Positions 1 to 64,000 are shown, numbered from the stretch's first letter. The stretch is DNA of 64,000 nt from Lachnospiraceae bacterium (GCA_045601665.1 JAZRZZ010000010.1:100370-164369), one strand, 5' to 3'. Numbers and translations: made by a program. The notes: generated by a model from the sequence alone, not told the origin.

Positions 1-1007
1 AAGCTGACTATGCTCTTAAGTATGTAAATGCTGATGCTACGCTTGATATCAAGGAGCTTGGCATTGACCCTGCTACCGATCTTAAGGATCAGTACAAGTA
101 CACTCAGGACATCGTTACCGATAGCAACGGCGTTTTGAAGGGTGTTTCTTGGCAGGCATGTCCCGGTCTCTTGATCTACAGAAGAGACGTTGCTAAGACG
201 GTTCTCGGTTCTGATGATCCGGCAGAGGTTCAGAAGGCAGTTGCTGACTGGGCTACGTTTGCTCAGACTGCAGCTACGATGAAGGAAGCTGGCTATGCAA
301 TGGTTTCCGGTTTTGATGATACATATCGTGTATTCTCCAACAACGTAACCTCTAAGTGGGTAGTTGACGGAAAGCTTAACATCGATGCAAACATCATGGC
401 TTGGGTTGACCAGACGAAGGATTTCACCGATAAGGGTTACAACAACAAGACCACTCTTTGGAGTGATGCTTGGGCAGAAGGCTTCTATCCGGAAGGAAAT
501 GTATTCTGTTACTTTGGACCCGCTTGGTTGGTAGACTTCTCTATGCATGCTGACAAGGAAGGCAGTATTGGTTACAAGGGCGAGTGGGGTGCATGTAATG
601 GACCTCAGGGCTTCTTCTGGGGCGGTACTTGGATCTGCGCAGCTAAGGGAACCGACAATGCTGCAGAGATTAAGGACATCATCCTTAAGCTCACTGCGGA
701 TGCTACCATCATGAAGGGCATCGTTACGAAGGATAACGACTTCGTAAACAACAAGCCTGCTATGGAAGAGATGGCTAAGTCCGATTACACCTCCAAGGTT
801 CTTGGCGGACAGAATCCTCTTGGTCTTTACGCTGCAGGCGTAGACGGTCTTGACCTCAGCAACATCTCCGATTATGACCAGGGTTGTAACGAAGAGTTCC
901 AGAAGGCATTGGCTGACTACTTCAACGGTACGGTTGATAAGGATACCGCAATTGCTAACTTCAAGAACGCAATTAAGAAGAGATATCCTGCAATTACTGT
1001 AGAGTAA
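1..1007 (+). CDS. ABC transporter extracellular solute-binding protein (carbohydrate type), 5' end outside window
   Basis: Frame 3 is open from base 3 to the stop at 1005-1007, so the M at 135 in the ORF track is not the real start. It is followed by two MalF/MalG-type permease genes. Confidence 0.7.
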   Translation, partial: ADYALKYVNADATLDIKELGIDPATDLKDQYKYTQDIVTDSNGVLKGVSWQACPGLLIYRRDVAKTVLGSDDPAEVQKAVADWATFAQTAATMKEAGYAMVSGFDDTYRVFSNNVTSKWVVDGKLNIDANIMAWVDQTKDFTDKGYNNKTTLWSDAWAEGFYPEGNVFCYFGPAWLVDFSMHADKEGSIGYKGEWGACNGPQGFFWGGTWICAAKGTDNAAEIKDIILKLTADATIMKGIVTKDNDFVNNKPAMEEMAKSDYTSKVLGGQNPLGLYAAGVDGLDLSNISDYDQGCNEEFQKALADYFNGTVDKDTAIANFKNAIKKRYPAITVE

Positions 1008-1020
1008 TCCGAACTTTATT

Positions 1021-1050
1021 GTATGGAGTGCCCGATAGGGCGCTCCATAC
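1021..1050 (+). other. Intercistronic stem-loop between binding-protein and permease genes
   Basis: GTATGGAGTGCCC-gata-GGGCGCTCCATAC has one G-U pair and no U-tract. This is typical of mRNA-stabilising or attenuating hairpins after ABC binding-protein genes. Confidence 0.5.
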
Positions 1051-1129
1051 ATAAAAAGAACACACTTCATTGTATTGTCACAAAGAAAATAAGTATTTCA
1101 GTATTATAATAGATAGCGAGGAATTATTT

Positions 1130-2053
1130 ATGTCCAAGCAGATAAGGAATAGGAGACGTGGCGTAACAACGGGAAAATGGGGCATCATCTTTTTGTTGCC
1201 GTTCATTTTGGGATTTTTGGTATTTCAGTTGGTGCCCTTGGTTACGACGGTTTATTACAGCTTTTTCGAAAATTATATGAATGGTCTCGATCAGGTAGGG
1301 CCGACCTTCGTGGGACTTAGAAACTATAGAGAATTAGTTGAGACGAATGATTTGATAAAATATACGAGAAACACGTTTATCATGTGGATCATTGGTTTCA
1401 TTCCGCAGATTCTTGTATCGTTGCTGTTGGCATCTTGGTTTGCGAACAATCGTCTGCGCATTCGTGCGGCAGGGTTCTTTAAGACCGTTATTTACATGCC
1501 GAATCTGATCATGGCATCGGCATTTTCCATGCTGTTCTTCGCGTTGTTTTCCGAAGTAGGTCCTGTGAATGGTGCGTTGGAGACGCTTGGAATCATTGAA
1601 GAGAATGAGCCGGTTCGTTTCCTTACATATGTATGGGGTGCGAGAGGTCTGGTCGGGGCGATGAACTTCATTATGTGGTTCGGTAATACGACCATTCTGT
1701 TGATGGCAGGCATTATGGGTATCGACAGTGAGCTGTTTGAGGCTGCCGAGGTGGATGGTGCAAGGCCCGGACAGGTATTTCGTAAGATTACGCTCCCGAT
1801 TCTCCGTCCGATTTTGATCTATGTTATGATTACCTCGATGATCGGTGGTATCCAGATGTTCGACGTTCCCGAGATTTTGACAGGCTCCTCCGGTGCTCCG
1901 AACAATACGACACAGACCCTTATCATGGATTTGAGAGATCGTTTGGAATGTAACAACTACGGAATGGGTGGCGCACTTTCGGTTATCCTTCTTATCATTA
2001 CAAGTGCATTGAGCTTGTTGGTATATCGTTTCATGGTTGTAAAGAACGATTAG
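1130..2053 (+). CDS. Sugar ABC transporter permease (MalF/UgpA-like)
   Basis: ATG at 1130 follows a GAGGAA RBS. The protein is multi-TM and carries an EAA-type loop (FEAAEVDGARPGQVFRKITLP). Confidence 0.85.
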   Translation: MSKQIRNRRRGVTTGKWGIIFLLPFILGFLVFQLVPLVTTVYYSFFENYMNGLDQVGPTFVGLRNYRELVETNDLIKYTRNTFIMWIIGFIPQILVSLLLASWFANNRLRIRAAGFFKTVIYMPNLIMASAFSMLFFALFSEVGPVNGALETLGIIEENEPVRFLTYVWGARGLVGAMNFIMWFGNTTILLMAGIMGIDSELFEAAEVDGARPGQVFRKITLPILRPILIYVMITSMIGGIQMFDVPEILTGSSGAPNNTTQTLIMDLRDRLECNNYGMGGALSVILLIITSALSLLVYRFMVVKND

Positions 2054-2059
2054 GAGGGG

Positions 2060-2938
2060 ATGGAAATGGCGAATAAGAATTACAAACAAAGAGAAATTAA
2101 GAAGTCCATGGGCATCCGTGGTCGACGTATTGTAGCGCATACCGTTCTTATCCTTGTAACGATTCTTTGCTTGTTCTGGTTCTTCATGTTGTTCATCAAT
2201 TGTACCAGAACACACAGTGAAATCAGCCGTGGTTTTTCTTGGTTACCGGGAAAGTCGTTCCTTGAGAACTGGAAGAACATGATTGGTGGCACACTGGATT
2301 GGAGACGGGGTTTGATTAACAGCTTCCTCGTGGCTGCGCTGTCCACCATCGTCGGTGTTTACTGTTCGACGATGACTGCATATGCAATTTATGCATACGA
2401 TTTTAAGGGAAGAAACTTCTTTGCGGCATTTATCCTTGCAATTATGATGATCCCGAATCAGGTATCGTCTCTCGGTTTTGTTAAGCTGTGTACAGCTCTT
2501 AAACTGAAGAATAATTTTCTTCCGTTTATTCTTCCTTCGATGGCGGCACCGATTACGTACTTCTATCTGAAGCAGTATATGGAGAGTAACCTTTCGATGT
2601 CCCTCATTGAGGCGGCTCGAATCGATGGTTCTTCCGAGATTCGTACCTTTAACCGTGTGGCAATTCCTTTGATGAAGCCCGCGATTTCGGTACAGGCGAT
2701 TTTCTCCTTCGTAGGAAGCTGGAACAACTACTTCCAGCCCGCAATTTTGCTCCGTGAGCCGGAGGTGAAGACGCTTCCGATCTTGATTGCGAATCTGCGA
2801 AGTGCAGACTGGTTGAAGTTTGATATGGGTCAGGTATATATGTCCATCGCATTTTCGATTTTCCCGGTTATCTTTGTATATATGATTCTTGCGAAGAACA
2901 TTGTTGCCGGTGTATCTGCCGGTGGCGTAAAGGGTTGA
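2060..2938 (+). CDS. Sugar ABC transporter permease (MalG/UgpE-like)
   Basis: Multi-TM protein with an EAA loop (IEAARIDGSSEIRTFNRVAIP). It lies adjacent to the first permease. Confidence 0.85.
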   Translation: MEMANKNYKQREIKKSMGIRGRRIVAHTVLILVTILCLFWFFMLFINCTRTHSEISRGFSWLPGKSFLENWKNMIGGTLDWRRGLINSFLVAALSTIVGVYCSTMTAYAIYAYDFKGRNFFAAFILAIMMIPNQVSSLGFVKLCTALKLKNNFLPFILPSMAAPITYFYLKQYMESNLSMSLIEAARIDGSSEIRTFNRVAIPLMKPAISVQAIFSFVGSWNNYFQPAILLREPEVKTLPILIANLRSADWLKFDMGQVYMSIAFSIFPVIFVYMILAKNIVAGVSAGGVKG

Positions 2939-2952
2939 TGGTATGACAATAG

Positions 2953-2985
2953 GCACCTTTTCCGAAAGGAAAGGGTGCTTTTTTC
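2953..2985 (+). terminator. Rho-independent terminator of the ABC operon
   Basis: GCACCTTTTCC-gaaa-GGAAAGGGTGC followed by TTTTTT. Confidence 0.75.
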
Positions 2986-3105
2986 AGCTTTTTTTCAAGA
3001 GAAAAAAGTATGGAAGAATGCGAATTGCAAGGTTGATTTACGAGACATTCTATGGTAGAATAATTTCGATGAAATGCACGACTTGGTGCAGTAAGGAGGT
3101 ACGCC

Positions 3106-3813
3106 TTGGCAACGTACAGAAGAATTTTATTGAAACTAAGCGGCGAGGCTCTTGCGGGTGATCAGAAGAAGGGCTTCGACGAGGAGACCTGTGTACAGGT
3201 GGCGAAGCAGATCCGTCAGTTGACAGAGGAAGGCGTTCAGGTGGCAATTGTTATCGGCGGCGGTAATTTCTGGCGCGGACGAACCAGTAAGACGATTGAT
3301 CGTACGAAGGCGGATTCCATCGGCATGCTGGCCACAGTGATGAATTGTATCTATATGTCGGAGATCTGTCGTTTCTGCGGTATGAAGACAAGCATTTTCA
3401 CACCGTTTGTGTGTGGAACCGTGAGTGAGAATTTTTCGAAGGATAAGGCGGTGGCAGCCCTTGAGGAAGGCCAGGTAATCTTTTTGGCCGGGGGAACCGG
3501 TCATCCGTATTTTTCTACGGATACGACAACGGCACTCCGTGCCATTGAGTTGGATTGTGAGGCGATTGTAATGGCACGTGCGGTAGACGGCGTCTATGAC
3601 AGCGATCCGAAGCTCAATCCGAATGCGAAGAAATACGATCGTGTTACTTATCAGGAACTTCTCGATAAGAAATTGGCAATTATGGATCTTACGGCAACGG
3701 TCATGTGTATGGAGAATCGCGTTCCTACACTTGTATTTTCTCTGAATGAAGAAGATGGCATTTTGAATAATGTGGCCGGTAATGTAACCGGTACGATCGT
3801 GGATGTAGAGTAG
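3106..3813 (+). CDS. pyrH: UMP kinase
   Basis: N-terminus RILLKLSGEALAG. TTG start 6 nt after AAGGAGG. Synteny with frr-uppS-cdsA. Confidence 0.92.
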   Translation: MATYRRILLKLSGEALAGDQKKGFDEETCVQVAKQIRQLTEEGVQVAIVIGGGNFWRGRTSKTIDRTKADSIGMLATVMNCIYMSEICRFCGMKTSIFTPFVCGTVSENFSKDKAVAALEEGQVIFLAGGTGHPYFSTDTTTALRAIELDCEAIVMARAVDGVYDSDPKLNPNAKKYDRVTYQELLDKKLAIMDLTATVMCMENRVPTLVFSLNEEDGILNNVAGNVTGTIVDVE

Positions 3814-3862
3814 TTGTTTCTTATAGAGGAATGCGCATACATCGCCAGCAACAACATAAACT

Positions 3863-4426
3863 ATGGAGGACGAGATGATGAATGAGATTTTGAAGCCCTT
3901 TGAAACAAAGATGACTAAGACACAGGACAACCTGAAGGAAGAGTATTCGAATATCCGTGCAGGTCGTGCGAACCCGCACTTGTTGGATAAGATCAAGGTT
4001 GATTATTACGGTTCGCCGACGAATCTTCAGCAGGTTGCGAACGTTTCCGTACCCGAGGCAAGAGTGATTATGATTCAGCCCTGGGAAGCAAGAATGATTA
4101 AGGAGATTGAGAAAGCGATTCTTGCTTCTGAGCTCGGAATTACACCGAGCAACGACGGCAAGGTAATTCGTCTTACTTTCCCTGAGCTTACCGAGGAGCG
4201 CCGTAAGGAGCTCTCGAAGGATGTGAAGAAGAAAGGGGAAAATGCAAAGGTTGCGATTCGTAACATCCGTCGTGATGCGAACGATGCCATCAAGAAAGCA
4301 GGCAAGGAACTCTCTGAGGATGAAGTGAAGAAGATGGAGAATGACGCGCAGAAGATGACGGACAAGTTCATTGCAGATATCGATAAGATGGTTGAGGACA
4401 AGACGAAGGAAATTATGACCGTATAA
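3863..4426 (+). CDS. frr: Ribosome recycling factor
   Basis: 187 aa with typical RRF sequence (RAGRANPHLLDKIKVDYYG, LTEERRKEL). Position after pyrH. Confidence 0.93.
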   Translation: MEDEMMNEILKPFETKMTKTQDNLKEEYSNIRAGRANPHLLDKIKVDYYGSPTNLQQVANVSVPEARVIMIQPWEARMIKEIEKAILASELGITPSNDGKVIRLTFPELTEERRKELSKDVKKKGENAKVAIRNIRRDANDAIKKAGKELSEDEVKKMENDAQKMTDKFIADIDKMVEDKTKEIMTV

Positions 4427-4441
4427 TATGGATGAGGGATT

Positions 4442-4461
4442 GGGCGTATGCAGATACGCCC
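4442..4461 (+). terminator. Hairpin just after frr (weak terminator or attenuator)
   Basis: GGGCGTAT-gcag-ATACGCCC begins 16 nt after the frr stop, with only a weak T-rich tail. It argues against the 4428 start for uppS. Confidence 0.45.
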
Positions 4462-4520
4462 AATTGTTCCATATAGACCGAATACCAATAGGAGCCGGAG
4501 ACGGAGGAAGGAAAGAAAGA

Positions 4521-5240
4521 GTGAGCGACAAAGAAAATTATGTAATTCCGAAGCATGTAGCGATTATTATGGATGGCAACGGACGTTGGGCGAAGAAGCG
4601 TTTTCTTCCGAGAAATGCGGGGCATGCACAAGGAAGCCGAGTGGCAGAGCAGATATGCGAGGATGCATTTGACCTTGGAATCGAATATTTGACCATCTAT
4701 GCGTTTTCTACGGAAAATTGGGTTCGTCCGAAGGAAGAAGTGGATGCATTGATGAATTTGCTTCGCAGATATATGAAGGACAGTATCGAACGAAGCAGCA
4801 AGAACAATATGCGGGTGCGTGTGATTGGTGATATCGGACGTCTGGATGAGGATTTGCAACAGAGCATTCGGCAGTTAGAGGAAATCTCTTCGACAAATAC
4901 CGGCTTGAAATTTCAGGTTGCCATCAATTACGGAGGAAGAGATGAGATCCTCCGTGCGGCGAGAAAAATGGCGCAGGATTGCGTAGATGGAGCCATGAGG
5001 CCTGAGGAGTTGACGGAGGAGCGCTTCTATGGATATTTCGACACCTCGGATATTCCGTATCCGGATCTGATGATACGTACCAGCGGAGAGATGCGAACCT
5101 CAAACTTTCTGCCTTGGCAGTTGGCTTATTCGGAGTTTTATTTTACCGACGTTTTGTGGCCGGATTTTAACAAAAAAGAACTAAAGAAAGCCATTGATTA
5201 TTTTAATGGCAGAGACCGACGATTCGGAGGAGTGAAGTAA
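4521..5240 (+). CDS. uppS: Undecaprenyl (isoprenyl) diphosphate synthase
   Basis: HVAIIMDGNGRWAKKR motif. GTG at 4521 follows a GGAGGAAGG RBS. The longer 4428 start would run through the frr hairpin. Confidence 0.88.
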   Translation: MSDKENYVIPKHVAIIMDGNGRWAKKRFLPRNAGHAQGSRVAEQICEDAFDLGIEYLTIYAFSTENWVRPKEEVDALMNLLRRYMKDSIERSSKNNMRVRVIGDIGRLDEDLQQSIRQLEEISSTNTGLKFQVAINYGGRDEILRAARKMAQDCVDGAMRPEELTEERFYGYFDTSDIPYPDLMIRTSGEMRTSNFLPWQLAYSEFYFTDVLWPDFNKKELKKAIDYFNGRDRRFGGVK

Positions 5241-6040
5241 TGTTTATTGAACGTTTGATTAGCGGAATTGTGATGATGATCATTGCGATTGCAGCGATTT
5301 TTCTGGGAGACTATGTGCTGTTTGGGTTGATTTTGGCCATTTCCTTAATCGGAATGTACGAGCTGTATCGTTTGTTTCATATGGAGCGTACGGTTCCGGG
5401 AATTGTAGGATACCTTGCATGCATCGGTTATTTTTTGCTCATCCTTTTTGATAAGGAGCGCTTTGTTTTGCCGGGAGTTCTCGGATTTTTGTTGGTGTCG
5501 ATGATCTTATATGTCATTTATTTTCCGAAGTACAAGACCAATCAGATCATGGCCGTTTTCTTCGGGTTGTTCTACGTTGCAATGATGCTTTGTTGCATTT
5601 ATCGCATTCGTGAGATGGAACGTGGCGTATATCTTGTTTGGCTTGTGTTTATTGGCTCCTGGGGCTCGGATACTTGTGCGTATTGCGTAGGGCGTCTGAT
5701 AGGGAAACACAAAGCATTTCCGGTACTTAGTCCGAAGAAGTCATGGGAGGGCTGCGTCGGCGGTGTCGTGGGAGCTGCGCTGATTGGGGTGATTTATGCG
5801 GCAATTTTCCGTGAAAAGCTGACGGTGATTCCGTATCCGATGCTTGCGTTCTCGGTAATCGGGGCTGCTTCTGCGATAATTTCACAGGTTGGTGATTTGG
5901 CTGCTTCTGCAATGAAACGCGATTATGAGATCAAGGATTACGGGCATCTCATCCCCGGTCACGGCGGAATATTGGATCGTTTTGATAGCGTAATATTCAC
6001 GGCCCCGATCGTATATTATTTGTTGCAGTTTTTTGCATAA
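5240..6040 (+). CDS. cdsA: Phosphatidate cytidylyltransferase
   Basis: Multi-TM protein with the C-terminal CDS signature (SAMKRDYEIKDYGHLIPGHGGILDRFDS). Its ATG overlaps the uppS stop (TAATG). Confidence 0.9.
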   Translation: MFIERLISGIVMMIIAIAAIFLGDYVLFGLILAISLIGMYELYRLFHMERTVPGIVGYLACIGYFLLILFDKERFVLPGVLGFLLVSMILYVIYFPKYKTNQIMAVFFGLFYVAMMLCCIYRIREMERGVYLVWLVFIGSWGSDTCAYCVGRLIGKHKAFPVLSPKKSWEGCVGGVVGAALIGVIYAAIFREKLTVIPYPMLAFSVIGAASAIISQVGDLAASAMKRDYEIKDYGHLIPGHGGILDRFDSVIFTAPIVYYLLQFFA

Positions 6041-6076
6041 AAAAGGACGAAGTAAGACTTGTTCTGGAGGAAGAAA

Positions 6077-7249
6077 ATGAAGCATATAGCGATTCTCGGG
6101 TCTACCGGATCGATCGGAACACAGACATTGGACATTGTCAGGGAATTTCCCGAGGAATTAAAGGTTGAGGCATTGACCGCAAATCGAAGCGTGGAGCTTT
6201 TGGAGGCGCAGATACGTGAGTTTCGACCGAAGTTGGTCGGAGTGTATGACGAAAAATGTGCCGCGGAGCTGAGATTACGCATTCGTGACTTAGATGGAGT
6301 GTCGGTTGTGAGTGGCATGGAGGGTTTGATTTCCTGTGCAACCTGCGACATGGTGGAGATCGTTGTGACTGCGGTGGTCGGCATGATCGGCTTGCGCCCA
6401 ACGGTAGCGGCCATTTGTGCGGGAAAGGACATTGCACTTGCGAACAAAGAGACGCTTGTAACGGCAGGACATCTGATTATGCCGCTATTGCAGGAATACG
6501 GCGTTGGCTTGTACCCGATTGACAGCGAACATTCTGCGATTTTTCAGTCGCTGCAGGGGCTTGCGTATCGAGGGGAAATCTCAGAAGGGCATCCGGCCAT
6601 TCGTCGCATTTTATTAACGGCATCGGGGGGACCTTTTCGTGGACAGACACTGTCGCAAATGTACAACTACACCGTGGAAGATGCTCTGAAGCATCCGAAC
6701 TGGGCCATGGGAAGTAAGATTACGATAGATTCCGCCACGATGGTTAACAAAGGACTTGAGATGATGGAGGCGCGTTGGTTGTTCGGTGTTTCTCCGGAGC
6801 AGATTACCGTGCTTGTGCATCCACAGAGTGTACTGCATTCGGCGGTCGAATTTGTCGATGGAGCGGTGGTCGGACAGATGGGGACTCCGGATATGAAGCT
6901 GCCGATCCGTTATGCATTGTTTTATCCGGAGCGAAAACCTTCGCCGGCGGAGCCGCTGGATCTGTTTCGTGTGGGACATTTGGACTTTGAAGAACCGGAT
7001 AGAGAGAATTTTCCGGCATTTGCTTTGGCGGAAAGGATAATGCGCGAGGGTGGTTCCTTGCCGACGGTATACAATGCGGCAAATGAATATGCCGTAGCGC
7101 AATTTCTCGAAAAAAATATCGGTTTCACCGAAATCGGCGAGTATATTGCATATGCGGTTGAGCATCATACAAAAATCGAGAATCCTACGCTTGCGCAGAT
7201 TCTTGAAATCGAACAGGAAACATATGCATTATTAAAGTGTATGAAGTAA
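6077..7249 (+). CDS. dxr: 1-deoxy-D-xylulose 5-phosphate reductoisomerase
   Basis: MKHIAILGSTGSIGTQTLD N-terminus and ANKE, DSEHSA, NKGLE motifs. RBS GGAGGAAG lies before the ATG at 6077. Confidence 0.92.
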   Translation: MKHIAILGSTGSIGTQTLDIVREFPEELKVEALTANRSVELLEAQIREFRPKLVGVYDEKCAAELRLRIRDLDGVSVVSGMEGLISCATCDMVEIVVTAVVGMIGLRPTVAAICAGKDIALANKETLVTAGHLIMPLLQEYGVGLYPIDSEHSAIFQSLQGLAYRGEISEGHPAIRRILLTASGGPFRGQTLSQMYNYTVEDALKHPNWAMGSKITIDSATMVNKGLEMMEARWLFGVSPEQITVLVHPQSVLHSAVEFVDGAVVGQMGTPDMKLPIRYALFYPERKPSPAEPLDLFRVGHLDFEEPDRENFPAFALAERIMREGGSLPTVYNAANEYAVAQFLEKNIGFTEIGEYIAYAVEHHTKIENPTLAQILEIEQETYALLKCMK

Positions 7250-7261
7250 GAAAGGGACGTT

Positions 7262-8566
7262 ATGAATCTGATAAATATATTGCTTGCCATGCTGATTATC
7301 AGCTTTGTTATTATTTTTCATGAGCTGGGGCATTTTCTTGTGGCAAAGGCAAACGGAATTGTTGTCACAGAGTTTTCGCTCGGAATGGGGCCGCGTATTT
7401 TGAGCAAAAAAATCGGCGAAACCAGATATTCGTGGAAGCTGTTTCCGCTCGGTGGCTCCTGTATGATGCTTGGGGAGGACGAAGGGAGCGATGCCCCCGG
7501 GACCTTTAATAGCAAAACTGTGTGGCAGCGAATCAGCGTTGTATTTGCCGGACCGTTTTTTAATTTTATTCTGGCTTTTGTGATGGCATGCGTGATTCTT
7601 GGGGTGATTGGCTACGACGAGCCGTTCGTATACGGAATCAGCGAAGAGGTTGCACAGAAGACCGGTCTACAAGCAGAGGATGTGTTGACATCGTACAACG
7701 GGCATAAGATTCGCATCGGACGTGAAATGGCACTTTATGAGCAGTTGGACGGGATTGAAGAAGGTTCGATTACGATTACGTACGTACGTGACGGTAAGGA
7801 ATATGAAGCAACCTATGATGCGATATTGAATGATCGATATTATCTTGGTATTCAATATACGGCAGAGGAAACGGCTGCGATGATCTTGTCCGCAGTAACG
7901 GCGGACGGCGCGGCAGAAGCGGCGGGGATGAAGACCGGTGACAAGATTGTTGCGGTGGATGGAGTCGAAATTGCGACAGTGAAGGAATTTCAAGTGTATT
8001 TGGATGAAAATCCGCTGACGGGAACAGCGGTTACCTTGACGTACGAACGCGATGGGAAGACGTCCGATGTAACGCTTACTCCGATTCACAGTCGGAATTA
8101 TACGCTCGGCTTTTCGTATAATTACGGATATCGTGAGAAAATCGGCGCTTTACAGGTCGTTAAGTATGGATTTGTCGAAGTGAATTATTGGATCAAATCG
8201 ACGATTAAGAGTCTCGGATACATTTTCTCGGGAAAGGCTTCGACGGAGGATATCGGTGGACCGGTTCGCGTGGTTAGCGAAATGAGCAATGTGGTTGAGG
8301 AGAGCTATACGACCGATGGGGCATTGTACGCGTTTCTCAATCTTCTTAATTGGGGGATTCTGCTCAGTGCGAACCTGGGTGTGATGAATCTGTTGCCGAT
8401 TCCGGCATTGGACGGCGGACGTTTGCTTTTTATGTTTATCGAGGTGATTCGCGGAAAGAAAATGGATCCGGAGAAGGAAGGCATCGTGCATTTTGTCGGA
8501 TTTGTATTGCTGATGATCTTAATGCTATTTATCTTTTTCAACGACATTCGAAACATCATTCCTTAA
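7262..8566 (+). CDS. rseP: RIP (site-2) zinc metalloprotease RseP/RasP family
   Basis: HELGH motif at the N-terminus, internal PDZ-like region, C-terminal [11 protein letters not shown] motif. Synteny after dxr. Confidence 0.9.
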
Positions 8567-8576
8567 GGGGGCAGTT

Positions 8577-9641
8577 ATGATACGGAAACAGACGAAGACG
8601 ATTGCAATCGGCAACCGTGTGATCGGCGGGGGCAATCCGATACTGATACAATCGATGTGCAATACAAGGACCGAGGATGTTGTGGCAACGGTGGCGCAGA
8701 TACGTCGCTTAACCGAGCTTGGCTGTGACATCATTCGAGTAGCGGTGCCGAACAAAGAGGCCGTGGAGGCAATTCGGGAGATTAAGAAACAGATTACGAT
8801 TCCGCTGGTCGCGGATATCCATTTTGATTATCGGCTGGCAATCGCCGCAATTGAGGCCGGAGCCGATAAGATTCGCATCAATCCCGGCAATATCGGGAGC
8901 AGGGAACGGATTGCAGCAGTCGTAGAGAAGGCAAAGGAATACCATATTCCTATTCGTGTCGGTGTCAACAGTGGTTCACTGGAAAAGGAACTGGTGGCGA
9001 AGTACGGAAGGGTAACCGCCGAGGGCTTGGTGGAAAGTGCATTGTCAAAGGTGCGTATTCTCGAGGAGTTGGATTTTTATAATATCGTGATCAGTATTAA
9101 GTCTTCCGATGTTTTGATGTCGATTGAGGCACATGAATTGCTGTCAAAGGAGACCGATTATCCGCTTCATGTGGGGATTACGGAGGCCGGCTCTGTATAT
9201 GCGGGAAACATCAAGTCCGCAATCGGACTCGGAACGATTTTGCACGCCGGAATCGGGGATACGATTCGTGTGTCATTGACGGATAAGCCGGAGGAAGAGA
9301 TTCGTTCCGCAAAGCTTATCCTCCGCACGCTTGGACTACGAAAAGGCGGCATAGAATTGGTGTCGTGTCCCACCTGTGGAAGGACGCAAATTGATTTGAT
9401 TGGTCTCGCAAAAGAAGTGGAGACGATGGTTGAGCAATACGATCTTGATATTAAGGTTGCTGTTATGGGCTGTGTGGTGAACGGACCGGGAGAGGCAAAG
9501 GAAGCGGACATCGGGATTGCCGGTGGCATTGGTGAGGGCTTGCTGATACGAAAGGGAGAAGTCTTGCGAAAGGTTCCGGAGTCGGAGCTTTTGGAGGAAT
9601 TAAAGAAAGAATTGGATGCTCTTGCTGCGGCACACGCGTAG
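8577..9641 (+). CDS. ispG: 4-hydroxy-3-methylbut-2-en-1-yl diphosphate synthase
   Basis: Typical GcpE sequence ([31 protein letters not shown]). Confidence 0.92.
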
Positions 9642-9683
9642 CTGAGGACTACGGAAGATCTTATACACGAGGGAGGAGAGGAA

Positions 9684-12600
9684 ATGAAGCTATTTCAGGT
9701 ATTTGATCAATTAAGTCTTGACGGATATTTGGAAAGTGAGTTTGGAGCTTGTGATGTCGAGCGGATTACCAGTTCCAAATCGCAGCCGTTGATTTGTATT
9801 TATTTGCGTGCACAACGACCGATTCGCCCTGCCCTTGTACGACTGCTTGAGACGGAGCTAAAGCGTCAGTATTTTTTCGATACCGATAAGCGTGTTTACA
9901 TAGCAATGCGGTATTCGGTAGAAGATTCGAAGACCCCGACGGAGCTTTGGTCACAATTTTCGTCGATGCTTTCGGAGGAGTTGATGCTTGGAAACCACTT
10001 GGATGCGAATATCGTTTCCGAAGCAAAGGCATCGGAGGAGGCAAATGCTTTGGTGCTCACGATCGAGGACAACGGGCTTACGCGTACACGTTGCAAGGGG
10101 TTGGCGACACGCTTGTCGGAGATGTTGAGTGAGTGGACGGGGCGTGAGTGTCCGGTGCGTTTTGCATTGGAGGAGATTGAGCATAAGACACCGGCAGAGG
10201 AAGAACGAATCTACAGCGTAGAAGAGATTCTTGCAAGGGCTCATCGCAGAGCATCGACGGAGGTATCCAAGGAGTCGGTGAAACCGCGTGACTTACAGAA
10301 GCCAAAGCCGAAGGAGCCGACACCGCCACCGAAGAAAGAAGGTGGGGAGCAGAAGTATCGCAGACCTGCAGCACCGGCCGATCCCGATATCTTTTTCGGC
10401 AAACCGTTTGATACGAGCAACCTGACGCCGATTTGTGAGATTCAGGACGAAATCGGTGATGTGGTGATTCGCGGGAAGATCATTAAGTACGAGGATCGCG
10501 AATTGAAGAATGGTAAGCTGTTGTGTAATATAGCAGTTACGGACTTCACCGACACGATTAGTGTAAAACTGTTTGTTACAAAGGAGCAGCTTACGGAGGT
10601 AAAGAGCAATATCTCCGAGGGTGCATTTGTTCTGCTCAAGGGAACTGCTATGTTCGATAAGTTTGATCATGAGGTTGGTATCGGTTCGGTATACGGAGTG
10701 AAGAAGATTACGGACTTTACATACAAACGTAAGGATACTTCCTCCGAGAAGCGTGTGGAGCTTCATTGCCACACGCAGATGAGCGATATGGATGCGGTGG
10801 TTGATACGAAGACACTGGTCAACACTGCATTTGCATGGGGACACCCGGGGATTGCGATTACGGATCACGGAGTTGTACAGTCCTTTGTCGATGCGTCACA
10901 TGCGATTGATCCGAAGAAGTTCGGAGACGATGCGGAGAAACTCGAGCGGTATAAAAACTTTAAGATTATTTATGGTATGGAAGGATATATCGTAGATGAT
11001 GAGGTGGCACGCAAGGACGATGGGACACCGTACGATCTTGAAGCAGACAAGGATGAGATTAAGAAATTAAAGAGTCATCACATCATTCTTCTATGTAAGA
11101 ACGATGTGGGGCGCATCAATCTTTATCGGTTAGCATCGGTGTCACATATTGATTATTTTCATAGGACGCCTCGCATTCCGAAGAGTTTGTTGCGGCGTTA
11201 TCGCGAAGGGTTGATTATCGGTTCCGCGTGTGAGGCAGGCGAGCTGTTTCAAGCCATTGCCACAGAGCAGTCCGAGGAAGAGATTCGAAGAATTGGGGAT
11301 TTCTACGATTATTACGAGGTACAGCCGATCGGGAATAATGCCTTTATGAAGGAAAGCGAGCATTTTCCGAATGTAACAAGCGACAATGATTTGATTGAGC
11401 TAAATAAAAAAATTATTCGTCTTGCGGAGGAGCACGGCAAGTTGTGTATTGCGACCGGTGATGTGCACTTTTTAAATCCGGAGGATGAAATTTACCGTCG
11501 CATTATTATGGCGGGCAAGGGATTCGCGGATGCGGATCGGCAACCACCGCTTTATTTCCGCACGACGGAGGAGATGCTCGATGAGTTTCGCTATGTACCG
11601 CGTGAAAAGGCGATGGAGCTTGTGGTGACGAATCCGCAGAAAATATGTGACATGGTGGATCGGATTCAGCCGGTACGTCCGGACAAATGTCCTCCGGTCA
11701 TTGAGGACTCTGACAAGGAGCTTCGTGATTTGTGTTATCAAACGGCACATGGCATGTACGGGGAACAGCTTCCCGTGCAGGTGGAGCAACGTCTTGAAAA
11801 GGAACTGAACTCTATCATTAGTAACGGCTTTGCGGTTATGTATATCATCGCTCAGCGCCTTGTGAAGCATTCGAATGAGGACGGTTATCTGGTGGGATCC
11901 CGAGGTTCGGTCGGTTCGTCGTTTGTCGCGACGATGTCCGGAATTACGGAAGTCAATCCTCTGCCGGCACATTATTATTGCATGCATTGTCATTTCTATG
12001 ATTTTGATTCGAAAGAGGTGCAGGCATATTCGCAGATGTCCGGGTATGACATGCCTGATCGTATCTGTCCGGTATGTGGCAAACCATTGAAAAAGGACGG
12101 TCAGAACATCCCGTTCGAGACGTTCCTTGGATTCTACGGTGACAAGGAGCCGGATATCGATTTGAATTTCTCCGGCGAATACCAAAGTAAGGCACATGCC
12201 TACACAGAGGTGCTGTTTGGAAAAGGACATACGTTCCGTGCGGGAACGATCGGAACGCTTGCGGATAAGACTGCGTATGGCTTTATTAAGAAATATTACG
12301 AAGAACGCGGCATTCACAAGCGAGCAGCAGAGATTGAACGTATTGTACAGGGGTGCGTCGGCGTACGTCGTACGACGGGGCAGCATCCCGGAGGAATCGT
12401 TGTTCTTCCGCACGGTGAGGAGATATATTCCTTTACGGCAGTGCAACGACCGGCGAATGATATGTCGACCACAACGGTCACCACTCATTTTGATTACCAT
12501 TCCATTGATCATAATCTGCTGAAGCTTGATATTCTCGGTCACGATGATCCGACGATGATTCGTATGCTTGAAGATTTGACCGGTTTGGATGCAAAGGAGA

Positions 12601-13589
12601 TTCCGATGGATGATCCGAAGGTTGTTTCGTTATTTGCTTCTACCGAAGCTCTTGGAATTCGACCGGAGGACATCGACGGGTGCGATCTCGGAAGTCTCGG
12701 CTTGCCGGAGCTTGGCACAGATTTCGTTATGCAGATGCTTCGAGATACGAAGCCGAAGAGTTTTTCGGATATGATTCGAATCTCCGGATTGTCACACGGT
12801 ACTGACGTGTGGCTGAACAATACACAAACCTTGATCGCCGAAGAAAAATGTACACTTTCGACGGCCATTTGTACGCGAGATGACATTATGGTGTATTTGA
12901 TTCATATGGGGGTTGAGAACGGCAAGGCATTCAAAATCATGGAGAGCGTGCGAAAGGGTAAGGGACTGACGGACGATATGGAAGAGGCGATGAAGGCTTG
13001 CAATGTGCCGGATTGGTACATTTGGTCATGCAAGCGCATCAAGTACATGTTCCCGAAGGCGCATGCTTGTGCTTACGTTATGATGGCGTTTCGTATTGCG
13101 TACTGTAAGGTGTATTATCCGCTTGCATATTATGCGGCATATTTTTCGATTCGTGCCAAGGCGTTCAGTTATGAGCTGATGGCCATGGGAAGAGACAAAT
13201 TGGAGCGCTATATTGCTGACTTCAAGCGTCGTAGCAATGACTTGAGCAATAAAGAGCAGGATCAGTTGAAGGATATGAAGATTGTACAGGAGATGTACGC
13301 GAGAGGCTTTGAATTTATGCCTATCGACATTTATCGTGTCAAGGCAACGCGTTTTCAGATTATCGATGATAAGATTATGCCGTCGTTAACGTCCATTGAT
13401 GGTCTCGGTGAAAATGCCGCAATGCAGATTGAAGAAGGCATGAAGGAAGGCGAGATTCTCTCGAGGGACGACTTCCGTACACGTTGCCATATCGGACAAA
13501 GTACGGTAGAGATGATGAACGATCTCGGTTTGTTTGGTGATCTTCCGGAATCCAATCAGCTGAGTTTTGAGGATATGTTTCAGTTATAA
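9684..13589 (+). CDS. polC: DNA polymerase III alpha subunit, PolC type, lacking the inserted 3'-5' exonuclease domain
   Basis: Aligns by eye with B. subtilis PolC across the OB fold, PHP motifs (HCHTQMSDMD, ITDHG, YGMEG, HHIILL, TGDVHFLNPED), Zn module (CMHC...CPVCG), palm and fingers (GSRGSVGSSFVA, PDIDLNF, KLDILGHDD) and the C-terminal HhH. No FDxETTG, NxxFD or HxAxxD exonuclease motifs are present. Confidence 0.9.
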   Translation: MKLFQVFDQLSLDGYLESEFGACDVERITSSKSQPLICIYLRAQRPIRPALVRLLETELKRQYFFDTDKRVYIAMRYSVEDSKTPTELWSQFSSMLSEELMLGNHLDANIVSEAKASEEANALVLTIEDNGLTRTRCKGLATRLSEMLSEWTGRECPVRFALEEIEHKTPAEEERIYSVEEILARAHRRASTEVSKESVKPRDLQKPKPKEPTPPPKKEGGEQKYRRPAAPADPDIFFGKPFDTSNLTPICEIQDEIGDVVIRGKIIKYEDRELKNGKLLCNIAVTDFTDTISVKLFVTKEQLTEVKSNISEGAFVLLKGTAMFDKFDHEVGIGSVYGVKKITDFTYKRKDTSSEKRVELHCHTQMSDMDAVVDTKTLVNTAFAWGHPGIAITDHGVVQSFVDASHAIDPKKFGDDAEKLERYKNFKIIYGMEGYIVDDEVARKDDGTPYDLEADKDEIKKLKSHHIILLCKNDVGRINLYRLASVSHIDYFHRTPRIPKSLLRRYREGLIIGSACEAGELFQAIATEQSEEEIRRIGDFYDYYEVQPIGNNAFMKESEHFPNVTSDNDLIELNKKIIRLAEEHGKLCIATGDVHFLNPEDEIYRRIIMAGKGFADADRQPPLYFRTTEEMLDEFRYVPREKAMELVVTNPQKICDMVDRIQPVRPDKCPPVIEDSDKELRDLCYQTAHGMYGEQLPVQVEQRLEKELNSIISNGFAVMYIIAQRLVKHSNEDGYLVGSRGSVGSSFVATMSGITEVNPLPAHYYCMHCHFYDFDSKEVQAYSQMSGYDMPDRICPVCGKPLKKDGQNIPFETFLGFYGDKEPDIDLNFSGEYQSKAHAYTEVLFGKGHTFRAGTIGTLADKTAYGFIKKYYEERGIHKRAAEIERIVQGCVGVRRTTGQHPGGIVVLPHGEEIYSFTAVQRPANDMSTTTVTTHFDYHSIDHNLLKLDILGHDDPTMIRMLEDLTGLDAKEIPMDDPKVVSLFASTEALGIRPEDIDGCDLGSLGLPELGTDFVMQMLRDTKPKSFSDMIRISGLSHGTDVWLNNTQTLIAEEKCTLSTAICTRDDIMVYLIHMGVENGKAFKIMESVRKGKGLTDDMEEAMKACNVPDWYIWSCKRIKYMFPKAHACAYVMMAFRIAYCKVYYPLAYYAAYFSIRAKAFSYELMAMGRDKLERYIADFKRRSNDLSNKEQDQLKDMKIVQEMYARGFEFMPIDIYRVKATRFQIIDDKIMPSLTSIDGLGENAAMQIEEGMKEGEILSRDDFRTRCHIGQSTVEMMNDLGLFGDLPESNQLSFEDMFQL

Positions 13590-13604
13590 GAAAGAAAAAC
13601 GAGA

Positions 13605-15656
13605 ATGCTAGGAATTGTATATCTTGTCATGTGCTTTGCCGTAGGGCTTTGCATTGTTTCGTGTATGATGCCGGACATGCGTGAAGCGAAAGCATATGAT
13701 GTTACGGGACGGTGTCGTCGGAGGAATCCGTTCTTCGTCGTCTTTCCTGCGGCCTTTGTCAGCGGAACGCTGCTGATGACTTGGGCATTGTATGCATTGG
13801 CATGGATGTTTTCCAAAGCGGCACCCAATCCGTTGTTGCATGCAAATGCAATACTTCTTGTTGCAGTACTATATGTGCTTGTCTGCCTTCGGAAGAGGCT
13901 TGGTATTCGCAAGCTTCTTCGCAGTATGCGCTTTACGCGAGGAGAGGTATACTTTATTACATTTGCTTTCGGAATTTCTTTGATCGTAATGCTTGCCAGC
14001 TTTCGAGTAGTGAGGGGAGAGGTCTGTATCGGAGCTCCGGTGACCGGTGATTTTTCGGTGCACATAAGTATGATCCGTTCTTTTTCACGAATGCAAAATG
14101 TTCCGGCAGACTATCCTTTGTTTGCGGGGAGTGATCTCAAATATCATTTTATGTTTGATTTCCTTGTAGGAAACCTTGAATTCCTCGGAATGAGAATTGA
14201 TCACGCGTTCAATGTTCCGAGCATTCTGTCAATGATGTCGATGCTGTTTGCACTTTATGCGGTGGCACTACGTATTAGTGGCAACTGCTTGGCGGCGGCC
14301 TTGGCAGGTGTGTTTGCGATGCTTCGCAGCTCACTCGGTCTGTTTACGCAACTACGAAGCGAGGAATTTTCGAGCGTGGAGCAATTTTTGGAAAATCGTA
14401 CGTATGTCGGAAGCGCACCCTTGGAATCTTGGGGAATCTACGGACTGAATACGTTTATTAATCAACGGCATTTGTGCTTTGGCTTTGCGGTGGCACTTGT
14501 TGTTATCTACATGTTTTTAGAGTTTCTTCGGGAAGGGGTGGCGAATCTGCGGCTCCTAACAGGGAAGAAGGAGAGACGTCCGGAGCATCCGCTCCGATAT
14601 TGGTGGACGCACGATGCATTTCCGGTGGACAACAAAGGAATTCGTTACGGTCTGTTTGCAAGTGCTTTGCTCGGCATGAATACGTATTTTCATGGACCGT
14701 CCACCATTAGTGCATTGCTTGTGTTGTTTGTTCTGGCGTTTGCATCGGGACATAAGATGACGTTTTTGTTTACGGCTGCGGTTACGGTAGTGCTTGCGTA
14801 TGTACAATTGGAGTTCTTTGCAGCTGGTGGAGAGACCTTTGCCGTTACTTGGCGGCCGGGATGGATTCTCGAAAATTCCGGCATAAGAGAGTACATAGAC
14901 TTCTTTGTGTGTGTGATTGGGATATTGTCGATTCTCGTTTTGTTCTATTTGGTTACAGCAAAGGTAGAGAAGAAGATTGCGGTGCTATCTATGTTTCTAC
15001 CGCTTTTATTTGCCTTTACGATACAGATGACCCCGGATATAAACCAGAACCACAAATACATTCTTTTCACATTTATGCTACTCTCCGTGTGCTCCGGAGA
15101 GCTGATTGCACGCTTGTATATCAAGGGAAAAGCACTTCTGCGTAGCGGTGTCGGTATTGTCTACCTCAGCGTTGCAGTGGCTTTTTCCGTGTTGTTGACG
15201 GCAACCGGAACGTATGACTTTCTTACGCTGTTAAATAAGTGCAAATGGGATTATGCATATCACATACCGGTGGAGGAAGATTTCGCCCATTGGGCGGAGA
15301 CGGCAGGAGTAGATAACGATACGCTGTTTTTGTGCGGTGGGAATTATCTGTCTCCGCTGACCTTCGCAGGTGTGGAGATCTATCTCGGACATTCCCTCTT
15401 CCCGTGGTCGGCCGGCTACGACGTGGCGGAGCGCCTTGAATGGGAAAAGGCAATCTATTCTGCGACGAACCGGGAGCATCTTCGGACATTGGCAAATGCA
15501 ATCGGTGTGGACTATATCGTTATCAATCGTACCGTGCGGTTACGTGGCGAAGGATATCAGGTAAACGAAGATCTTTTCGAGGAGACGTTTCCGATTTCCT
15601 ATCGGACTGATGAAGGGGAATGGATGTTTACGGTGTATCGAGTAGAGGAAGAGTGA
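13605..15656 (+). CDS. Large polytopic membrane protein of unknown function (possible GT-C / DUF2298-like fold)
   Basis: 683 aa with at least 12 predicted hydrophobic helices and a soluble C-terminal domain of about 110 aa. The loop motif PADYPLFAGSDLKYHFMFDF resembles the aromatic loop of YYY/DUF2298-type membrane proteins. The family assignment is tentative. Confidence 0.6.
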   Translation: MLGIVYLVMCFAVGLCIVSCMMPDMREAKAYDVTGRCRRRNPFFVVFPAAFVSGTLLMTWALYALAWMFSKAAPNPLLHANAILLVAVLYVLVCLRKRLGIRKLLRSMRFTRGEVYFITFAFGISLIVMLASFRVVRGEVCIGAPVTGDFSVHISMIRSFSRMQNVPADYPLFAGSDLKYHFMFDFLVGNLEFLGMRIDHAFNVPSILSMMSMLFALYAVALRISGNCLAAALAGVFAMLRSSLGLFTQLRSEEFSSVEQFLENRTYVGSAPLESWGIYGLNTFINQRHLCFGFAVALVVIYMFLEFLREGVANLRLLTGKKERRPEHPLRYWWTHDAFPVDNKGIRYGLFASALLGMNTYFHGPSTISALLVLFVLAFASGHKMTFLFTAAVTVVLAYVQLEFFAAGGETFAVTWRPGWILENSGIREYIDFFVCVIGILSILVLFYLVTAKVEKKIAVLSMFLPLLFAFTIQMTPDINQNHKYILFTFMLLSVCSGELIARLYIKGKALLRSGVGIVYLSVAVAFSVLLTATGTYDFLTLLNKCKWDYAYHIPVEEDFAHWAETAGVDNDTLFLCGGNYLSPLTFAGVEIYLGHSLFPWSAGYDVAERLEWEKAIYSATNREHLRTLANAIGVDYIVINRTVRLRGEGYQVNEDLFEETFPISYRTDEGEWMFTVYRVEEE

Positions 15657-15698
15657 GACGTCCGTAAAAACTTTTTTTCAAAAAAATAAAAAAAATGC

Positions 15699-15727
15699 TT
15701 GCATTTTCGATTTTTATGTGATAATAT
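15699..15727 (+). promoter_or_regulatory. Sigma-A type promoter of the tRNA-Glu gene
   Basis: TTGCAT, 17 nt spacer, TAATAT with an extended TG (TGATAATAT). The -10 ends about 16 nt before the tRNA 5' end. Confidence 0.65.
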
Positions 15728-15743
15728 CGTGGACGTAGCATTT

Positions 15744-15815
15744 GGCTCGTTGGTCAAGCGGTTAAGACGTCGCCCTCTCACGGCGAAAACAGGGGTTCGA
15801 TTCCCCTACGAGCTG
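15744..15815 (+). tRNA. tRNA-Glu (anticodon CUC)
   Basis: Folds by hand into a cloverleaf. Acceptor GGCTCGT/ACGAGCT (G1-U72), D arm GTC/GAC, anticodon stem TCGCC/GGCGA with loop CTCTCAC, T arm AGGGG-TTCGATT-CCCCT. Closely resembles Bacillus tRNA-Glu. No encoded CCA. Confidence 0.9.
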
Positions 15816-15819
15816 TTTC

Positions 15820-15851
15820 AAAGACCGGATTCCGCGGAATCCGGTCTTTTG
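15820..15851 (+). terminator. Rho-independent terminator after tRNA-Glu
   Basis: AAGACCGGATTC-cgcg-GAATCCGGTCTT followed by TTTG. Confidence 0.85.
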
Positions 15852-15926
15852 TATACCGGAACCTTTGTGGGAACCGATGTGATCCGTGTAACTGGAAGGC
15901 TTAGATCTGTATTATGGAGAGTTGCT

Positions 15927-17156
15927 ATGAAGAATGTATGTAAGTTGCTATTGTTGTTTGTTTTTGTACTTATGCTGGTAGGCTGTGAGAATGCGTCTGA
16001 CGATTCCAAAACCACGCCTACACCGGAGGGGGCTATATCCCCCGAGTTATCCCCGTCACCGGAAGCGACGACGCCGACCGCGACACCGACGCCGACCGGT
16101 CCGGACATTGACAGCATGACCTTAAGGGAGCGTTATGACGGAATCTTTCGAATCGGTGTTGCGCTTCCTAACTATGTAATCAAAATCCCTATGTTTATGG
16201 AAGTTGTAAAGCGTGAGTTTAACAGCTTTACCTTTGAAAATGAGATGAAGCCGGACCATTTGTTGAATGCAAATGCCTGCCAAAGCGGATATCCCGGTAC
16301 AAATACCGAACCGGTATTGAATTTCAGCGGCACAACCACGGGAATGCAGTGGGCCGTAGAAAACGATTTCGGCGTGAGAGGTCATACGCTTGTATGGCAC
16401 AGTCAGACCCCCAAATGGTTCTTTACGACGGATTATAAGCCGAACAGCCCTTTGGCGAGTCGTGAGGTTATGTTGAAGCGTATGGAGAGCTACATACGTC
16501 AGGTGTTGACGTATTATCAGGAGACATACCCCGGTGTAATCTATGCATGGGACGTGGTAAATGAGGCCATTGAGCCGGCACACGGACACGAGGGTGGTAT
16601 GAGAACCGACGATAGTTTGTGGTACCAGACCATCGGTGAGGATTTTGTATACTGGGCATTTTACTATGCATCAAAGTATGCGGATGAGGGAGTGGATCTC
16701 TATTACAACGATTACAACTGTGCGCAGAAGAGAACTGCGATCATTAAGCTTCTTGCTCCGATTTTGGAGGAAGGCTTGATTGACGGCATCGGTATGCAAT
16801 GTCACTTGAGTACGAGCAATAAGATTGCAAATGATGTATATTATACCGCGCATGCATTTGCGGATGCCGGTTTTCAGGTACAGATTACCGAGTTGGATAT
16901 GCAACAGGCCAGCGAATCGGCGAACTCCGACGACGCACAGGCGATGAAGTATAAGGTTCTTTTTGAGCGTATGGAAGGTGCAAAAAAGAACGGCAAGATT
17001 CAGATTGACAGCGTGACGGTTTGGGGCTTGTATGACCAAATTTCCTGGATAGAAGGAAGTCCGCTGTTGTTCCGTTTGGGAAACAACGGTGTGGAGAAGA
17101 AGCCCGCTTGGTATGGTGCGATGCAGGATCCGCGTATTTTGGCAATAGAGTGGTAA
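15927..17156 (+). CDS. Endo-1,4-beta-xylanase, glycoside hydrolase family 10, lipoprotein
   Basis: Signal peptide with lipobox LVGC, then a Thr/Pro-rich linker. GH10 motifs HTLVWHSQTPKWFF, WDVVNEA and ITELDM. The ATG at 15927 follows GGAGA. The longer ORF-track start overlaps the tRNA. Confidence 0.88.
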   Translation: MKNVCKLLLLFVFVLMLVGCENASDDSKTTPTPEGAISPELSPSPEATTPTATPTPTGPDIDSMTLRERYDGIFRIGVALPNYVIKIPMFMEVVKREFNSFTFENEMKPDHLLNANACQSGYPGTNTEPVLNFSGTTTGMQWAVENDFGVRGHTLVWHSQTPKWFFTTDYKPNSPLASREVMLKRMESYIRQVLTYYQETYPGVIYAWDVVNEAIEPAHGHEGGMRTDDSLWYQTIGEDFVYWAFYYASKYADEGVDLYYNDYNCAQKRTAIIKLLAPILEEGLIDGIGMQCHLSTSNKIANDVYYTAHAFADAGFQVQITELDMQQASESANSDDAQAMKYKVLFERMEGAKKNGKIQIDSVTVWGLYDQISWIEGSPLLFRLGNNGVEKKPAWYGAMQDPRILAIEW

Positions 17157-17181
17157 ATTATGATTTGGAGGCATACACAGT

Positions 17182-19839
17182 ATGAAAGCATTCGGTGTAA
17201 ATGAATTGCGTAAGATGTATCTCGATTTCTTTGAAAGTAAGGAGCATTTGAAGATGAACAGCTTCTCGCTCGTTCCGAAGAACGACAAGAGCTTGTTGCT
17301 CATCAATGCCGGAATGGCGCCCTTGAAGCCTTACTTTACCGGTCAGGAGATTCCGCCGAAGAAGCGGGTGACGACATGCCAGAAGTGCATTCGTACCGGT
17401 GATATAGAGAACGTGGGTAAGACCGCAAGACATCTTACCTTCTTTGAGATGCTTGGCAATTTCTCTTTCGGTGACTATTTCAAGCGGGAGGCGCTTGCAT
17501 GGAGCTGGGAGTTTTTGACCGAGGTAGTCGGAATGGAAGAGGAGCGACTCTATCCGTCCATTTACGGAGAAGACGATGAGGCATTTGAGATCTGGACGAA
17601 AGAGATTGGTGTTCCCGGAGAGAAGATTACTCGTTTCTATCGTGATGAGAACGGCAAATGCGATAACTTCTGGGAGCATGGTGCAGGTCCGTGCGGTCCT
17701 TGCTCTGAGATTTACTATGACCGTGGTGTAAAGTACGGTTGCGGCAAGCCGGATTGTAAGGTCGGTTGCGAGTGTGACCGCTTCATGGAAGTATGGAACA
17801 ACGTATTCACGCAGTTCAACGGAGACGGAAAAGGCGGTTACGAGGAGCTTGAGAGCAAGAACATCGATACCGGTATGGGTTTGGAGCGTCTTGCCGTTGT
17901 GGTACAGGACGTTAACAGTGTATTTGATATCGACACCATGAAGGCAATTCGCGATCATGTGTGTGCCATCTCCGGTGCGACGTATAAGAGTGATGAGAAG
18001 AAGGACGTATCCATTCGTTTGATTACGGATCACATTCGTTCCGTAACCTTTATGGCATCCGACGGTATTCTTCCTTCGAATGAGGGTAGAGGCTATGTTA
18101 TGCGCCGACTGCTTCGTCGTGCGGCTCGTCACGGACGTCTTCTCGGTATTCAGGGGTTGTTCCTCGCAAAGCTTGCAGAGACGGTAATTCGCGAGTCTAA
18201 GGACGGTTATCCGGAGCTTTGGGAGAAGCGAGAACACATTCTTAAGGTGCTTACCATGGAAGAGGAGAAGTTCAATAAGACCATTGACCAGGGACTCACG
18301 ATTCTTGCAGACATGCAGGAGCAGTTGAAGGCACAGGGCAAGACGGTCCTATCCGGTGAGGATTGTTTCCGTTTGTACGATACCTACGGATTCCCTATGG
18401 ATCTTACGGAAGAGATTATGGCGGATCAGGGCTTCGGTATTGATAGCGAAGGCTTTGCGGCTTGTATGCAGAAGCAGCGTGAGACGGCAAGAGCGGCAAG
18501 AAAGCAGACCAACTATATGGGTGCGGACGCAACCGTATATGACGAAATCGATCCTTCCATTACTTCGATATTCGTAGGCTATGATTCTCTGACTGCAGAG
18601 TCCGAGATTACGGTATTGACCACAGATACGGAGATTGTTGAGCAGATTGTAGAAGGTCAGAGCGGTACGATTATCGTAGATGAGACTCCTTTCTATGCTA
18701 CCATGGGTGGTCAGCAGGGCGACAAGGGTGTGATTGCCATGAACGGCGCGACATTTGTTGTAGAAGACACCATTCATCTAAAGGGTGGTCGCGTAGGTCA
18801 TGTAGGTACGGTAACGCAGGGTGCATTTCAGTTAGGGGACAAGGTAACCTTGTCCGTAGATGCGACGAACCGTAGCCTGACCTGCAAGAACCACAGTGCA
18901 ACGCATTTGCTTCAGAAAGCACTGCGTATGGTGCTCGGTAATCACGTTGAGCAGCACGGTTCTAGCGTATCTGCAGATCGTCTGCGCTTCGATTTCTCGC
19001 ATTTTGCAGCTATGACCAAGGAAGAGCTTGCGGAAGTTGAGAAGATTGTAAATAAAGCAATTGCAGATGCTATGCCCGTAGAAACTAAGGTTATGTCCAT
19101 GGAAGAGGCGAAGAAGACCGGCGCTATGGCATTGTTCGGCGAAAAGTACGGTGAGACCGTTCGTGTCGTATGCATGGGCGAGGATTTCAGCAAGGAATTC
19201 TGTGGCGGTACTCATGTGAAGAACACCGGCGATATCGTAACCCTTCGTATTGTCAGCGAGTCCGGTATTGCGGCAGGCGTAAGACGTATTGAGGCCATTA
19301 CCGCAGACGGTGTATTTGCGTATTATCGCAACATAGAGGCACAGCTTGCCGAGGCTTCTAAGCTTGCTAAGACCGAGCCGGAGAATCTGGCACATAAGAT
19401 TGCTTCTATGCAGGAAGAGCTTCGTGCACTTGCTTCTGAAAATGAGAAACTGAAGGCGAAGCTTGCAAATAACTCTTTGACGGATGTTATGAGTCAGGTC
19501 GTGGAAGTGGGCGGCATTCGTGTTCTTGCGACTGCGGTCAATGACGTGGATATGAACGGACTCCGCAACCTCGGTGATCAGATGAAGGACAAGCTCGGCG
19601 AGTGCGTACTTTTGATGGCGTCTGTGGCTGACGGTAAGGTAAATCTTATTGCTATGGCAACGGACGGTGCTATGAAGAAGGGTGCCCATGCCGGTAACCT
19701 CATCAAGGAAGTTGCTTCCTTGGTCGGCGGTGGCGGTGGCGGTCGTCCCAACATGGCACAGGCAGGCGGTAAGAATCCTGCAGGTGTAGCTGCAGCGATT
19801 GAGAAAGCATACGAAGTGGCAAAAAGCCAGTTACAATAG
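17182..19839 (+). CDS. alaS: Alanine--tRNA ligase
   Basis: 885 aa with FTNAGM-like (LINAGMAPLKPYF), FEMLGNFSFGDYFK, the editing-domain HxxxH (HSATHLL) and a C-terminal GGGGGGRPNMAQAGG DHHA1 motif. Confidence 0.95.
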   Translation: MKAFGVNELRKMYLDFFESKEHLKMNSFSLVPKNDKSLLLINAGMAPLKPYFTGQEIPPKKRVTTCQKCIRTGDIENVGKTARHLTFFEMLGNFSFGDYFKREALAWSWEFLTEVVGMEEERLYPSIYGEDDEAFEIWTKEIGVPGEKITRFYRDENGKCDNFWEHGAGPCGPCSEIYYDRGVKYGCGKPDCKVGCECDRFMEVWNNVFTQFNGDGKGGYEELESKNIDTGMGLERLAVVVQDVNSVFDIDTMKAIRDHVCAISGATYKSDEKKDVSIRLITDHIRSVTFMASDGILPSNEGRGYVMRRLLRRAARHGRLLGIQGLFLAKLAETVIRESKDGYPELWEKREHILKVLTMEEEKFNKTIDQGLTILADMQEQLKAQGKTVLSGEDCFRLYDTYGFPMDLTEEIMADQGFGIDSEGFAACMQKQRETARAARKQTNYMGADATVYDEIDPSITSIFVGYDSLTAESEITVLTTDTEIVEQIVEGQSGTIIVDETPFYATMGGQQGDKGVIAMNGATFVVEDTIHLKGGRVGHVGTVTQGAFQLGDKVTLSVDATNRSLTCKNHSATHLLQKALRMVLGNHVEQHGSSVSADRLRFDFSHFAAMTKEELAEVEKIVNKAIADAMPVETKVMSMEEAKKTGAMALFGEKYGETVRVVCMGEDFSKEFCGGTHVKNTGDIVTLRIVSESGIAAGVRRIEAITADGVFAYYRNIEAQLAEASKLAKTEPENLAHKIASMQEELRALASENEKLKAKLANNSLTDVMSQVVEVGGIRVLATAVNDVDMNGLRNLGDQMKDKLGECVLLMASVADGKVNLIAMATDGAMKKGAHAGNLIKEVASLVGGGGGGRPNMAQAGGKNPAGVAAAIEKAYEVAKSQLQ

Positions 19840-19912
19840 GCGTTAATAGCACAGGGTAGAGTGCATTTCCGAATATTTGGATAGAAATTCGCCGAAATGC
19901 ACGAAAAAGTTG

Positions 19913-19940
19913 TTGACAACTGCAAAAAGTGTGCTAAAAT
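19913..19940 (+). promoter_or_regulatory. Sigma-A type promoter of rpsU
   Basis: TTGACA, 16 nt spacer, TAAAAT with an upstream TG (TGCTAAAAT). Confidence 0.6.
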
Positions 19941-20010
19941 CATTTTAGTGCTATTAAGGCCCAATTCAGTTGTGATATTATGCAACTGCAGGGAAGGGTA
20001 GGTGAGATCA

Positions 20011-20187
20011 ATGTCAAATGTTATCGTAAAAGAGAATGAATCATTGGACAGCGCGCTTCGCAGATTTAAGAGAAATTGCGCTAAGGCTGGCATTCAGCAG
20101 GAGATTCGTAAGAGAGAGCATTACGAGAAGCCCAGCGTAAGACGTAAGAAGAAGTCCGAAGCTGCTCGCAAGAGAAAGTATAAGTAA
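20011..20187 (+). CDS. rpsU: 30S ribosomal protein S21
   Basis: [21 protein letters not shown]...KPSVRRKKK is typical S21. The ATG at 20011 follows AGGTGAG. Confidence 0.93.
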
Positions 20188-20197
20188 GAATTTCAAG

Positions 20198-20230
20198 AAA
20201 GATCCGAATTCGTTCGGGTCTTTTTCTTTT
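20198..20230 (+). terminator. Rho-independent terminator after rpsU
   Basis: AAAGATCCGAA-ttcg-TTCGGGTCTTT followed by TTCTTTT. Confidence 0.8.
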
Positions 20231-20294
20231 CGATTGCAAGTCTTATTTGCGGGCGGTTGCATACAGTAGTAGTAGCCGAGTATAGGGGGCGCAC

Positions 20295-20696
20295 ATGGAG
20301 GGATTGCCGGAGATTCGACAGAAGTATCGAAAGTTTTGTAGAAAGAAACCGGAAAAGCAACGGACCTTTGAAGAGAAGCAAATGGTGTACGAGGAGATAA
20401 GAACCGAAACAAAACGCCATCGAAAAGAAAGTTTGGCAATGGATGTGCGCATTATGGAGGAGCTTCGTTTGCCGGCGGATATGAAACGGTACAATCCAAT
20501 CATTACAATGTGCGGAAAAAGGAGAATTGTCGTCGAAAACTACAAACGCTTAATCGAATATGGAGAAACTACAATACGCATTTTGACGGGAATCGGTACG
20601 GTTCGTATTCTCGGGGAGCAAATGCGTATTGTTTTTTATACGGAGGACACGTTGAAAATTGTCGGAGAGATTCTGTCGGTAGAGGTGGTTTCGTGA
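20295..20696 (+). CDS. yqfC: Sporulation protein YqfC (YabP/YqfC family)
   Basis: The C-terminal region (LPADM...ITMCGKRRIVVENYKRLIEYGETTIRI...) matches the YqfC pattern. Position before yqfD-phoH-ybeY. Start uncertain: 20295 has an AGGGGG RBS, while 20382 fits the length of homologs better. Confidence 0.75.
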   Translation: MEGLPEIRQKYRKFCRKKPEKQRTFEEKQMVYEEIRTETKRHRKESLAMDVRIMEELRLPADMKRYNPIITMCGKRRIVVENYKRLIEYGETTIRILTGIGTVRILGEQMRIVFYTEDTLKIVGEILSVEVVS

Positions 20697-21913
20697 GACG
20701 TTGGAAAGCATGGTTTTTGGGGTATGTTGTTGTATATCTTTCGGGAGGAGATCGGGAGCGATTTTTTGCTTTGTGTGCGCACCGTGGTATAATCATTTCA
20801 AAAAGCTTTTTGAAAAACGGGCGAAGTTATGCGTGTCTTTCCCTGCGTGATTATCGGCGAATTGGTCCTATTGCACGAAAAAGCGGAGTGCTGCCCATAA
20901 TTACAAAGCGTGTGGGACTTCCGTTTGTGCTTGGTGCAGCCCAAAGGCATCGCACGTTTTGTTTGGGACTTGCGTTGTTTGTCGCCTTATTGCTTTTGCT
21001 AGAACAATTTGTATGGATCATCGAAGTGGACGGAAATTACGTTCGAACCGATGAGCAGATTCTGCAAGCACTTGAGGAATACGGTGTTATGGTCGGATGT
21101 ATGCGGAAGCGCGTCGTATGTGAGGAGTTGGAGGAGTATCTGCGAAATGCAATGAACGATTTGCTTTGGGTTTCGTGCGAAAAGGATGGAACAAAATTGC
21201 GCATTCGTGTCAAGGAGGCATATCGGTATCCGCAAAAGGCGGACGTCGGAAGGGAAACCGGAGACATTGTTGCAACAGAAGATGGCGTTGTAGAGCAGAT
21301 TGTTGTTCGAAGGGGAGTACCGCAAGTAAAAGAGGGCGATACAGTTAGCAAGGGACAGGTGCTTGTATCGGGAACTCGTATATTAAGCGATGCGTATGGG
21401 GAAGAATGGAAGAGAGAATATGTACTGGCAGAGGCAGATATCGTGATTTCGCATACGGTTTCTTATGAGGAAACCTTTTCTTTGGTGTATGAAAAGAAGA
21501 CATATAGGGAGAAAAAGAAGAAAAAAATTGCGATATCGGCATTTGACCACGAAATTTTGAAATATAATTCTAGTATTCCGAGTGCAGGATGTGATATAAT
21601 GATTACGTATGCGGACATGCGATTGTTTTCGAGGCTTTATCTCCCTGTGCGACTGAGTATGACGACATACGAACGATATTCCATTGAGGAGATGCGTTAT
21701 TCGGAGGAAGAAGCGAGATCGGAGGCGACGAAACGTTATCTGCGATTCCTTGAAGATTTGATTGCTTCGGGACATGAGTTGACGGATGAGACGATGGTGT
21801 GCGAGATTTCCGAGAATCGAGCCATAGTACGTGCTACGGTATCCGTGCAATCCTCTGCTTGGGAATATCGCGACATTGTGATTGAGGAAAGAAATACGAC
21901 GGAGGAACGATAG
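20693..21913 (+). CDS. yqfD: Sporulation protein YqfD (stage IV sporulation-like)
   Basis: GTG at 20693 overlaps the yqfC stop (GTGA). The size of about 406 aa, one central TM segment and the synteny match B. subtilis YqfD. Confidence 0.8.
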   Translation: MRRWKAWFLGYVVVYLSGGDRERFFALCAHRGIIISKSFLKNGRSYACLSLRDYRRIGPIARKSGVLPIITKRVGLPFVLGAAQRHRTFCLGLALFVALLLLLEQFVWIIEVDGNYVRTDEQILQALEEYGVMVGCMRKRVVCEELEEYLRNAMNDLLWVSCEKDGTKLRIRVKEAYRYPQKADVGRETGDIVATEDGVVEQIVVRRGVPQVKEGDTVSKGQVLVSGTRILSDAYGEEWKREYVLAEADIVISHTVSYEETFSLVYEKKTYREKKKKKIAISAFDHEILKYNSSIPSAGCDIMITYADMRLFSRLYLPVRLSMTTYERYSIEEMRYSEEEARSEATKRYLRFLEDLIASGHELTDETMVCEISENRAIVRATVSVQSSAWEYRDIVIEERNTTEER

Positions 21914-21915
21914 AT

Positions 21916-22947
21916 ATGTTGGAGACGATGGTGAACATACCATTGGAGCATCAGAAAAATGTGTTCGGTGAATTGGATGCCAATGCAAAGAAACTTGAAA
22001 AGACGTTGCATGTGACGTTGTTGACCAGAGAAGAAGAGATTAAGATCATCGGAGAAGAAGGACCGGTAGAACGTGCGAAGAAGGCACTTGCAACGTTGTT
22101 CGAGCTTTCCAAGCGCGGCACAGAGATTACCGAGCAAAATGTTATGTATACGCTGTCGCTTGTGATGGAGCATAACGAGGACGCGGCACTAGCGATTGAT
22201 TCCAGCTTAATTTGCCATACCATCGGGGGAAAGCCGATCAAGCCGAAGACCCTGGGACAGAAGAATTATGTCGATCAGATTCGCGACAAGATGATTGTAT
22301 TCGGTGTTGGTCCGGCGGGAACCGGTAAGACATATTTGGCAATGGCAATGGCGGTGACAGCGTTCAAAAACGATGAGGTGAGTCGAATTATTTTAACCAG
22401 ACCGGCCATTGAGGCGGGAGAAAAGCTCGGATTTCTTCCCGGAGATCTGCAGAGCAAGGTAGATCCGTATCTTCGTCCGTTGTACGATGCACTTTATCAG
22501 ATTATGGGCGCGGAAGCGTTTCAGCGTAATATGGAGAAGGGCTTGATTGAGGTTGCACCACTGGCATATATGCGAGGTCGCACCTTGGACAATGCATTTA
22601 TCATTCTCGATGAGGCACAGAATACAACACCGGCGCAAATGAAGATGTTTTTGACTCGAATCGGTTTCGGCTCGAAGGTTGTGATTACCGGAGACCAGAC
22701 ACAGAAGGATCTTCCGGCGGGACAGGTGTCCGGTTTGGATGTAGCATATAAGGTACTCGGCGGAATTGAAGAGATCGGATTTCCAACCTTGACGAGTAAG
22801 GACGTAGTGCGTCATCCGCTGGTGCAGAGGATTGTACAGGCTTATGAGGAGTTTGAGACAAAGACACAGAAGCATAATCCGCACAGAAAAGAACGAGGTC
22901 CTGTGCGCACAAACGGAAAGGGTGAGCATTATGGAGATAAGCATTGA
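21916..22947 (+). CDS. phoH: PhoH-like ATPase (YbeZ family)
   Basis: Walker A GPAGTGKTYLA, Walker B FIILDEAQN, and ITGDQTQKDL. Confidence 0.92.
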   Translation: MLETMVNIPLEHQKNVFGELDANAKKLEKTLHVTLLTREEEIKIIGEEGPVERAKKALATLFELSKRGTEITEQNVMYTLSLVMEHNEDAALAIDSSLICHTIGGKPIKPKTLGQKNYVDQIRDKMIVFGVGPAGTGKTYLAMAMAVTAFKNDEVSRIILTRPAIEAGEKLGFLPGDLQSKVDPYLRPLYDALYQIMGAEAFQRNMEKGLIEVAPLAYMRGRTLDNAFIILDEAQNTTPAQMKMFLTRIGFGSKVVITGDQTQKDLPAGQVSGLDVAYKVLGGIEEIGFPTLTSKDVVRHPLVQRIVQAYEEFETKTQKHNPHRKERGPVRTNGKGEHYGDKH

Positions 22948-23437
22948 AAAGGAAGTCGATGAATCGATGTCCTTTGATTATGAACAGACAATCCGCGACG
23001 TGATTTCGGAGGCTCTCGACTTTGTAGAGTGTCCTTACGAGAGTTCGGTAAATGTATTGCTTACCGATGATGAACAAATTAGGGAAATGAACTTCGAGTT
23101 TCGAGGAATTGATCGGGCAACCGATGTATTGTCATTTCCGATGATTGCGTATGAGGCGGCAGGTGATTTTTCCGACTTGGAAGAGCAGGACGATTGCTTT
23201 GACCCGGATACGGGAGAGCTTTTGCTTGGGGATATCGTTATTTCGATTCCACGTGCAAAGGAGCAGGCGGTGGAATATGGTCATTCGCTTCGAAGAGAAT
23301 TGGCATTTCTCGTTGCGCATAGTATGCTCCATCTGTGTGGCTATGATCATATGGAAGAGGATGAGCGAATACGAATGGAAGAAAAACAGGAGGCAATTTT
23401 GCGTCGCTTGCAGATAACGAGGGATGCAACGGAGTAG
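22931..23437 (+). CDS. ybeY: rRNA maturation endoribonuclease YbeY
   Basis: HSMLHLCGYDH zinc motif. The ATG at 22931 overlaps the phoH 3' end. Confidence 0.9.
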   Translation: MEISIEKEVDESMSFDYEQTIRDVISEALDFVECPYESSVNVLLTDDEQIREMNFEFRGIDRATDVLSFPMIAYEAAGDFSDLEEQDDCFDPDTGELLLGDIVISIPRAKEQAVEYGHSLRRELAFLVAHSMLHLCGYDHMEEDERIRMEEKQEAILRRLQITRDATE

Positions 23438-23441
23438 TTTT

Positions 23442-25067
23442 ATGGACGAAACCAAACGAAGGAACAACATACTGATACAAGGCAGTATCTTAGCAGCAGC
23501 TTCACTGATTGTGCGGTTGATAGGTCTTGTTTACCGCATTCCGTTAAATCGAATTCTCGGCGATGAAGCGATGGGGTATTACAGTACGGCCTTTGAGTTT
23601 TACAACTTGGCATTGTTGCTATCCTCGTACAGTCTACCGTTGGCGGTCTCGAAGCTAGTCAGTGCAAGGGAGATACGCGGACAGCATCGCAATTCGCAAC
23701 GTGTATTTCTCGTTGCAATGTGCTTCGGTGCGGTAGTCGGTGCAATTGCGACGGCGGTCGTGTATTTCGGTGCGGGGTGGTATGGTCGTCTGAATCATAC
23801 GGAGCTTGTAGCAATTCCGCTTCGCGTATTGGCGCCCACGATCTTTGTATTTTCGATCATGGGCGTAGTTCGTGGATATTTTCAGGGACATGGGAATATG
23901 GTTCCTACGGCAATTTCACAGGTCATTGAACAGGTGGTGAATGCAGCAATCAGCATCTTTGCCGCAATGTATATGGTGAAGAAGTATGCCGGAGATTCCG
24001 CTTTGGCCGGATATGGTGCTGCGGGAGGAACATGGGGAACCTTTTTAGGTGCAGTCGCGGCGGCAGTTACGTTGTTTGTTCTGTATTTTGCACAGCGGCC
24101 GTTATATAAGAGGCTGCTTGCGACGGACAAGTCGGACTATGAGGAAAGCCATGGCACGGTATTGCGCGCCATTATCGTCACTGTGGTCCCGGTGATTGTC
24201 AGTCAAACGGTGTATCAATTGTCGGGTACGATTGACGTTACTGTTTTTCATCGAATTATGAGTGGCAAGGGCTTCAGCGACAGTGTTCGTAGTGCATGGT
24301 GGGGCGTCTATGGAAACAAATACAAGCTCTTAACCAATGTACCGATTGCAATTGCATCCGCTATGGGAACGGCAATTGTACCGGGACTTGCAGCTGAATT
24401 CGCGAAAAATAATCTGGATGAGGTGAGAAGCAAGATTGCTTCTGCGATCAAGTTCAATATGATCATTGCATTTCCTTGTGCAATGGGATTGACGGCATTG
24501 GCACAGCCGGTACTGTTGCTCCTGTTCGGTGACGGCAATTCGCTGAGTGCCAATATGCTTACGGTTGGTAGCATCAGTGTGGTGTTTTTCGCACTGTCGA
24601 CAGTAACGAACGGTGTTTTGCAAGGAGTGAATCGTATGCACCTTCCGGTGCTTCACTCAGCAGTTGCCCTTGTGGCACATTTGTTGCTACTGATAGTTTT
24701 GTTACATTTTACGGACATGAATCCGTACGCACTTGTAGTAGGGAATGTATTTTTTGCACTTGTAGTAAGCATTCTCAATTGGCGTTCCATTGGAAAGTGC
24801 TTGGACTACCGACAGGAAGTGATTCGCACCTTCCTGTGCCCATTGGGAGCGTCGGTGATTATGGGCGCGGTAGCTTTTGGCGTACATCGGTTGCTTTGCA
24901 ATCCGGTCGGAAACACGATTGCGACGGTGTTTGCAATCGGAGTGGCGGTCATTGTATATTTTTCCGCACTGATTTTACTACGGGGCGTTAGCAAAGAAGA
25001 GCTCAGTGCAATGCCAAAGGGGCATTTTCTTGTGAAGATACTTACCAAGCTACGCCTGCTGCGTTAG
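23442..25067 (+). CDS. MOP-superfamily flippase, SpoVB/MurJ-like (polysaccharide or lipid II flippase)
   Basis: About 541 aa with about 14 TM helices. The N-terminus (LIQGSILAAASLIVRLIGLVYRIPL) is typical of SpoVB-type proteins. Confidence 0.75.
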   Translation: MDETKRRNNILIQGSILAAASLIVRLIGLVYRIPLNRILGDEAMGYYSTAFEFYNLALLLSSYSLPLAVSKLVSAREIRGQHRNSQRVFLVAMCFGAVVGAIATAVVYFGAGWYGRLNHTELVAIPLRVLAPTIFVFSIMGVVRGYFQGHGNMVPTAISQVIEQVVNAAISIFAAMYMVKKYAGDSALAGYGAAGGTWGTFLGAVAAAVTLFVLYFAQRPLYKRLLATDKSDYEESHGTVLRAIIVTVVPVIVSQTVYQLSGTIDVTVFHRIMSGKGFSDSVRSAWWGVYGNKYKLLTNVPIAIASAMGTAIVPGLAAEFAKNNLDEVRSKIASAIKFNMIIAFPCAMGLTALAQPVLLLLFGDGNSLSANMLTVGSISVVFFALSTVTNGVLQGVNRMHLPVLHSAVALVAHLLLLIVLLHFTDMNPYALVVGNVFFALVVSILNWRSIGKCLDYRQEVIRTFLCPLGASVIMGAVAFGVHRLLCNPVGNTIATVFAIGVAVIVYFSALILLRGVSKEELSAMPKGHFLVKILTKLRLLR

Positions 25068-25136
25068 GACAAGTCGTATAAATGCACGGTTGGCAGGGAA
25101 CACTGTTTTATATCATACCGAGTAAGGAGAATGGAT

Positions 25137-25796
25137 ATGAAGCAGTGGAAGATAGCGTTGATCGCGGCGGTTTCGGCCGTAGCAATGACCGGCTTGTTGC
25201 TAATTGCCGCAGTGGTGGCTGTTCGAATACAGGTGTCGCAGGAGGTTCGTCTTGTGACGGACCGGGTTGGTAAGGAGGTTTCGGACATTCGTGAAATTGC
25301 GGATTTGGCAATCGCATTCCTTGATAAGGAGTCGGAGGTGCCGGTATCGGACATTTCCGTTAAAACAACCGGAGCAACGGTGATGGAGCTTTCCCTGTAT
25401 GATGAGGATGGGAATCTATTGGAGCGGACGGAATCATTGTTACCTGCGTACCTTATGAACATGGAGCGAGAACAACTGAAAGACTTCTTTGATGAAATAT
25501 ACGGAGGCTATGAGGAATATTACGGTGGGTATGAGGTGACTTCCGCGGAAATGACATCTTTTTCGGCAGAACGTGTTTGTGTGTCTAAGGTATGCGAAAC
25601 AGCGGATCATGGTTTTTTTATTCATGTGTTGAACGACAGTATTGTCGTATATTATTCGGACCGGGAGACGATTTTTGACGCCACAGGCATTTCGATTTCC
25701 GAATTGTCCGCTGAGGAGCAGATTCGATTGCGTCGGGGAGTATATGTAGAAACACAGGAGGAGGTCTTCTCGTTGTTGGAAGCATTTACAAGCTGA
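25137..25796 (+). CDS. Membrane-anchored hypothetical protein (C-terminus resembles BofC_C-like domain)
   Basis: N-terminal TM anchor. The C-terminal FIHVLNDSIVVYYSDRETIFDATGISISELSAEEQIRLRRGVYVETQEEVFSLLEAFTS matches a pattern seen in clostridial BofC-C-terminal-domain proteins. The family call is tentative. Confidence 0.55.
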   Translation: MKQWKIALIAAVSAVAMTGLLLIAAVVAVRIQVSQEVRLVTDRVGKEVSDIREIADLAIAFLDKESEVPVSDISVKTTGATVMELSLYDEDGNLLERTESLLPAYLMNMEREQLKDFFDEIYGGYEEYYGGYEVTSAEMTSFSAERVCVSKVCETADHGFFIHVLNDSIVVYYSDRETIFDATGISISELSAEEQIRLRRGVYVETQEEVFSLLEAFTS

Positions 25797-25813
25797 CAGA
25801 AAGGAAGAACGGG

Positions 25814-27058
25814 ATGAGCACGGTAGGAATTATCGGCGGTGGTGCGTCGGGCATGGTGGCTGCAATTGCGGCGGCAAGAAACGGTCATAAGGTGTTCTTG
25901 TTTGAGCACAACGACAAGCTCGGCAAAAAACTTTACGCAACGGGAAACGGAAAATGCAATTTGACCAATCGAAGGTTTCCGACGGATTGCTATCGGGGAG
26001 GTTCGCAGGAGTTTGTGGATTCGGTACTTGCGGCATGTGCGGATGTTGCGATAGAGCGATTTTTTGAGGGCTTAGGTCTGTTGCTGAAGGAGAAAAACGG
26101 TTATGTATATCCGATGTCAGAGCAGGCGGCGTCCGTGGTAGATGTACTGTGTTTTGAACTGCGTCGTCTCGGTGTTGCCATTCGATTGCAGCATGACGTG
26201 ATTAGAGTTCGGAGAACGAAAGCCGAAAGCGGCTACGGTATTCAATGTACTGTGGACGGAGAGGAACGAAATTACACTGTGGATGCGGTAGTGCTTGCCT
26301 GTGGGGGGCTGGCAGGTCAGAATCTCGGAGCTTCCCCTATCGGCTATCGAATTGCCGAGGACTTCGGACATACGGTAACGAAGTTGTATCCGGCACTTGT
26401 CCCGCTGTGTGTGTCGGACAAGACAATGAAAAGCATCTCCGGTGTACGTTTGGAAGCGTGTGTTCAGTTAAGGAACGACTTGCACGAGGGAGATGTGGTA
26501 CGCGAGCGCGGGGAAATGCTTTTTGCCGATTATGGAATCAGCGGAATCCCGGTCATGCAGCTGAGTCGTTATGCGTCACAATGGTTGGCGGAAGGAAAGA
26601 CCGTGACAGCGGTGACCGATTTTCTTCCGGACATTCCGGAGAAGCGTCTGCTTGTGATTTTGAAGGAGCATTTTCACGGAGCAATGTCCGCGGGAAGAAC
26701 AGCAGAGGAAGCAGTGTGCGGAATGCTTCCGAAGAAGCTGATGTATCGTTTGCTATGTAGGAGCGGTATCCGTGCAGAGCAGGCAGCCGGGAAGGTTGAC
26801 GAGATGTCGATTGCCCGACTTTGTGCGGAAATAAAGGGGGCAAAATGGACGATTAGCGGTACACGGCCGTACGAATATGCGCAAGTGACGGCGGGAGGAG
26901 TGGAATTGTCCGAGGTGAATCCGCAGACAATGGAATCCAAGCTTGTAAAGGGATTCTACCTAACCGGTGAGCTTTTGGATGTGGATGGAACATGCGGAGG
27001 CTATAACCTGCAGTGGGCATTCGGAACCGGCTTGCTCGCGGGAGAACATATTCGCTGA
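25814..27058 (+). CDS. HI0933/YhiN-family FAD-dependent oxidoreductase
   Basis: GGGASGMVAAIAAARNG dinucleotide-binding motif, length about 414 aa, C-terminal GGYNLQWAFGTG. Confidence 0.8.
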   Translation: MSTVGIIGGGASGMVAAIAAARNGHKVFLFEHNDKLGKKLYATGNGKCNLTNRRFPTDCYRGGSQEFVDSVLAACADVAIERFFEGLGLLLKEKNGYVYPMSEQAASVVDVLCFELRRLGVAIRLQHDVIRVRRTKAESGYGIQCTVDGEERNYTVDAVVLACGGLAGQNLGASPIGYRIAEDFGHTVTKLYPALVPLCVSDKTMKSISGVRLEACVQLRNDLHEGDVVRERGEMLFADYGISGIPVMQLSRYASQWLAEGKTVTAVTDFLPDIPEKRLLVILKEHFHGAMSAGRTAEEAVCGMLPKKLMYRLLCRSGIRAEQAAGKVDEMSIARLCAEIKGAKWTISGTRPYEYAQVTAGGVELSEVNPQTMESKLVKGFYLTGELLDVDGTCGGYNLQWAFGTGLLAGEHIR

Positions 27059-27083
27059 GAAATGCGAGGGAGTGTGAAAAGCG

Positions 27084-28691
27084 ATGATTAAGCTATCACA
27101 ATTACATATGCCAATCGGTCATACGGAAAAGGATTTGCATGAAGGAATTGCCAAGGCATTGCGAATTCCGGTGACAGAGGTGACAGGATACAAAATCATA
27201 AAGCAATCGATCGATGCAAGAAAGAAACGAGAACTTTCGTATTCTTATGTCATTGCAGCTGAGGTCGTCAGCGAGGAGAGGTTGCTTCGTAATGCCAAAG
27301 GACGCTTGGAGCGTTATGTTCCGAAGGAGTACCGATACCGCATTACCGGAGAGCGTGAATTGAAGCAGCGTCCGGTTGTGGTCGGTGCGGGACCCGCGGG
27401 GCTGTTTTGTGCATATTTGCTTGCGAAGGAAGGATATCGTCCGATACTCCTTGAACGTGGAAAATGCATGGAGGAGCGCATTGCCGATGTAGAGCATTTC
27501 TTTGCGTCCGGTGAACTTGACGAGACTTCCAATGTACAGTTCGGCGAAGGCGGCGCAGGAACCTTTTCGGACGGCAAGCTGAATACGCTCGTAAAGGATA
27601 AGGATGGGAAGTTTGCGTTTATCATTGAAACCTTTTTGCGTTTCGGGGCGCCGGAAGAGATTGCGTATCGGAACAAGCCACACATCGGGACGGATTGTCT
27701 TCGCACCATAATTGTTCAAATGCGAAAAGAGATTGAACGCATGGGTGGCGAAGTGCGTTTTGGTACAAAAGTAACCGATGTTTCGTTTTCGGACGGGGCA
27801 TTGTACGCGCTTACGATAAATGATGTGGAGCAACTACCGACGGAAGTGTGCGTATTGGCAATCGGGCACAGTGCCAGAGATACATTGGAGCAGTTGTATC
27901 GGAGAAGGCTTATTATGGAGCCCAAGGCATTTGCCGTTGGCGTTCGTGTACAGCATAAGAGGGAGTGGGTCAATGAGACGCAATACGGAGTATACGCGAA
28001 GCATTTGCCGACTGCTGACTATAAGCTGACACATACGTGTGAAAATGGGCGTGGCGTCTATTCCTTCTGCATGTGTCCGGGTGGATATGTGGTCAATGCT
28101 TCGTCGGAACGTGGTCGTGTGGCGGTGAACGGAATGAGTAACCACGATCGGATGGGAGAGAATTCAAATGCGGCCATTGTAGTAACGATTTCTCCGGAAG
28201 ATTATTGCAAGGAGGTAGCGGACGATACGCCGCTTTGCGGGATGTATTATCAACGGGCGCTTGAGGAGGCGGCATACCGAGAGGGCAATGGCAGTGTTCC
28301 TACACAACGCTATGAAGATTTTCTCCTGAACAGAAGCAGTACCGAATGCGGAAGCATTCGTCCGGCGAATCTTGGGGCAGTAACGTACGGGAATCTTAGA
28401 AAATGCTTGCCGAATTCCGTGGTTGAGGCTATATTAGAGGGTATGGAGGCATTTGAATGTGCAATGCCGGGCTACGGACATCCGGATGCACTGATGAGTG
28501 CTGTCGAGTCCAGAACCTCGTCTCCGGTTCGTATTCTTCGAGATGATGCATTACAGGCACCGGGCATCAAGGGGCTATATCCTTGTGGAGAAGGCGCCGG
28601 CTATGCAGGAGGTATTACTTCGGCAGCAATGGACGGAATCCGTATCTTTGAAGCGATTGCAAAGGAATATACGCCGTTTACAAAGAAATAA
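27084..28691 (+). CDS. FAD-dependent protein (COG2509-like NAD(FAD)-utilising dehydrogenase)
   Basis: VVVGAGPAGLFCAYLLAKEG Rossmann motif, central GTFSDGKL, C-terminal CGEGAGYAGGI. Confidence 0.75.
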   Translation: MIKLSQLHMPIGHTEKDLHEGIAKALRIPVTEVTGYKIIKQSIDARKKRELSYSYVIAAEVVSEERLLRNAKGRLERYVPKEYRYRITGERELKQRPVVVGAGPAGLFCAYLLAKEGYRPILLERGKCMEERIADVEHFFASGELDETSNVQFGEGGAGTFSDGKLNTLVKDKDGKFAFIIETFLRFGAPEEIAYRNKPHIGTDCLRTIIVQMRKEIERMGGEVRFGTKVTDVSFSDGALYALTINDVEQLPTEVCVLAIGHSARDTLEQLYRRRLIMEPKAFAVGVRVQHKREWVNETQYGVYAKHLPTADYKLTHTCENGRGVYSFCMCPGGYVVNASSERGRVAVNGMSNHDRMGENSNAAIVVTISPEDYCKEVADDTPLCGMYYQRALEEAAYREGNGSVPTQRYEDFLLNRSSTECGSIRPANLGAVTYGNLRKCLPNSVVEAILEGMEAFECAMPGYGHPDALMSAVESRTSSPVRILRDDALQAPGIKGLYPCGEGAGYAGGITSAAMDGIRIFEAIAKEYTPFTKK

Positions 28692-28738
28692 CGAACGAGC
28701 ACGAAAGGATGAAGATAACTGTGAATCGAACAGATATT

Positions 28739-29581
28739 ATGAAGGATAAAAAGCGAATTGTTGTGAAAATCGGATCCTCATCGCTGACGCATGAGGCGAC
28801 CGGCGATATGAATCTGGAAAAGCTGGAGCGTTTGGTGCGTGTACTGACCGATTGGAGTAACCAAGGAAGAGACGTTGTTTTGGTATCTTCCGGAGCGATT
28901 GCTGTTGGTCGTAAGACAATGAAGATTGAGGGAAGACCGAAGGAAAAGTCTGTGAAGCAGGCTTGTGCCGCCATCGGACAGACGCGTTTGATGATGGTTT
29001 ACCAGCGCCTGTTTGCCGAGTATAATAAAGTTCCGGCACAGGTGTTGATTACAAAATATACGATGTTGAACGCCGAGAGCCGACACAATGCCAGAGAGAC
29101 CTTCTCTGAGCTTCTGAAGATGGGGGTTATTCCGATTGTAAATGAGAACGATACCGTTGCAACGGATGAGATCGAGTTCGGAGACAACGACACATTGTCG
29201 GCACTTGTAGCGGCATTGATCGAGGCCGATTTGTTGATTTTGCTTTCCGATATTGACGGATTGTATACGGATGACCCGCGAAAGAATCCGAATGCGGTAT
29301 TTATCGATGAGATTTCTTACATAACTGATGAGTTGGAGCATATGGCAAAGGGAGCCGGGAGTGATGTCGGAACCGGTGGAATGGCAACGAAGATTGCGGC
29401 TGCCCGCATTGCAAATGATGCCGGAGCGGACATGGTCATTGCAAATGGAGAAAACATTGCAACGCTTCGCAGGATCGTTGCCGGTGAGCAAGTCGGAACA
29501 TTGTTTCTTGCGCACAAAAACGAAAACTTTCATTTGATTGATTATTTGAGCAGAAAAGAGGGGAAGAGCATTGGAGAGTAG
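28739..29581 (+). CDS. proB: Glutamate 5-kinase (short form without PUA domain)
   Basis: MKDKKRIVVKIGSSSLT aligns with the ProB N-terminus. NENDTVATDEIEFGDNDTLSA and GTGGMATK motifs present. Alternative upstream starts are at 28709 and 28721. Confidence 0.88.
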   Translation: MKDKKRIVVKIGSSSLTHEATGDMNLEKLERLVRVLTDWSNQGRDVVLVSSGAIAVGRKTMKIEGRPKEKSVKQACAAIGQTRLMMVYQRLFAEYNKVPAQVLITKYTMLNAESRHNARETFSELLKMGVIPIVNENDTVATDEIEFGDNDTLSALVAALIEADLLILLSDIDGLYTDDPRKNPNAVFIDEISYITDELEHMAKGAGSDVGTGGMATKIAAARIANDAGADMVIANGENIATLRRIVAGEQVGTLFLAHKNENFHLIDYLSRKEGKSIGE

Positions 29582-29768
29582 GATCGATCGCATTAACGAA
29601 TTGTATCACAAGTCTCAAAAAGAGGGGCTGACACCGGAAGAGAAGGAAGAGCAGGCAAGACTACGCAAAGAATACATTGCCGCTATTCGAGGAAATCTGC
29701 GTGGAACGCTGGAGAATATTTCTCTTGTGAATCCGGATGGCAGTATTACGGATCTGAAGAAAAAGTAG
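29571..29768 (+). CDS. DUF896 / UPF0291 family protein (YnzC-like)
   Basis: 65 aa. RINELYHKSQKEGLTPEEKEEQARLRKEYI matches the YnzC family pattern. The TTG start overlaps the proB 3' end. Confidence 0.75.
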   Translation: MESRIDRINELYHKSQKEGLTPEEKEEQARLRKEYIAAIRGNLRGTLENISLVNPDGSITDLKKK

Positions 29769-29769
29769 T

Positions 29770-30423
29770 GTGAGGTATGCGGTGGACAAGACAGAACTGC
29801 GAAGATCAATGCTATTGATACGGGGAGCGTTGTCCGAGAAGGAACGCCAGGCGGCCGATGCTGCTGTTTTTGCAAGGGTAGTTGAGAGTGAAGCCTTTCG
29901 AACCGCAGACGTCATATTAACGTATGTTTCTTTTCGAACGGAGGTGGATACGCGCCGGTTGATTGCATATGCACTTTCGGAGGGGAAATGTGTTGCGGTT
30001 CCGAGGTGTCGGGAGGAACGTCAAATGGATTTTTTCTATATCCACTCCCTTGAGGAGCTGACAACCGGAGCATATCGGATTCCGGAGCCTGCGCCCGATG
30101 CGAAGCCATGGCGACAGATCGAGGGGGAACGATGTTTGGTGCTTATGCCGTGTGTCGCATTTGACCGACAGGGAAATCGGCTCGGTTACGGAGGAGGCTA
30201 TTATGATCGTTTCCTTGTGAAGCATCCGGAGTTGCCGAAGCTCATGCTTGCATATGAGGCACAGAGGCTTGACCATTATAGCCCAGAGCCATGGGATATT
30301 TCTGCAGATGCAGTGTTGACGGAAGCAAGGAAATATGTTATTTCAACATGTCATGCGGCGAGCATTTGTCGCGAGAATGAATACGGAGGAGACAGTTATG
30401 AACCTAATGATTATGGGTCGTGA
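29770..30423 (+). CDS. 5-formyltetrahydrofolate cyclo-ligase
   Basis: Length and motifs ([35 protein letters not shown]) are typical of MTHFS. GTG start. Confidence 0.82.
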
Positions 30424-31642
30424 AGCAAAAGAAGCGGCGGCACAGCTTTTGAACACGACAACGGAAGTGAAGAATCGTGCACTGGTACATTTGGCGAAAC
30501 GATTGGTGGACCGAACCGAGGAGATTTTAGAACAAAATGCGTCGGATGTTGCGGCGGCAGAGGAAAGAGGCGTAAAGGAGTCCCTTGTGGACCGTCTGCG
30601 CCTGACTCCGGAGCGAGTAGAGGCAATGGCGGAAGGACTTGTGCAGATTGCCACATTGCCGGATCCGATCGGAGAGGAATTAGAGGCATGGGAACGTCCG
30701 AATGGACTTCACATTCGTCGTGTTCGTGTTCCGTTTGGAGTTATCGGCATCATTTACGAGTCTCGTCCGAATGTGACTGCAGATGCATTCGGTCTTTGCT
30801 TTAAGACCGGAAATGCTGTAATACTACGAGGGGGAAGCGATGCATTGCGTTCTAATATATGCATTTCTGAGGTGCTACGCGATGCACTGGAGGAGATCGG
30901 ACTTCCGAGGAACTGTGTTCAGATGATTACGGATACCGGTCGTGAAGTGGCGAAGGAGTTCATGCGTTTGAATGCGTTTGTTGATGTTCTGATTCCCAGA
31001 GGCGGTGCCGGTTTGATCCGTTCGGTGCTCGAAAACAGTACCATTCCCGTTATTGAGACGGGAACGGGGAATTGCCATGTCTATGTAGACGAGACATCAA
31101 GCTTTTCGATGGCGCTTGATATCATCGACAATGCAAAGACACAACGCCTTGGTGTGTGTAATGCCTGCGAATCGCTCGTAGTTCACGAAGCAATCGCAAA
31201 GGAGTTTTTGCCGGTGCTTTATGAGCGGCTGAGTGCAAAAGCAATTGTTATGCGTGGGGATGCGACGGCAAAATCAATTGTTCCCGAGATGGAGACGGCG
31301 ACCGAAGAGGATTACGGAACGGAATATTTGGATCGAATCGTTTCGGTGTGCGTGGTTTCGAATGTTGACGAGGCGATTGCACATATCAATCGCTATCACA
31401 CGAAGCATTCGGATGCGATTGTGACAGAGAACAAGGAGCATGCAGAGCGTTTTCTTCGTTGTGTCGATAGTGCTTGCGTCTATGTGAATGCCTCGACGCG
31501 TTTTACCGATGGGTTTGAATTCGGGTTTGGAGCGGAGATTGGAATCAGCACGCAGAAATTACACGCGAGAGGTCCGATGGGGCTTGAACAGTTGACTTCA
31601 TACAAGTACGAAATTACCGGAAACGGACAGATTCGCGAATAG
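30398..31642 (+). CDS. proA: Glutamate-5-semialdehyde dehydrogenase
   Basis: The ATG at 30398 follows GGAGGAG. Motifs [24 protein letters not shown] and NASTRFTDG. Confidence 0.92.
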
Positions 31643-31660
31643 CTACGGAGGCATGAAAGA

Positions 31661-33118
31661 ATGACAGTGGAATACGGCAGCGGACTTTTGCCGGTCGATC
31701 GGTTGTCCTCGGTTCCTACGGAGGAGCCGGAGCGACAGTATTATTTTATGGAGCATTTGCGTCGTTACGTTTTGGAGAAGGAAGCAGCTCTCGGCAGAAA
31801 ATTGACGATGCATGTAGAAACCTTCGGATGTCAAATGAATGCCAAGGATTCGGAAAAACTTGCGGGGATATTGGAACGCATCGGATATGTGGCAATCGAC
31901 AGTGAGGATGCCGACTTGGTATTGTACAATACTTGTACGGTGCGGGAAAATGCGAATACACGCGTCTATGGACGTATCGGATATCTGGGGAATCGGAAGA
32001 AGAAAAATCCGCAGATGCGAATTGTTCTTTGCGGCTGTATGATGCAAGAGCCGCATGTCATCGAGAAGCTGAAAAAGAGTTATCGCTTTGTCGATGTCAT
32101 CTTCGGAACGCACAATATTTATCGGCTGGCCGAATTGTTGTATCAAAGAGAACAAAGTGACAAGCAGGTCATCGAGATTCTTGACAAAGCAGAGCGTATT
32201 GTAGAAAATCTTCCGACGCAGCAGAAGTTTGATTTCAAAGCCGGCGTGAATATCATGTATGGTTGCAATAACTTTTGCAGTTATTGCATTGTTCCTTATG
32301 TGCGTGGCAGAGAACGTTCGCGTGAGCCGGTGGAGATTGTGAAAGAGACGGAACAGCTGGCGAAACGGGGTGTGAAGGAGATTATGCTACTTGGGCAAAA
32401 CGTCAATTCTTATGGAAAGACGCTTGCCGAGCCAATGTCGTTTGCAAAGCTGTTGCGAGAGGTGTCTCGTGTAGAAGGTGTGGAGCGCATTCGCTTTATG
32501 ACGCCGCACCCGAAAGATCTTTCCGAGGAGTTGATCGAGGAGATTGCAAACAATCCGAAGGTATGCAAGCACATTCATTTGCCGCTGCAGTCCGGAAGCA
32601 GTCACATTCTCGAGAAGATGAATCGGCATTATACCAAAGAAGCCTACCTGGCGCTTGTTGAACGCATCAAGGAACGTATTCCCGATGTGGCGATTACTAC
32701 GGATATCATTGTCGGTTTTCCCGGTGAGACGGAGGAGGATTTCGAGGATACAATCGATGTGGTACGCAAGGCCGGGTATATGAGCGCATTTACTTTTTTA
32801 TATTCCAAACGCTCCGGCACGCCTGCGGCAATGATGGAGAATCAAGTGTCCGAAGATGTTGCGAGCGCGCGTTTTCGTCGTTTGCTTGCAGTAGTTGGTG
32901 AGGTGTCCGAGCAAGAGGCCTGCAAACTTGTGGGGCAGACGCTTCCGGTGCTCCTTGAGGAATACAGTAAACAAAGCGGATTGATGACCGGGCGCTTGGA
33001 AAATAATTTGTTGGTGCATTTTCCGGCGGAGGAGCAAATGCTTGGAACAATACAGCGTGTGCGCTTGGAGGAATGTAAGGGATTTTATTATTTAGGCACG
33101 CTGGTTGCTGAAAATTGA
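31661..33118 (+). CDS. miaB: tRNA-i6A37 methylthiotransferase
   Basis: UPF0004 N-terminal domain (ETFGCQMN), radical SAM CNNFCSYCIVP, C-terminal TRAM domain. Confidence 0.9.
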   Translation: MTVEYGSGLLPVDRLSSVPTEEPERQYYFMEHLRRYVLEKEAALGRKLTMHVETFGCQMNAKDSEKLAGILERIGYVAIDSEDADLVLYNTCTVRENANTRVYGRIGYLGNRKKKNPQMRIVLCGCMMQEPHVIEKLKKSYRFVDVIFGTHNIYRLAELLYQREQSDKQVIEILDKAERIVENLPTQQKFDFKAGVNIMYGCNNFCSYCIVPYVRGRERSREPVEIVKETEQLAKRGVKEIMLLGQNVNSYGKTLAEPMSFAKLLREVSRVEGVERIRFMTPHPKDLSEELIEEIANNPKVCKHIHLPLQSGSSHILEKMNRHYTKEAYLALVERIKERIPDVAITTDIIVGFPGETEEDFEDTIDVVRKAGYMSAFTFLYSKRSGTPAAMMENQVSEDVASARFRRLLAVVGEVSEQEACKLVGQTLPVLLEEYSKQSGLMTGRLENNLLVHFPAEEQMLGTIQRVRLEECKGFYYLGTLVAEN

Positions 33119-33142
33119 TTTGGATTTATACGAAGTTTTCTA

Positions 33143-33171
33143 TTGACTTTTGTCGCGTGGTCATATATCAT
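33143..33171 (+). promoter_or_regulatory. Candidate sigma-A promoter of rny
   Basis: TTGACT, 17 nt spacer, TATCAT. Confidence 0.5.
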
Positions 33172-33225
33172 GTATGTGTTGAATTTTTGTTTTTTGAAAA
33201 TTGAATACATTTGGAGGTGTTCTTA

Positions 33226-34794
33226 ATGTCGGATTTGATTAAGATCTTGATCGCCGTCGGAATCACCGCCATTGTCGTTGGATTTGTTATGTGGAAGGCA
33301 GCCATTGCCTATCGCGTTAAGACTTACGAAGCAAAAGTAGGGTCTGCAGAGCAGCAGGCAGCATCGATTATTGCAGATGCAGAGAAGCAGGCTGCGAAGA
33401 CAGCGGAGACGACAAAGAAAGAAGCACTCTTAGAGGCGAAAGAAGAGGCTTTGAAGGCGAAGAACGAGTTCGATCGTGAGATCAAGGAGCGCAGAGCGGA
33501 AGTTCAGCGTTACGAGAAGCGAGTAACTTCAAAAGAAGAGAATCTGGACAGAAAGATGGAATCCTTGGAGAAGAAAGAAGCGCGTATGAACCAAAAGGAG
33601 CAGGAGCTGGATCGCAAGATTGCCGAAGCAAATGCATGCCATGAACAACAGGTTCAAGAGCTTGAGAGAATCTCCGGACTGACCTCCGATAAAGCGAAGG
33701 AATATCTGTTAGAGACTGTGAAAGAAGATGTTAAGCATGAAACCGCGGTTATGATTAAGGAGATGGAGAACGACGCGAAGGAATTGGCCGATAAGAAGGC
33801 GAAGGAGCTCATTGTCGGTGCCATCCAGAAGTGTGCCGCGGATCATGTTGCGGAGGCAACGATTTCTGTAGTTCAGTTGCCAAACGACGATATGAAGGGA
33901 CGTATCATCGGTCGTGAGGGACGTAATATTCGCACCATCGAGACCTTGACCGGAATCGATTTGATTATTGACGATACCCCGGAAGCGGTGATTCTTTCCG
34001 GATTTGATCCGATTCGTCGAGAGATTGCACGTATTGCATTGGAGAGACTTATCGTTGACGGCCGTATCCATCCCGCGCGTATTGAGGAGATGGTAGAGAA
34101 GGCGCAGAAGGAAGTGGACAATATCATTCGCGAAGAGGGAGAGGCTGCGGTTCTTAAGACCGGTGTACATGGCCTACATCCCGAGATTGTTCGTCTTCTC
34201 GGCAAGATGAAATATCGTTCCAGTTATGGACAAAATGCATTGAAGCATTCGATTGAAGTATCTCTGTTGTCCGGTTTGCTTGCCGGAGAGATGGGGGCCG
34301 ATGTTCGTATAGCAAAGCGAGCAGGCTTGCTGCATGATATCGGTAAGTCGGTTGACCACGAGATGGAGGGGACACATGTACAGATTGGCGTAGACATCTG
34401 TAAGAAGTTCAAGGAGTCTCCGGTTGTAATCAATGCCGTTGCATCTCACCATGGAGATGTGGAGGCAACCTCGTTGATTTCTTGTATCGTTCAGGCGGCA
34501 GATGCGATTTCTGCGGCTCGTCCCGGTGCGAGAAGAGAGACGTTAGACACTTATACAAACAGATTAAAACAGTTAGAAGATATTGCCAATAGCTTTAAAG
34601 GAGTCGAAAAATCTTTCGCAATTCAAGCAGGTCGTGAGGTACGCGTTATGGTTATTCCCGAGCAAGTATCCGATGACGATATGATTTTGATGGCAAGAGA
34701 GCTGTCGAAGAAGATTGAGTCCGAGCTTGAATATCCGGGTCAGATTAAGATTAATATGATTCGCGAGTCCAGAGCTACTGATTTTGCAAAATAA
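33226..34794 (+). CDS. rny: Ribonuclease Y
   Basis: N-terminal TM helix, coiled-coil, KH domain ([12 protein letters not shown]) and HD domain (LLHDIGK). The ATG follows GGAGGTG. Confidence 0.93.
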
Positions 34795-34817
34795 TCAGCG
34801 CAACAATGAACAAAGAA

Positions 34818-34868
34818 CCAAAGGGAGTTGTTCTTCGGAATGGCTCCTTTTTCTTTGTTTGAGCTACA
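34818..34868 (+). terminator. Imperfect long hairpin terminator after rny
   Basis: CAAAGAA-cc-AAAGGGAG ... CTCCTTT-TTCTTTG with a bulge and a T-rich 3' side. Confidence 0.5.
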
Positions 34869-34951
34869 TATGTAATATCGCATAGAAAAGTTGCTTCGGA
34901 TCGTAGAAAAATGTGCATACATATGAAAATGCGGAAAAAATAATTTGGGGC

Positions 34952-34980
34952 TTGTGTTTTTTATGATTGTATATTAAAAT
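34952..34980 (+). promoter_or_regulatory. Candidate promoter of the aminotransferase-proC operon
   Basis: TTGTGT, 17 nt spacer, TAAAAT. It overlaps the palindrome ATTGTAT-N6-ATACAAT. Confidence 0.5.
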
Positions 34981-35040
34981 ACAATTCGGATTGTATACAC
35001 GTCTACAATAAAAGAAATCAACGAAAATTTGGAGGATGTT

Positions 35041-36249
35041 ATGTCGCTTACGTTATCAAAGAAGGCTTTGGAAGTAAAGCCTTCGTCGACTCTGGCAATT
35101 ACAGCAAAAGCAAAGGAGCTTCGTGCAGCGGGAAAGGATGTTGTCGGCTTCGGTGCGGGGGAACCTGACTTTAATACTCCCGATAATATTAACAATGCTG
35201 CAATCAGAGCCATTAACGATGGTTTTACGAAGTATACCGCTGCAGCGGGAATGCCTGAGTTGCGTAAGGCAATCAGCGAGAAGTTTCGCTTGAGAAACGG
35301 ACTGGAATATGCTCCGGAGCAGATTGTTGTCAGCAATGGAGGAAAGCATGCACTCACCAACATTTTCGAAGCGATATTGAATCCCGGGGATGAGGTCATT
35401 ATTCCGGTGCCTTTTTGGCTGAGTTATCCCGAAATCGTAAAACTGGCAGACGGTGTTCCGGTGTATGTGAATTGCAATGCTGCGCAGAATTACAAGATTA
35501 CTCCCGAGCAGCTTGCGTCGGCTTGCACTGAGAAAACGAAAGCATTTGTATTGAATTCTCCAAGTAACCCGACCGGTATGATATATACCGAGGAGGAGCT
35601 GCGAGCTTTGGCAGAGGTAATTGTGGAAAAAGATATTTTCGTAGTTTCCGATGAAATATACGAGAATCTGGTATATGACGGTGAACAGGCCATAAGCATT
35701 GCGTCGCTCGGCAAGGAAATCTACGAGCATACCATAACATGCAACGGAATGGCAAAGGCATATGCGATGACCGGATGGAGGATCGGTTATGCAGCAGCGC
35801 CGATTGCCGTGGCAAAGGTAATGGCGAATCTGCAGAGCCATCAGACAAGCAACCCTAACTCAATTGCGCAGGCCGCATCGATCGAGGCGCTTCTCGGCTC
35901 ACAGGAATCTGTGGAAATCATGCGCAGGGAATTCGATCGCAGAAGAGTTTATATGTATGAGCGTGTGGCGGCAATGCCGTATGTGCATACGCTAAAGCCG
36001 CAGGGTGCATTTTATCTCTTTGTTGATGTGTCTGAGGTGCTTAGTATGTATTACAAAGGAGAACCGGTCGGTGATGTGGGGCGCATGGCACAACATCTGA
36101 TCAATGATTTTCTGACGGCGGTGATTCCTTGTGCGGATTTCGGTTGTCCGAACCATGTTCGTCTGTCGTATGCGATTGGCCTTGAACAAATCGAAAAGGG
36201 ACTAGACCGTTTGGAAGCATATTTGAAGGAATTGACGAACGAAATCTGA
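35041..36249 (+). CDS. Pyridoxal-phosphate-dependent aminotransferase class I (aspartate aminotransferase-like)
   Basis: GEPDFNTP, SNPTGM and the NGMAKAYAMTGWRIGY (PLP lysine) motifs. The ATG follows GGAGGA. Confidence 0.88.
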   Translation: MSLTLSKKALEVKPSSTLAITAKAKELRAAGKDVVGFGAGEPDFNTPDNINNAAIRAINDGFTKYTAAAGMPELRKAISEKFRLRNGLEYAPEQIVVSNGGKHALTNIFEAILNPGDEVIIPVPFWLSYPEIVKLADGVPVYVNCNAAQNYKITPEQLASACTEKTKAFVLNSPSNPTGMIYTEEELRALAEVIVEKDIFVVSDEIYENLVYDGEQAISIASLGKEIYEHTITCNGMAKAYAMTGWRIGYAAAPIAVAKVMANLQSHQTSNPNSIAQAASIEALLGSQESVEIMRREFDRRRVYMYERVAAMPYVHTLKPQGAFYLFVDVSEVLSMYYKGEPVGDVGRMAQHLINDFLTAVIPCADFGCPNHVRLSYAIGLEQIEKGLDRLEAYLKELTNEI

Positions 36250-36302
36250 TGCTCTATAATGAAAGTAAAAGCTCCATTAACAGAGAATGGGAGGACGAGA
36301 CA

Positions 36303-37103
36303 ATGAAGAAGATCGGATTTGTTGGGGTTGGCAATATGGGTTACCCGATTTTTAAAGCAGCGCTCACACTGTGTGGCAAGGATGAAGTATGGTTTTATGA
36401 TAAATCAGAGGCGAGTCGTATGCGTACACAGGAACAGACCGGTGTTGCACCGGCCGAGAGTAATGCGGCACTGATAAGTGGTTGTGAATATGTTTTGCTT
36501 GCGGTTAAGCCACAGTTTGCGGAAGAGGTTTTGGCTGAGTTGATTCCTTTTATACGTACAGATACAAAGATTATCAGTATCATGGCCGGTGTTTCGATTG
36601 ATCGACTGGTGGATATGATCGGCCGCACGATACCTATTATTCGTCTAATGCCCAACACTCCGGCAATGGTCGGAGAAGGAATGACGGCAATGTGTTGCGG
36701 TGAGGGTGTTTCTGAGGAAATGCATGCTTTTGTGCAGAAGCTTTGTGAATCCTTTGGGCGTGTTGCGCTGGTTCCCGAAAAGCTGATGAATGCCGCAATT
36801 TGTGCGAATGGAAGTTCGCCTGCATATGTATATATGTTTATTGAGGCACTTGCGGACAGTGTGGTTCGATACGGAATTCCACGGGATATGGCATATACGT
36901 TGGTAGCACAGACGGTGTTCGGTTCCGCGAAGATGGTACTTGAGACCGGTGTACACCCGGGAGCATTGAAGGATGCGGTGTGCAGTCCCGGTGGAACTAC
37001 CATTGCGGCTGTTGCGGCATTGGAAGAGCACGGACTGAGAAATGCTCTGATAAAGGCAACGGATGCTTGCTATGCGAAGGGAAATGAATTGGCCGGCAAG
37101 TAG
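36303..37103 (+). CDS. proC: Pyrroline-5-carboxylate reductase
   Basis: MKKIGFVGVGNMGYPI Rossmann N-terminus and C-terminal SPGGTTIAAV motif. RBS GGGAGGA. Confidence 0.9.
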   Translation: MKKIGFVGVGNMGYPIFKAALTLCGKDEVWFYDKSEASRMRTQEQTGVAPAESNAALISGCEYVLLAVKPQFAEEVLAELIPFIRTDTKIISIMAGVSIDRLVDMIGRTIPIIRLMPNTPAMVGEGMTAMCCGEGVSEEMHAFVQKLCESFGRVALVPEKLMNAAICANGSSPAYVYMFIEALADSVVRYGIPRDMAYTLVAQTVFGSAKMVLETGVHPGALKDAVCSPGGTTIAAVAALEEHGLRNALIKATDACYAKGNELAGK

Positions 37104-37120
37104 AAAGGCAGAGTGCGATT

Positions 37121-37654
37121 ATGGGTGATTACAAGCGTTTGCACAGGGAGAAGATTTACCAAGGTGCCATTGTGGGCATATACAAGGACACAATGCAATT
37201 AAAGGACGGAAGTGTTCAAGACTGGGACTTCATTTCTCATCCGGGTGCGGCAGCGGTTGTCGCGGTTGACGAGGATGGGCGTCTGCTTATGGTGCGTCAG
37301 TATCGAAATGCATTGGAGCGCGAGACGATTGAGCTACCGGCAGGAGGGAAGAATCCCGAGGAGGATATGGAGACTTGCGCGATTCGCGAGCTTGAGGAGG
37401 AGACCGGTTATCTTGCCGGACACTGTGAGAAGCTTTGTGAAATCTATACGACGGTAGCGCTTATGAATGAATGCATCGGTATATATTTGTGTACGGACTT
37501 GCTACCCACAAAACAGCATTTGGACGAAGGCGAGTTTCTGAATGTGGAGCGTTATTCGTTGGAGCAGCTGACGCAGTGGATTCTCGAGTCCAAGATTCAG
37601 GATTCCAAGACAATCTGCGGAATCCTTGCATACAAAACGAAAATGGGACTTTAG
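37121..37654 (+). CDS. NUDIX hydrolase (ADP-ribose pyrophosphatase-like)
   Basis: Nudix box GGKNPEEDMETCAIRELEEETG. Confidence 0.85.
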   Translation: MGDYKRLHREKIYQGAIVGIYKDTMQLKDGSVQDWDFISHPGAAAVVAVDEDGRLLMVRQYRNALERETIELPAGGKNPEEDMETCAIRELEEETGYLAGHCEKLCEIYTTVALMNECIGIYLCTDLLPTKQHLDEGEFLNVERYSLEQLTQWILESKIQDSKTICGILAYKTKMGL

Positions 37655-37717
37655 TCATACTCGGATGACTTCGGAATAGAATGTAGTGTTGAATTCTACC
37701 GAAGGAGGGACAAGAGG

Positions 37718-38317
37718 ATGAGACTATTGAGAAAATTAAGAGAACCGATGTTGGTGGCGTCGGTTCTCTTTTTGGTTGCATTGATTGCGGGGGCATTGGT
37801 CGGCCGATTGACTGTACTGACGATGGAGGAGAGGATCGGTGCAAAGGTTTCGGAAGAGCTTCGACTGTTGGCGAACGGCAGTGTGCATTATGGTGAATTG
37901 TTTCGTTATACACTGGTTCGCAATTTTGCAGTGGCAGTATCGTTATATGTTGCGGCACTGTGTATTGTCGGTCCGTGGTACATGCTTGCGCGAATCGGTG
38001 TCCGTGGATTTTTGGTCGGATACTTGGCAGGACAATTGAGTGGACTTTTTCGGTGGAAAGGTATTCTGCTGACCTTAGCCTATTTTGTTCCGGCTTGGTT
38101 TGTGTATGCACCGGTTTATTTTGCATTGTATCAAAACGCATACGAATTATGGAGAATCGTATTTCGCAAGCAACGAGAAAGTGAGACGAATTCAAGAAAT
38201 CGTATGGATTTTGTGCGTCGGGTGATGTGCTTGGCAGGTTGCTTGTTGTTCGGAGTGGTGGTCGAGGTGTGGCTTGGCAGTCTGGTATTGCGAATAGCGG
38301 CAAAAAGGTTTTTGTAA
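37718..38317 (+). CDS. Stage II sporulation protein M-like membrane protein
   Basis: 199 aa, 4-5 TM helices, located next to nudF as spoIIM is in Bacillus and Clostridia. Assigned by size, topology and synteny only. Confidence 0.55.
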   Translation: MRLLRKLREPMLVASVLFLVALIAGALVGRLTVLTMEERIGAKVSEELRLLANGSVHYGELFRYTLVRNFAVAVSLYVAALCIVGPWYMLARIGVRGFLVGYLAGQLSGLFRWKGILLTLAYFVPAWFVYAPVYFALYQNAYELWRIVFRKQRESETNSRNRMDFVRRVMCLAGCLLFGVVVEVWLGSLVLRIAAKRFL

Positions 38318-38529
38318 TGCATGGAAATGATGCTTGTACTATGCAAATATATATTGCAAGTATATTTTTCATTACGAATTACAAATGGAATGGAACAATT
38401 GTCTATAGTAACAGTAGACATGGACTGAGAAAATGAGTATACTGGAGAAGAAGCAATGGATAGGATAAGGACTTGCTTTGTCACTCTATCTGAGGGTGAG
38501 ATAAGAATATTTTTTATGAGGTATGTGCC

Positions 38530-39855
38530 ATGAGAATGTACGATATTATTACGAAGAAGAAGCACGGAGAGATGTTAAGTCGGGAGGAGCTTGCATTTAC
38601 AGTGCAAGGATTTACCGACGGTTCAATCCCGGATTACCAGATGTCTGCATTCCTTATGGCATGCTGCTTGAAAGGATTGAACGAGGAGGAGACCATTGCG
38701 CTCACACTTGAGATGGCACATAGTGGGGAGATGCTTGATCTTTCCCCGATTGAAGGGAAGAAGGCCGATAAGCACAGTACCGGTGGAGTCGGTGATAAGA
38801 CCTCGATGATTCTCGGACCACTGGTGGCATCCCTCGGGGTTCCGGTCGCGAAGATGTCCGGACGTGGGCTTGGACACACCGGTGGAACCATTGATAAGCT
38901 TGAGAGCTTCCCGGGATTTTCGACGGCGATTGCCACGGAAGACTTCTACCGAAATGTCAATGAGATGAAGCTTGCGATTGCATCTCAAACGGCAAATCTT
39001 GCACCGGCGGATAAGAAGATGTATGCACTCCGCGATGTGACGGCGACGGTGGACAACCTTTCGCTAATTGCATCAAGCATAATGAGCAAGAAGCTTGCGT
39101 CGGGCGCGGACGTAATTGTACTCGATGTGAAGACCGGGAGCGGTGCATTTATGAAGACCTTACCGGAAGCAATTGCTCTTGCAGAGTTGATGGTGAAGAT
39201 CGGACGCGGTGCGGGCAGAGCAACGTACGCGGTGATTACGGATATGAATCAAGTACTTGGTCGCATGGTAGGAAATGCTCTTGAGGTACGAGAGGCAATC
39301 GAAGTTCTTCGAGGAACGTCCGAGCCGGATTTGTACGAGGTGAGTCTTCAGCTGGCTGCATTTATGCTTCTCGGCTGCGAGAGGGCAAGAAGTATAGAGG
39401 AAGCAAAGTGTATGCTCGAAGAAGCACTTACGAGTGGCGCAGCACTTTCGAAATTTCGTGAATTTGTAGAACGTCAGGGCGGTGATGGTGCATATGTTGA
39501 CAATCCGGAGCTGCTACCGACTGCAAAATATACACTTGAGGTTTATCCGGAATGTGAAGGTTATGTTGCCGAAACCAATGCAGAGGAGATCGGAATGACT
39601 TCACTCCTGCTCGGAGGTGGACGTGTGACGAAGGAAAGTGATATTGACCTTTCCGTAGGCTTGCGAATAGAGAAGAAGGTAGGCGATTTCGTGACGAAAA
39701 ACGAGCCGATAGGAATTCTATACGGCAATGACGAGAAAAAGCTTTCTGAGGCCAAAGAACGCTTTCTACGGGCATTTTCATTCTCTATCACACCGGTCAT
39801 ATCGCGAAAGACGATATACGGGTATGTCGACGAGGCGGGATATCACGAATATTAA
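38530..39855 (+). CDS. pdp: Pyrimidine-nucleoside phosphorylase
   Basis: 441 aa with motifs DKHSTGGVGDKTS and SGRGLGHTGGTIDKLES. Confidence 0.92.
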   Translation: MRMYDIITKKKHGEMLSREELAFTVQGFTDGSIPDYQMSAFLMACCLKGLNEEETIALTLEMAHSGEMLDLSPIEGKKADKHSTGGVGDKTSMILGPLVASLGVPVAKMSGRGLGHTGGTIDKLESFPGFSTAIATEDFYRNVNEMKLAIASQTANLAPADKKMYALRDVTATVDNLSLIASSIMSKKLASGADVIVLDVKTGSGAFMKTLPEAIALAELMVKIGRGAGRATYAVITDMNQVLGRMVGNALEVREAIEVLRGTSEPDLYEVSLQLAAFMLLGCERARSIEEAKCMLEEALTSGAALSKFREFVERQGGDGAYVDNPELLPTAKYTLEVYPECEGYVAETNAEEIGMTSLLLGGGRVTKESDIDLSVGLRIEKKVGDFVTKNEPIGILYGNDEKKLSEAKERFLRAFSFSITPVISRKTIYGYVDEAGYHEY

Positions 39856-39921
39856 TAAAAGGATTCCTATGCATATTTTACACACAGCTGACTAGAATAG
39901 TACAAAGGGTTGGGAGTAACC

Positions 39922-41112
39922 ATGAGACGATATATTCTGGTCGGCTGTTTTTTTGTGTTGTTTTCGTTTGGAGTGGTGTATGCCTCGGCACATATGCCCG
40001 AAATTGATGCGGTAGAGGCAGCGACGGCTGCGATGGATCTGTCTTTGCAAAGCGAGGCATATGTTTTGATGGACGGCGATTCCGGAACGATTTTGTGCGA
40101 GCATGAGGCGACCAAGGAGTTACCGCCTGCCAGCATTACAAAGATAATGACACTTTTGCTGATTATGGAGGCGATTGATGCGGGCAATCTGAAATACGAC
40201 ACCATGGTAACCGTCAGCGAGCATGCGGCATCTATGGGTGGTTCACAGGTATACCTTGAGGTAGGAGAACAACTGAGTGTTGATGATATGCTGAAATGCA
40301 TTTGTATTGCAAGTGCAAACGATGCTTCGGTTGCGATGGCGGAGTATCTTGCGGGCTCCGAAGAAGCATTTGTTAAGAAAATGAATGAACGTGCAGTCGA
40401 ACTCGGCATGAAGAATACGAATTTTGTAAACTGTTATGGTTTGGATACGGATGGACATTACAGCTGTGCCAAAGATGTCGCGATTATGTCGCGAGCACTT
40501 ATGAGTAACCATCCGGAGATTGCAAAATATACAACGACATGGATGGATACGATTGTACACAACACGGCACGCGGAAGCAGTGAATTCGGATTGTCGAATA
40601 CGAACAAGTTGATAAAAAGCTATGAAGGGATCACCGGATTGAAGACAGGTTCTACCGGGAAGGCGCTGTATTGTCTAAGTGCCACCGCAACGAGAAATAA
40701 ATGCAATTTGATTGCCGTAATCATGGCGGCACCGGATACAAAGACACGATTTGCAGAGGCGGCAAAGCTTCTTAATTACGGATTTGCGAATTACTATCTG
40801 TATGAGGATGGTGTGCACGCAGAACTAACATTTGAAGTTCCTGTTGCGGGTGCGATGAAGCCTACAAGCCCGGGAAGAGTGGAGAGTATCTTTACAACAC
40901 TTCTACATCAGGGAACCGGTGCAGAGGAGATTCGTGCGGAAGTTGAATTCTTCGATTGCAAGGCACCGCTTCCAAAGGGCGCCAAGGTGGGCGAAATCAC
41001 ATATATGCTTGAAGGGGTGGTGCTCGGCAAGGTTCCGATTGTACTTGAAAATGAGGTGAGCAAGGCGAAGTATTCCGACTATTTCACCGAGCTATTAAAA
41101 AAATACTTCTAG
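39922..41112 (+). CDS. Serine-type D-Ala-D-Ala carboxypeptidase (PBP5/DacB-like)
   Basis: Signal peptide, SITKIMT (SxxK), SANDAS (SxN), LKTGST (KTG) and a PBP5 C-terminal domain. Confidence 0.88.
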   Translation: MRRYILVGCFFVLFSFGVVYASAHMPEIDAVEAATAAMDLSLQSEAYVLMDGDSGTILCEHEATKELPPASITKIMTLLLIMEAIDAGNLKYDTMVTVSEHAASMGGSQVYLEVGEQLSVDDMLKCICIASANDASVAMAEYLAGSEEAFVKKMNERAVELGMKNTNFVNCYGLDTDGHYSCAKDVAIMSRALMSNHPEIAKYTTTWMDTIVHNTARGSSEFGLSNTNKLIKSYEGITGLKTGSTGKALYCLSATATRNKCNLIAVIMAAPDTKTRFAEAAKLLNYGFANYYLYEDGVHAELTFEVPVAGAMKPTSPGRVESIFTTLLHQGTGAEEIRAEVEFFDCKAPLPKGAKVGEITYMLEGVVLGKVPIVLENEVSKAKYSDYFTELLKKYF

Positions 41113-41132
41113 ATATACTAGTTCTTGTGGTT

Positions 41133-41181
41133 AAATGCTCGTTGCGCAACTATATTTTGTTGACAAACGAGCATTTTTCGC
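41133..41181 (+). terminator. Hairpin terminator after the carboxypeptidase gene, enclosing the next -35 box
   Basis: AAATGCTCGTT (41133-41143) pairs perfectly with AACGAGCATTT (41166-41176), followed by TT. Confidence 0.55.
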
Positions 41182-41188
41182 GTATAAT
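41160..41188 (+). promoter_or_regulatory. Consensus sigma-A promoter of the metallophosphoesterase gene
   Basis: TTGACA, 17 nt spacer, TATAAT (perfect consensus). Confidence 0.7.
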
Positions 41189-41213
41189 ATTTATGGATGA
41201 GAGGAGGGCATTC

Positions 41214-42065
41214 ATGCTGTATTTGCTTGCGGGAATCGGACTTGTTGCATTGCTTGTTCTTGTGATTGTTTTGGAACAAAGGGACTTCCGTACGGAGGAG
41301 TACGAAGTTAGTTTGCCCTTGGAGGCGCCGTGTAGGGAATGTGTTCCCGAGCGTATTTTGGTTTTGGCAGATCTTCACAATCGTTTTTACGGCGAAGCGA
41401 ATCGGAGATTGCTTGACGCAGTGAAGGAGGCTTCACCGGATTTGATTTTGATTCCGGGAGATTTGATTGTTCGTACGGATGAGGATAACGTGCATGCGGC
41501 GGCGCTTTTGAGTAACCTTTCTCAGTTAGGGATTCCTATCTATTATTCGCTTGGTAATCACGAATACCGCATGCGAAACGAACGCCCCGATTTGTATGAG
41601 GCGTATCTTGCACGATTTGCGGATGCCGGAGTACATCTTCTCGATAATGAGTCAATAGAAGCATTTCCGGGAGTATGTGTTGTAGGGCTTTCCATTCCGG
41701 ATGGATGTTATAACAAAGGACATAAGACAGAGCAGTTGCATCTGACAGATGTGGAACAATTGCTTGGAACGTGGAATCGAGACCGCTTTTTAATAATGCT
41801 GGCACACAATCCCGTGTATTTTGAAGAATATGCCGCATATGGTGCGAATCTGATTGTTTCGGGTCATATGCATGGTGGAATCGTTCGTTTGCCATGGATC
41901 GGAGGAGTGATTTCGCCGCAGTGGCGATTGTTTCCGAAGTATGATGCCGGAATCTTCGAGACCGATAAGTCTCTCATGGCGGTGTCACGTGGGCTCGGAG
42001 TACACACACTACCGATACGTTTGTTTAATAAGCCGGAGCTTATGGTATTGAAGGTAAGAAAATAG
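41214..42065 (+). CDS. Membrane-anchored metallophosphoesterase (calcineurin-like, YkuE/YaeI type)
   Basis: N-terminal TM helix. Motifs LADLHN, PGDL, GNHE, GHMHGG. The ATG at 41214 follows GAGGAGGG. The upstream in-frame ATG at 41193 would lie at the predicted transcription start. Confidence 0.82.
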   Translation: MLYLLAGIGLVALLVLVIVLEQRDFRTEEYEVSLPLEAPCRECVPERILVLADLHNRFYGEANRRLLDAVKEASPDLILIPGDLIVRTDEDNVHAAALLSNLSQLGIPIYYSLGNHEYRMRNERPDLYEAYLARFADAGVHLLDNESIEAFPGVCVVGLSIPDGCYNKGHKTEQLHLTDVEQLLGTWNRDRFLIMLAHNPVYFEEYAAYGANLIVSGHMHGGIVRLPWIGGVISPQWRLFPKYDAGIFETDKSLMAVSRGLGVHTLPIRLFNKPELMVLKVRK

Positions 42066-42096
42066 ACGATGCATCGCATCAGAAAGGAGGAAGAAC

Positions 42097-42870
42097 ATGG
42101 ACATTTCCGTGAAACTTGAAGTATTTGAAGGACCGTTGGATTTGCTGTTGCACTTGATCGAGAAGAACAAAGTGAATATATATGATATTCCCATTGCATT
42201 GATTACGGAGCAGTACATGGACTACCTTCATAAGATGCAGGAATATCAGATGGACAACATGAGTGAATTTCTTGTCATGGCGGCAACGCTTCTTCGAATT
42301 AAGTCGGCGATGCTTTTGCCTGCCGAGACAAGCGAGGAGGAAGAGGAACTGGATCCTCGTGCGGAGCTTGTGGAGAAGCTTTTGGAATATAAGATGTATA
42401 AGTATGCCTCTATAGAATTGAAGGATCGCCAAATCGATGCGGCAAAACATTTGTATCGTGAAGAGAGGATTCCGAAAGAGGTTGCCGCTTTCAAAGAGGA
42501 CATTAAAGCAGAGGATGTTGTCGGCGATTTGCAATTGAGTCGTTTGAATGCCATATTCCAAGAGGTGATGCGTAGACAGGAGAATAAGATTGATCCGATT
42601 CGAAGTAAGTTCGGTAGGATTGCAAAAGAAGAGGTGAATTTCAAGGAAAAGGTTCTTCGCATTCAGGAATACGGAATCAAACATCGAAGATTCAGTTTCC
42701 GTCGTTTGCTGGAGCGTGCCGGCGATAAGATTGAATTGATTGTAACCTTCCTCGGAATTTTGGAGTTGATACATATGGGACGCATGAGCATCCGACAAAC
42801 CGGATTATTCGAGGATTTTGAAATAGAGTATTTGGCAAATGATATAGTGCCGATAGAGCAGTATGCATAG
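42097..42870 (+). CDS. scpA: Segregation and condensation protein A
   Basis: N-terminal FEGPLDLLLHLIEKNKVNIYDIPIA motif. Followed by scpB. Confidence 0.92.
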   Translation: MDISVKLEVFEGPLDLLLHLIEKNKVNIYDIPIALITEQYMDYLHKMQEYQMDNMSEFLVMAATLLRIKSAMLLPAETSEEEEELDPRAELVEKLLEYKMYKYASIELKDRQIDAAKHLYREERIPKEVAAFKEDIKAEDVVGDLQLSRLNAIFQEVMRRQENKIDPIRSKFGRIAKEEVNFKEKVLRIQEYGIKHRRFSFRRLLERAGDKIELIVTFLGILELIHMGRMSIRQTGLFEDFEIEYLANDIVPIEQYA

Positions 42871-42879
42871 AGGATAGGT

Positions 42880-43446
42880 ATGGACGAACGTAAAAAAATC
42901 AAAGCGGAGATTGAAGCAATTCTTTTTACAATGGGAGAAGCCGTAGACGGTGAGCGTATAGCGGCAGCTTTGCAGATCAGCGAAGAGGAGCTGTCTGCCG
43001 TGATGGACGAAATGATCGAAGAATATGCGAGGGACGAGCGTGGCATTATGGTGCAGCGTTTGGAACGTAAGTATCAGCTTTGTACAAAGGTAGAACATTA
43101 TGAGACACTGATCCGCCTATGCCATGTTCCGCAGAAGCATGTATTGACGGATGTTTTGTTGGAGACGCTTTCGATTATTGCTTACAAGCAGCCGGTAACC
43201 AGGCAGGAAATTGAAGCAATTCGCGGTGTGAAATGTGATTTTGCAGTGAATAAATTACTGGACTATCATTTGATTTGTGAGCTTGGACGAATGGATGCAC
43301 CGGGAAGGCCGATTTTATTCGGAACGACGGATGATTTTCTACGAAGCTTCGGCGTTTCTTCTCTGGAGGAGCTTCCGATGATCGAGACAGCGAAGGTGGA
43401 GGAATTTAAGATGGAGGCAGAGGAAGAGGCCACTGTAGAGGTATAA
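42880..43446 (+). CDS. scpB: Segregation and condensation protein B
   Basis: IEAILF, ETLSIIAYKQPVTRQEIEAIRGV and GRPILFGTT motifs. Confidence 0.92.
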   Translation: MDERKKIKAEIEAILFTMGEAVDGERIAAALQISEEELSAVMDEMIEEYARDERGIMVQRLERKYQLCTKVEHYETLIRLCHVPQKHVLTDVLLETLSIIAYKQPVTRQEIEAIRGVKCDFAVNKLLDYHLICELGRMDAPGRPILFGTTDDFLRSFGVSSLEELPMIETAKVEEFKMEAEEEATVEV

Positions 43447-43467
43447 TAAATATAATTTGCATCATAG

Positions 43468-43503
43468 ATGCCCGAAGCATTTGAAATTCGGGCATTTTTT
43501 CTT
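43468..43503 (+). terminator. Rho-independent terminator after scpB
   Basis: ATGCCCGAA-N10-TTCGGGCAT followed by TTTTTTCTTT. Confidence 0.85.
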
Positions 43504-43546
43504 TGGTATCGGAATAGGTTCTTTCGAAAAGGGAAAGGCATTGGGC

Positions 43547-44755
43547 ATGAAGCAGTATGTTTTATGCATTCTAGCGATAGCAATTGCAACAATATTGTAC
43601 TGTAGACAAGGAAAATGGGAAAACGATGTACCGGAACCGGGATACCTTGGACCGACCGAAAAGGTATTGCGTGAGGAGGAACCGGTATTGGAGAATCCGA
43701 TGGGAGTGCTAAATGCTCGCGCTGCATGTCTCATGGATGCGGCGAACGGAAGAGTGTTGTTTGGAAAGGACGAGAACGTGGAGCTTCCGATGGCGAGCAC
43801 AACAAAAATTATGACATGCATTTTAGCGCTCGAACACTGCCAAACGGATGAGATTGTGACGGTGAGCTCGTATGCTGCATCTATGCCGGATGTACAGATG
43901 AATATTAAAGCAGGGGAGCATTATCGTCTCCTTGATTTGCTATATTCCATGATGTTGGAAAGTCATAACGATTCTGCAGTTGCTGTAGCGGAGCATGTGG
44001 CCGGAAGCGAAGAAGAATTTTGCCGTATGATGACGGAGAAAGCAAAAAATCTCGGTTGCGTGCAAACGATGTTTGGTTCTGCAAATGGGTTGGATCGAGA
44101 GATGCATTATACAACGGCAAGTGAGCTGGCCTTAATCGCGTCCTATGCAATGAAGAATCCGATGTTTGTAAAGATCATACAGACGCAAACGCATACCGTA
44201 AAGGAGTTGGATGGCAAGCGAACTTGTTTGCTTAGTAATATTAACAAGTACTTGTATATGGATAGTGATGCCATGGGAATCAAGACCGGTTTCACCGGAA
44301 AGGCAGGATATTGTTTTGTCGGTGCAACCGCATACGAGGATACGGTTTTGATTTCGGTAGTGCTCGGTAGTGGATGGCCGCCGCACAAATCATACAAATG
44401 GACAGACACGAAACAACTCGTAGAATACGGGAGAACGCATTTTCACAGTAGCCATATGGAGCTTCGCGGAGAGGTTCTCGGAACTGTTTCTGTGGTGAAC
44501 GGGAGAAAAGGCACAGTTTCTGTCGGAGTACGAGAGGATTACGGTACAACGTTATTGCTTGGTGGAGAAAAAGTACATGTGCGCTATGAGGTTTGTGAAC
44601 AGTTGACGGCACCAGTGAATGTGGGGGATGAAGTAGGGGAAATGACCTTATACATTGGGGACACGTTATATGTGAAGCTTCCGATTTGTGCGGAGGAATC
44701 AGTTCCTTCGGTGGATTTGCCGTATTTTCTCGAAAAGCTTCTCGGGGGAATATAA
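43547..44755 (+). CDS. Serine-type D-Ala-D-Ala carboxypeptidase, second paralog
   Basis: N-terminal anchor, ASTTKIMT (SxxK), SHNDSA (SxN), IKTGFT (KTG) and a PBP5_C-like tail. Confidence 0.85.
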   Translation: MKQYVLCILAIAIATILYCRQGKWENDVPEPGYLGPTEKVLREEEPVLENPMGVLNARAACLMDAANGRVLFGKDENVELPMASTTKIMTCILALEHCQTDEIVTVSSYAASMPDVQMNIKAGEHYRLLDLLYSMMLESHNDSAVAVAEHVAGSEEEFCRMMTEKAKNLGCVQTMFGSANGLDREMHYTTASELALIASYAMKNPMFVKIIQTQTHTVKELDGKRTCLLSNINKYLYMDSDAMGIKTGFTGKAGYCFVGATAYEDTVLISVVLGSGWPPHKSYKWTDTKQLVEYGRTHFHSSHMELRGEVLGTVSVVNGRKGTVSVGVREDYGTTLLLGGEKVHVRYEVCEQLTAPVNVGDEVGEMTLYIGDTLYVKLPICAEESVPSVDLPYFLEKLLGGI

Positions 44756-44780
44756 CGCCGAGAAATGTCCTTTGAAATAC

Positions 44781-44809
44781 TTGAAATCCATTCTTTTGTG
44801 TGATAAAAT
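44781..44809 (+). promoter_or_regulatory. Candidate promoter of the SNF2 helicase gene
   Basis: TTGAAA, 17 nt spacer, TAAAAT with extended TG. Confidence 0.55.
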
Positions 44810-44834
44810 AATAAAATCGTTTTTAGAGAAAGGA

Positions 44835-47800
44835 ATGGCTTCGCGTACGATGAATTTGACGAAAAGTTTTATCAGAAGTTTGGCTCCAACAGAGGAGATA
44901 TTCGCAGATGGATTTTCGTATTATAAAAACGGACGGGTCACCGGTGCAGTGGCCTCCCGTGATAAAACCATGTATCAATTTACGGTTAAGGGCAATTTCA
45001 GTTATCAAGTAAATGTACGAATGACAGATGAACTTCAGTTTCGATGCACGTGTGCTGCAAGAGCAAAGGATACCGATGCTTGTTGTAAGCATGTCATTGC
45101 TTCCCTTTTGTTTTTGTTGCAATTTCGCAACAATAGTCAGCGAAAAGCGGATATGTCACCCGAAGAGCAACGCTCCGCACAGATTCTTGATTATTATTCC
45201 GAGCTCGAAGGTGGAATGGTCCAAGGTGAGACTTGTCATTTGCGTTTGTCGGTATCTTATAAAGGCATCTTGCGTCAGGCATCCGATACTATGGCGCTTC
45301 GCATTTCCATGGGAGCGGAGAAGTGCTATAAGGTACAGTCTGTAAAGAAGATGCTGGAGACGCTGCGTAGTGGGCAGAATCTTGTGCTTGGTAAGAATTT
45401 CACGTATCGTGCAGGGGTTACGGAGTTTGACCGTGCTTCACAAGCGGTATGCGCATATCTGACGGATGTGCTTGAACTTGAGGAACGCTATCATATTGTC
45501 GGCGAACGATCGGTATTTCAAAAAAATGAGGTGCTGTTAACCAAGAGAATGTTGCTCGAAGTACTGAAACGCTTGGGAAAAGAATCGTTCACTTTTGTTG
45601 TAAATGGTCGGCCGATTGAAAATATAACATTTTGCGATGATAATCCATTGATTGCATATGACATTGATGTAGATGAAGAATATGTGGCAATCGGATATGC
45701 GGACAGTGCCAGAGCCTTTCCCTTGACTGCAGATGGTGAGTTGATGTTTTATGACAATGTGATATATCATCCGAGGACACAGTTTACGAAGAATTATCTG
45801 CCGATTTATAATTCACTTTCCAAAGACAGTCCGCAGATTGTCTTTCGTGGAGAACAAGCGAAGGAATTTCTTGAGGAAGTATTGCCTCGTCTAAACGATA
45901 CAATGAATCTTCGAATTCCCGACAATCTAAAGGATCGATATTTGTCGTTCCCTCTGACGGCGATACTGTATCTTGATTATGTGTATGGCAATATTCGTGC
46001 GGAGCTAGAGTACCGATACGGAGAGTATTCATTCAATAGTTTTGCGGAACCGGATATTCATGGATACATTTTGATGCGTGACAAAGAAAAAGAAGAGGCG
46101 ATTGCAAAGGAGCTGCAGGACAGACACTTTGAAATTCATAGCGGATATTATTTGCTTCGAGATATGGATTCGATTTTTGATTTTGTTTCGGGAGAGCGCG
46201 GACGTCTTCCGGAACTTTGTGAGATGATGTATTCAAGTGGATTTCATAACCTTCGAATTACGAAGGGGGAAAAGGTTTCGTATCAAGTGCATATGAAATC
46301 GGATGAAGATTTTCTGTCGTTTGAAGTTTCTTACGAAGATGTTCCCAAGCAGGAATTAAAGGACATTTTCCGTTCGATGCAGTTGAAAAAGAAATATTAT
46401 CGACTTAAGGACGGAAACTTTCTTCTGCTTGATTCCGAGGCGCTACAGGACACCTTGGCGATCCTACGTACCGTGAACGGGGATACCAGGCATATGCGAG
46501 GGGATGAGATACGAATCGAGCGCTCGCAGGCTTGCTATTTGGAAGAGCTGCTTCGTTCTAAACAGTGTGATTTTTCGATGGATGAGCGTATTTATGAATT
46601 GTTGCATTCGTTAAAGAATCCGCCGCAGGTTGAGGTTCCGGAGGTGATTACCGCACAAGTGAGACCGTATCAGCGCATCGGCTTGTCGTGGATGTGCAAC
46701 CTAGCAGGAAATGGTATGGGTGGAATTTTGGCGGATGACATGGGCCTTGGTAAGACGTTACAGGCAATTATGTATATTACTACGTTGCCGAGCGAGGGTC
46801 AGAGTTTGATTGTTTGTCCAACTTCACTTATGTATAACTGGAAGGATGAGGTGGAAAATTTCACCTCAGAGGTCTCTTGCGAAATCGTATGCGGAACTCC
46901 GGAGGAGCGCAAGCATATTTTGCAGAAAACAAAGGCACAGATCTTGATCACGTCATATCCGTTGTTGCGACGTGACATCCGTTACTATACGGAACGGGTA
47001 TTTGAAACTGTCATTATTGATGAAGCGCAGAACATAAAGAACGGTTCTTCGATCAATGCACAGAGTGTAAAACAATTAAGTGCGAAGACACGTTTTGCAC
47101 TGACCGGTACCCCGATTGAAAACTCGCTTTCCGAGATATGGTCCATTTTTGACTTTGTGATGCCCGGGTATCTGTTAACACATCCGAAATTTGTCGCGGA
47201 ATACGAAAAGCCGATAATGAATAAGGATGAAGAGAAACTAAAGCAGCTGAATATGCGTATCAATCCATTTATCCTACGTAGAATGAAAAAGGATGTGCTA
47301 TCAGAACTTCCGGACAAAACAGAAGAGAAGATTCTTGTGGATCTCACGGATAAGCAGAAGAAACTTTATGCGGCATATCTTGAGCATTATAAGGGCGAAC
47401 TTCATCTGGAAGAGGAAGAAGAGAATCCGTTGATGCACAATCGCATTCGTATATTAAGTGCCTTGATGCGTTTGCGTCAGATTTGTTGCCATCCGAAAAC
47501 CTTTGTTGAGAATTACGAAGGGGATAGTTCGAAGCTGGAACTGTTGAATGAGTTGATCGTGAAGGCGAGAGAGTCCGGACATCGGATGCTGATTTTTTCA
47601 CAGTTCACCTCAATGCTTTCGATTATTAAGGGAGAATTGGATAGACAGCAAATTCCGTATTTTTGTATTGAAGGAGAAACAAAGATTGCCGATAGAACCC
47701 GATACGTGAAGGAGTTTAACGAAGGTACAAATGATGTATTTTTGATTTCCTTAAAGGCCGGTGGAACGGGTTTGAATCTGGTCGGTGCAGATACCGTAAT

Positions 47801-48035
47801 TCATGTGGATCCATGGTGGAATCCTGCGGTTGAAGATCAGGCGACCGATCGTGCATATCGTATCGGTCAGACGAAGAACGTGCATGTCATTAAGCTTTTG
47901 GCACGAGGTACGATCGAAGAAAAGATATATCGCCTTAAGAAAAAGAAACAATTGCTGGCGAACTCGGTGATTGATACTAATGAGGATTTTATGAATCATT
48001 TAACCAAGGAGGAGCTACTCGACATTTTTTCATAG
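44835..48035 (+). CDS. SWIM zinc-finger / SNF2-family helicase (YwqA/RapA-like)
   Basis: SWIM CxC...CxH (CTCAARAKDTDACCKHV). SNF2 ATPase motifs (LADDMGLGKT, DEAQNIKN, LTGTPIEN) and helicase C motifs (SLKAGGTGLNL, WWNPAVEDQATDRAYRIGQ). The ATG at 44835 follows AGAGAAAGGA. Confidence 0.88.
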   Translation: MASRTMNLTKSFIRSLAPTEEIFADGFSYYKNGRVTGAVASRDKTMYQFTVKGNFSYQVNVRMTDELQFRCTCAARAKDTDACCKHVIASLLFLLQFRNNSQRKADMSPEEQRSAQILDYYSELEGGMVQGETCHLRLSVSYKGILRQASDTMALRISMGAEKCYKVQSVKKMLETLRSGQNLVLGKNFTYRAGVTEFDRASQAVCAYLTDVLELEERYHIVGERSVFQKNEVLLTKRMLLEVLKRLGKESFTFVVNGRPIENITFCDDNPLIAYDIDVDEEYVAIGYADSARAFPLTADGELMFYDNVIYHPRTQFTKNYLPIYNSLSKDSPQIVFRGEQAKEFLEEVLPRLNDTMNLRIPDNLKDRYLSFPLTAILYLDYVYGNIRAELEYRYGEYSFNSFAEPDIHGYILMRDKEKEEAIAKELQDRHFEIHSGYYLLRDMDSIFDFVSGERGRLPELCEMMYSSGFHNLRITKGEKVSYQVHMKSDEDFLSFEVSYEDVPKQELKDIFRSMQLKKKYYRLKDGNFLLLDSEALQDTLAILRTVNGDTRHMRGDEIRIERSQACYLEELLRSKQCDFSMDERIYELLHSLKNPPQVEVPEVITAQVRPYQRIGLSWMCNLAGNGMGGILADDMGLGKTLQAIMYITTLPSEGQSLIVCPTSLMYNWKDEVENFTSEVSCEIVCGTPEERKHILQKTKAQILITSYPLLRRDIRYYTERVFETVIIDEAQNIKNGSSINAQSVKQLSAKTRFALTGTPIENSLSEIWSIFDFVMPGYLLTHPKFVAEYEKPIMNKDEEKLKQLNMRINPFILRRMKKDVLSELPDKTEEKILVDLTDKQKKLYAAYLEHYKGELHLEEEEENPLMHNRIRILSALMRLRQICCHPKTFVENYEGDSSKLELLNELIVKARESGHRMLIFSQFTSMLSIIKGELDRQQIPYFCIEGETKIADRTRYVKEFNEGTNDVFLISLKAGGTGLNLVGADTVIHVDPWWNPAVEDQATDRAYRIGQTKNVHVIKLLARGTIEEKIYRLKKKKQLLANSVIDTNEDFMNHLTKEELLDIFS

Positions 48036-48082
48036 AAGAGGCGAATCATCCGTATAGGAAATGTGGATAGTGATAAAGAAGC

Positions 48083-48117
48083 ATAACCCGTGGAGAATTT
48101 CTTCACGGGTTATTTTA
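48083..48117. terminator. Bidirectional hairpin terminator (SNF2 gene on +, minus-strand islet on -)
   Basis: ATAACCCGTG-N11-CACGGGTTAT followed by TTTAAAAT, with an A-rich sequence on the opposite side. Confidence 0.7.
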
Positions 48118-48142
48118 AAATCTCACAGAGAAATTGGAATTT

Positions 48143-48208
48143 GACGATGCAATCGCCTTCGGCGATTCGCAACGTCAGTTGCGGAACTTTCGAAGAAAGT
48201 GCATCGTC
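48143..48208. other. Compact cloverleaf-like inverted-repeat cluster (9-bp closing stem plus three hairpins)
   Basis: GACGATGCA (48143-51) pairs with TGCATCGTC (48200-08). Inside are ATCGCC/GGCGAT, CGCAAC-gtca-GTTGCG and ACTTT-cgaag-AAAGT, with almost no unpaired linkers. Confidence 0.4.
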
Positions 48209-48246
48209 AGTGAGGAAAATGCGTAGCATTTTTCGAACCTGTTCCA

Positions 48247-48834
48247 CTATCTCAAACCGTTTGCAAAAACCCATGAATAAAACATCTCTTTTGGTGGCTT
48301 TGTATATTCATAATCAATAAGAGACGGTATAGTCTCTATAATGTTTATGGTTTGTTCAAGTACCTCATTGATTGATTTACCTGCGACATCAATTTCAACT
48401 TCGTTAATAAGAGGATTTCGCCTTATATTTTTCTCATTCATCTTTTCCTGCAATTCATAATCTATAAGCCCGTTATTTGGCCTATTTTTCATCTGTTCCT
48501 GAATTTGAGGCAAATCGCTACATATAAGTTTTATTGTGATAAAATCCGTTCCTTTAAAAACAACAGGAATATCTGCCGTTCTCAAATCATCTATATCAGA
48601 TGCAATTATATTTTTATAACCAAGCTTATGAAAACACATAAGCATTGCCACTTGATTTTCCCAGCAAGTAAGCTCTTCAAGCTCTCCTGTCATAGGTTCT
48701 TTGCCATCTCGTGATATAAACTCTGGTACCATATGCTGCTCAACACATGTTGTTTTATAGTGCTCAAGCAAGCCGTTACATAGGGTGGTTTTGCCTATAC
48801 CACTTGCTCCTGTAATAAAAATAAAATCTTTCAT
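48247..48834 (-). CDS. P-loop NTPase / small-molecule-kinase-like protein of unknown function
   Basis: Walker A ITGASGIGKTT in the first 20 residues. 195 aa. The gene is visibly AT-rich relative to its neighbours. RBS GAGGAA. Confidence 0.7.
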   Translation of the reverse strand: MKDFIFITGASGIGKTTLCNGLLEHYKTTCVEQHMVPEFISRDGKEPMTGELEELTCWENQVAMLMCFHKLGYKNIIASDIDDLRTADIPVVFKGTDFITIKLICSDLPQIQEQMKNRPNNGLIDYELQEKMNEKNIRRNPLINEVEIDVAGKSINEVLEQTINIIETIPSLIDYEYTKPPKEMFYSWVFANGLR

Positions 48835-48850
48835 CTTTGTTTCCTCGTCA

Positions 48851-48886
48851 ATTCTTATTTATCTGTTCGACCTATTCTTATTTATC
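48851..48886 (-). repeat. Two 13-bp direct repeats in the 5' leader of the P-loop gene
   Basis: ATTCTTATTTATC occurs at 48851-48863 and 48874-48886 (23-bp period), between the predicted promoter and the RBS. Confidence 0.6.
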
Positions 48887-48892
48887 AAACTG

Positions 48893-48921
48893 ATTATAGC
48901 AAATATATCATAAGTGTTCAA
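48893..48921 (-). promoter_or_regulatory. Sigma-A type promoter of the P-loop gene
   Basis: The minus strand reads TTGAAC, 17 nt spacer, TATAAT. Confidence 0.6.
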
Positions 48922-48937
48922 TGTCATAAGCAACTCA

Positions 48938-48970
48938 AAACCACTTTTGAAACAATATCAAAAGTGGTTT
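48938..48970 (-). terminator. Hairpin terminator after the cupin gene
   Basis: AAACCACTTTTGA-N7-TCAAAAGTGGTTT is a perfect 13-bp stem, with TTTTGAG following on the minus strand. Confidence 0.7.
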
Positions 48971-49039
48971 CGTAATACTTCTATATAGCCGTCGCACTAA
49001 TACCCAAGTTTTTTCTCGGGGGGTGTTGGGCACAGACCA

Positions 49040-49402
49040 TTAGGTTTTGTTTCTGTAAGCGTATGAAAAATCAATTGGAGGAGTCGTAATGGATAGGTAT
49101 ACGAACGGAAGATCACTGTTGTTTTTGAAACCGTGAATATCACATGCTGCAAATCGAACCACATCGCCTGCGGAAAAAGGCTGTTCGCTGTTCTGCAGCA
49201 AGAGAGTTCCGGAACCTTGTAGTGCATACCATATTTGTTCCGATACATCGTGCATATGTCTTGGCTGTACAGCGCCCGGTTCTAGGTGTACTTCGGTAAT
49301 CGTCACACGCTTGGAGGAAGAATTCTCAGGGGATAGAAGTTGGCGAGAACATACCCCGGGATTGGAGAAAATGGCTATGCTTTCTTTGTGTATGAATTCC
49401 AT
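49040..49402 (-). CDS. Cupin domain protein
   Basis: About 120 aa with the cupin motif pattern (VHLEPGAVQPRHMHDVSEQIWYALQGSGTLL ... GDVVRFAACDIHGFKN). The ATG at 49402 follows GGAGG. Confidence 0.75.
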   Translation of the reverse strand: MEFIHKESIAIFSNPGVCSRQLLSPENSSSKRVTITEVHLEPGAVQPRHMHDVSEQIWYALQGSGTLLLQNSEQPFSAGDVVRFAACDIHGFKNNSDLPFVYLSITTPPIDFSYAYRNKT

Positions 49403-49469
49403 GGATTGACCTCCGTAATGGATATATAGGGAGAAAGAGATAATAATCAAAGCAAATAAAAGAGAAACA

Positions 49470-49583
49470 AAGCCGCATTTGACTTGTGATATTACGCCCT
49501 TAAAGTAGTCTTGAAAACTTCTTGTTTTTTAAGTGTCTACTTTAAGGGGATTATATCAGACTCGAAGGTCATGTGCGGCTTTA
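49470..49583. repeat. Nested long-range inverted repeats between the zinc-ribbon gene and the cupin gene
   Basis: The outer pair is AAAGCCGCA (49470-78) with TGCGGCTTT (49575-83). The inner pair is CCCTTAAAGTAG (49498-509) with CTACTTTAAGGG (49538-49). Confidence 0.5.
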
Positions 49584-49616
49584 AATGCAATGTTGTGTTT
49601 TGGTGACTCTAAGAAC

Positions 49617-51929
49617 TCAATCATCCAAATACTTGTTATAATATTTGTGAACCAAATTGTCGAGAAAGGATTCGTTGAGCTCGCCGAAGTTATCCTGCAA
49701 CAGTTTCTTGATTCCGTCAATCTTAAGATTAAAATTTTCATCCGATGATGCATCTGCTTTCTCGAACGTCTTCACTGTAGCGGTTGTGACATTCAAAAGC
49801 AACCAACTGTTGAAGAGAAGAGTCAACTGACGACCGTTCATTGAAACGATGAAGTTCGAATTGCGTATTTCATTCGGATTCACGGTCTTCTTCATTGAGG
49901 AAGGAACGTTGTCAACGAAAAGATTGGTAACCTCGTCCGCATTTGTCAATCTCATATAAGAGAGATTCTTCGGTACAGCAACCGATTCGGGAAGAACACC
50001 CTTTTTGCCCTTTTTATACTTGGAATAGTCAGACACGGTGCGAGGTTTATAAAATGCGAATTCTTCTTCGTTCTTTGTGTTAGGAGTATAGTCCGGAACA
50101 AAGCCCGCAAAATTATCAAGCTCGTCGGTATCTTCAAAGACAATTTTCTTTCCGTTTCCGAATTCCTTTTCGAGGTTGGCTTTGCGAACACGCTCTTTGG
50201 TGATCTGTGCATCAAGAAGATCATGTTCGGCCTTACGCTCGCGTACGCGTTTTTTGAATTCCTCGTAAGCAGCATCGCTTTGGGAGTCTTCGTTGTCAGA
50301 GTCCGTTGTCATGGAATAGTCCGGAACAAAGCCGTGGAAGCCTTCCGTCAACTCGTCGGTATCTGCAATGTCAAATTTGCGCTTCGGACGCTGGGTAAAG
50401 GCCTTGTCGACTTCTTTGTTCGGATCTGCAAAAGAAGAGCTACTGTTGGGGATGAAGCTTTCTTCTGAAATTGCGGAAGCGTCACCGATAACCTCTTCAA
50501 TAATGTCATAATCTACAGGAACCGTAATCTTTGTGTCCTGAATATCGGTAGGACGAAGCGGGACAGATTCGTAATCGGAGGTGTCTCTTGTGTAAAGGTT
50601 ACGATCCGGAAGGATTTCTTCCACGACAGAGCCCGCAGGTTCGTTGTCAAAAGTATCCTCGACTCTCTGATTCTTTGCCATAGAAGCCTTTTTGAAATTG
50701 GCAAGAAAATCAGAAAACGCATTGAAATCATCGTCCTCCGACTCTTCGGAAGCTTCCATAGAAGGGGTGTCCGTGGTCTCGTAAGGGAAGGACGGCGTTT
50801 CTGCTGTATCGTATGCAGAAACGTTATCTACAGCTTCAAATTGGTGGAATGAATTCGTCGTTTCTTCGAAGCCGAAGTTCTCCGATGATGCGAGAGGAGT
50901 GGCAATGGAATCTACAATGTTGTGATCGTCAAATTCTTCTTCTTGCACACGTTCTACTTCGACAAAAATCGGTTCCGGATCGTCCTGCTTCTCCGGTTGT
51001 GCAAAAGGCGATGCAAATAAACCGGAAAAAACGGAAGAGTCTTCGTCGTTAGAATCGTTTTCAGCAAAGGCTTCTTCAGCAGACGCATCCTCTTCGGAAA
51101 CAGAATCCGAGGCGAGATCGTCTGTCGTCGTCTCTTCTCTGTCAAAGAAAGAGGTTTCTGTGGTTTCGGGCTCTTCATTGGAGTCGGACTCCATGGAGAA
51201 CACGGTGTCATCCGTGACATCGGCAACTTCGATGGACTCCTGTGCTTCAACAGCAGTTGAAAACTCGTTGGATTCGGTTGCTGTCGCCGCATCCATTGTG
51301 TCGGGAGCGGTTACGAACGCGATATCCTCGGAAGGAGCACTCTCCTCTACAGGAGCAGGGGCATCGCTTGTAGCGGTTACATCCTCGGAAGGAGCACTCT
51401 CCTCTGCCGGAGCAGAGTCATCGTTTGTAGCGGTTACATCCTCGGAAGGAGCAATCTCCTCTGCCGGAGCAGAGTCATCGCTTGCAGCGGTTACATCCTC
51501 GGAGGGAGCAATTTCCTCTGCCGAAGCAGGGTCATCGCTTGCAGCGGTTGCATCCACGGAAGGAGTGACCTCCTCTGCCGGAGCGGGAGCGGGAGCTTCC
51601 GGTGCCTGCGGGGGAGCGGAAGAAGTACTCTCGTTATTTTTCTTCTTCTTAGATTCTACCAAAAAAGCCGTAAACATCTTAAATGCCCGTTTGGTATCCG
51701 GTTTCTCTACATAAATCTTGTAGGTATTTTCACGCATGGAATATTCGTAGTAACCGTTCATTCCTTGTCCGGTCATATATTCAACAAAGCTCTGCGCAGC
51801 ATCTTCTTTCTGAAAAGCAAATACGGAAACGGTTTCAATCGTTGTTCCTTCAAGCAGAGGTGTGTTGCAATCGGTACACATTGTGGTACCATTGGGATAT
51901 TCCTTTTTGCAAATAGGACAATAAGGCAT
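49617..51929 (-). CDS. Zinc-ribbon protein with long acidic low-complexity region, unknown function
   Basis: The ATG at 51929 follows GGAGGA. The N-terminus MPYCPICKKEYPNGTTMCTDCNTPL is a 4-Cys ribbon, followed by a small alpha/beta module. About 500 aa of D/E/S/T/P-rich sequence with 19-aa repeats comes next, then a structured C-terminal region of about 130 aa. Confidence 0.7.
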   Translation of the reverse strand: MPYCPICKKEYPNGTTMCTDCNTPLLEGTTIETVSVFAFQKEDAAQSFVEYMTGQGMNGYYEYSMRENTYKIYVEKPDTKRAFKMFTAFLVESKKKKNNESTSSAPPQAPEAPAPAPAEEVTPSVDATAASDDPASAEEIAPSEDVTAASDDSAPAEEIAPSEDVTATNDDSAPAEESAPSEDVTATSDAPAPVEESAPSEDIAFVTAPDTMDAATATESNEFSTAVEAQESIEVADVTDDTVFSMESDSNEEPETTETSFFDREETTTDDLASDSVSEEDASAEEAFAENDSNDEDSSVFSGLFASPFAQPEKQDDPEPIFVEVERVQEEEFDDHNIVDSIATPLASSENFGFEETTNSFHQFEAVDNVSAYDTAETPSFPYETTDTPSMEASEESEDDDFNAFSDFLANFKKASMAKNQRVEDTFDNEPAGSVVEEILPDRNLYTRDTSDYESVPLRPTDIQDTKITVPVDYDIIEEVIGDASAISEESFIPNSSSSFADPNKEVDKAFTQRPKRKFDIADTDELTEGFHGFVPDYSMTTDSDNEDSQSDAAYEEFKKRVRERKAEHDLLDAQITKERVRKANLEKEFGNGKKIVFEDTDELDNFAGFVPDYTPNTKNEEEFAFYKPRTVSDYSKYKKGKKGVLPESVAVPKNLSYMRLTNADEVTNLFVDNVPSSMKKTVNPNEIRNSNFIVSMNGRQLTLLFNSWLLLNVTTATVKTFEKADASSDENFNLKIDGIKKLLQDNFGELNESFLDNLVHKYYNKYLDD
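51305..51595 (-). repeat. In-frame 57-bp tandem repeat, about five copies
   Basis: The copies encode APAEE(I/S/V)(A/T)PSEDVTA(A/T)(S/N)DD(S/P)-type 19-aa units and are near-identical at the DNA level. Confidence 0.85.
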
Positions 51930-51989
51930 ATGTATTCCTCCAATCATTGATTTGAGTCAAATAGAAATGATTTTTTTCATATAACATTT

Positions 51990-52018
51990 ATTATATACAA
52001 ATGTGCTTGTATTTTCAA
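51990..52018 (-). promoter_or_regulatory. Sigma-A type promoter of the large zinc-ribbon gene
   Basis: The minus strand reads TTGAAA, 17 nt spacer, TATAAT. Confidence 0.6.
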
Positions 52019-52066
52019 TAAAAAAACAAGAATAATGCGATTTTTTTGTTGGAAAAGCAAGCAATC

Positions 52067-53023
52067 TTATTCTTCTTCGAACAATCGGGAAAAATGTTCC
52101 TCTGTAAGGAAGGAAACGATGGAAGGATCGGCGTTCGGAAAGGCCTCATGAAGTGCTTTTTCCATGTATTCCTGACAGAGTAGCAAGCGTTCTTCCTCAG
52201 TGTCGGTTTCGGGAAGCTTTGTACAAATAAAATCTTTTGTCAAAGACGACTGCTGCCAGTCTCGAATGCGTTTGAGAAGAGCGGTTTCTTCGGCAACCGC
52301 CGCCTTTTGTGCGGGATAAGCACGAAGTGTATAGATCCCGCAGGCAATCAAAGCCAAGAAGACTAGTCCCATAACAATCTGTGCAAACAGAGAGTTGAAG
52401 TAAGGAAAGATATCAAAGTAGGCAAGGCCTACCAGAACGAGGCCAATGAGTCCGAGAACTAACAGCATAATACCGGTGCTGAGTGAGTCCTTTGCTTTGA
52501 AATCCGCAGAAGTGTATTCCGTTTGACCACCTGAGCGTAGGTTGATCTGTGTCATCTCCTGTACGGAACTTTCCTCCATGAGTTCATTGAAAAAAGATTC
52601 CTCTGCTGCTTCTAAGGGCTCCGACTCCGATTCGGGCAAAGCCTTCTCGGAAGCTTCGGAATCCTCTTCTGCATCGAATTCGGAAAGATTATCTTCTGCT
52701 TCGTATTGTGATAGAGCTCTGTCAGTTGAGGAACGACCGGATTCTACAGAGATAAAAACCGCATAGGCACGTCGGATTCGCATTGTGTCATCGGCAGAGG
52801 CGTACAATTCGAACCGATCGGTCTCTGGATTTTTGATAACTTCCGTCGCGATCTTGGAATAATTCAAATATTCCAAGAAACGTTTTAAGACACGCTCGCT
52901 CTTATAGGTATATACGAGTTCCATATTTGTTTCTGACACGGTATCCTCCAAAGGAGTTCCGCAATCCGCACATACGGTAATGCCGTCTTCGTATTCGGTG
53001 TGACATTTGGGACAATAGGCCAT
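52067..53023 (-). CDS. Zinc-ribbon membrane protein, paralog of the downstream gene, unknown function
   Basis: The ATG at 53023 follows GGAGGA. The N-terminus MAYCPKCHTEYEDGITVCADCGTPL is followed by the same small alpha/beta module, an acidic linker, two TM helices and a C-terminal helical tail similar to that of the 771-aa paralog. Confidence 0.7.
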   Translation of the reverse strand: MAYCPKCHTEYEDGITVCADCGTPLEDTVSETNMELVYTYKSERVLKRFLEYLNYSKIATEVIKNPETDRFELYASADDTMRIRRAYAVFISVESGRSSTDRALSQYEAEDNLSEFDAEEDSEASEKALPESESEPLEAAEESFFNELMEESSVQEMTQINLRSGGQTEYTSADFKAKDSLSTGIMLLVLGLIGLVLVGLAYFDIFPYFNSLFAQIVMGLVFLALIACGIYTLRAYPAQKAAVAEETALLKRIRDWQQSSLTKDFICTKLPETDTEEERLLLCQEYMEKALHEAFPNADPSIVSFLTEEHFSRLFEEE

Positions 53024-53192
53024 AATGATTTCCTCCATACAATCTATAAATAAAATTATACTGCAAGGAACAAAAAATCGCAAGAAAAACATATGCAAAT
53101 GCTTTTTTTTATGGTATTCTATTGTTGTTTATATAGCGTCGGAGAAGGTGCTCTGACGACAGGAAGAGAATAATAAATTGCGGAGATGAGTT

Positions 53193-55109
53193 ATGAAACA
53201 GCTGGCCCTTTCGGATGAAATTTTATTGCAGGTAGAAAAACCGGCACGATATATCGGCGGAGAGATCAATATGATAGAAAAAGATCCGTCAAAGGTGGAG
53301 ATACGATTCTGTATGTGTTTCCCGGATGTCTACGAGGTGGGGATGTCACATCTCGGAATCCAAATTTTATACGACATGTTAAATCGTAGGGAGGATACAT
53401 ATTGTGAGCGTGTGTATTCCCCTTGGGTAGATTTGGATCGCACGATGCGCGAGAAAAAGATTCCGCTGTTTGCACTGGAGTCGCAGGATCCGATACGTGA
53501 ATTTGACTTTTTGGGAATCACGCTTCAATACGAAATGTGCTATACGAACGTGTTGCAGGTGCTTGATCTGTCGGGAATTCCTTTGCGTGCAAAGGATCGT
53601 GGGGAAGACGATCCGATTGTGATCGGAGGAGGACCCTGTGCGTACAATCCGGAACCGATTGCGGATTTTTTTGATTTCTTCTATATCGGAGAGGGAGAGA
53701 CGGCATATGACGAGATTTTGAATCTATACAAGGAAAATAAGTTGGCAGGAGGAAGCCGTGCGGATTATCTTCGTAAAGTTGCAACGATACAAGGCATGTA
53801 TGTTCCCTCTTTGTATGAAGTGACATACCATGAGGACGGAACCATTGCATCCTTTGTACCGAAGGCTACCGGGGTACCTGCAAGGATATGCAAGCAGGTA
53901 GAGACAGCGCTTAGTGACACCTTTTATCCTGAGAAGCCGCTCGTTCCCTTTCTGCAGATTGTGCAGGATCGTGTGGTACTGGAGATTCAGCGTGGATGCA
54001 TTCGCGGTTGTCGATTCTGTCAGGCGGGCATGATATATCGACCGATTCGTGAACGAGCTGTGAATCGGTTGAAGGAACTTGCACAAAAGATGATCGATGC
54101 TACCGGACAAGACGAAATCTCTTTGAGTTCCCTGAGCTCCAGTGACTATTCTTGCTTACCGGAGTTAGTGTACCATTTGATTGATACGTATAGGGACAAG
54201 AATGTAAATATCTCATTGCCATCGTTGCGTATTGATGCATTTTCCTTGGATGTAATGAGCAAAGTACAGGACGTCAATAAGAGTAGTCTTACTTTTGCAC
54301 CGGAGGCCGGGACGCAACGCATGCGAGATGTAATCAATAAAGGTTTGACGGAAGAGGATATTCTAACCGGTGCCGGAAGGGCTTTTGAAGGCGGTTGGAA
54401 TAAGGTGAAGCTGTATTTTATGCTCGGACTGCCAACAGAAGGTGAGGAAGATGTGCGCGGTATCGCCGAGCTGGCAGAGAAGGTATGTGAGGAATATTAT
54501 CGTATCCCCAAAGAGCGAAGAAACGGAAAGGTTTCGGTTAATGTTAGCACGTCATATTTTATTCCAAAGCCGTTCACACCGTTTGCGTGGGCACCGATGG
54601 TGAAAAAGGAGACCTTTTTGGAGCGTCAAAGATTGCTGCAGCATACGATTCGCGAGCAGTTGAACCAAAAAAGCATCGTATATCACTGGCACGATGCCGA
54701 GACAAGCGAGCTTGAGGGGATTCTTGCAAGAGGGGATCGTAAGCTGTGCGATGTGATTGAGCGAGTATATCGCCGCGGTTGTATCTATGATGCGTGGACC
54801 GAGCATTTTCGATATGAGATATGGAAAGAAGTAATGGAGGAATGTGGGGTTACTGTAGAATTTTATAACACAAGAGAACGCGAGGAGTCAGAGATTCTCC
54901 CGTGGGACCACATTGATATCGGTGTTTCGAGAAAGTTTTTGTATCGTGAGTATGAGAGGGCAAAGAAGGAAGAGATTACACCGAATTGTCGGAGGAAATG
55001 TGCCGGATGCGGTGCGGCGGTGTTTGGCTGTGGCGTGTGTGTCGAAGAACGAAATGCCGATGGTACCAGTGTGAATTATGACGGAAAGGATACGGGGGTG
55101 AACGGATGA
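53193..55109 (+). CDS. B12-binding-domain radical SAM protein (TIGR03960-like)
   Basis: CxxxCxxC (CIRGCRFCQAG). 638 aa. Followed by a DUF2344 partner gene, as in the conserved pair. Confidence 0.82.
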   Translation: MKQLALSDEILLQVEKPARYIGGEINMIEKDPSKVEIRFCMCFPDVYEVGMSHLGIQILYDMLNRREDTYCERVYSPWVDLDRTMREKKIPLFALESQDPIREFDFLGITLQYEMCYTNVLQVLDLSGIPLRAKDRGEDDPIVIGGGPCAYNPEPIADFFDFFYIGEGETAYDEILNLYKENKLAGGSRADYLRKVATIQGMYVPSLYEVTYHEDGTIASFVPKATGVPARICKQVETALSDTFYPEKPLVPFLQIVQDRVVLEIQRGCIRGCRFCQAGMIYRPIRERAVNRLKELAQKMIDATGQDEISLSSLSSSDYSCLPELVYHLIDTYRDKNVNISLPSLRIDAFSLDVMSKVQDVNKSSLTFAPEAGTQRMRDVINKGLTEEDILTGAGRAFEGGWNKVKLYFMLGLPTEGEEDVRGIAELAEKVCEEYYRIPKERRNGKVSVNVSTSYFIPKPFTPFAWAPMVKKETFLERQRLLQHTIREQLNQKSIVYHWHDAETSELEGILARGDRKLCDVIERVYRRGCIYDAWTEHFRYEIWKEVMEECGVTVEFYNTREREESEILPWDHIDIGVSRKFLYREYERAKKEEITPNCRRKCAGCGAAVFGCGVCVEERNADGTSVNYDGKDTGVNG

Positions 55110-55894
55110 GAACGAGAATACGTTTTGCAAAATACGGACGGATGCGTTTTTTGGGACATCTCGATGTGATGCGCTATATGCAAAAGGCATTTCGAAGAAG
55201 CGGACTTCGACTTTTGTTCAGCGAAGGATATCATCCGCACCCAATCATGAGCTTTGCGCAGCCGTTGTCGCTTTCGTTGACAAGCGATGGGGAATACTTT
55301 GATGTGGAGTTTGAGGAACGGTATTCGGAAGAGACGATTTATAAGCGTCTGCAGGCTACAATGTGTGACGGAATTTCCATTACAAAGGTGTCGATTCTTC
55401 CGGATTATATTCCGCATCAAAAGAAGACGACCGGGATGTCGTTAATCGCGGGAGCAATGTATGTGCTTGAAGCACGAGAAGGCGTTGAGGGGGCGTTTCG
55501 TGAGGCACTTGAGAATATGGCAAAGGCCGAACGGTATATGATGATGAAGAAGACGAAAAAGGGAGAGCGGGAGTGTGATGTGAGAGGAGGAATTCACGGC
55601 CTTTGGCTATGTGACGATGCATTGCAAGTTATATGTAACGACGGTGTATTCGAGTTTAATCAGGCGCTGTTCGAAGAAGGTAGCCGACATAGCATACATC
55701 ATTCCGAGGCATTTCGTTTTGTAGCCGCTTTGGACGCGGGAAGTGAAAACAACATTTCTGCGGAATTGTTGGTGGAGGCATTATGTAAAGCAGGAGGAAT
55801 CGCGTATCGACCGCTGATGTTTTATATTCATCGCATGGAACTGTTCGGTTGCGCGGAGGAAGGGCATATGGTACCGCTATGGAAAATGGATTGA
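55106..55894 (+). CDS. Radical SAM-associated protein (DUF2344 / TIGR03936-like)
   Basis: N-terminus RIRFAKYGRMRFLGHLDVMRYMQKAFRRSGL is typical of this family. The start overlaps the upstream stop (ATGA). Confidence 0.8.
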   Translation: MRTRIRFAKYGRMRFLGHLDVMRYMQKAFRRSGLRLLFSEGYHPHPIMSFAQPLSLSLTSDGEYFDVEFEERYSEETIYKRLQATMCDGISITKVSILPDYIPHQKKTTGMSLIAGAMYVLEAREGVEGAFREALENMAKAERYMMMKKTKKGERECDVRGGIHGLWLCDDALQVICNDGVFEFNQALFEEGSRHSIHHSEAFRFVAALDAGSENNISAELLVEALCKAGGIAYRPLMFYIHRMELFGCAEEGHMVPLWKMD

Positions 55895-57087
55895 TTGTTT
55901 ATCGTGAGGGGAATGGTATCTTTGCCGCAGGTTTTTATGAAGATAAATTGCATTCGATCAGTGTCGCCAAGACACAAGAAACGCCGTATTTGCAAGGAAG
56001 CATATGGGTCGGTCGCGTGGAAAAAGTCGTTCCGGGAATTCGAGCGGCTTTTGTCAGTGTAGAAAAGGGGGAAGAGAATTGGTATCTTCCCTTTGACAAG
56101 ATGAGTCATGCACTTGTCCGTCAGACGCATGCGGACGGAAAGCTTCACGTCGGAGACGAAGTGGTGGTGCAGTTGGAGCGTGAAGCCGGAAGAAATAAGC
56201 CGGTGTCGGCAGTCGCGGATTTTTCGCTGACGGGTGTAAATCTTGTGTTGATGCATGGCAGGGAAGGGATCTATTTTTCTTCAAAGATTGATTCTGCGAA
56301 ATTTATTAAGCTTTGGAGAGAACGATTGGATTCGTACAAAAAAGGTCCGTTTGCCATTATGCTTCGTACCAACTCGATACATGCGTCCGACGAGACGGTT
56401 TTTGCTGAATTGGAACGCCTGAAGGCGGAGTATGAGCGGATTTGTGAGATATACGCGACGCGAACGGTTGGAAGCTGTCTTAAAGAGGGACTTCCGGTGT
56501 ATCTTGCCGAATTGCGGGATGCTTATACGACAAGTTACGAAGAATATTTAACGGACGACGAGACAATCTTTCATGAGATGCAGCTGTTTTTGCATGTCTA
56601 TCGTCCGGAGCAGGAGCATTTGCTTCGCCGTTTTGATGCCACGTCGGTCAGCCTTTCTGCGACCTATGATATGCGTGCGAGGTTGAAGGAATTGACCTCG
56701 AGGCGTGTGTGGCTGAAAAGCGGTGCATATCTACTGATTGAGTATACGGAGGCGATGACGGTCATCGACGTGAATACCGGAAAGGCGACGGGGGGGAATC
56801 GGCTCGGAAAGGAAGGATTTCTTTCATGCAATATGGAGGCTGCCGAAGAGCTTGCAAGGCAGCTACGCCTTCGCAACCTGTCCGGAATCATCATTGTTGA
56901 TTTTATCGATATGAAGCAACCAAAGGATCGTAAGATCTTGATGGATGCATTACGCGAGTATGTGGCAAAAGATTCGATTCGGACAACAGTGGTTGATATG
57001 ACACGCTTGAACCTTGTGGAAATCACGCGTATGAAGAAAAAACGACCGTTACATGAAGAGTTGGCCGGATTGGCGCAAATGTTGTGA
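55879..57087 (+). CDS. rng: Ribonuclease E/G family protein (RNase G-like)
   Basis: S1-like N-terminus (GSIWVGRVEKVVPGIRAAFVSV) and catalytic core (VIDVNTGK, NLSGIIIVDFIDM, TRLNLVEITR). Confidence 0.85.
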   Translation: MENGLIVYREGNGIFAAGFYEDKLHSISVAKTQETPYLQGSIWVGRVEKVVPGIRAAFVSVEKGEENWYLPFDKMSHALVRQTHADGKLHVGDEVVVQLEREAGRNKPVSAVADFSLTGVNLVLMHGREGIYFSSKIDSAKFIKLWRERLDSYKKGPFAIMLRTNSIHASDETVFAELERLKAEYERICEIYATRTVGSCLKEGLPVYLAELRDAYTTSYEEYLTDDETIFHEMQLFLHVYRPEQEHLLRRFDATSVSLSATYDMRARLKELTSRRVWLKSGAYLLIEYTEAMTVIDVNTGKATGGNRLGKEGFLSCNMEAAEELARQLRLRNLSGIIIVDFIDMKQPKDRKILMDALREYVAKDSIRTTVVDMTRLNLVEITRMKKKRPLHEELAGLAQML

Positions 57088-57124
57088 AATGGCATAGAAT
57101 ATGTCCATTTTCTAAAAAAAGTGC

Positions 57125-57154
57125 TTGACATTCGATGTTTTTTCATGATATTAT
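57125..57154 (+). promoter_or_regulatory. Promoter of the rplU-prp-rpmA operon
   Basis: TTGACA, 18 nt spacer, TATTAT with extended TG. Confidence 0.6.
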
Positions 57155-57159
57155 ATACT

Positions 57160-57245
57160 AGTATGCCGCACAATGGGGTTTGAAAGTATGAAGCGATTCG
57201 TTTCATCACCGTAATTGGCGAGTAATGATAATAGGAGGTGCCAAT
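57160..57245 (+). promoter_or_regulatory. Probable L21 ribosomal-protein leader
   Basis: An untranslated leader of about 85 nt lies between the promoter and the rplU RBS, where Firmicutes carry the L21 leader. The structure was not verified by covariance. Confidence 0.4.
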
Positions 57246-57554
57246 ATGTACGCAATTATTGCAACTGGTGGTAAGCAGTACAAGGTAGCTGAAGGCGATA
57301 TCATTAGAGTAGAAAAGCTCGGTGTAGCAGAAGGCGAGGCCGTTACCTTTGATCAGGTTCTTGCGGTGAATAACGGTGAACTCGTAATCGGTACACCCAA
57401 CGTTGCCGGAGCAACCGTATCTGCAACGGTTCTTGGCGATGGCAAGGCTAAGAAGGTTATTGTTTACAGATACAAGAGAAAGAGCGGATACCATAAGAAG
57501 AATGGTCACAGACAGCCGTTCACTCAGGTTAAGATTGAAAAGATCAACGCTTAA
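57246..57554 (+). CDS. rplU: 50S ribosomal protein L21
   Basis: [19 protein letters not shown]-terminus. RBS AGGAGGTG. Confidence 0.95.
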
Positions 57555-57586
57555 TTTATTGCATCGAATTGGACGGTGAATGAGTT

Positions 57587-57907
57587 ATGATTCAAGTTTC
57601 TTTTCGAAAAGTTGGTGAGAAGATTTCCGGATTTTCCTGCATTGGACATGCGGAATACGCTGAAAGAGATTATGATATTGTATGTGCCGGTGTTTCCGTG
57701 CTTGTAATCAATTGTGTGAATTCCATTGAAAAGTTGGTTGGAGACCGCTTTGCATATCAGGAAATCGGAGATGGTGATGTTCATTTTGAACTGGAATTGC
57801 CGATCAGTCCGGAATCGGAGTTGTTGTTGCAGTCGTTGCAACTGGGACTCAGACAGATTGAAGAAGATTGTGGTTCACAATTTGTACATGTAACTGTAGT
57901 TGAATAA
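57587..57907 (+). CDS. prp: Ribosomal-processing cysteine protease Prp
   Basis: About 106 aa with GHAEY...IVCAGVSVL catalytic His/Cys motifs. Located between rplU and rpmA. Confidence 0.9.
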   Translation: MIQVSFRKVGEKISGFSCIGHAEYAERDYDIVCAGVSVLVINCVNSIEKLVGDRFAYQEIGDGDVHFELELPISPESELLLQSLQLGLRQIEEDCGSQFVHVTVVE

Positions 57908-57940
57908 TTTTTTACACACGTTTTTTAGGAGGTAATGGTC

Positions 57941-58225
57941 ATGTTGAAGATGAACCTTCAGTTATTTGCTCATAAAAAGGGTGTTGGTTCCACGAAGAAT
58001 GGTAGAGATTCCGAGTCTAAGAGACTTGGAGCTAAGAGGGCAGACGGTCAGTTTGTTAAGGCGGGCAACATTCTTTTCAGACAGCGTGGTACCAAGATTC
58101 ATCCCGGCGTAAACGTTGGCCGTGGTGGCGACGATACCCTCTTTGCATTGGTTGATGGAACTTTGAAATTCGAGACCAAGGCTAAGGGTAAGAAGCAGGC
58201 TAGTGTTTATCCTGTTGCTGAGTAA
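57941..58225 (+). CDS. rpmA: 50S ribosomal protein L27 with N-terminal propeptide
   Basis: [10 protein letters not shown] / [14 protein letters not shown]. The Prp cleavage motif LQLFA precedes the mature N-terminus. Confidence 0.93.
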
Positions 58226-58240
58226 TTAGTGAATTGTGAT

Positions 58241-58314
58241 AGCCCTGTTGTTTCGTGTTTCGTTGAGGAAGCCCTTAAGGAAATGCGATGCAGCGGGGCT
58301 GTTTTTCTTTTTTT
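58241..58314 (+). terminator. Long hairpin terminator after rpmA
   Basis: AGCCCTGTTG ... CAGCGGGGCT (two G-U pairs) followed by GTTTTTCTTTTTTT. Confidence 0.6.
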
Positions 58315-58443
58315 ATGTACACTTTCACCGAAGCACAGATTTTTGTTGAAATGAATGCGGAAAATGATGTACACTATAGATATCGAAGTTAGATAAGGGA
58401 GTCTTTTGATGCAATTAGCAAAAAGGGCGAATGGAGGAATACA

Positions 58444-59730
58444 ATGTTTGCGGATACTGCAACAATTTTTATTAGCTCAGGGAACGGTGGAGACGGACAT
58501 GTCGGCTTTCGGCGTGAAATGTTTGTAGCAGCCGGAGGACCGAACGGCGGAGACGGCGGTCGCGGCGGGGATTTGATCTTTGAAGTAGATGAAGGTTTGA
58601 ATACGCTCAATGATTTTCGGTTTGTTCGAAAGTATCGTGCCGAAGACGGACAGAAGGGTGGCAATAACAACTGCTCCGGAAAGGATGGAGAGGATCTGGT
58701 ATTACGGGTGCCGGAGGGTACAATAATTAAAGAGGCTGAGACCGGAAAAGTTATTGCCGATATGTCGCATGAGAATCGTCGTGTAACGGTATTGAAGGGA
58801 GGTCGTGGCGGCAAAGGAAACCAGCATTATGCCACGGCGACAATGCAGGTGCCGAAATATGCACAGCCCGGTGGAAAGGGACAAGAACTGAATGTAATTT
58901 TGGAATTGAAGGTCATTGCGGATGTCGGCTTGGTTGGTTTCCCGAACGTAGGAAAATCAACATTTTTGTCGCGGATATCCAATGCAAAGCCGAAGATTGC
59001 GAATTATCATTTTACGACATTGAATCCGAATCTGGGCGTCGTTTCGCTTGAAGGCACGAATGGCTTTGTTGTCGCTGATATCCCCGGGCTGATCGAGGGT
59101 GCCTCGGAAGGTGTAGGTCTCGGACACGAGTTTTTGAAGCATGTGGAGCGTTGTAAGGTCATTATTCACATTGTGGATGGTGCTTCAACCGAAGGACGTG
59201 AACCTGCTGAGGACATTCGAAAGATCAATAATGAATTGCGTCAATATAGTCAAGTGCTTGCGGAGAAGCCACAGATCATTGCGATGAATAAGATGGACCT
59301 GTTCAGTGAAGAGGAGCGGCAGATTGCGATGGAACTGTTGCGAGAGGAGCTCGGTGAAGAGGTTAGCGTGATTCCGATTTCCGCAGTGAGCGGCTTTGGG
59401 GTCAAGGAGTTATTGTATGCGACGCATGCGATGCTTCAAACCGTGGATGAGACGCCAATCGTATTCGAACGTGAGTATTTCCCTGAGACGATGTCTCCCG
59501 AAAATGAGCCATATACAGTTGAGTATGACGCCGATGAATGTATGTATGTTGTTGAAGGACCACGTATCGAACGTATGTTGGGGTATACCAATTTGGATTC
59601 CGAGAAGGGCTTTGAGTTCTTTCAGAATTTTTTGAAGACAAACGGAATTCTTGAACAGCTTGAGGAACTTGGAATTCAAGACGGAGATACGGTTCGTATG
59701 TATGGATTGCAATTCGATTATTACAAATGA
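58444..59730 (+). CDS. obg: GTPase Obg/CgtA
   Basis: Glycine-rich Obg fold (GNGGDGHVGFRRE, GGDGGRGGD). G domain (GFPNVGKST, DIPGLIEGA, NKMD). C-terminal TGS/OCT domain. Confidence 0.94.
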   Translation: MFADTATIFISSGNGGDGHVGFRREMFVAAGGPNGGDGGRGGDLIFEVDEGLNTLNDFRFVRKYRAEDGQKGGNNNCSGKDGEDLVLRVPEGTIIKEAETGKVIADMSHENRRVTVLKGGRGGKGNQHYATATMQVPKYAQPGGKGQELNVILELKVIADVGLVGFPNVGKSTFLSRISNAKPKIANYHFTTLNPNLGVVSLEGTNGFVVADIPGLIEGASEGVGLGHEFLKHVERCKVIIHIVDGASTEGREPAEDIRKINNELRQYSQVLAEKPQIIAMNKMDLFSEEERQIAMELLREELGEEVSVIPISAVSGFGVKELLYATHAMLQTVDETPIVFEREYFPETMSPENEPYTVEYDADECMYVVEGPRIERMLGYTNLDSEKGFEFFQNFLKTNGILEQLEELGIQDGDTVRMYGLQFDYYK

Positions 59731-59744
59731 TTTAGGAGGGGCGC

Positions 59745-60038
59745 ATGACAAGTAAGGAAAGAGCATATTTGAAAGGACTTGCAATGAAGATAGAGCCGAT
59801 TTTCCAAATCGGAAAGGGCCGCATTTCCCCCGAATTGACAGAAGCGATTCGTGAGGCACTGGAAGCGAGAGAGTTGATTAAAATCAGTGTTTTAAACAAC
59901 TGTCTTGAGGAACCGAAGATGCTCGCCGCAGTTTTGTCCGAACGTACCGGTGCGGAAATTGTACAAGTAATCGGCAAGAAAATTGTTTTGTACAAGGAAT
60001 CAAAGACAAAGAAAAAGATTGAACTGCCGAAAAGATAG
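59745..60038 (+). CDS. yhbY: RNA-binding protein YhbY (CRM domain)
   Basis: 97 aa. LKGLAMKIEPIFQIGKGRISPEL...ELIKISVL matches the CRS1/YhbY pattern. Confidence 0.85.
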   Translation: MTSKERAYLKGLAMKIEPIFQIGKGRISPELTEAIREALEARELIKISVLNNCLEEPKMLAAVLSERTGAEIVQVIGKKIVLYKESKTKKKIELPKR

Positions 60039-60047
60039 GAGGAGCCG

Positions 60048-60659
60048 GTGAAGATAGGGATTTTGGGTGGAACCTTTGATCCGATTCACATTGGACATGT
60101 TGAGATTGCTTTGGCGGCAACAAAGCAATGTGATCTGGATTGTACGTGGATCATGCCTGCGAAGTTACCACCTCATAAAAAAGATTCGCATATTATAGAA
60201 GATAAGCATCGAATTGCCATGGTGTTAGCAGCCGTATCCGAGCATCCGGAGCTAGAGCTCAGCCTGTTTGAATTTGAGAGAGAGACGGTGTCCTATACGG
60301 CAGACACACTGCAGCTGTTACATGAGCGGTATCCGGAGCATGAGCTGGTTTATATTATGGGAGAGGATTCGCTTGGAAACCTCCCTACGTGGTATTGCCC
60401 TGAAAAAGTCGTTTCTTTGGCAACGATTGCCGTGGCATCAAGAGAACCGGAAAATTCGTCTCTATATGCCTTGATAGAAGAACGTAGAGCACAATATGGT
60501 GGACGCTTTGTCGCACTGACGAGTCCATGGAAGGATGTGTCTTCCACAGAGATTCGTGAAAGGCTGGGTGAAGGAAGGAGCATTTCCGGAATGGTACCAG
60601 AAACGGTGGAGCAATATATTCTTTATCGTGGATTGTACCGGAAGAAGGATGAAATGTGA
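60048..60659 (+). CDS. nadD: Nicotinate-nucleotide adenylyltransferase
   Basis: GGTFDPIHIGH motif and SSTEIRERL. GTG start follows GGAGGAG. Confidence 0.9.
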   Translation: MKIGILGGTFDPIHIGHVEIALAATKQCDLDCTWIMPAKLPPHKKDSHIIEDKHRIAMVLAAVSEHPELELSLFEFERETVSYTADTLQLLHERYPEHELVYIMGEDSLGNLPTWYCPEKVVSLATIAVASREPENSSLYALIEERRAQYGGRFVALTSPWKDVSSTEIRERLGEGRSISGMVPETVEQYILYRGLYRKKDEM

Positions 60660-60684
60660 CAGAAGGAAAGGTATGGTGACGTAG

Positions 60685-61266
60685 ATGAATATACGTGAAT
60701 ACACGCACATCGAAAACGTACTAGAAAAACAGCTTCCGGTACATCGTATGCTGCATTCGCGAGGAGTTGCACACCTAAGTGCCGCACTAGCAATGCGTCA
60801 TCGAGCTTTGATAGAGGATGCGATGGTTGCGGGGATTCTTCATGATTGCGCAAAAATGTATTCCGACGAGGAGTTACTTTGGCTATGTGAATCGCATGGG
60901 ATGGAGATCTCGGCTTCGGAACGACAATCTCCGTTTTTGTTACATGCCAAATACGGGGCATATCTTGCCGAGAATTTTTTTGGTGTAACGAAAGCCGACG
61001 TGTTAGAGGCAATTCGCTATCACACGACCGGATGTGCTGAAATGACACTATTGAGTAAGATTGTGTATGTCGCAGATTATATAGAGCCAACACGTACACA
61101 GCTATGTGAGCCTCCGCTTTCTGTTCTTCGGGCATTGGCATTTGAGAATATCGATGCTTGTGTGGCTGCAATCGCAAAAAGTACGATTGCATATCTGAAG
61201 AAGAGTGGACGGGAAATCGATCCGATGACACAAGAGACTCTGAATTATTATGAAAGGATGAAATGA
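60685..61266 (+). CDS. yqeK: HD-domain bis(5'-nucleosyl)-tetraphosphatase YqeK
   Basis: HSRGVA...GILHDCAK HD motif. Synteny nadD-yqeK-rsfS. Confidence 0.85.
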   Translation: MNIREYTHIENVLEKQLPVHRMLHSRGVAHLSAALAMRHRALIEDAMVAGILHDCAKMYSDEELLWLCESHGMEISASERQSPFLLHAKYGAYLAENFFGVTKADVLEAIRYHTTGCAEMTLLSKIVYVADYIEPTRTQLCEPPLSVLRALAFENIDACVAAIAKSTIAYLKKSGREIDPMTQETLNYYERMK

Positions 61267-61267
61267 T

Positions 61268-61630
61268 ATGAACAAAGAAATCGCAAAAAGGATGGCTGCA
61301 ATTGCGTATCGGGCCTTGGATGATAAGAAAGGGTACGACATTAAAGTTCTGGATATTAGTGAGGTTTCTCCGGTGGCCGATTATTTCATTATTGCAGACG
61401 GAAGCAATCCGGCGCAGGTAGAAGCTATGGTAGATGAAGTAAGAGAAAAGCTTCTTGCAGAAGGCCACGAGCCGAAGCGCATTGAAGGAGCAAGAAATAG
61501 CGGTTGGGTACTGATGGACTATGTGGATATTGTTGTCCATGTTTTTTCCTCACAGGATCGTTTGTTCTATGATCTAGAGCGTGTGTGGAGAGATGGAAAA
61601 GAGGTACCGCAGGAACAGTTGGAGGACTAA
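61268..61630 (+). CDS. rsfS: Ribosome silencing factor
   Basis: 120 aa with DIKVLDISEVSPVADYFIIADGSNPAQV and WVLMDYVDIVVHVF. Confidence 0.9.
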   Translation: MNKEIAKRMAAIAYRALDDKKGYDIKVLDISEVSPVADYFIIADGSNPAQVEAMVDEVREKLLAEGHEPKRIEGARNSGWVLMDYVDIVVHVFSSQDRLFYDLERVWRDGKEVPQEQLED

Positions 61631-61641
61631 ATGTATGAAGG

Positions 61642-61668
61642 AAACGCCCGGCTAAGTGCCGGGCGTTT
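61642..61668. terminator. Bidirectional terminator between rsfS and lexA
   Basis: AAACGCCCGGC-taagt-GCCGGGCGTTT, with A and T runs on both sides. Confidence 0.85.
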
Positions 61669-61701
61669 GGTATGTGCATTGCAAAACTGTAACAAGGGAT
61701 G

Positions 61702-62313
61702 TTAGAACATTCGAAATAAACCAATGACTTTGCCTAGAATCTCAACCTGATCGACAATGATAGGTTCCATGGAATCATTCTCCGGTTGAAGCCGATAGTA
61801 ACCGTTCTCTTTATAAAATGTCTTCACAGTTGCGGAATCTTCAATCAAAGCAACAACGATATCGCCATTCGATGCCGTTGATTGCTTCTGGACTAAAATC
61901 TGATCTCCGTCGTAGATTCCGATATTGATCATACTATCACCCTTAACGCGAAGCATAAAGGTCTCTGTGTTCGGAAGAAATTCAACAGGAATAGGGAAGT
62001 AGTCTTGAATCTGTTCGACTGCCAAAATCGGAACACCGGCGGTTACCGTACCAATCATGGGGACATTCACAACCTCTCTGCGGGAAAGATTGAACAAATC
62101 GTCAACAATTTCGATAGCACGCGGCTTCGAGGGATCGCGACGGATATATCCGGCTTCCTCAAGTGTCTCCAAATGAGCGTGAACGGAAGAGGTGGAGCGA
62201 AGGCCGACTGCTTCACATATATCGCGTACAGAAGGCGGATAGCCTTTGGACAAAATCTGATTCTTAATATATTCGAAAATTTCATGTTGCTTCTTGGATA
62301 TCTTCTCAGACAT
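61702..62313 (-). CDS. lexA: LexA repressor
   Basis: N-terminal wHTH (GYPPSVRDICEAVGLRSTSSVHAHL). The cleavage and S24 peptidase region carries GDSM and an active-site Lys. Confidence 0.94.
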   Translation of the reverse strand: MSEKISKKQHEIFEYIKNQILSKGYPPSVRDICEAVGLRSTSSVHAHLETLEEAGYIRRDPSKPRAIEIVDDLFNLSRREVVNVPMIGTVTAGVPILAVEQIQDYFPIPVEFLPNTETFMLRVKGDSMINIGIYDGDQILVQKQSTASNGDIVVALIEDSATVKTFYKENGYYRLQPENDSMEPIIVDQVEILGKVIGLFRMF

Positions 62314-62382
62314 GATTCATTCCTCCCAAAGTTCAAATCGTTTTCCATATGATCATTGTATCATGTAAAAAGAAAAAAAGCA

Positions 62383-62394
62383 AAACATTTGTTC
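62383..62394. promoter_or_regulatory. Degenerate SOS (Cheo) box upstream of lexA
   Basis: AAAC-ATTT-GTTC. The left half-site is degenerate. Confidence 0.5.
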
Positions 62395-62415
62395 GATAAA
62401 AGTGCACAAAAAATC

Positions 62416-62427
62416 GAACACATTTTC
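62416..62427. promoter_or_regulatory. SOS (Cheo) box-like site upstream of lexA
   Basis: GAAC-ACAT-TTTC. The right half-site is degenerate. Confidence 0.5.
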
Positions 62428-62452
62428 GGTAAAATTGCTTGAATATATAATA

Positions 62453-62481
62453 TTGACACAAGAACGTTTGTTCGATATAAT
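62453..62481 (+). promoter_or_regulatory. Consensus sigma-A promoter of the yneA-like gene
   Basis: TTGACA, 17 nt spacer, TATAAT, with an SOS box inside the spacer. Confidence 0.75.
62462..62473. promoter_or_regulatory. SOS (Cheo) box in promoter spacer
   Basis: GAAC-GTTT-GTTC matches the Firmicute LexA consensus GAAC-N4-GTTC. Confidence 0.8.
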
Positions 62482-62490
62482 ACAAAAAAA

Positions 62491-62502
62491 GAACATTTGT
62501 TC
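62491..62502. promoter_or_regulatory. SOS (Cheo) box just downstream of the -10
   Basis: GAAC-ATTT-GTTC lies about 10 nt after the TATAAT. Confidence 0.8.
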
Positions 62503-62550
62503 GGAATGGATCAAACGATGAAGGAATAGGTATAAAAAAGGAGAACTGAT

Positions 62551-62853
62551 ATGAGACATGAAATCGAAAGAAAGAAGATAATTATAATTGCGGCAATCGC
62601 TGCTGTGTTTTTTGCGGTGATTATCTATGGTAGAGGGATGCTTATGACTGCATACGGTCACACTGATAAAACAAAGACTGTCACTTCTGTATTAATTGAA
62701 GAAGGAGACAGCCTTTGGAGCATTGCTTCGGAATATTATTCGAGGGAATGCGGAGATATGAAGGATTATGTTGATGAGATTCGTGACGCGAATCACATAT
62801 TTGGAGATACCATCAATGCCGGCAATTACATTATTGTTCCGTTTTATCGATAA
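62551..62853 (+). CDS. YneA-like SOS cell-division inhibitor (TM helix + LysM domain)
   Basis: 100 aa with an N-terminal TM helix and a LysM-like segment (VLIEEGDSLWSIASEYY...GDTINAGNYIIVP). It is divergent from lexA with LexA boxes in its promoter, as for B. subtilis yneA. Confidence 0.75.
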   Translation: MRHEIERKKIIIIAAIAAVFFAVIIYGRGMLMTAYGHTDKTKTVTSVLIEEGDSLWSIASEYYSRECGDMKDYVDEIRDANHIFGDTINAGNYIIVPFYR

Positions 62854-63586
62854 CAGTGTTTGAAAGAATCTTCGGTTGTGTCCATTGAGGCAACGGTCCG
62901 TAATGGATGGCGTGGAAGAGACGTTCGCGAACCCCGGGGGCCAACGTGTTGATATCTTTGATTAGAGCTTTGATTTCTTCACGTTTCGTATAGCCATCGG
63001 CCGGACATGGATTTTTGAAGACCGGAAGGTTGTATTTGTTTTTGAAACCTACAATGTCGCTTTCGTTTACGTACAGAAGCGGGCGAATTAATGTGATATC
63101 CATTCTATCCAGATATGTGACGGGAGAGAAGGTGTGAAATCGACCTTCATATACCAAAGACATCAACATTGTCTCAATAACATCGTCTTTGTGATGTGCA
63201 TACGCCAACTTGTTGCAACCGAGTCGTTTGGCCTCGTCGTTGAAAGCGCCTTTTCGCATTTTTGCACATAGGGAGCAAGGATTGGACTCCTGACGTACAC
63301 GGAATATGATATCTGCAATTTCTGTAGATACAATATGAAGAGGGACACCGAGTGTTTCGCATAAGGAGCGAATTTCGGTATAATCAATTTCATAACCGAG
63401 GTTTACAGAGATTGCGATCAATTCGAATTTTTTTGAATAGAATCGACGTAGCTCGGAAAGGGCATAAAGCAATGTCAAGCTGTCTTTTCCACCGGAGATT
63501 CCTACGGCGATTCGATCGCCGGTCTGTATCATCTGATAATCATCAATTGCCTTTCTTGTATAACTCAATAATTGTTGTAATTTCAT
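62831..63586 (-). CDS. ttcA: PP-loop ATPase, tRNA 2-thiocytidine synthetase TtcA-like
   Basis: SGGKDS PP-loop, CSLCAKMRKG, and a further CP motif. Confidence 0.82.
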   Translation of the reverse strand: MKLQQLLSYTRKAIDDYQMIQTGDRIAVGISGGKDSLTLLYALSELRRFYSKKFELIAISVNLGYEIDYTEIRSLCETLGVPLHIVSTEIADIIFRVRQESNPCSLCAKMRKGAFNDEAKRLGCNKLAYAHHKDDVIETMLMSLVYEGRFHTFSPVTYLDRMDITLIRPLLYVNESDIVGFKNKYNLPVFKNPCPADGYTKREEIKALIKDINTLAPGVRERLFHAIHYGPLPQWTQPKILSNTVIDKTEQ

Positions 63587-63771
63587 GCAACAACACTCCT
63601 ATGCTTTGGTTCTTAAGTTTTATTATAGTTTATTGCATATGCATTTTCAAGAGATGTACTTCGAACAAAAGAAAAAAACACTTACTATTGTGTGTTTTTT
63701 GCATATCGTTGTAGAAATGAATTAAGGAATGTGATACAATAATACCGATATCAAATACGGAGGATTTGAGC

Positions 63772-64000
63772 GTGAACATACAAGTGGAAGCAATTCAAAA
63801 TGAAATTAAAAAGGTTATCAAAGGGAAAGACCAAGTAATACACCATGTTTTGTGTGCATTAATTGCCGGAGGACATGTTTTATTAGAGGATATCCCAGGG
63901 GTTGGCAAGACGACGCTTGCAGTGGCAATCTCGAAAGCAATGTCATTAAAATATAAGCGTGTTCAGTTTACTCCGGATGTTATGCCCAGTGATGTGACAG
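63772..64000 (+). CDS. MoxR-like AAA+ ATPase, 3' end outside window
   Basis: The GTG follows GGAGGA. Sequence GHVLLEDIPGVGKTTLA (Walker A) and RVQFTPDVMPSD are typical of the MoxR family. Confidence 0.8.
   Translation, partial: MNIQVEAIQNEIKKVIKGKDQVIHHVLCALIAGGHVLLEDIPGVGKTTLAVAISKAMSLKYKRVQFTPDVMPSDVT

Follow-up and report, generated by a model that had tools for sequence, protein, structure and literature searches.

The 64,000-nucleotide stretch of Lachnospiraceae DNA analyzed here (hereafter the window) carries a polC gene whose product, a PolC-type DNA polymerase III alpha subunit, cleanly lacks the DnaQ-like exonuclease (Exo) domain while keeping an intact PHP metal site. We propose that the ~180-aa DnaQ-like (DEDDh) exonuclease, which is normally inserted in PHP, would have been excised in frame in a lineage of Lachnospiraceae represented chiefly by rumen MAGs, and that 3'-5' proofreading would now be performed in cis by the PHP domain. 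Taken as a whole, this explanation, in which a polC orthologue lost Exo in frame and proofreads through its own PHP domain, is in our judgment probably correct. Proofreading by PolC, an antibiotic target, is commonly attributed to its integral DnaQ domain. The features of the locus are as follows.

3863-9641, + strand: conserved upstream string frr-uppS-cdsA-dxr-rseP-ispG, which marks the canonical polC locus (Pfam; synteny)
9684-13589, + strand: polC, PolC-type DNA polymerase III alpha subunit lacking the inserted DnaQ-like Exo domain (ORF, NCBIfam, Pfam, 3f2b alignment)
9687-9878, + strand: PolC N-terminal subdomain NI, residues 2-65 (PF14480, 24.5 bits against a cut-off of 22)
10461-10667, + strand: OB fold (residues 260-328) placed ahead of PHP, the PolC arrangement (PF01336 at E 4e-5, short of the gathering score; aligns to the OB fold of 3f2b)
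10758-11000, + strand: N-terminal part of PHP, residues 359-439, with ligands H361, H363, D370, H395 and E433 (PF02811, ligand columns, AF2 model)
11001-11075, + strand: 25-residue junction replacing the ~180-aa Exo domain (alignment, coordinates, AF2 pLDDT)
11076-11603, + strand: C-terminal part of PHP, residues 465-~640, with ligands H466, C516, D593 and H595 (Pfam, ligand columns, AF2 model, fold match)
11718-12968, + strand: polymerase core with palm, thumb and fingers, residues 679-1095 (PF07733, PF17657)
13305-13550, + strand: tandem helix-hairpin-helix (HhH) domain, residues 1208-1289 (PF14579)
13557-13580, + strand: candidate beta-clamp-binding motif QLSFEDMF at the C terminus (C-terminal comparison; position as in the supplement of PMC3919608)

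The gene is a single uninterrupted ORF with an ATG start (9684-13589, + strand, 1301 aa), as stated in a preliminary description of this DNA, which had read the architecture as in frame. That description had also called the product a PolC-type replicase, and the protein indeed passes both NCBIfam PolC equivalogs, scoring 1454.7 bits with NF001688 (cut-off 873) and 1343.6 bits with TIGR01405 (cut-off 1043.45); the highest scores with the DnaE models are 196.7 bits (cut-off 1260) and 192.7 bits (cut-off 1002). The PolC match is split into two stretches, the best of which resumes at position 605 of the 1445 in NF001688, leaving no match to the portion of the profile that represents the Exo domain. 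Pfam places PolC_NI (2-65), OB (260-328), PHP (359-539), Pol3 alpha (679-868), fingers (955-1095) and HhH (1208-1289) in this order, with the OB fold and the PolC-specific N-terminal domain preceding PHP and with HhH at the C terminus, where no DnaE-type C-terminal OB/CTD is found. Judged by its sequence, the exo-less protein belongs to the PolC branch and not to DnaE1. The polymerase core shares 75-79% identity with canonical PolCs and contains the motifs GSRGSVGSS, PDIDLNF and KLDILGHDD as well as a Cys-rich zinc module (HYYCMHCH...CPVCG); PDIDLNF and GSRGSVGSS are kept in all 120 aligned homologues, and KLDILGHDD has a D/E variant. Identity to canonical relatives is just 31-34% over the N-terminal ~440 residues, and residues 66-250, which include a Pro/Lys-rich linker, are weakly conserved.

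No RNase_T domain (PF00929) was detected by Pfam in the 1301-aa protein even at E ≤ 1, and a regular-expression search of the whole protein for FDxETTG, NxxFD and HxAxxD came back empty, as the preliminary description had claimed for the ORF. When 120 homologues were aligned, a segment of 56 residues in the window's protein corresponded to 237 in canonical relatives; the motifs FDIETTG, HNASFD and HRAVDD of those relatives are all absent from the window's protein. Exactly at the canonical exonuclease site, ~180 aa are missing and a 25-aa junction is found instead. The clean absence of the exonuclease thus holds by profile, by motif and by alignment. The junction, EVARKDDGTPYDLEADKDEIKKLKS, covers residues 440-464 at nt 11001-11075, the coordinates originally given for it, and in the alignment its two ends line up with the linkers that precede and follow Exo in canonical PolC. 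Against known structures, the window's protein aligns in one stretch (residues 254-1295) with 3f2b, a delta-Exo Geobacillus PolC, and in two stretches with 9qpc, a full-length PolC whose chain residues ~433-630 are left out of the match. We considered whether an assembly error, a frameshift or a pseudogene at about 11.0 kb could produce this picture. However, the ORF is uninterrupted, composition is even around the junction, where neither repeats nor a deletion scar were found, and AF2 models the junction confidently (pLDDT about 95 for a 10-residue block). Moreover, the exo-less architecture with the identical junction is common to 37 protein clusters from independent assemblies (NCBI, ENA, Logan, JGI; 59-81% identity). 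Misassembly is ruled out by the recurrence of the architecture and the repeat-free junction, and an artefact of any of these kinds deserves practically no weight.

The gene also sits in the expected place. Its upstream neighbor ispG is the ORF at 8577-9641 (tblastn matches), and the exo-less loci that extend far enough upstream (L001-L008, L016) show the order frr-uppS-cdsA-dxr-rseP-ispG-polC; the partial exo-less loci L017 and L018 show ispG-polC, and canonical loci have the order wholly or partly. By position, we identify the window's gene as the orthologue of polC. It could still be a degenerate extra paralogue, with a full-length, Exo-containing polC elsewhere in the genome, and there are precedents for multiple copies: a Thermotogae genome carries an additional, exo-less copy, and Butyrivibrio proteoclasticus has two PolCs (PMC3919608). 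Yet the gene fills the canonical ispG-polC slot wherever an exo-less locus includes upstream sequence, it is strongly conserved in sequence, our genome scan recovered two polC loci from no MAG, and the published complete genomes of those Clostridia and Negativicutes that have an exo-less PolC encode no other PolC (PMC3919608). An extra paralogue is accordingly very unlikely, and we are confident that the exo-less PolC is the genuine sole orthologue in its genome.

Could the exonuclease activity instead be supplied by another gene? In E. coli, epsilon docks on DnaE, and a separately encoded DnaQ-like (epsilon-type) exonuclease might similarly dock on the exo-less PolC and proofread in trans. 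To look for Exo domains, we built an HMM from 83 canonical Exo domains and ran it on six-frame translations of the window and 31 loci; it matched solely inside canonical polC genes, and none of the exo-less loci had an Exo domain in the 10 kb on either side of polC. Pfam likewise detected no RNase_T among about 50 window ORFs, so that a DEDD exonuclease is matched neither in the protein nor anywhere in the 64-kb window, which also contains no other C-family polymerase. A split-off or stand-alone Exo gene beside polC was therefore rejected as a candidate: neither the window nor the surroundings of exo-less polC genes give any sign that Exo persists as a neighboring gene. These searches speak against a partner acting in trans, but bacterial proteomes average more than three stand-alone DnaQ homologues (PMC12926913), and a conserved putative epsilon-binding patch is present in Firmicutes DnaE1 (PMC3919608). 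On this evidence, we regard proofreading in trans as unlikely, though by no means negligible.

The close relatives of the window's PolC are all labelled Lachnospiraceae. In a neighbor-joining tree rooted with other Clostridia, the exo-less sequences nest inside the Exo-containing Lachnospiraceae PolCs; the clade holding the window's PolC (type A) was recovered in 185/200 bootstraps, and the point estimate unites all exo-less sequences in one clade, but in only 13/200 bootstraps. Loss of Exo in Lachnospiraceae appears to be derived, and this nesting suggests that it is most probably independent of the loss in Negativicutes, as extrapolated from a tree that holds no Negativicutes sequence. One Exo-containing protein of 1865 aa (P0006), considered as a possible rearranged architecture, turned out to be an internally duplicated assembly artefact.

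The exo-less architecture as such is already known. According to the 2014 description (Timinskas, Balvociute, Timinskas & Venclovas 2014, NAR; PMC3919608), 6% of PolCs are without the Exo insertion, all of them from Clostridia (some members only) or Negativicutes; they are classed as PolC variants, accompany DnaE1 as the only PolC in 12 genomes of the non-redundant set, and are exemplified by a 1191-aa protein of Acidaminococcus fermentans (YP_003399045). These proteins share with the window's PolC the domain order NTD-OB-PHP-Pol3-HhH and the PHP signature HHDHEHCDH, and they likewise occur in Clostridia, but in a different lineage; the supplement to that study gives an Exo domain for each of the four Lachnospiraceae genomes that we consulted (B. 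proteoclasticus, C. phytofermentans, C. saccharolyticum and E. rectale) (PMC3919608). Because the architecture had been published, the novelty implied by the preliminary description was overstated. What is new is an exo-less, mostly rumen-MAG clade of Lachnospiraceae nested within Exo-containing PolCs of the same family, and its value lies in a well-delimited new lineage with comparative detail, not in a novel type of enzyme.

The window's PolC has the complete set of nine PHP ligands (HHDHEHCDH, at the residues listed above). AF2 models the PHP region with a pLDDT of 91.5 and a pTM of 0.90, and the best fold match of the model is the PHP domain of delta-Exo PolC (E 7.5e-29, 334 columns), in line with the earlier by-eye reading of a contiguous PHP domain with all classical metal-ligand positions. 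The sequence conforms to the active-site signature HHDHEH[C/H]DH that PMC12926913 gives for PHP-proofreading C-family polymerases. HHDHEHCDH is found in 36/37 exo-less proteins and equally in 83/83 canonical Lachnospiraceae PolCs examined, indicating that the nine ligands are ancestral and not a specific compensation for the loss of Exo. This bears on the last ligand pair, which reads DVH in the window's PolC, as in other Clostridia, and NVH in Geobacillus PolC and 9qpc. The PDB alignments agree with the preliminary description that Bacillus-type PolC has NVH, which counts as an “inactive” PHP signature (PMC12926913), but DVH is not peculiar to the exo-less form. DVH as a compensatory change was ruled out by the 83 canonical proteins, and the residue is best read as a difference between Clostridia and Bacilli (PMC12926913) instead of an exo-less adaptation. 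No compensatory substitutions were found at the metal site; only nine clade-specific fixed differences separate type A from canonical PolCs.

The remaining architecture, NTD-OB-PHP-Pol3-HhH, would make the window's protein a natural equivalent of the engineered and crystallized delta-N delta-Exo PolC of Geobacillus kaustophilus (3f2b, 3f2c, 3f2d), in which Exo was cut at practically identical boundaries. That construct is artificial, carries a Gly/Ser linker and also lacks the N-terminal domain, whereas the window's protein is natural and full length, with a conserved 25-aa junction. With the canonical PolCs of B. subtilis, G. kaustophilus and S. aureus it shares the OB-before-PHP order, the catalytic motifs, the zinc module, HhH, a candidate clamp-type motif and the locus, but not the DEDDh exonuclease, which is regarded as a hallmark of PolC. 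A functional parallel, which the preliminary description had drawn with mycobacterial DnaE1, may come from the other branch of the family: Mycobacterium tuberculosis DnaE1 and Thermus thermophilus DnaE, too, combine an intact nine-residue PHP site with a polypeptide lacking DnaQ. Both are PHP proofreaders, and the trinuclear metal site of the window's protein is as intact as theirs. They belong to the DnaE1 branch and the window's protein to PolC, for which a PHP exonuclease is proposed here by analogy.

As for why the loss could be tolerated, clostridial PolCs would normally have two candidate proofreaders, PHP and DnaQ, with a third in DnaE1, and DnaQ may thus be redundant; Clostridia have indeed been noted to possess usually three “active” proofreaders (PMC12926913). 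A C669Y mutation in C. thermocellum lends indirect support to PHP proofreading, although its phenotype could reflect a structural effect instead of lost PHP catalysis. Our literature search found neither a biochemical demonstration of PHP exonuclease activity for any PolC nor any biochemistry of a natural exo-less PolC. Both functional proposals of the preliminary description, PHP proofreading and an epsilon acting in trans, remain candidates compatible with the data, and on balance we lean towards PHP as the main proofreader of the exo-less enzyme. PolCs that naturally lack DnaQ and are still conserved in the canonical locus represent the cleanest material for testing PHP proofreading, and, if our explanation is true, the Exo-containing sister lineages, with their similar cores, would offer a natural and closely controlled test of it in PolC.

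Alternatively, the exo-less PolC may be non-proofreading and confined to a reduced or specialized role, with DnaE1, equipped with its own intact PHP, performing bulk replication, a possibility that Timinskas et al. raised for bacteria with both PolC and DnaE1 (PMC3919608). The data mostly point the other way. Conservation of the polymerase core matches that seen in canonical PolCs, the PHP ligands persist in all but one of the clusters, and the gene remains in its canonical locus. Neighboring proteins give no indication of rate acceleration in exo-less lineages (0.700 versus 0.715 in a relative-rate test on frr+uppS+dxr+ispG, a weak test, as selection dominates protein distances). The window itself has a strong positive GC skew and co-oriented genes, both typical of PolC-replicated genomes. 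A reduced role is therefore distinctly improbable. The catalytic motifs are intact, no acceleration in rate is seen and the protein is conserved across the clusters, all of which argues that the exo-less PolC works as a replicative polymerase and is maintained by purifying selection. The one feature of the protein that might favor a reduced role is its candidate clamp-type motif, QLSFE-DMF, which lies at the place expected for the QxxL[F/M]-type beta-clamp-binding motif but has a polar fifth residue where canonical relatives (QISLMDFL) read QISLM. Throughout the type A clade this residue is mostly polar (QLSFE, QLSFT, QMRLE) as opposed to the hydrophobic one in QISLM, and this might weaken clamp binding. 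It is plausible, though somewhat less likely than not, that one to three independent within-family losses of Exo left PHP the sole cis proofreader of an essential PolC and that, together with the altered type A clamp motif, they may mark a lineage with rewired fidelity and perhaps also a rewired division of labor between PolC and DnaE1.

An uninterrupted ORF at 9684-13589 (+) encodes a PolC of 1301 aa, which scores above the cut-offs of both PolC equivalog models (NF001688, 1454.7 bits against 873; TIGR01405, 1343.6 bits against 1043) and in which Pfam recognizes the following domains:

Residues 2-65 (+), PolC N-terminal subdomain NI
Residues 260-328 (+), OB fold
Residues 359-539 (+), PHP
Residues 679-868 (+), Pol III alpha core
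Residues 955-1095 (+), fingers
Residues 1208-1289 (+), HhH

The DnaQ-like (DEDDh) Exo domain, inserted in the PHP domain of canonical PolCs, was not found: the Pfam search of the protein returned no RNase_T/DnaQ domain even when E<=1 was allowed, and regular expressions run over the whole protein recovered none of the three Exo motifs. The NCBIfam PolC match is split in two, with the best stretch restarting at position 605 of 1445 in NF001688 and the Exo part of the profile uncovered. PDB 3f2b, a Geobacillus PolC construct with Exo taken out, aligns in one stretch (window residues 254-1295); the full-length PolC 9qpc aligns in two, chain residues ~433-630 being passed over. In a MAFFT alignment of the window PolC's best 120 homologues, IYGMEGY and HIILL are 237 residues apart in canonical relatives versus 56 in the window PolC, whose gap contains the FDIETTG, HNASFD, and HRAVDD of those relatives. 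In place of the domain stands a 25-residue junction (residues 440-464, nt 11001-11075), and since its two ends align to the short linkers that precede and follow Exo in canonical PolC, Exo was excised almost exactly at its own boundaries. The preliminary description of a PolC with Exo cleanly absent is thus confirmed in coordinates and observation, and its structural interpretation is supported. PDIDLNF and GSRGSVGSS are invariant (120/120 homologues), KLDILGH(D/E)D is retained among them, and core identity to the nearest Exo-containing PolCs (75-79% over 899 well-aligned columns) is comparable to that with many exo-less PolCs. The N-terminal third (residues 1-350, nt 9684-10740 +), which includes a Pro/Lys-rich linker at about residues 195-230, shares ~31-34% identity with canonical relatives, the C-terminal part 64-70%; Pfam gave no match to NII (PF11490) in the protein.

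An assembly artefact was considered and rejected: the same architecture occurs in 37 clusters (90% identity level) of PolCs lacking PF00929 (protein search; 1147-1335 aa, 59-81% identity), which were drawn from assemblies in NCBI, ENA, Logan, and JGI and carry the label Lachnospiraceae wherever named, no repeats lie near the junction, and composition around it is even. A different case is P0006, an Exo-containing "PolC" protein of 1865 aa from outside the window: its consecutive parts are matched by window residues 456-873 and 539-1297, indicating an internal duplication that is most likely the result of faulty assembly. A scan of GTDB species representatives yielded 31 loci, the exo-less ones mostly from rumen MAGs (buffalo, goat, yak, RUG series). 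The string frr-uppS-cdsA-dxr-rseP-ispG-polC is found in exo-less loci whose upstream flank is long enough (L001-L008, L016), ispG-polC in the partial loci L017 and L018, and the frr-to-polC arrangement, whole or partial, likewise in Exo-containing loci, both from Lachnospiraceae and from other Clostridia; by position, the window gene is therefore the orthologue of polC. That the genome has a second, canonical polC at some other site is unlikely, as this orthology and published genomes speak against it; Table S2 of Timinskas et al. (2014, PMC3919608) has 12 genomes with an exo-less PolC as sole PolC beside DnaE1, among them Acidaminococcus fermentans and A. intestini, both carrying HHDHEHCDH. 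An HMM derived from 83 Exo domains of canonical PolCs had no match when the window was translated in six frames, and in the scanned loci its matches all lay within canonical polC genes; the domain has thus not become a separate gene next to polC. Pfam identified ordinary housekeeping genes among ~50 annotated window ORFs, and neither a DnaQ-like protein nor a second C-family polymerase. Immediately 3' of polC lies a 683-aa ORF (13605-15656 +) with no Pfam family, by eye apparently a multi-pass membrane protein, which recurs in the same position (33-41% identity) in exo-less loci L002, L004, L005, L007, and L016.

All nine PHP metal ligands are kept in the window PolC (H361, H363, D370, H395, E433, H466, C516, D593, and H595), as first described. 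The protein is an intact, conserved, orthologous PolC that lacks DEDDh and has its whole PHP metal site. The signature HHDHEHCDH is found in 36/37 exo-less clusters and in 83/83 canonical Lachnospiraceae PolCs; hence the contrast initially drawn between DVH here and NVH in B. subtilis separates Clostridia from Bacilli and does not mark exo-less PolCs as such. A 2026 survey (PMC12926913) is in agreement, terming the PHP of clostridial PolC "active" and the one in PolC+DnaE3 bacteria in many cases "inactive". An AlphaFold2 model of residues 350-680 reached a mean pLDDT of 91.5 (~95 over the junction) and a pTM of 0.90, and its closest PDB structures are delta-Exo Geobacillus PolC (E 7.5e-29 over 334 alignment columns); because of their insert, structures of full-length PolC require ~500 columns. 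P0021, a partial exo-less cluster of 1248 aa, differs from cluster P0013 at 3 of 1248 aligned residues, one of them a Cys->Tyr substitution of the PHP ligand that is equivalent to window C516 (nt 11229-11231). This substitution is of the type seen in the C. thermocellum PolC hypermutator mutation C669Y, which increases the rate of mutation roughly 30-fold despite the Exo domain (Lanahan et al., bioRxiv 10.1101/2021.07.30.454558); judging from the aligned GSxC motif, that PHP cysteine ligand would correspond to C516. The P0021 variant could be a natural mutator or a sequencing error.

The exo-less architecture was already described in 2014, and its PHP ligand pattern is shared with Exo-containing PolCs. 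Timinskas et al. found 6% of PolCs without the Exo insertion, all from Clostridia and Negativicutes except one extra Thermotogae copy, and always in PolC+DnaE1 bacteria (PMC3919608). Exo is present in 4/4 Lachnospiraceae genomes looked up in their supplement, and our literature search found no paper on a Lachnospiraceae exo-less clade. The new contribution of the window is a lineage of exo-less PolCs within Lachnospiraceae that is well supported and has Exo-containing PolCs as very close relatives. In a neighbour-joining tree (200 bootstraps, other Clostridia as outgroup), every exo-less sequence falls within Exo-containing Lachnospiraceae PolCs; the loss arose within the family and is probably independent of that in Negativicutes. 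The window's group (type A) is monophyletic in 185/200 bootstraps and a further group, whose junction differs (type B; P0036, P0037, P0045, P0052) in 182/200, but all exo-less sequences together in only 13/200, so that one to three losses are possible. Fixed differences between type A and canonical PolCs are confined to nine positions, none at the metal site, and when relative rates were tested on a concatenation of Frr, UppS, Dxr, and IspG, exo-less lineages were not accelerated (0.700 vs 0.715 to outgroups).

A likely reading is that the PHP site of exo-less PolC proofreads in cis. Clostridia usually have three "active" proofreaders, namely PolC PHP, DnaE1 PHP, and PolC DnaQ (PMC12926913); in PolC+DnaE1 Clostridia the DnaQ domain would be redundant, which would explain how it came to be lost. 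Less probably, proofreading may come from a DnaQ-like subunit in trans; such a gene is absent from the window and from the surroundings of every exo-less polC in the scanned loci. Another less probable view, raised by Timinskas et al. (PMC3919608), is that exo-less PolC is non-proofreading or auxiliary and DnaE1 the main replicase. A faint hint in its favour comes from an altered C-terminal clamp-type motif (13557-13580 +), whose fifth residue is polar in type A (QLSFE, QLSFT, QMRLE, and others); canonical Lachnospiraceae PolCs and most of type B have QISLM or QMSLM.

Elsewhere in the window, a tRNA gene (15744-15815 +, Rfam 64.4 bits) lies within the 5' end of the listed ORF 15699-17156 (GH10 xylanase), placing the true xylanase start further downstream. 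A 1115-aa bacterial SNF2-family helicase with a SNF2_assoc domain (44688-48035 +) and a lexA repressor gene (61702-62313 -) have no evident link to polC. Between 48000 and 53100, GC skew, strongly positive elsewhere (0.14-0.30), drops to ~0.01-0.04 and GC falls to 0.39; the genes there, on the minus strand, encode a P-loop NTPase fragment, a cupin, a 776-aa protein without Pfam match, and a zinc-ribbon protein, and the segment may be inserted or variable.

Follow-up and report, generated by a model that had tools for sequence, protein, structure and literature searches.

A predicted membrane-anchored zinc-ribbon protein and its putative soluble paralogue, encoded in tandem, belong to an uncharacterised family of Lachnospiraceae

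Lachnospiraceae are dominant bacteria of the gut and rumen and encode very many unannotated membrane proteins. In a 64,000-nucleotide stretch of DNA from one of them (hereafter the window), an initial annotation had described two adjacent minus-strand genes as paralogues that share an N-terminal zinc ribbon, a small alpha/beta module and a helical C-terminal tail, and had suggested a sensor with its partner, or a scaffold. The locus raises the question of whether the two products are homologous at both ends, how the pair arose, and what a membrane protein and a soluble protein with the same ends may do, together or apart. Both open reading frames exist, and encode proteins of 318 and 770 amino acids, here called small and big. 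The likely start of each gene is the conserved M-[PA]-Y-C-P codon (at 53023 and 51929, respectively), and each is preceded 6–7 nt upstream by GGAGGA, in agreement with the separate ribosome-binding sites proposed earlier. The view that only the larger gene has a recognisable promoter had to be abandoned, since a consensus scan predicts one for the small gene as well. The features of the locus are as follows.

52067–53023, minus strand: small gene, 318 aa, with zinc ribbon, alpha/beta head, acidic linker, transmembrane hairpin and helical tail (open reading frame and translation)
53055–53083, minus strand: predicted promoter-like site of the small gene, TTGCGA-17-TATAAT, 10/12 (consensus scan)
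52949–53023, minus strand: zinc ribbon of the small protein, residues 1–25, CPKC...CADC (Pfam Zn_Ribbon_1)
52724–52924, minus strand: alpha/beta head domain of the small protein, residues 34–100, beta-alpha-beta-beta-alpha (AF2, hhalign, Foldseek)
52508–52723, minus strand: acidic linker and pre-membrane motif of the small protein (charge, motif conservation)
52322–52507, minus strand: transmembrane hairpin of the small protein, residues 173–234 (Kyte–Doolittle windows >1.6; AF2)
52076–52318, minus strand: predicted cytoplasmic helical tail of the small protein, residues 236–316 (AF2; hhalign to the big tail)
49617–51929, minus strand: big gene, 770 aa, pI 4.1, net charge −105, no transmembrane segment (open reading frame and translation)
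51990–52018, minus strand: predicted promoter-like site of the big gene, TTGAAA-17-TATAAT, 11/12 (consensus scan)
51855–51929, minus strand: zinc ribbon of the big protein, residues 1–25, CPIC...CTDC (four conserved Cys)
51630–51833, minus strand: alpha/beta head domain of the big protein, residues 33–100, Rhomboid_N-like (AF2 pLDDT ~93; hhalign; Foldseek)
50724–51629, minus strand: polyanionic low-complexity spacer of the big protein, residues 101–402, ~300 aa (charge, pLDDT, TRF)
49950–50723, minus strand: conserved middle module of the big protein, residues 403–660, ~260 aa (invariant columns in 28 sequences)
50316–50363, minus strand: motif copy 1, DTDELTEGFHGFVPDY (GFVPDY invariant in the big family)
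50088–50132, minus strand: motif copy 2, DTDELDNFAGFVPDY, in the same protein
49623–49832, minus strand: tail of the big protein, residues 700–769, homologous to the small-family tail (hhalign; HMM; AF2 pLDDT 84–91)

The heads of the two proteins, each a zinc ribbon followed by an alpha/beta domain of ~65 aa, are identical at 33 of 106 positions (BLASTP E 8e-13) and match with E 8.8e-21 in a profile–profile comparison and 6.5e-22 in hhalign; in the genome, head modules of this type occur in these two proteins only. A zinc ribbon was defined by a score above the gathering threshold and a pair of CxxC knuckles spaced by ~10 residues; the small protein scored 25.6 bits against a cut-off of 25 (PF13240, Zn_Ribbon_1), and the big protein a sub-threshold 13.4 bits on PF12773 (DZR). 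Residues C4, C7, C18 and C21 are invariant among 113 small-family members, and invariant or nearly so in the big family. BLASTP is blind to the similarity of the tails, between which it found no match. By hhalign, the C-terminal sub-alignments matched over 68 columns (probability 93%, E 2.7e-7), the small-family HMM matched the big tail at 49620–49826 of the window (E 2.5e-9), and the last 340 aa of the big protein matched the tails of small-family open reading frames in five other genera (E 2e-7 to 3e-6). The homology of a helical tail of ~70 residues, common to both proteins, is real, and the three shared elements of the initial annotation stand.

The small protein was modelled by AF2 with a mean pLDDT of 85.7. 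Its head comprises strands 34–40, 61–65 and 70–76 and helices 43–55 and from 77 onwards (pLDDT >90). Residues 101–180 have a net charge of −19; the linker is of low pLDDT at 119–132 and 161–167 and includes a conserved pre-membrane motif, ..EL..ED.V...T....Y(T/V)SA..KA.D..S. Two transmembrane helices, as described earlier, were located at ~180–202 and ~208–234 by hydropathy, and at 173–202 and 212–234 in the model, with a very short outer loop of roughly five to ten residues. Because this hairpin with its negligible outer loop lies between head and tail, both ends would be cytoplasmic, as the positive-inside rule also predicts. The tail consists of helices 236–260, 263–269, 276–294 and 300–316 (pLDDT ~95), and the homology with the big tail falls in its last ~70 residues.

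None of the 21 big homologues examined has a transmembrane segment. The big protein had been credited with about 500 divergent, acidic and probably disordered residues; this holds for the ~300-aa spacer (101–402; net charge about −85, pLDDT ~30), which contains 4.6 copies of a 57-bp repeat at 51324–51584 (TRF), and fails for residues ~403–660, a conserved module with invariant motifs. Orthologues of the big protein range from 700 to 1144 aa, and their spacers, 250–665 aa long, cannot be aligned and are always 22–34% D+E; the C-terminus follows the first GFVPDY at a constant distance of 230–247 aa. The middle module is made up of a helix (404–420), a conserved acidic/hydrophobic stretch, a long helix (547–586, pLDDT ~90) and a basic Y/K-rich segment, and it carries two DTDEL..F.GFVPDY motifs, of a type found within this genome in the big protein only. 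In another genus, a membrane-anchored member of the family has independently gained an acidic (ENDSV)n linker of ~330 aa.

Distribution was surveyed in 300 sampled genera of the family of the source genome. Small-family proteins were found in 129 of them, and in 845 clusters at 50% identity; within Lachnospiraceae they are mostly single-copy, and neither a Pfam or NCBIfam model nor literature on the family was found. The big paralogue, and with it the middle module, was found only in the genus of the window (g1) and a second genus, g77, where sequence of an E/R/K-rich helix type takes the place of the acidic linker. More than 100 genera have the small family and no big paralogue, which implies an independent function for the small protein. 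Small-then-big order on one strand was conserved in all 18 genomes of the window's genus, despite 38–63% sequence divergence, as well as in two further MAGs (L003 and L004), so that the lack of conservation that would have spoken against the pairing was not seen. The small and big genes of g77 are on opposite strands, with ~5.6 kb between them. Phylogenetic trees showed both genes co-diverging with the species, and placed the big head on a long branch that is not sister to the small head of the genus; such a long, separate branch means that binding specificity may have changed. Both proteins are members of one uncharacterised, vertically inherited Lachnospiraceae family, that of the small protein, from which the big protein derives as a lineage-restricted form.

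The pair occupies a conserved position in the core genome. The small gene is often divergent from an operon encoding a radical SAM protein, DUF2344 and RNase G (hereafter the rSAM operon). A long-form small gene lies beside this operon in eight of 20 sampled other genera for full-length matches and in one of 20 for partial matches, mostly divergently and with a gap of ~70–170 bp; the same adjacency is seen in g1 and g77. Several other genera have SNF2, the small gene and the rSAM operon in this arrangement without a big gene (L064, L074, and L058 with a ~2-kb gap). For about half of the members sampled the location is different, near pdp/rlmH, tyrS/birA or purL. No sigma factor, kinase or regulator gene was a conserved neighbour in the neighbourhoods examined. 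Immediately downstream of the pair is an AT-rich islet of two genes, absent from L003 and L004, which keep the pair.

The explanation that we tentatively favour, with a probability of roughly 40%, is that the pair consists of membrane-anchored (small) and soluble (big) paralogues that act as a tether or scaffold, not as a transmembrane sensor. Tandem duplication of the small gene, at the ancestral location next to the rSAM operon, would have given rise to the big gene in the lineage leading to g1 and g77; the SNF2–small–rSAM arrangement found elsewhere points to such an origin. Head and tail would be binding or oligomerisation modules, the acidic region would act as a spacer and not through its own sequence, and the small protein would be the membrane anchor. 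Held at the membrane by head–head, tail–tail or head–tail pairing with the small protein, the big protein would present the conserved middle module, with its motifs, to a putative partner. In favour of a tether count the shared head and tail, the absence of an ectodomain and of transmembrane segments in the big homologues, a spacer free in length and sequence next to the constant GFVPDY-to-C-terminus distance, the apparent relationship of the head to the cytoplasmic domain of GlpG, and conserved adjacency, co-divergence and core-genome context with no defence or phage signal. Against it count the promoter-like site of each gene, the separation of the genes on opposite strands in g77, the many genera in which the small family is alone, and the long branch of the big head.

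These latter observations, together with the usual single-copy state of the small family, favour independent action of the two proteins. In that case the big protein, a neofunctionalised paralogue, would use its own GlpG-like head to reach the membrane or some other target and would serve as a polyanionic hub, soluble or peripheral, that makes no contact with the small protein; adjacency would be a relic of tandem duplication. The cytosolic N-domain of GlpG has indeed been reported to contact lipid by itself (PMC12615303). The strict order and strand across the genus tell against independence, as does the clear constraint on both end modules, hard to explain if only one mattered; we consider it possible, if somewhat doubtful.

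A functional tie to the neighbouring radical SAM–DUF2344–RNase G–L21–Prp–L27–Obg genes, the pair serving RNA processing or ribosome maturation, for instance, as membrane anchor and disordered scaffold, is unlikely. In RNase E, the analogue for such a role, a membrane helix and a disordered C-terminal half act in cis; the RNase G homologue at this locus is of ~400 aa only, the layout of the big protein (acidic disordered region and short motifs) is typical of scaffolds, and the adjacency to the rSAM operon recurs across genera. However, with the possible exception of g77, family and rSAM genes never share an operon, roughly half of the members sampled are located elsewhere, and no sequence link to an RNA-binding or RNase-binding motif was found. 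Moreover, the neighbourhood is a conserved housekeeping region, so the synteny may be inherited rather than functional. Less probable again is that the family constitutes a membrane skeleton or adaptor on the cytoplasmic face, built by pairing in trans of heads with tails or with other heads. Membrane-bound assemblies would be nucleated by the hairpin protein, in g1 and g77 the polyanionic paralogue would extend them into a brush or scaffold, and its GFVPDY motifs would recruit the products of the divergently transcribed rSAM operon to a degradosome-like or ribosome-maturation scaffold in trans.

Zinc-binding anti-sigma factors carry a zinc module on a membrane protein, and the small protein, with its N-terminal zinc-binding module, resembles them in outline; its head, moreover, has a fold also found in ACT/PII-like domains that bind small ligands. 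Yet the short outer loop and cytoplasmic termini leave no ectodomain to sense with, HxxxCxxC is absent, no Pfam or NCBIfam signalling domain matched, and no conserved regulatory neighbour was seen. A transmembrane sensor and partner working like anti-sigma or one-component membrane signalling systems is therefore very improbable; the sensor half of the earlier suggestion finds no support, and its scaffold half is plausible. An accessory, mobile or conflict module (defence, toxin or phage-derived), at which the downstream islet and the repeat-rich variable region of the big gene might hint, has next to no likelihood in view of the lack of any PADLOC match to either protein, PHROG matches at the level of zinc-ribbon noise only (E>0.01), the conserved core-genome site, vertical inheritance across the genus and the missing islet in L003 and L004.

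What the analysis provides at present is a well-described family, not a mechanism. This newly defined family has a clear modular plan of zinc-ribbon and GlpG-like head, acidic spacer, membrane hairpin and helical tail, and the duplicate without hairpin, with a long spacer and new motifs and with both end modules kept, represents a natural experiment; the contrast between small and big offers a direct and cheap route to what head and tail bind. Were the RNase G/radical SAM link true, it would indicate that Clostridia organise RNA or ribosome metabolism at the membrane.

As stated by the initial annotation, no characterised system matches: in Pfam, NCBIfam, PDB, PADLOC and PHROG no family fits either protein beyond the zinc ribbon. 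TcaA (NCBIfam NF053815) and similar zinc-ribbon-tagged membrane proteins of Firmicutes likewise bear a CxxC...CxxC ribbon at a cytoplasmic N-terminus; TcaA-type proteins, however, are single-pass with a large extracellular domain, whereas the small protein turns back to the cytoplasm, and membership was rejected (13.3 bits against a cut-off of 550, ribbon only). Identity with a zinc-binding anti-sigma factor was also rejected, neither protein having HxxxCxxC nor the examined neighbourhoods a sigma gene. Weak matches of DUF2207_C (PF20990, cut-off 33 bits) over the hairpin in 56 of 113 members, at best 27.6 bits, most likely reflect similarity between hydrophobic hairpins. ZipA, PopZ and the C-terminal half of RNase E combine folded ends, a long biased linker of variable length and short conserved motifs; the likeness is one of design only, with no sequence or fold relationship found.

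The best Foldseek match of both heads was PrgK D1 (TMt 0.83 for small, 0.87 for big), with an rmsd of 1.4 Å over 57–59 columns to PrgK/EscJ (PDB 4W4M, 1YJ7), the E-values being weak (0.03–0.4), the identity 7–14% and the match limited to the alpha-beta-beta-alpha core. Ring-building motifs of the PrgK/EscJ/SpoIIIAG type, which are extracytoplasmic and build the rings of secretion or sporulation channels, are alpha-beta-beta-alpha-beta, unlike the beta-alpha-beta-beta-alpha window heads, and those of PrgK/EscJ form periplasmic rings of secretion systems whereas the window head is cytoplasmic by topology; identity as a ring-building motif protein was rejected, the likeness being in fold only.

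The domain had been called ferredoxin/PII-like and of DUF2007 type. The fold neighbourhood was borne out; DUF2007 (PF09413, threshold 25.7 bits), itself an uncharacterised family, gave no match at E≤1 for either protein and was not among the recurrent matches of the 113 small-family members. DUF2007-type proteins of 110–230 aa from other families of Clostridia, found by the small-family HMM at E 1e-12 to 1e-19, have the same head layout (MPWCPKCK..Y..G...C.DCG..LV, then an alpha/beta domain of ~65 aa) without the transmembrane hairpin and tail, and themselves score 14–19.5 bits on DUF2007. An hhalign comparison of the alpha/beta domain alone with DUF2007-like domains was marginal (E 0.0022, probability 13%), and so was the Foldseek match to 2hfv, which we take to represent DUF2007 (E 1.3, TMt 0.50).

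The cytoplasmic N-domain of GlpG (PF12122, Rhomboid_N; PDB 2LEP, 2MJA, 4HDD) appears to be a closer relative. It is, like the window heads, a small cytoplasmic beta-alpha-beta-beta-alpha domain, lies N-terminal to membrane helices as in the small protein, and has the signature AQxFV(D/E)YMxxQG in common with the big protein. By hhalign, GlpG 1–70 matched the big head over 36 columns (probability 89%, E 2.2e-6) and the small head over 53 (72%, E 3.4e-5), with scores of 34 and 28 against a maximum of 17 in 150 shuffles, none of which reached the real values; the PDB HMM search was weak (E 0.44–0.79). Rhomboid_N matches were sub-threshold in 5 of 28 big-family and 3 of 113 small-family members, the big protein scoring 15.7–19.2 bits against a threshold of 26.2. 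These data are suggestive of the GlpG domain as the closest in sequence, and as a better fit than DUF2007. Unlike in GlpG, the window domain is preceded by a zinc ribbon, lacks the protease core (neither protein matched PF01694, and the rhomboids of the genome are encoded elsewhere) and occurs in a soluble protein as well. In GlpG the domain affects orientation in the membrane and contacts lipid, according to a review (PMC12615303) whose references include a study of its domain swapping. The window proteins thus appear to carry a fold like that of the GlpG cytoplasmic domain outside rhomboid proteases, and may help to explain that poorly understood domain.

Two adjacent genes on the minus strand encode a small protein (P0002, 318 aa, starting at 53023) and a big one (P0001, 770 aa, starting at 51929). 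Both starts are conserved and both are preceded by GGAGGA, in agreement with the earlier assignment of a ribosome-binding site to each gene. A consensus promoter had been recognized for the larger gene alone; good promoter-like sites were found upstream of both. The proteins had also been proposed to share a zinc ribbon and an alpha/beta domain at the N-terminus (together, the head) and a C-terminal helical tail. All three elements were confirmed, the first two by BLASTP and profile-profile comparison of the heads and the third by three tests of the tail. Over their first ~105 residues the proteins are 31% identical (BLASTP, E 8e-13), and profile-profile comparison of the heads of both families gave E 8.8e-21, or 6.5e-22 with 21 sequences per side. 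These two are the only copies of the head in the 2.06-Mb genome. For the tails, BLASTP revealed nothing, but similarity was detected by hhalign of the C-terminal 125/130 residues from 21 orthologues per side (probability 93%, E 2.7e-7, 68 columns), by an HMM of 113 small-family proteins, which matched the big tail at 49620-49826 (E 2.5e-9), and by a homologue search, in which the big protein's C-terminal 340 aa matched the tails of small-family ORFs of 273-607 aa from five other genera (E 2e-7 to 3e-6).

The architecture of both proteins was analyzed on AlphaFold2 (AF2) models built from 113 sequences for the small protein (mean pLDDT 85.7) and 28 for the big one, whose composition was computed separately; in the full-length big model, only the head, the tail and two helices were predicted with confidence.

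Modules of the small and big proteins (residue numbers within each protein)
52067-53023, minus strand: small protein (P0002)
residues 1-25: zinc ribbon
residues 34-100: beta-alpha-beta-beta-alpha domain
residues 101-180: acidic linker, net charge -19
residues ~180-202 and ~208-234: hydrophobic helices of a TM hairpin whose outer loop is very short, roughly five to ten residues
residues 236-316: four-helix tail
49617-51929, minus strand: big protein (P0001)
residues 1-100: head like that of the small protein, pLDDT ~90
following ~300 aa: spacer, net charge about -85, pLDDT ~30
residues ~403-660: conserved module with an invariant acidic/hydrophobic stretch and a basic Y/K-rich segment
residues 404-420: helix of the module
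residues 523-538 and 600-614: two copies of DTDEL..F.GFVPDY
residues 547-586: long helix of the module, pLDDT ~90
residues 700-769: tail

The small protein thus carries the two TM helices noted at the outset in one of the pair, and none of the 21 big homologues showed TM segments. As lysine and arginine residues lie on the flanks of the hairpin and none in its loop, both ends of the small protein are predicted to be cytoplasmic by the positive-inside rule. Its linker ends in a conserved motif, EL..ED.V...T....Y[TV]SA..KA.D..S. A genome search found no other carrier of the GFVPDY motif. A 57-bp in-frame repeat (4.6 copies, 89% matches, 51324-51584) lies in the part of the big gene that encodes the acidic spacer, and species within the genus differ in spacer length by as much as ~400 aa.

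Big-protein linkers measured 250-665 aa, were not alignable between orthologues and always contained 22-34% D+E; 230-247 aa consistently separated the first GFVPDY from the C-terminus. In the orthologue of a second genus, g77 (locus L040, G094:C3, 2258-4360, minus strand), E/R/K-rich repeats totalling ~170 aa (EEERLRKEEEERLRRE...) take the place of the acidic, proline-rich spacer, with head, GF[VI]PDY motifs and tail retained. E/R/K-rich sequences of this kind form single stable alpha-helices. A 602-aa membrane-anchored member from another genus (L086, G063:C56, 6563-8371, minus strand), encoded downstream of tyrS, has independently expanded its linker: its head and TM hairpin are joined by ~330 aa of acidic tandem repeats, (ENDSV/ESSSV)n. 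Judged from the sequences, the linker region behaves as a spacer, and constraint acts on two cytoplasmic end modules that have either a membrane hairpin or a long polyanionic region between them.

Because the linker appears to be a spacer in its length, its composition and its g77 and L086 variants, we propose that the family would consist of membrane-attached tethers presenting the zinc-ribbon/GlpG-like head away from the membrane. In g77 and in the genus of the window (g1), the hairpin protein would recruit the soluble paralog to the membrane through pairing between their heads and/or tails, and the paralog would add a new, motif-bearing platform there. We assign this mechanism a probability of about 0.4; the structural and evolutionary description of the pair is much firmer. 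The value of the pair lies in the clear and testable modular hypothesis that it offers. Somewhat less probable, and in our judgement unlikely, is that the two proteins act independently and that the big one binds the membrane through its own head.

Conservation of the pair, raised in the initial annotation as a point to survey, held: the small gene lies directly upstream of the big one, on the same strand, in 18/18 other genomes from this genus as well as in two additional MAGs (L003 and L004). Two small orthologues in the genus are reduced, one having lost the zinc ribbon (L023, G007, 262 aa) and the other the alpha/beta domain (L026, G010, 232 aa); both keep hairpin and tail, and the adjoining big genes retain the full head. 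Trees of the small and big heads recovered the same species groupings, which indicates that the pair has been inherited vertically. Its flanks are fixed in the relatives L003 and L004: rSAM-DUF2344-RNase G-L21-Prp-L27-Obg borders the pair at one end, SNF2-ScpB-ScpA at the other. In the window, an AT-rich islet with P-loop kinase-like and cupin genes (48247-49450) separates the big gene from the SNF2 helicase gene; it is absent from L003 and L004, where the big gene directly abuts SNF2, and is hence an insertion in the lineage of the window.

In other genera, the small gene of full-length members lies beside the radical SAM (rSAM) operon in 8/20 cases, usually divergent from it and with a gap of ~70-170 bp. 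Several of these genera have the order SNF2/small/rSAM but lack the big gene there (L064 and L074, and L058 with a ~2-kb gap between small gene and operon). Among 20 loci with partial profile matches, one was a few kb from the operon and several were near a pdp homologue; further contexts of the small family were tyrS/birA and LysR/purL. No conserved operon partner emerged from 45 neighbourhoods, in which rSAM operon, SNF2 and pdp were the only recurrent neighbours. A short intergenic region (~70-170 bp) lies between the divergent small gene and the Radical_SAM_N2-DUF2344-RNase G operon at 53024-53192 of the window and at L060, L071 and L074, and a control region shared by the two is possible. 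Recurrent synteny in a conserved housekeeping region is all that speaks for a functional tie of the pair to this operon, for example in anchoring or scaffolding RNA or ribosome metabolism, and such a tie seems improbable. A still more doubtful reading, a transmembrane sensor or anti-sigma-like system, sits poorly with a small protein that has no ectodomain, with the lack of a regulator neighbour and with the absence of an HxxxCxxC motif; the sensor half of the sensor/partner arrangement suggested initially accordingly found no support, and membership tests led to rejection of the anti-sigma reading. A mobile or defence module is the least credible reading, the locus being a core-genome site with vertical inheritance, PADLOC and PHROGs scans of both proteins returning no family match, and membership tests having rejected the defence reading.

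In g77, ~5.6 kb separates the big gene from the small one, and the two are encoded on opposite strands. The interval between them (L040, 4806-9329) holds an insertion of two genes, one encoding a pilin-like surface protein of 1126 aa (SpaA prealbumin fold and T-Q ester domains) and the other an unannotated protein of 371 aa. At L037, an upstream 355-aa gene considered as a paralog proved not to be one. The simplest history would be that the small gene was duplicated in tandem at its ancestral site, after which the big copy lost the hairpin and acquired spacer and middle module. The big clade is supported at 100/100 in the head tree, which does not decide this history because that clade sits on a long branch (1.43).

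Pfam and NCBIfam scans of both proteins and of the family alignments gave only zinc ribbons and weak TM-hairpin or Rhomboid_N matches, the family profiles run against PDB sequences returned noise or low-complexity matches only, and literature searches for the family and for DUF2007 yielded nothing pertinent. The small family had 191 matches in the 90%-clustered database, the few named ones being 'hypothetical' or 'zinc ribbon domain-containing' proteins of Lachnospiraceae, and at 50% identity clustering it comprised 845 clusters at E<=1e-30 and 1739 at E<=1e-10. It was present in 129/300 sampled genera of the same family as the genome of the window, to judge by the source names of the database matches Lachnospiraceae, with matches also in two other families of the order; in many members the alpha/beta domain is missing and the ribbon runs straight into hairpin and tail. 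The C-terminal 340 aa of the big protein were found only in g1 and g77 among the 300 genera. Outside the order the head alone was found, in proteins of 110-230 aa, often with one C-terminal TM helix, that score just under the DUF2007 threshold. Such proteins are widespread in other Clostridia families (L045-L056), with a ribbon MPWCPKCK..Y.EG...C.DCG..LV and a sub-threshold DUF2007 domain, and may show the head module in its ancestral, free-standing state.

By Foldseek, the alpha/beta domain of both models most resembled the first ring-building domain of PrgK (rmsd 1.4 A over 57-59 columns, TM-score on the target 0.83-0.87), with E values of only 0.03-0.4, followed by ACT, PII-like, SPOR and 2hfv; as modelled, the domain is a generic two-layer alpha/beta sandwich. 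For the tail and the big middle module, Foldseek against the PDB returned no credible match, only low-probability winged-helix ones. TcaA-type and ring-building readings were rejected by membership tests.

In sequence, the recurrent putative relative of the head was the cytoplasmic N-domain of GlpG. Rhomboid_N matched the big protein below threshold (15.7 and 19.2 bits versus a cut-off of 26.2), as it did 5/28 big-family and 3/113 small-family members, and an alpha/beta-only profile placed GlpG structures 2MJA, 2LEP and 4HDD in the PDB top ten, at a non-significant E of 0.4-0.8. Aligned by hhalign with E. coli GlpG residues 1-70, the big family gave E 2.2e-6 and the small family, over the whole domain, E 3.4e-5; the scores (33.6 and 27.9) compare with 9 +/- 2 for shuffled sequences (maximum 17), 0/150 of which reached the real ones. 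The GlpG query agrees with the stretch aligned in the alpha/beta-only PDB search. The DUF2007-type fold first suggested for the head stands as to fold neighbourhood, but is less well supported than the GlpG N-domain. According to a recent review (PMC12615303), the latter touches the lipid bilayer and alters how the protease is oriented in the membrane; its domain swapping is the subject of a paper cited there. The genome's own rhomboid does not carry the head of the pair. Both proteins belong to a large undescribed Lachnospiraceae family that is made from a known kind of part, the zinc-ribbon-tagged membrane protein with a GlpG-N/DUF2007-like head; what is new is a giant soluble paralog that retains both end modules.
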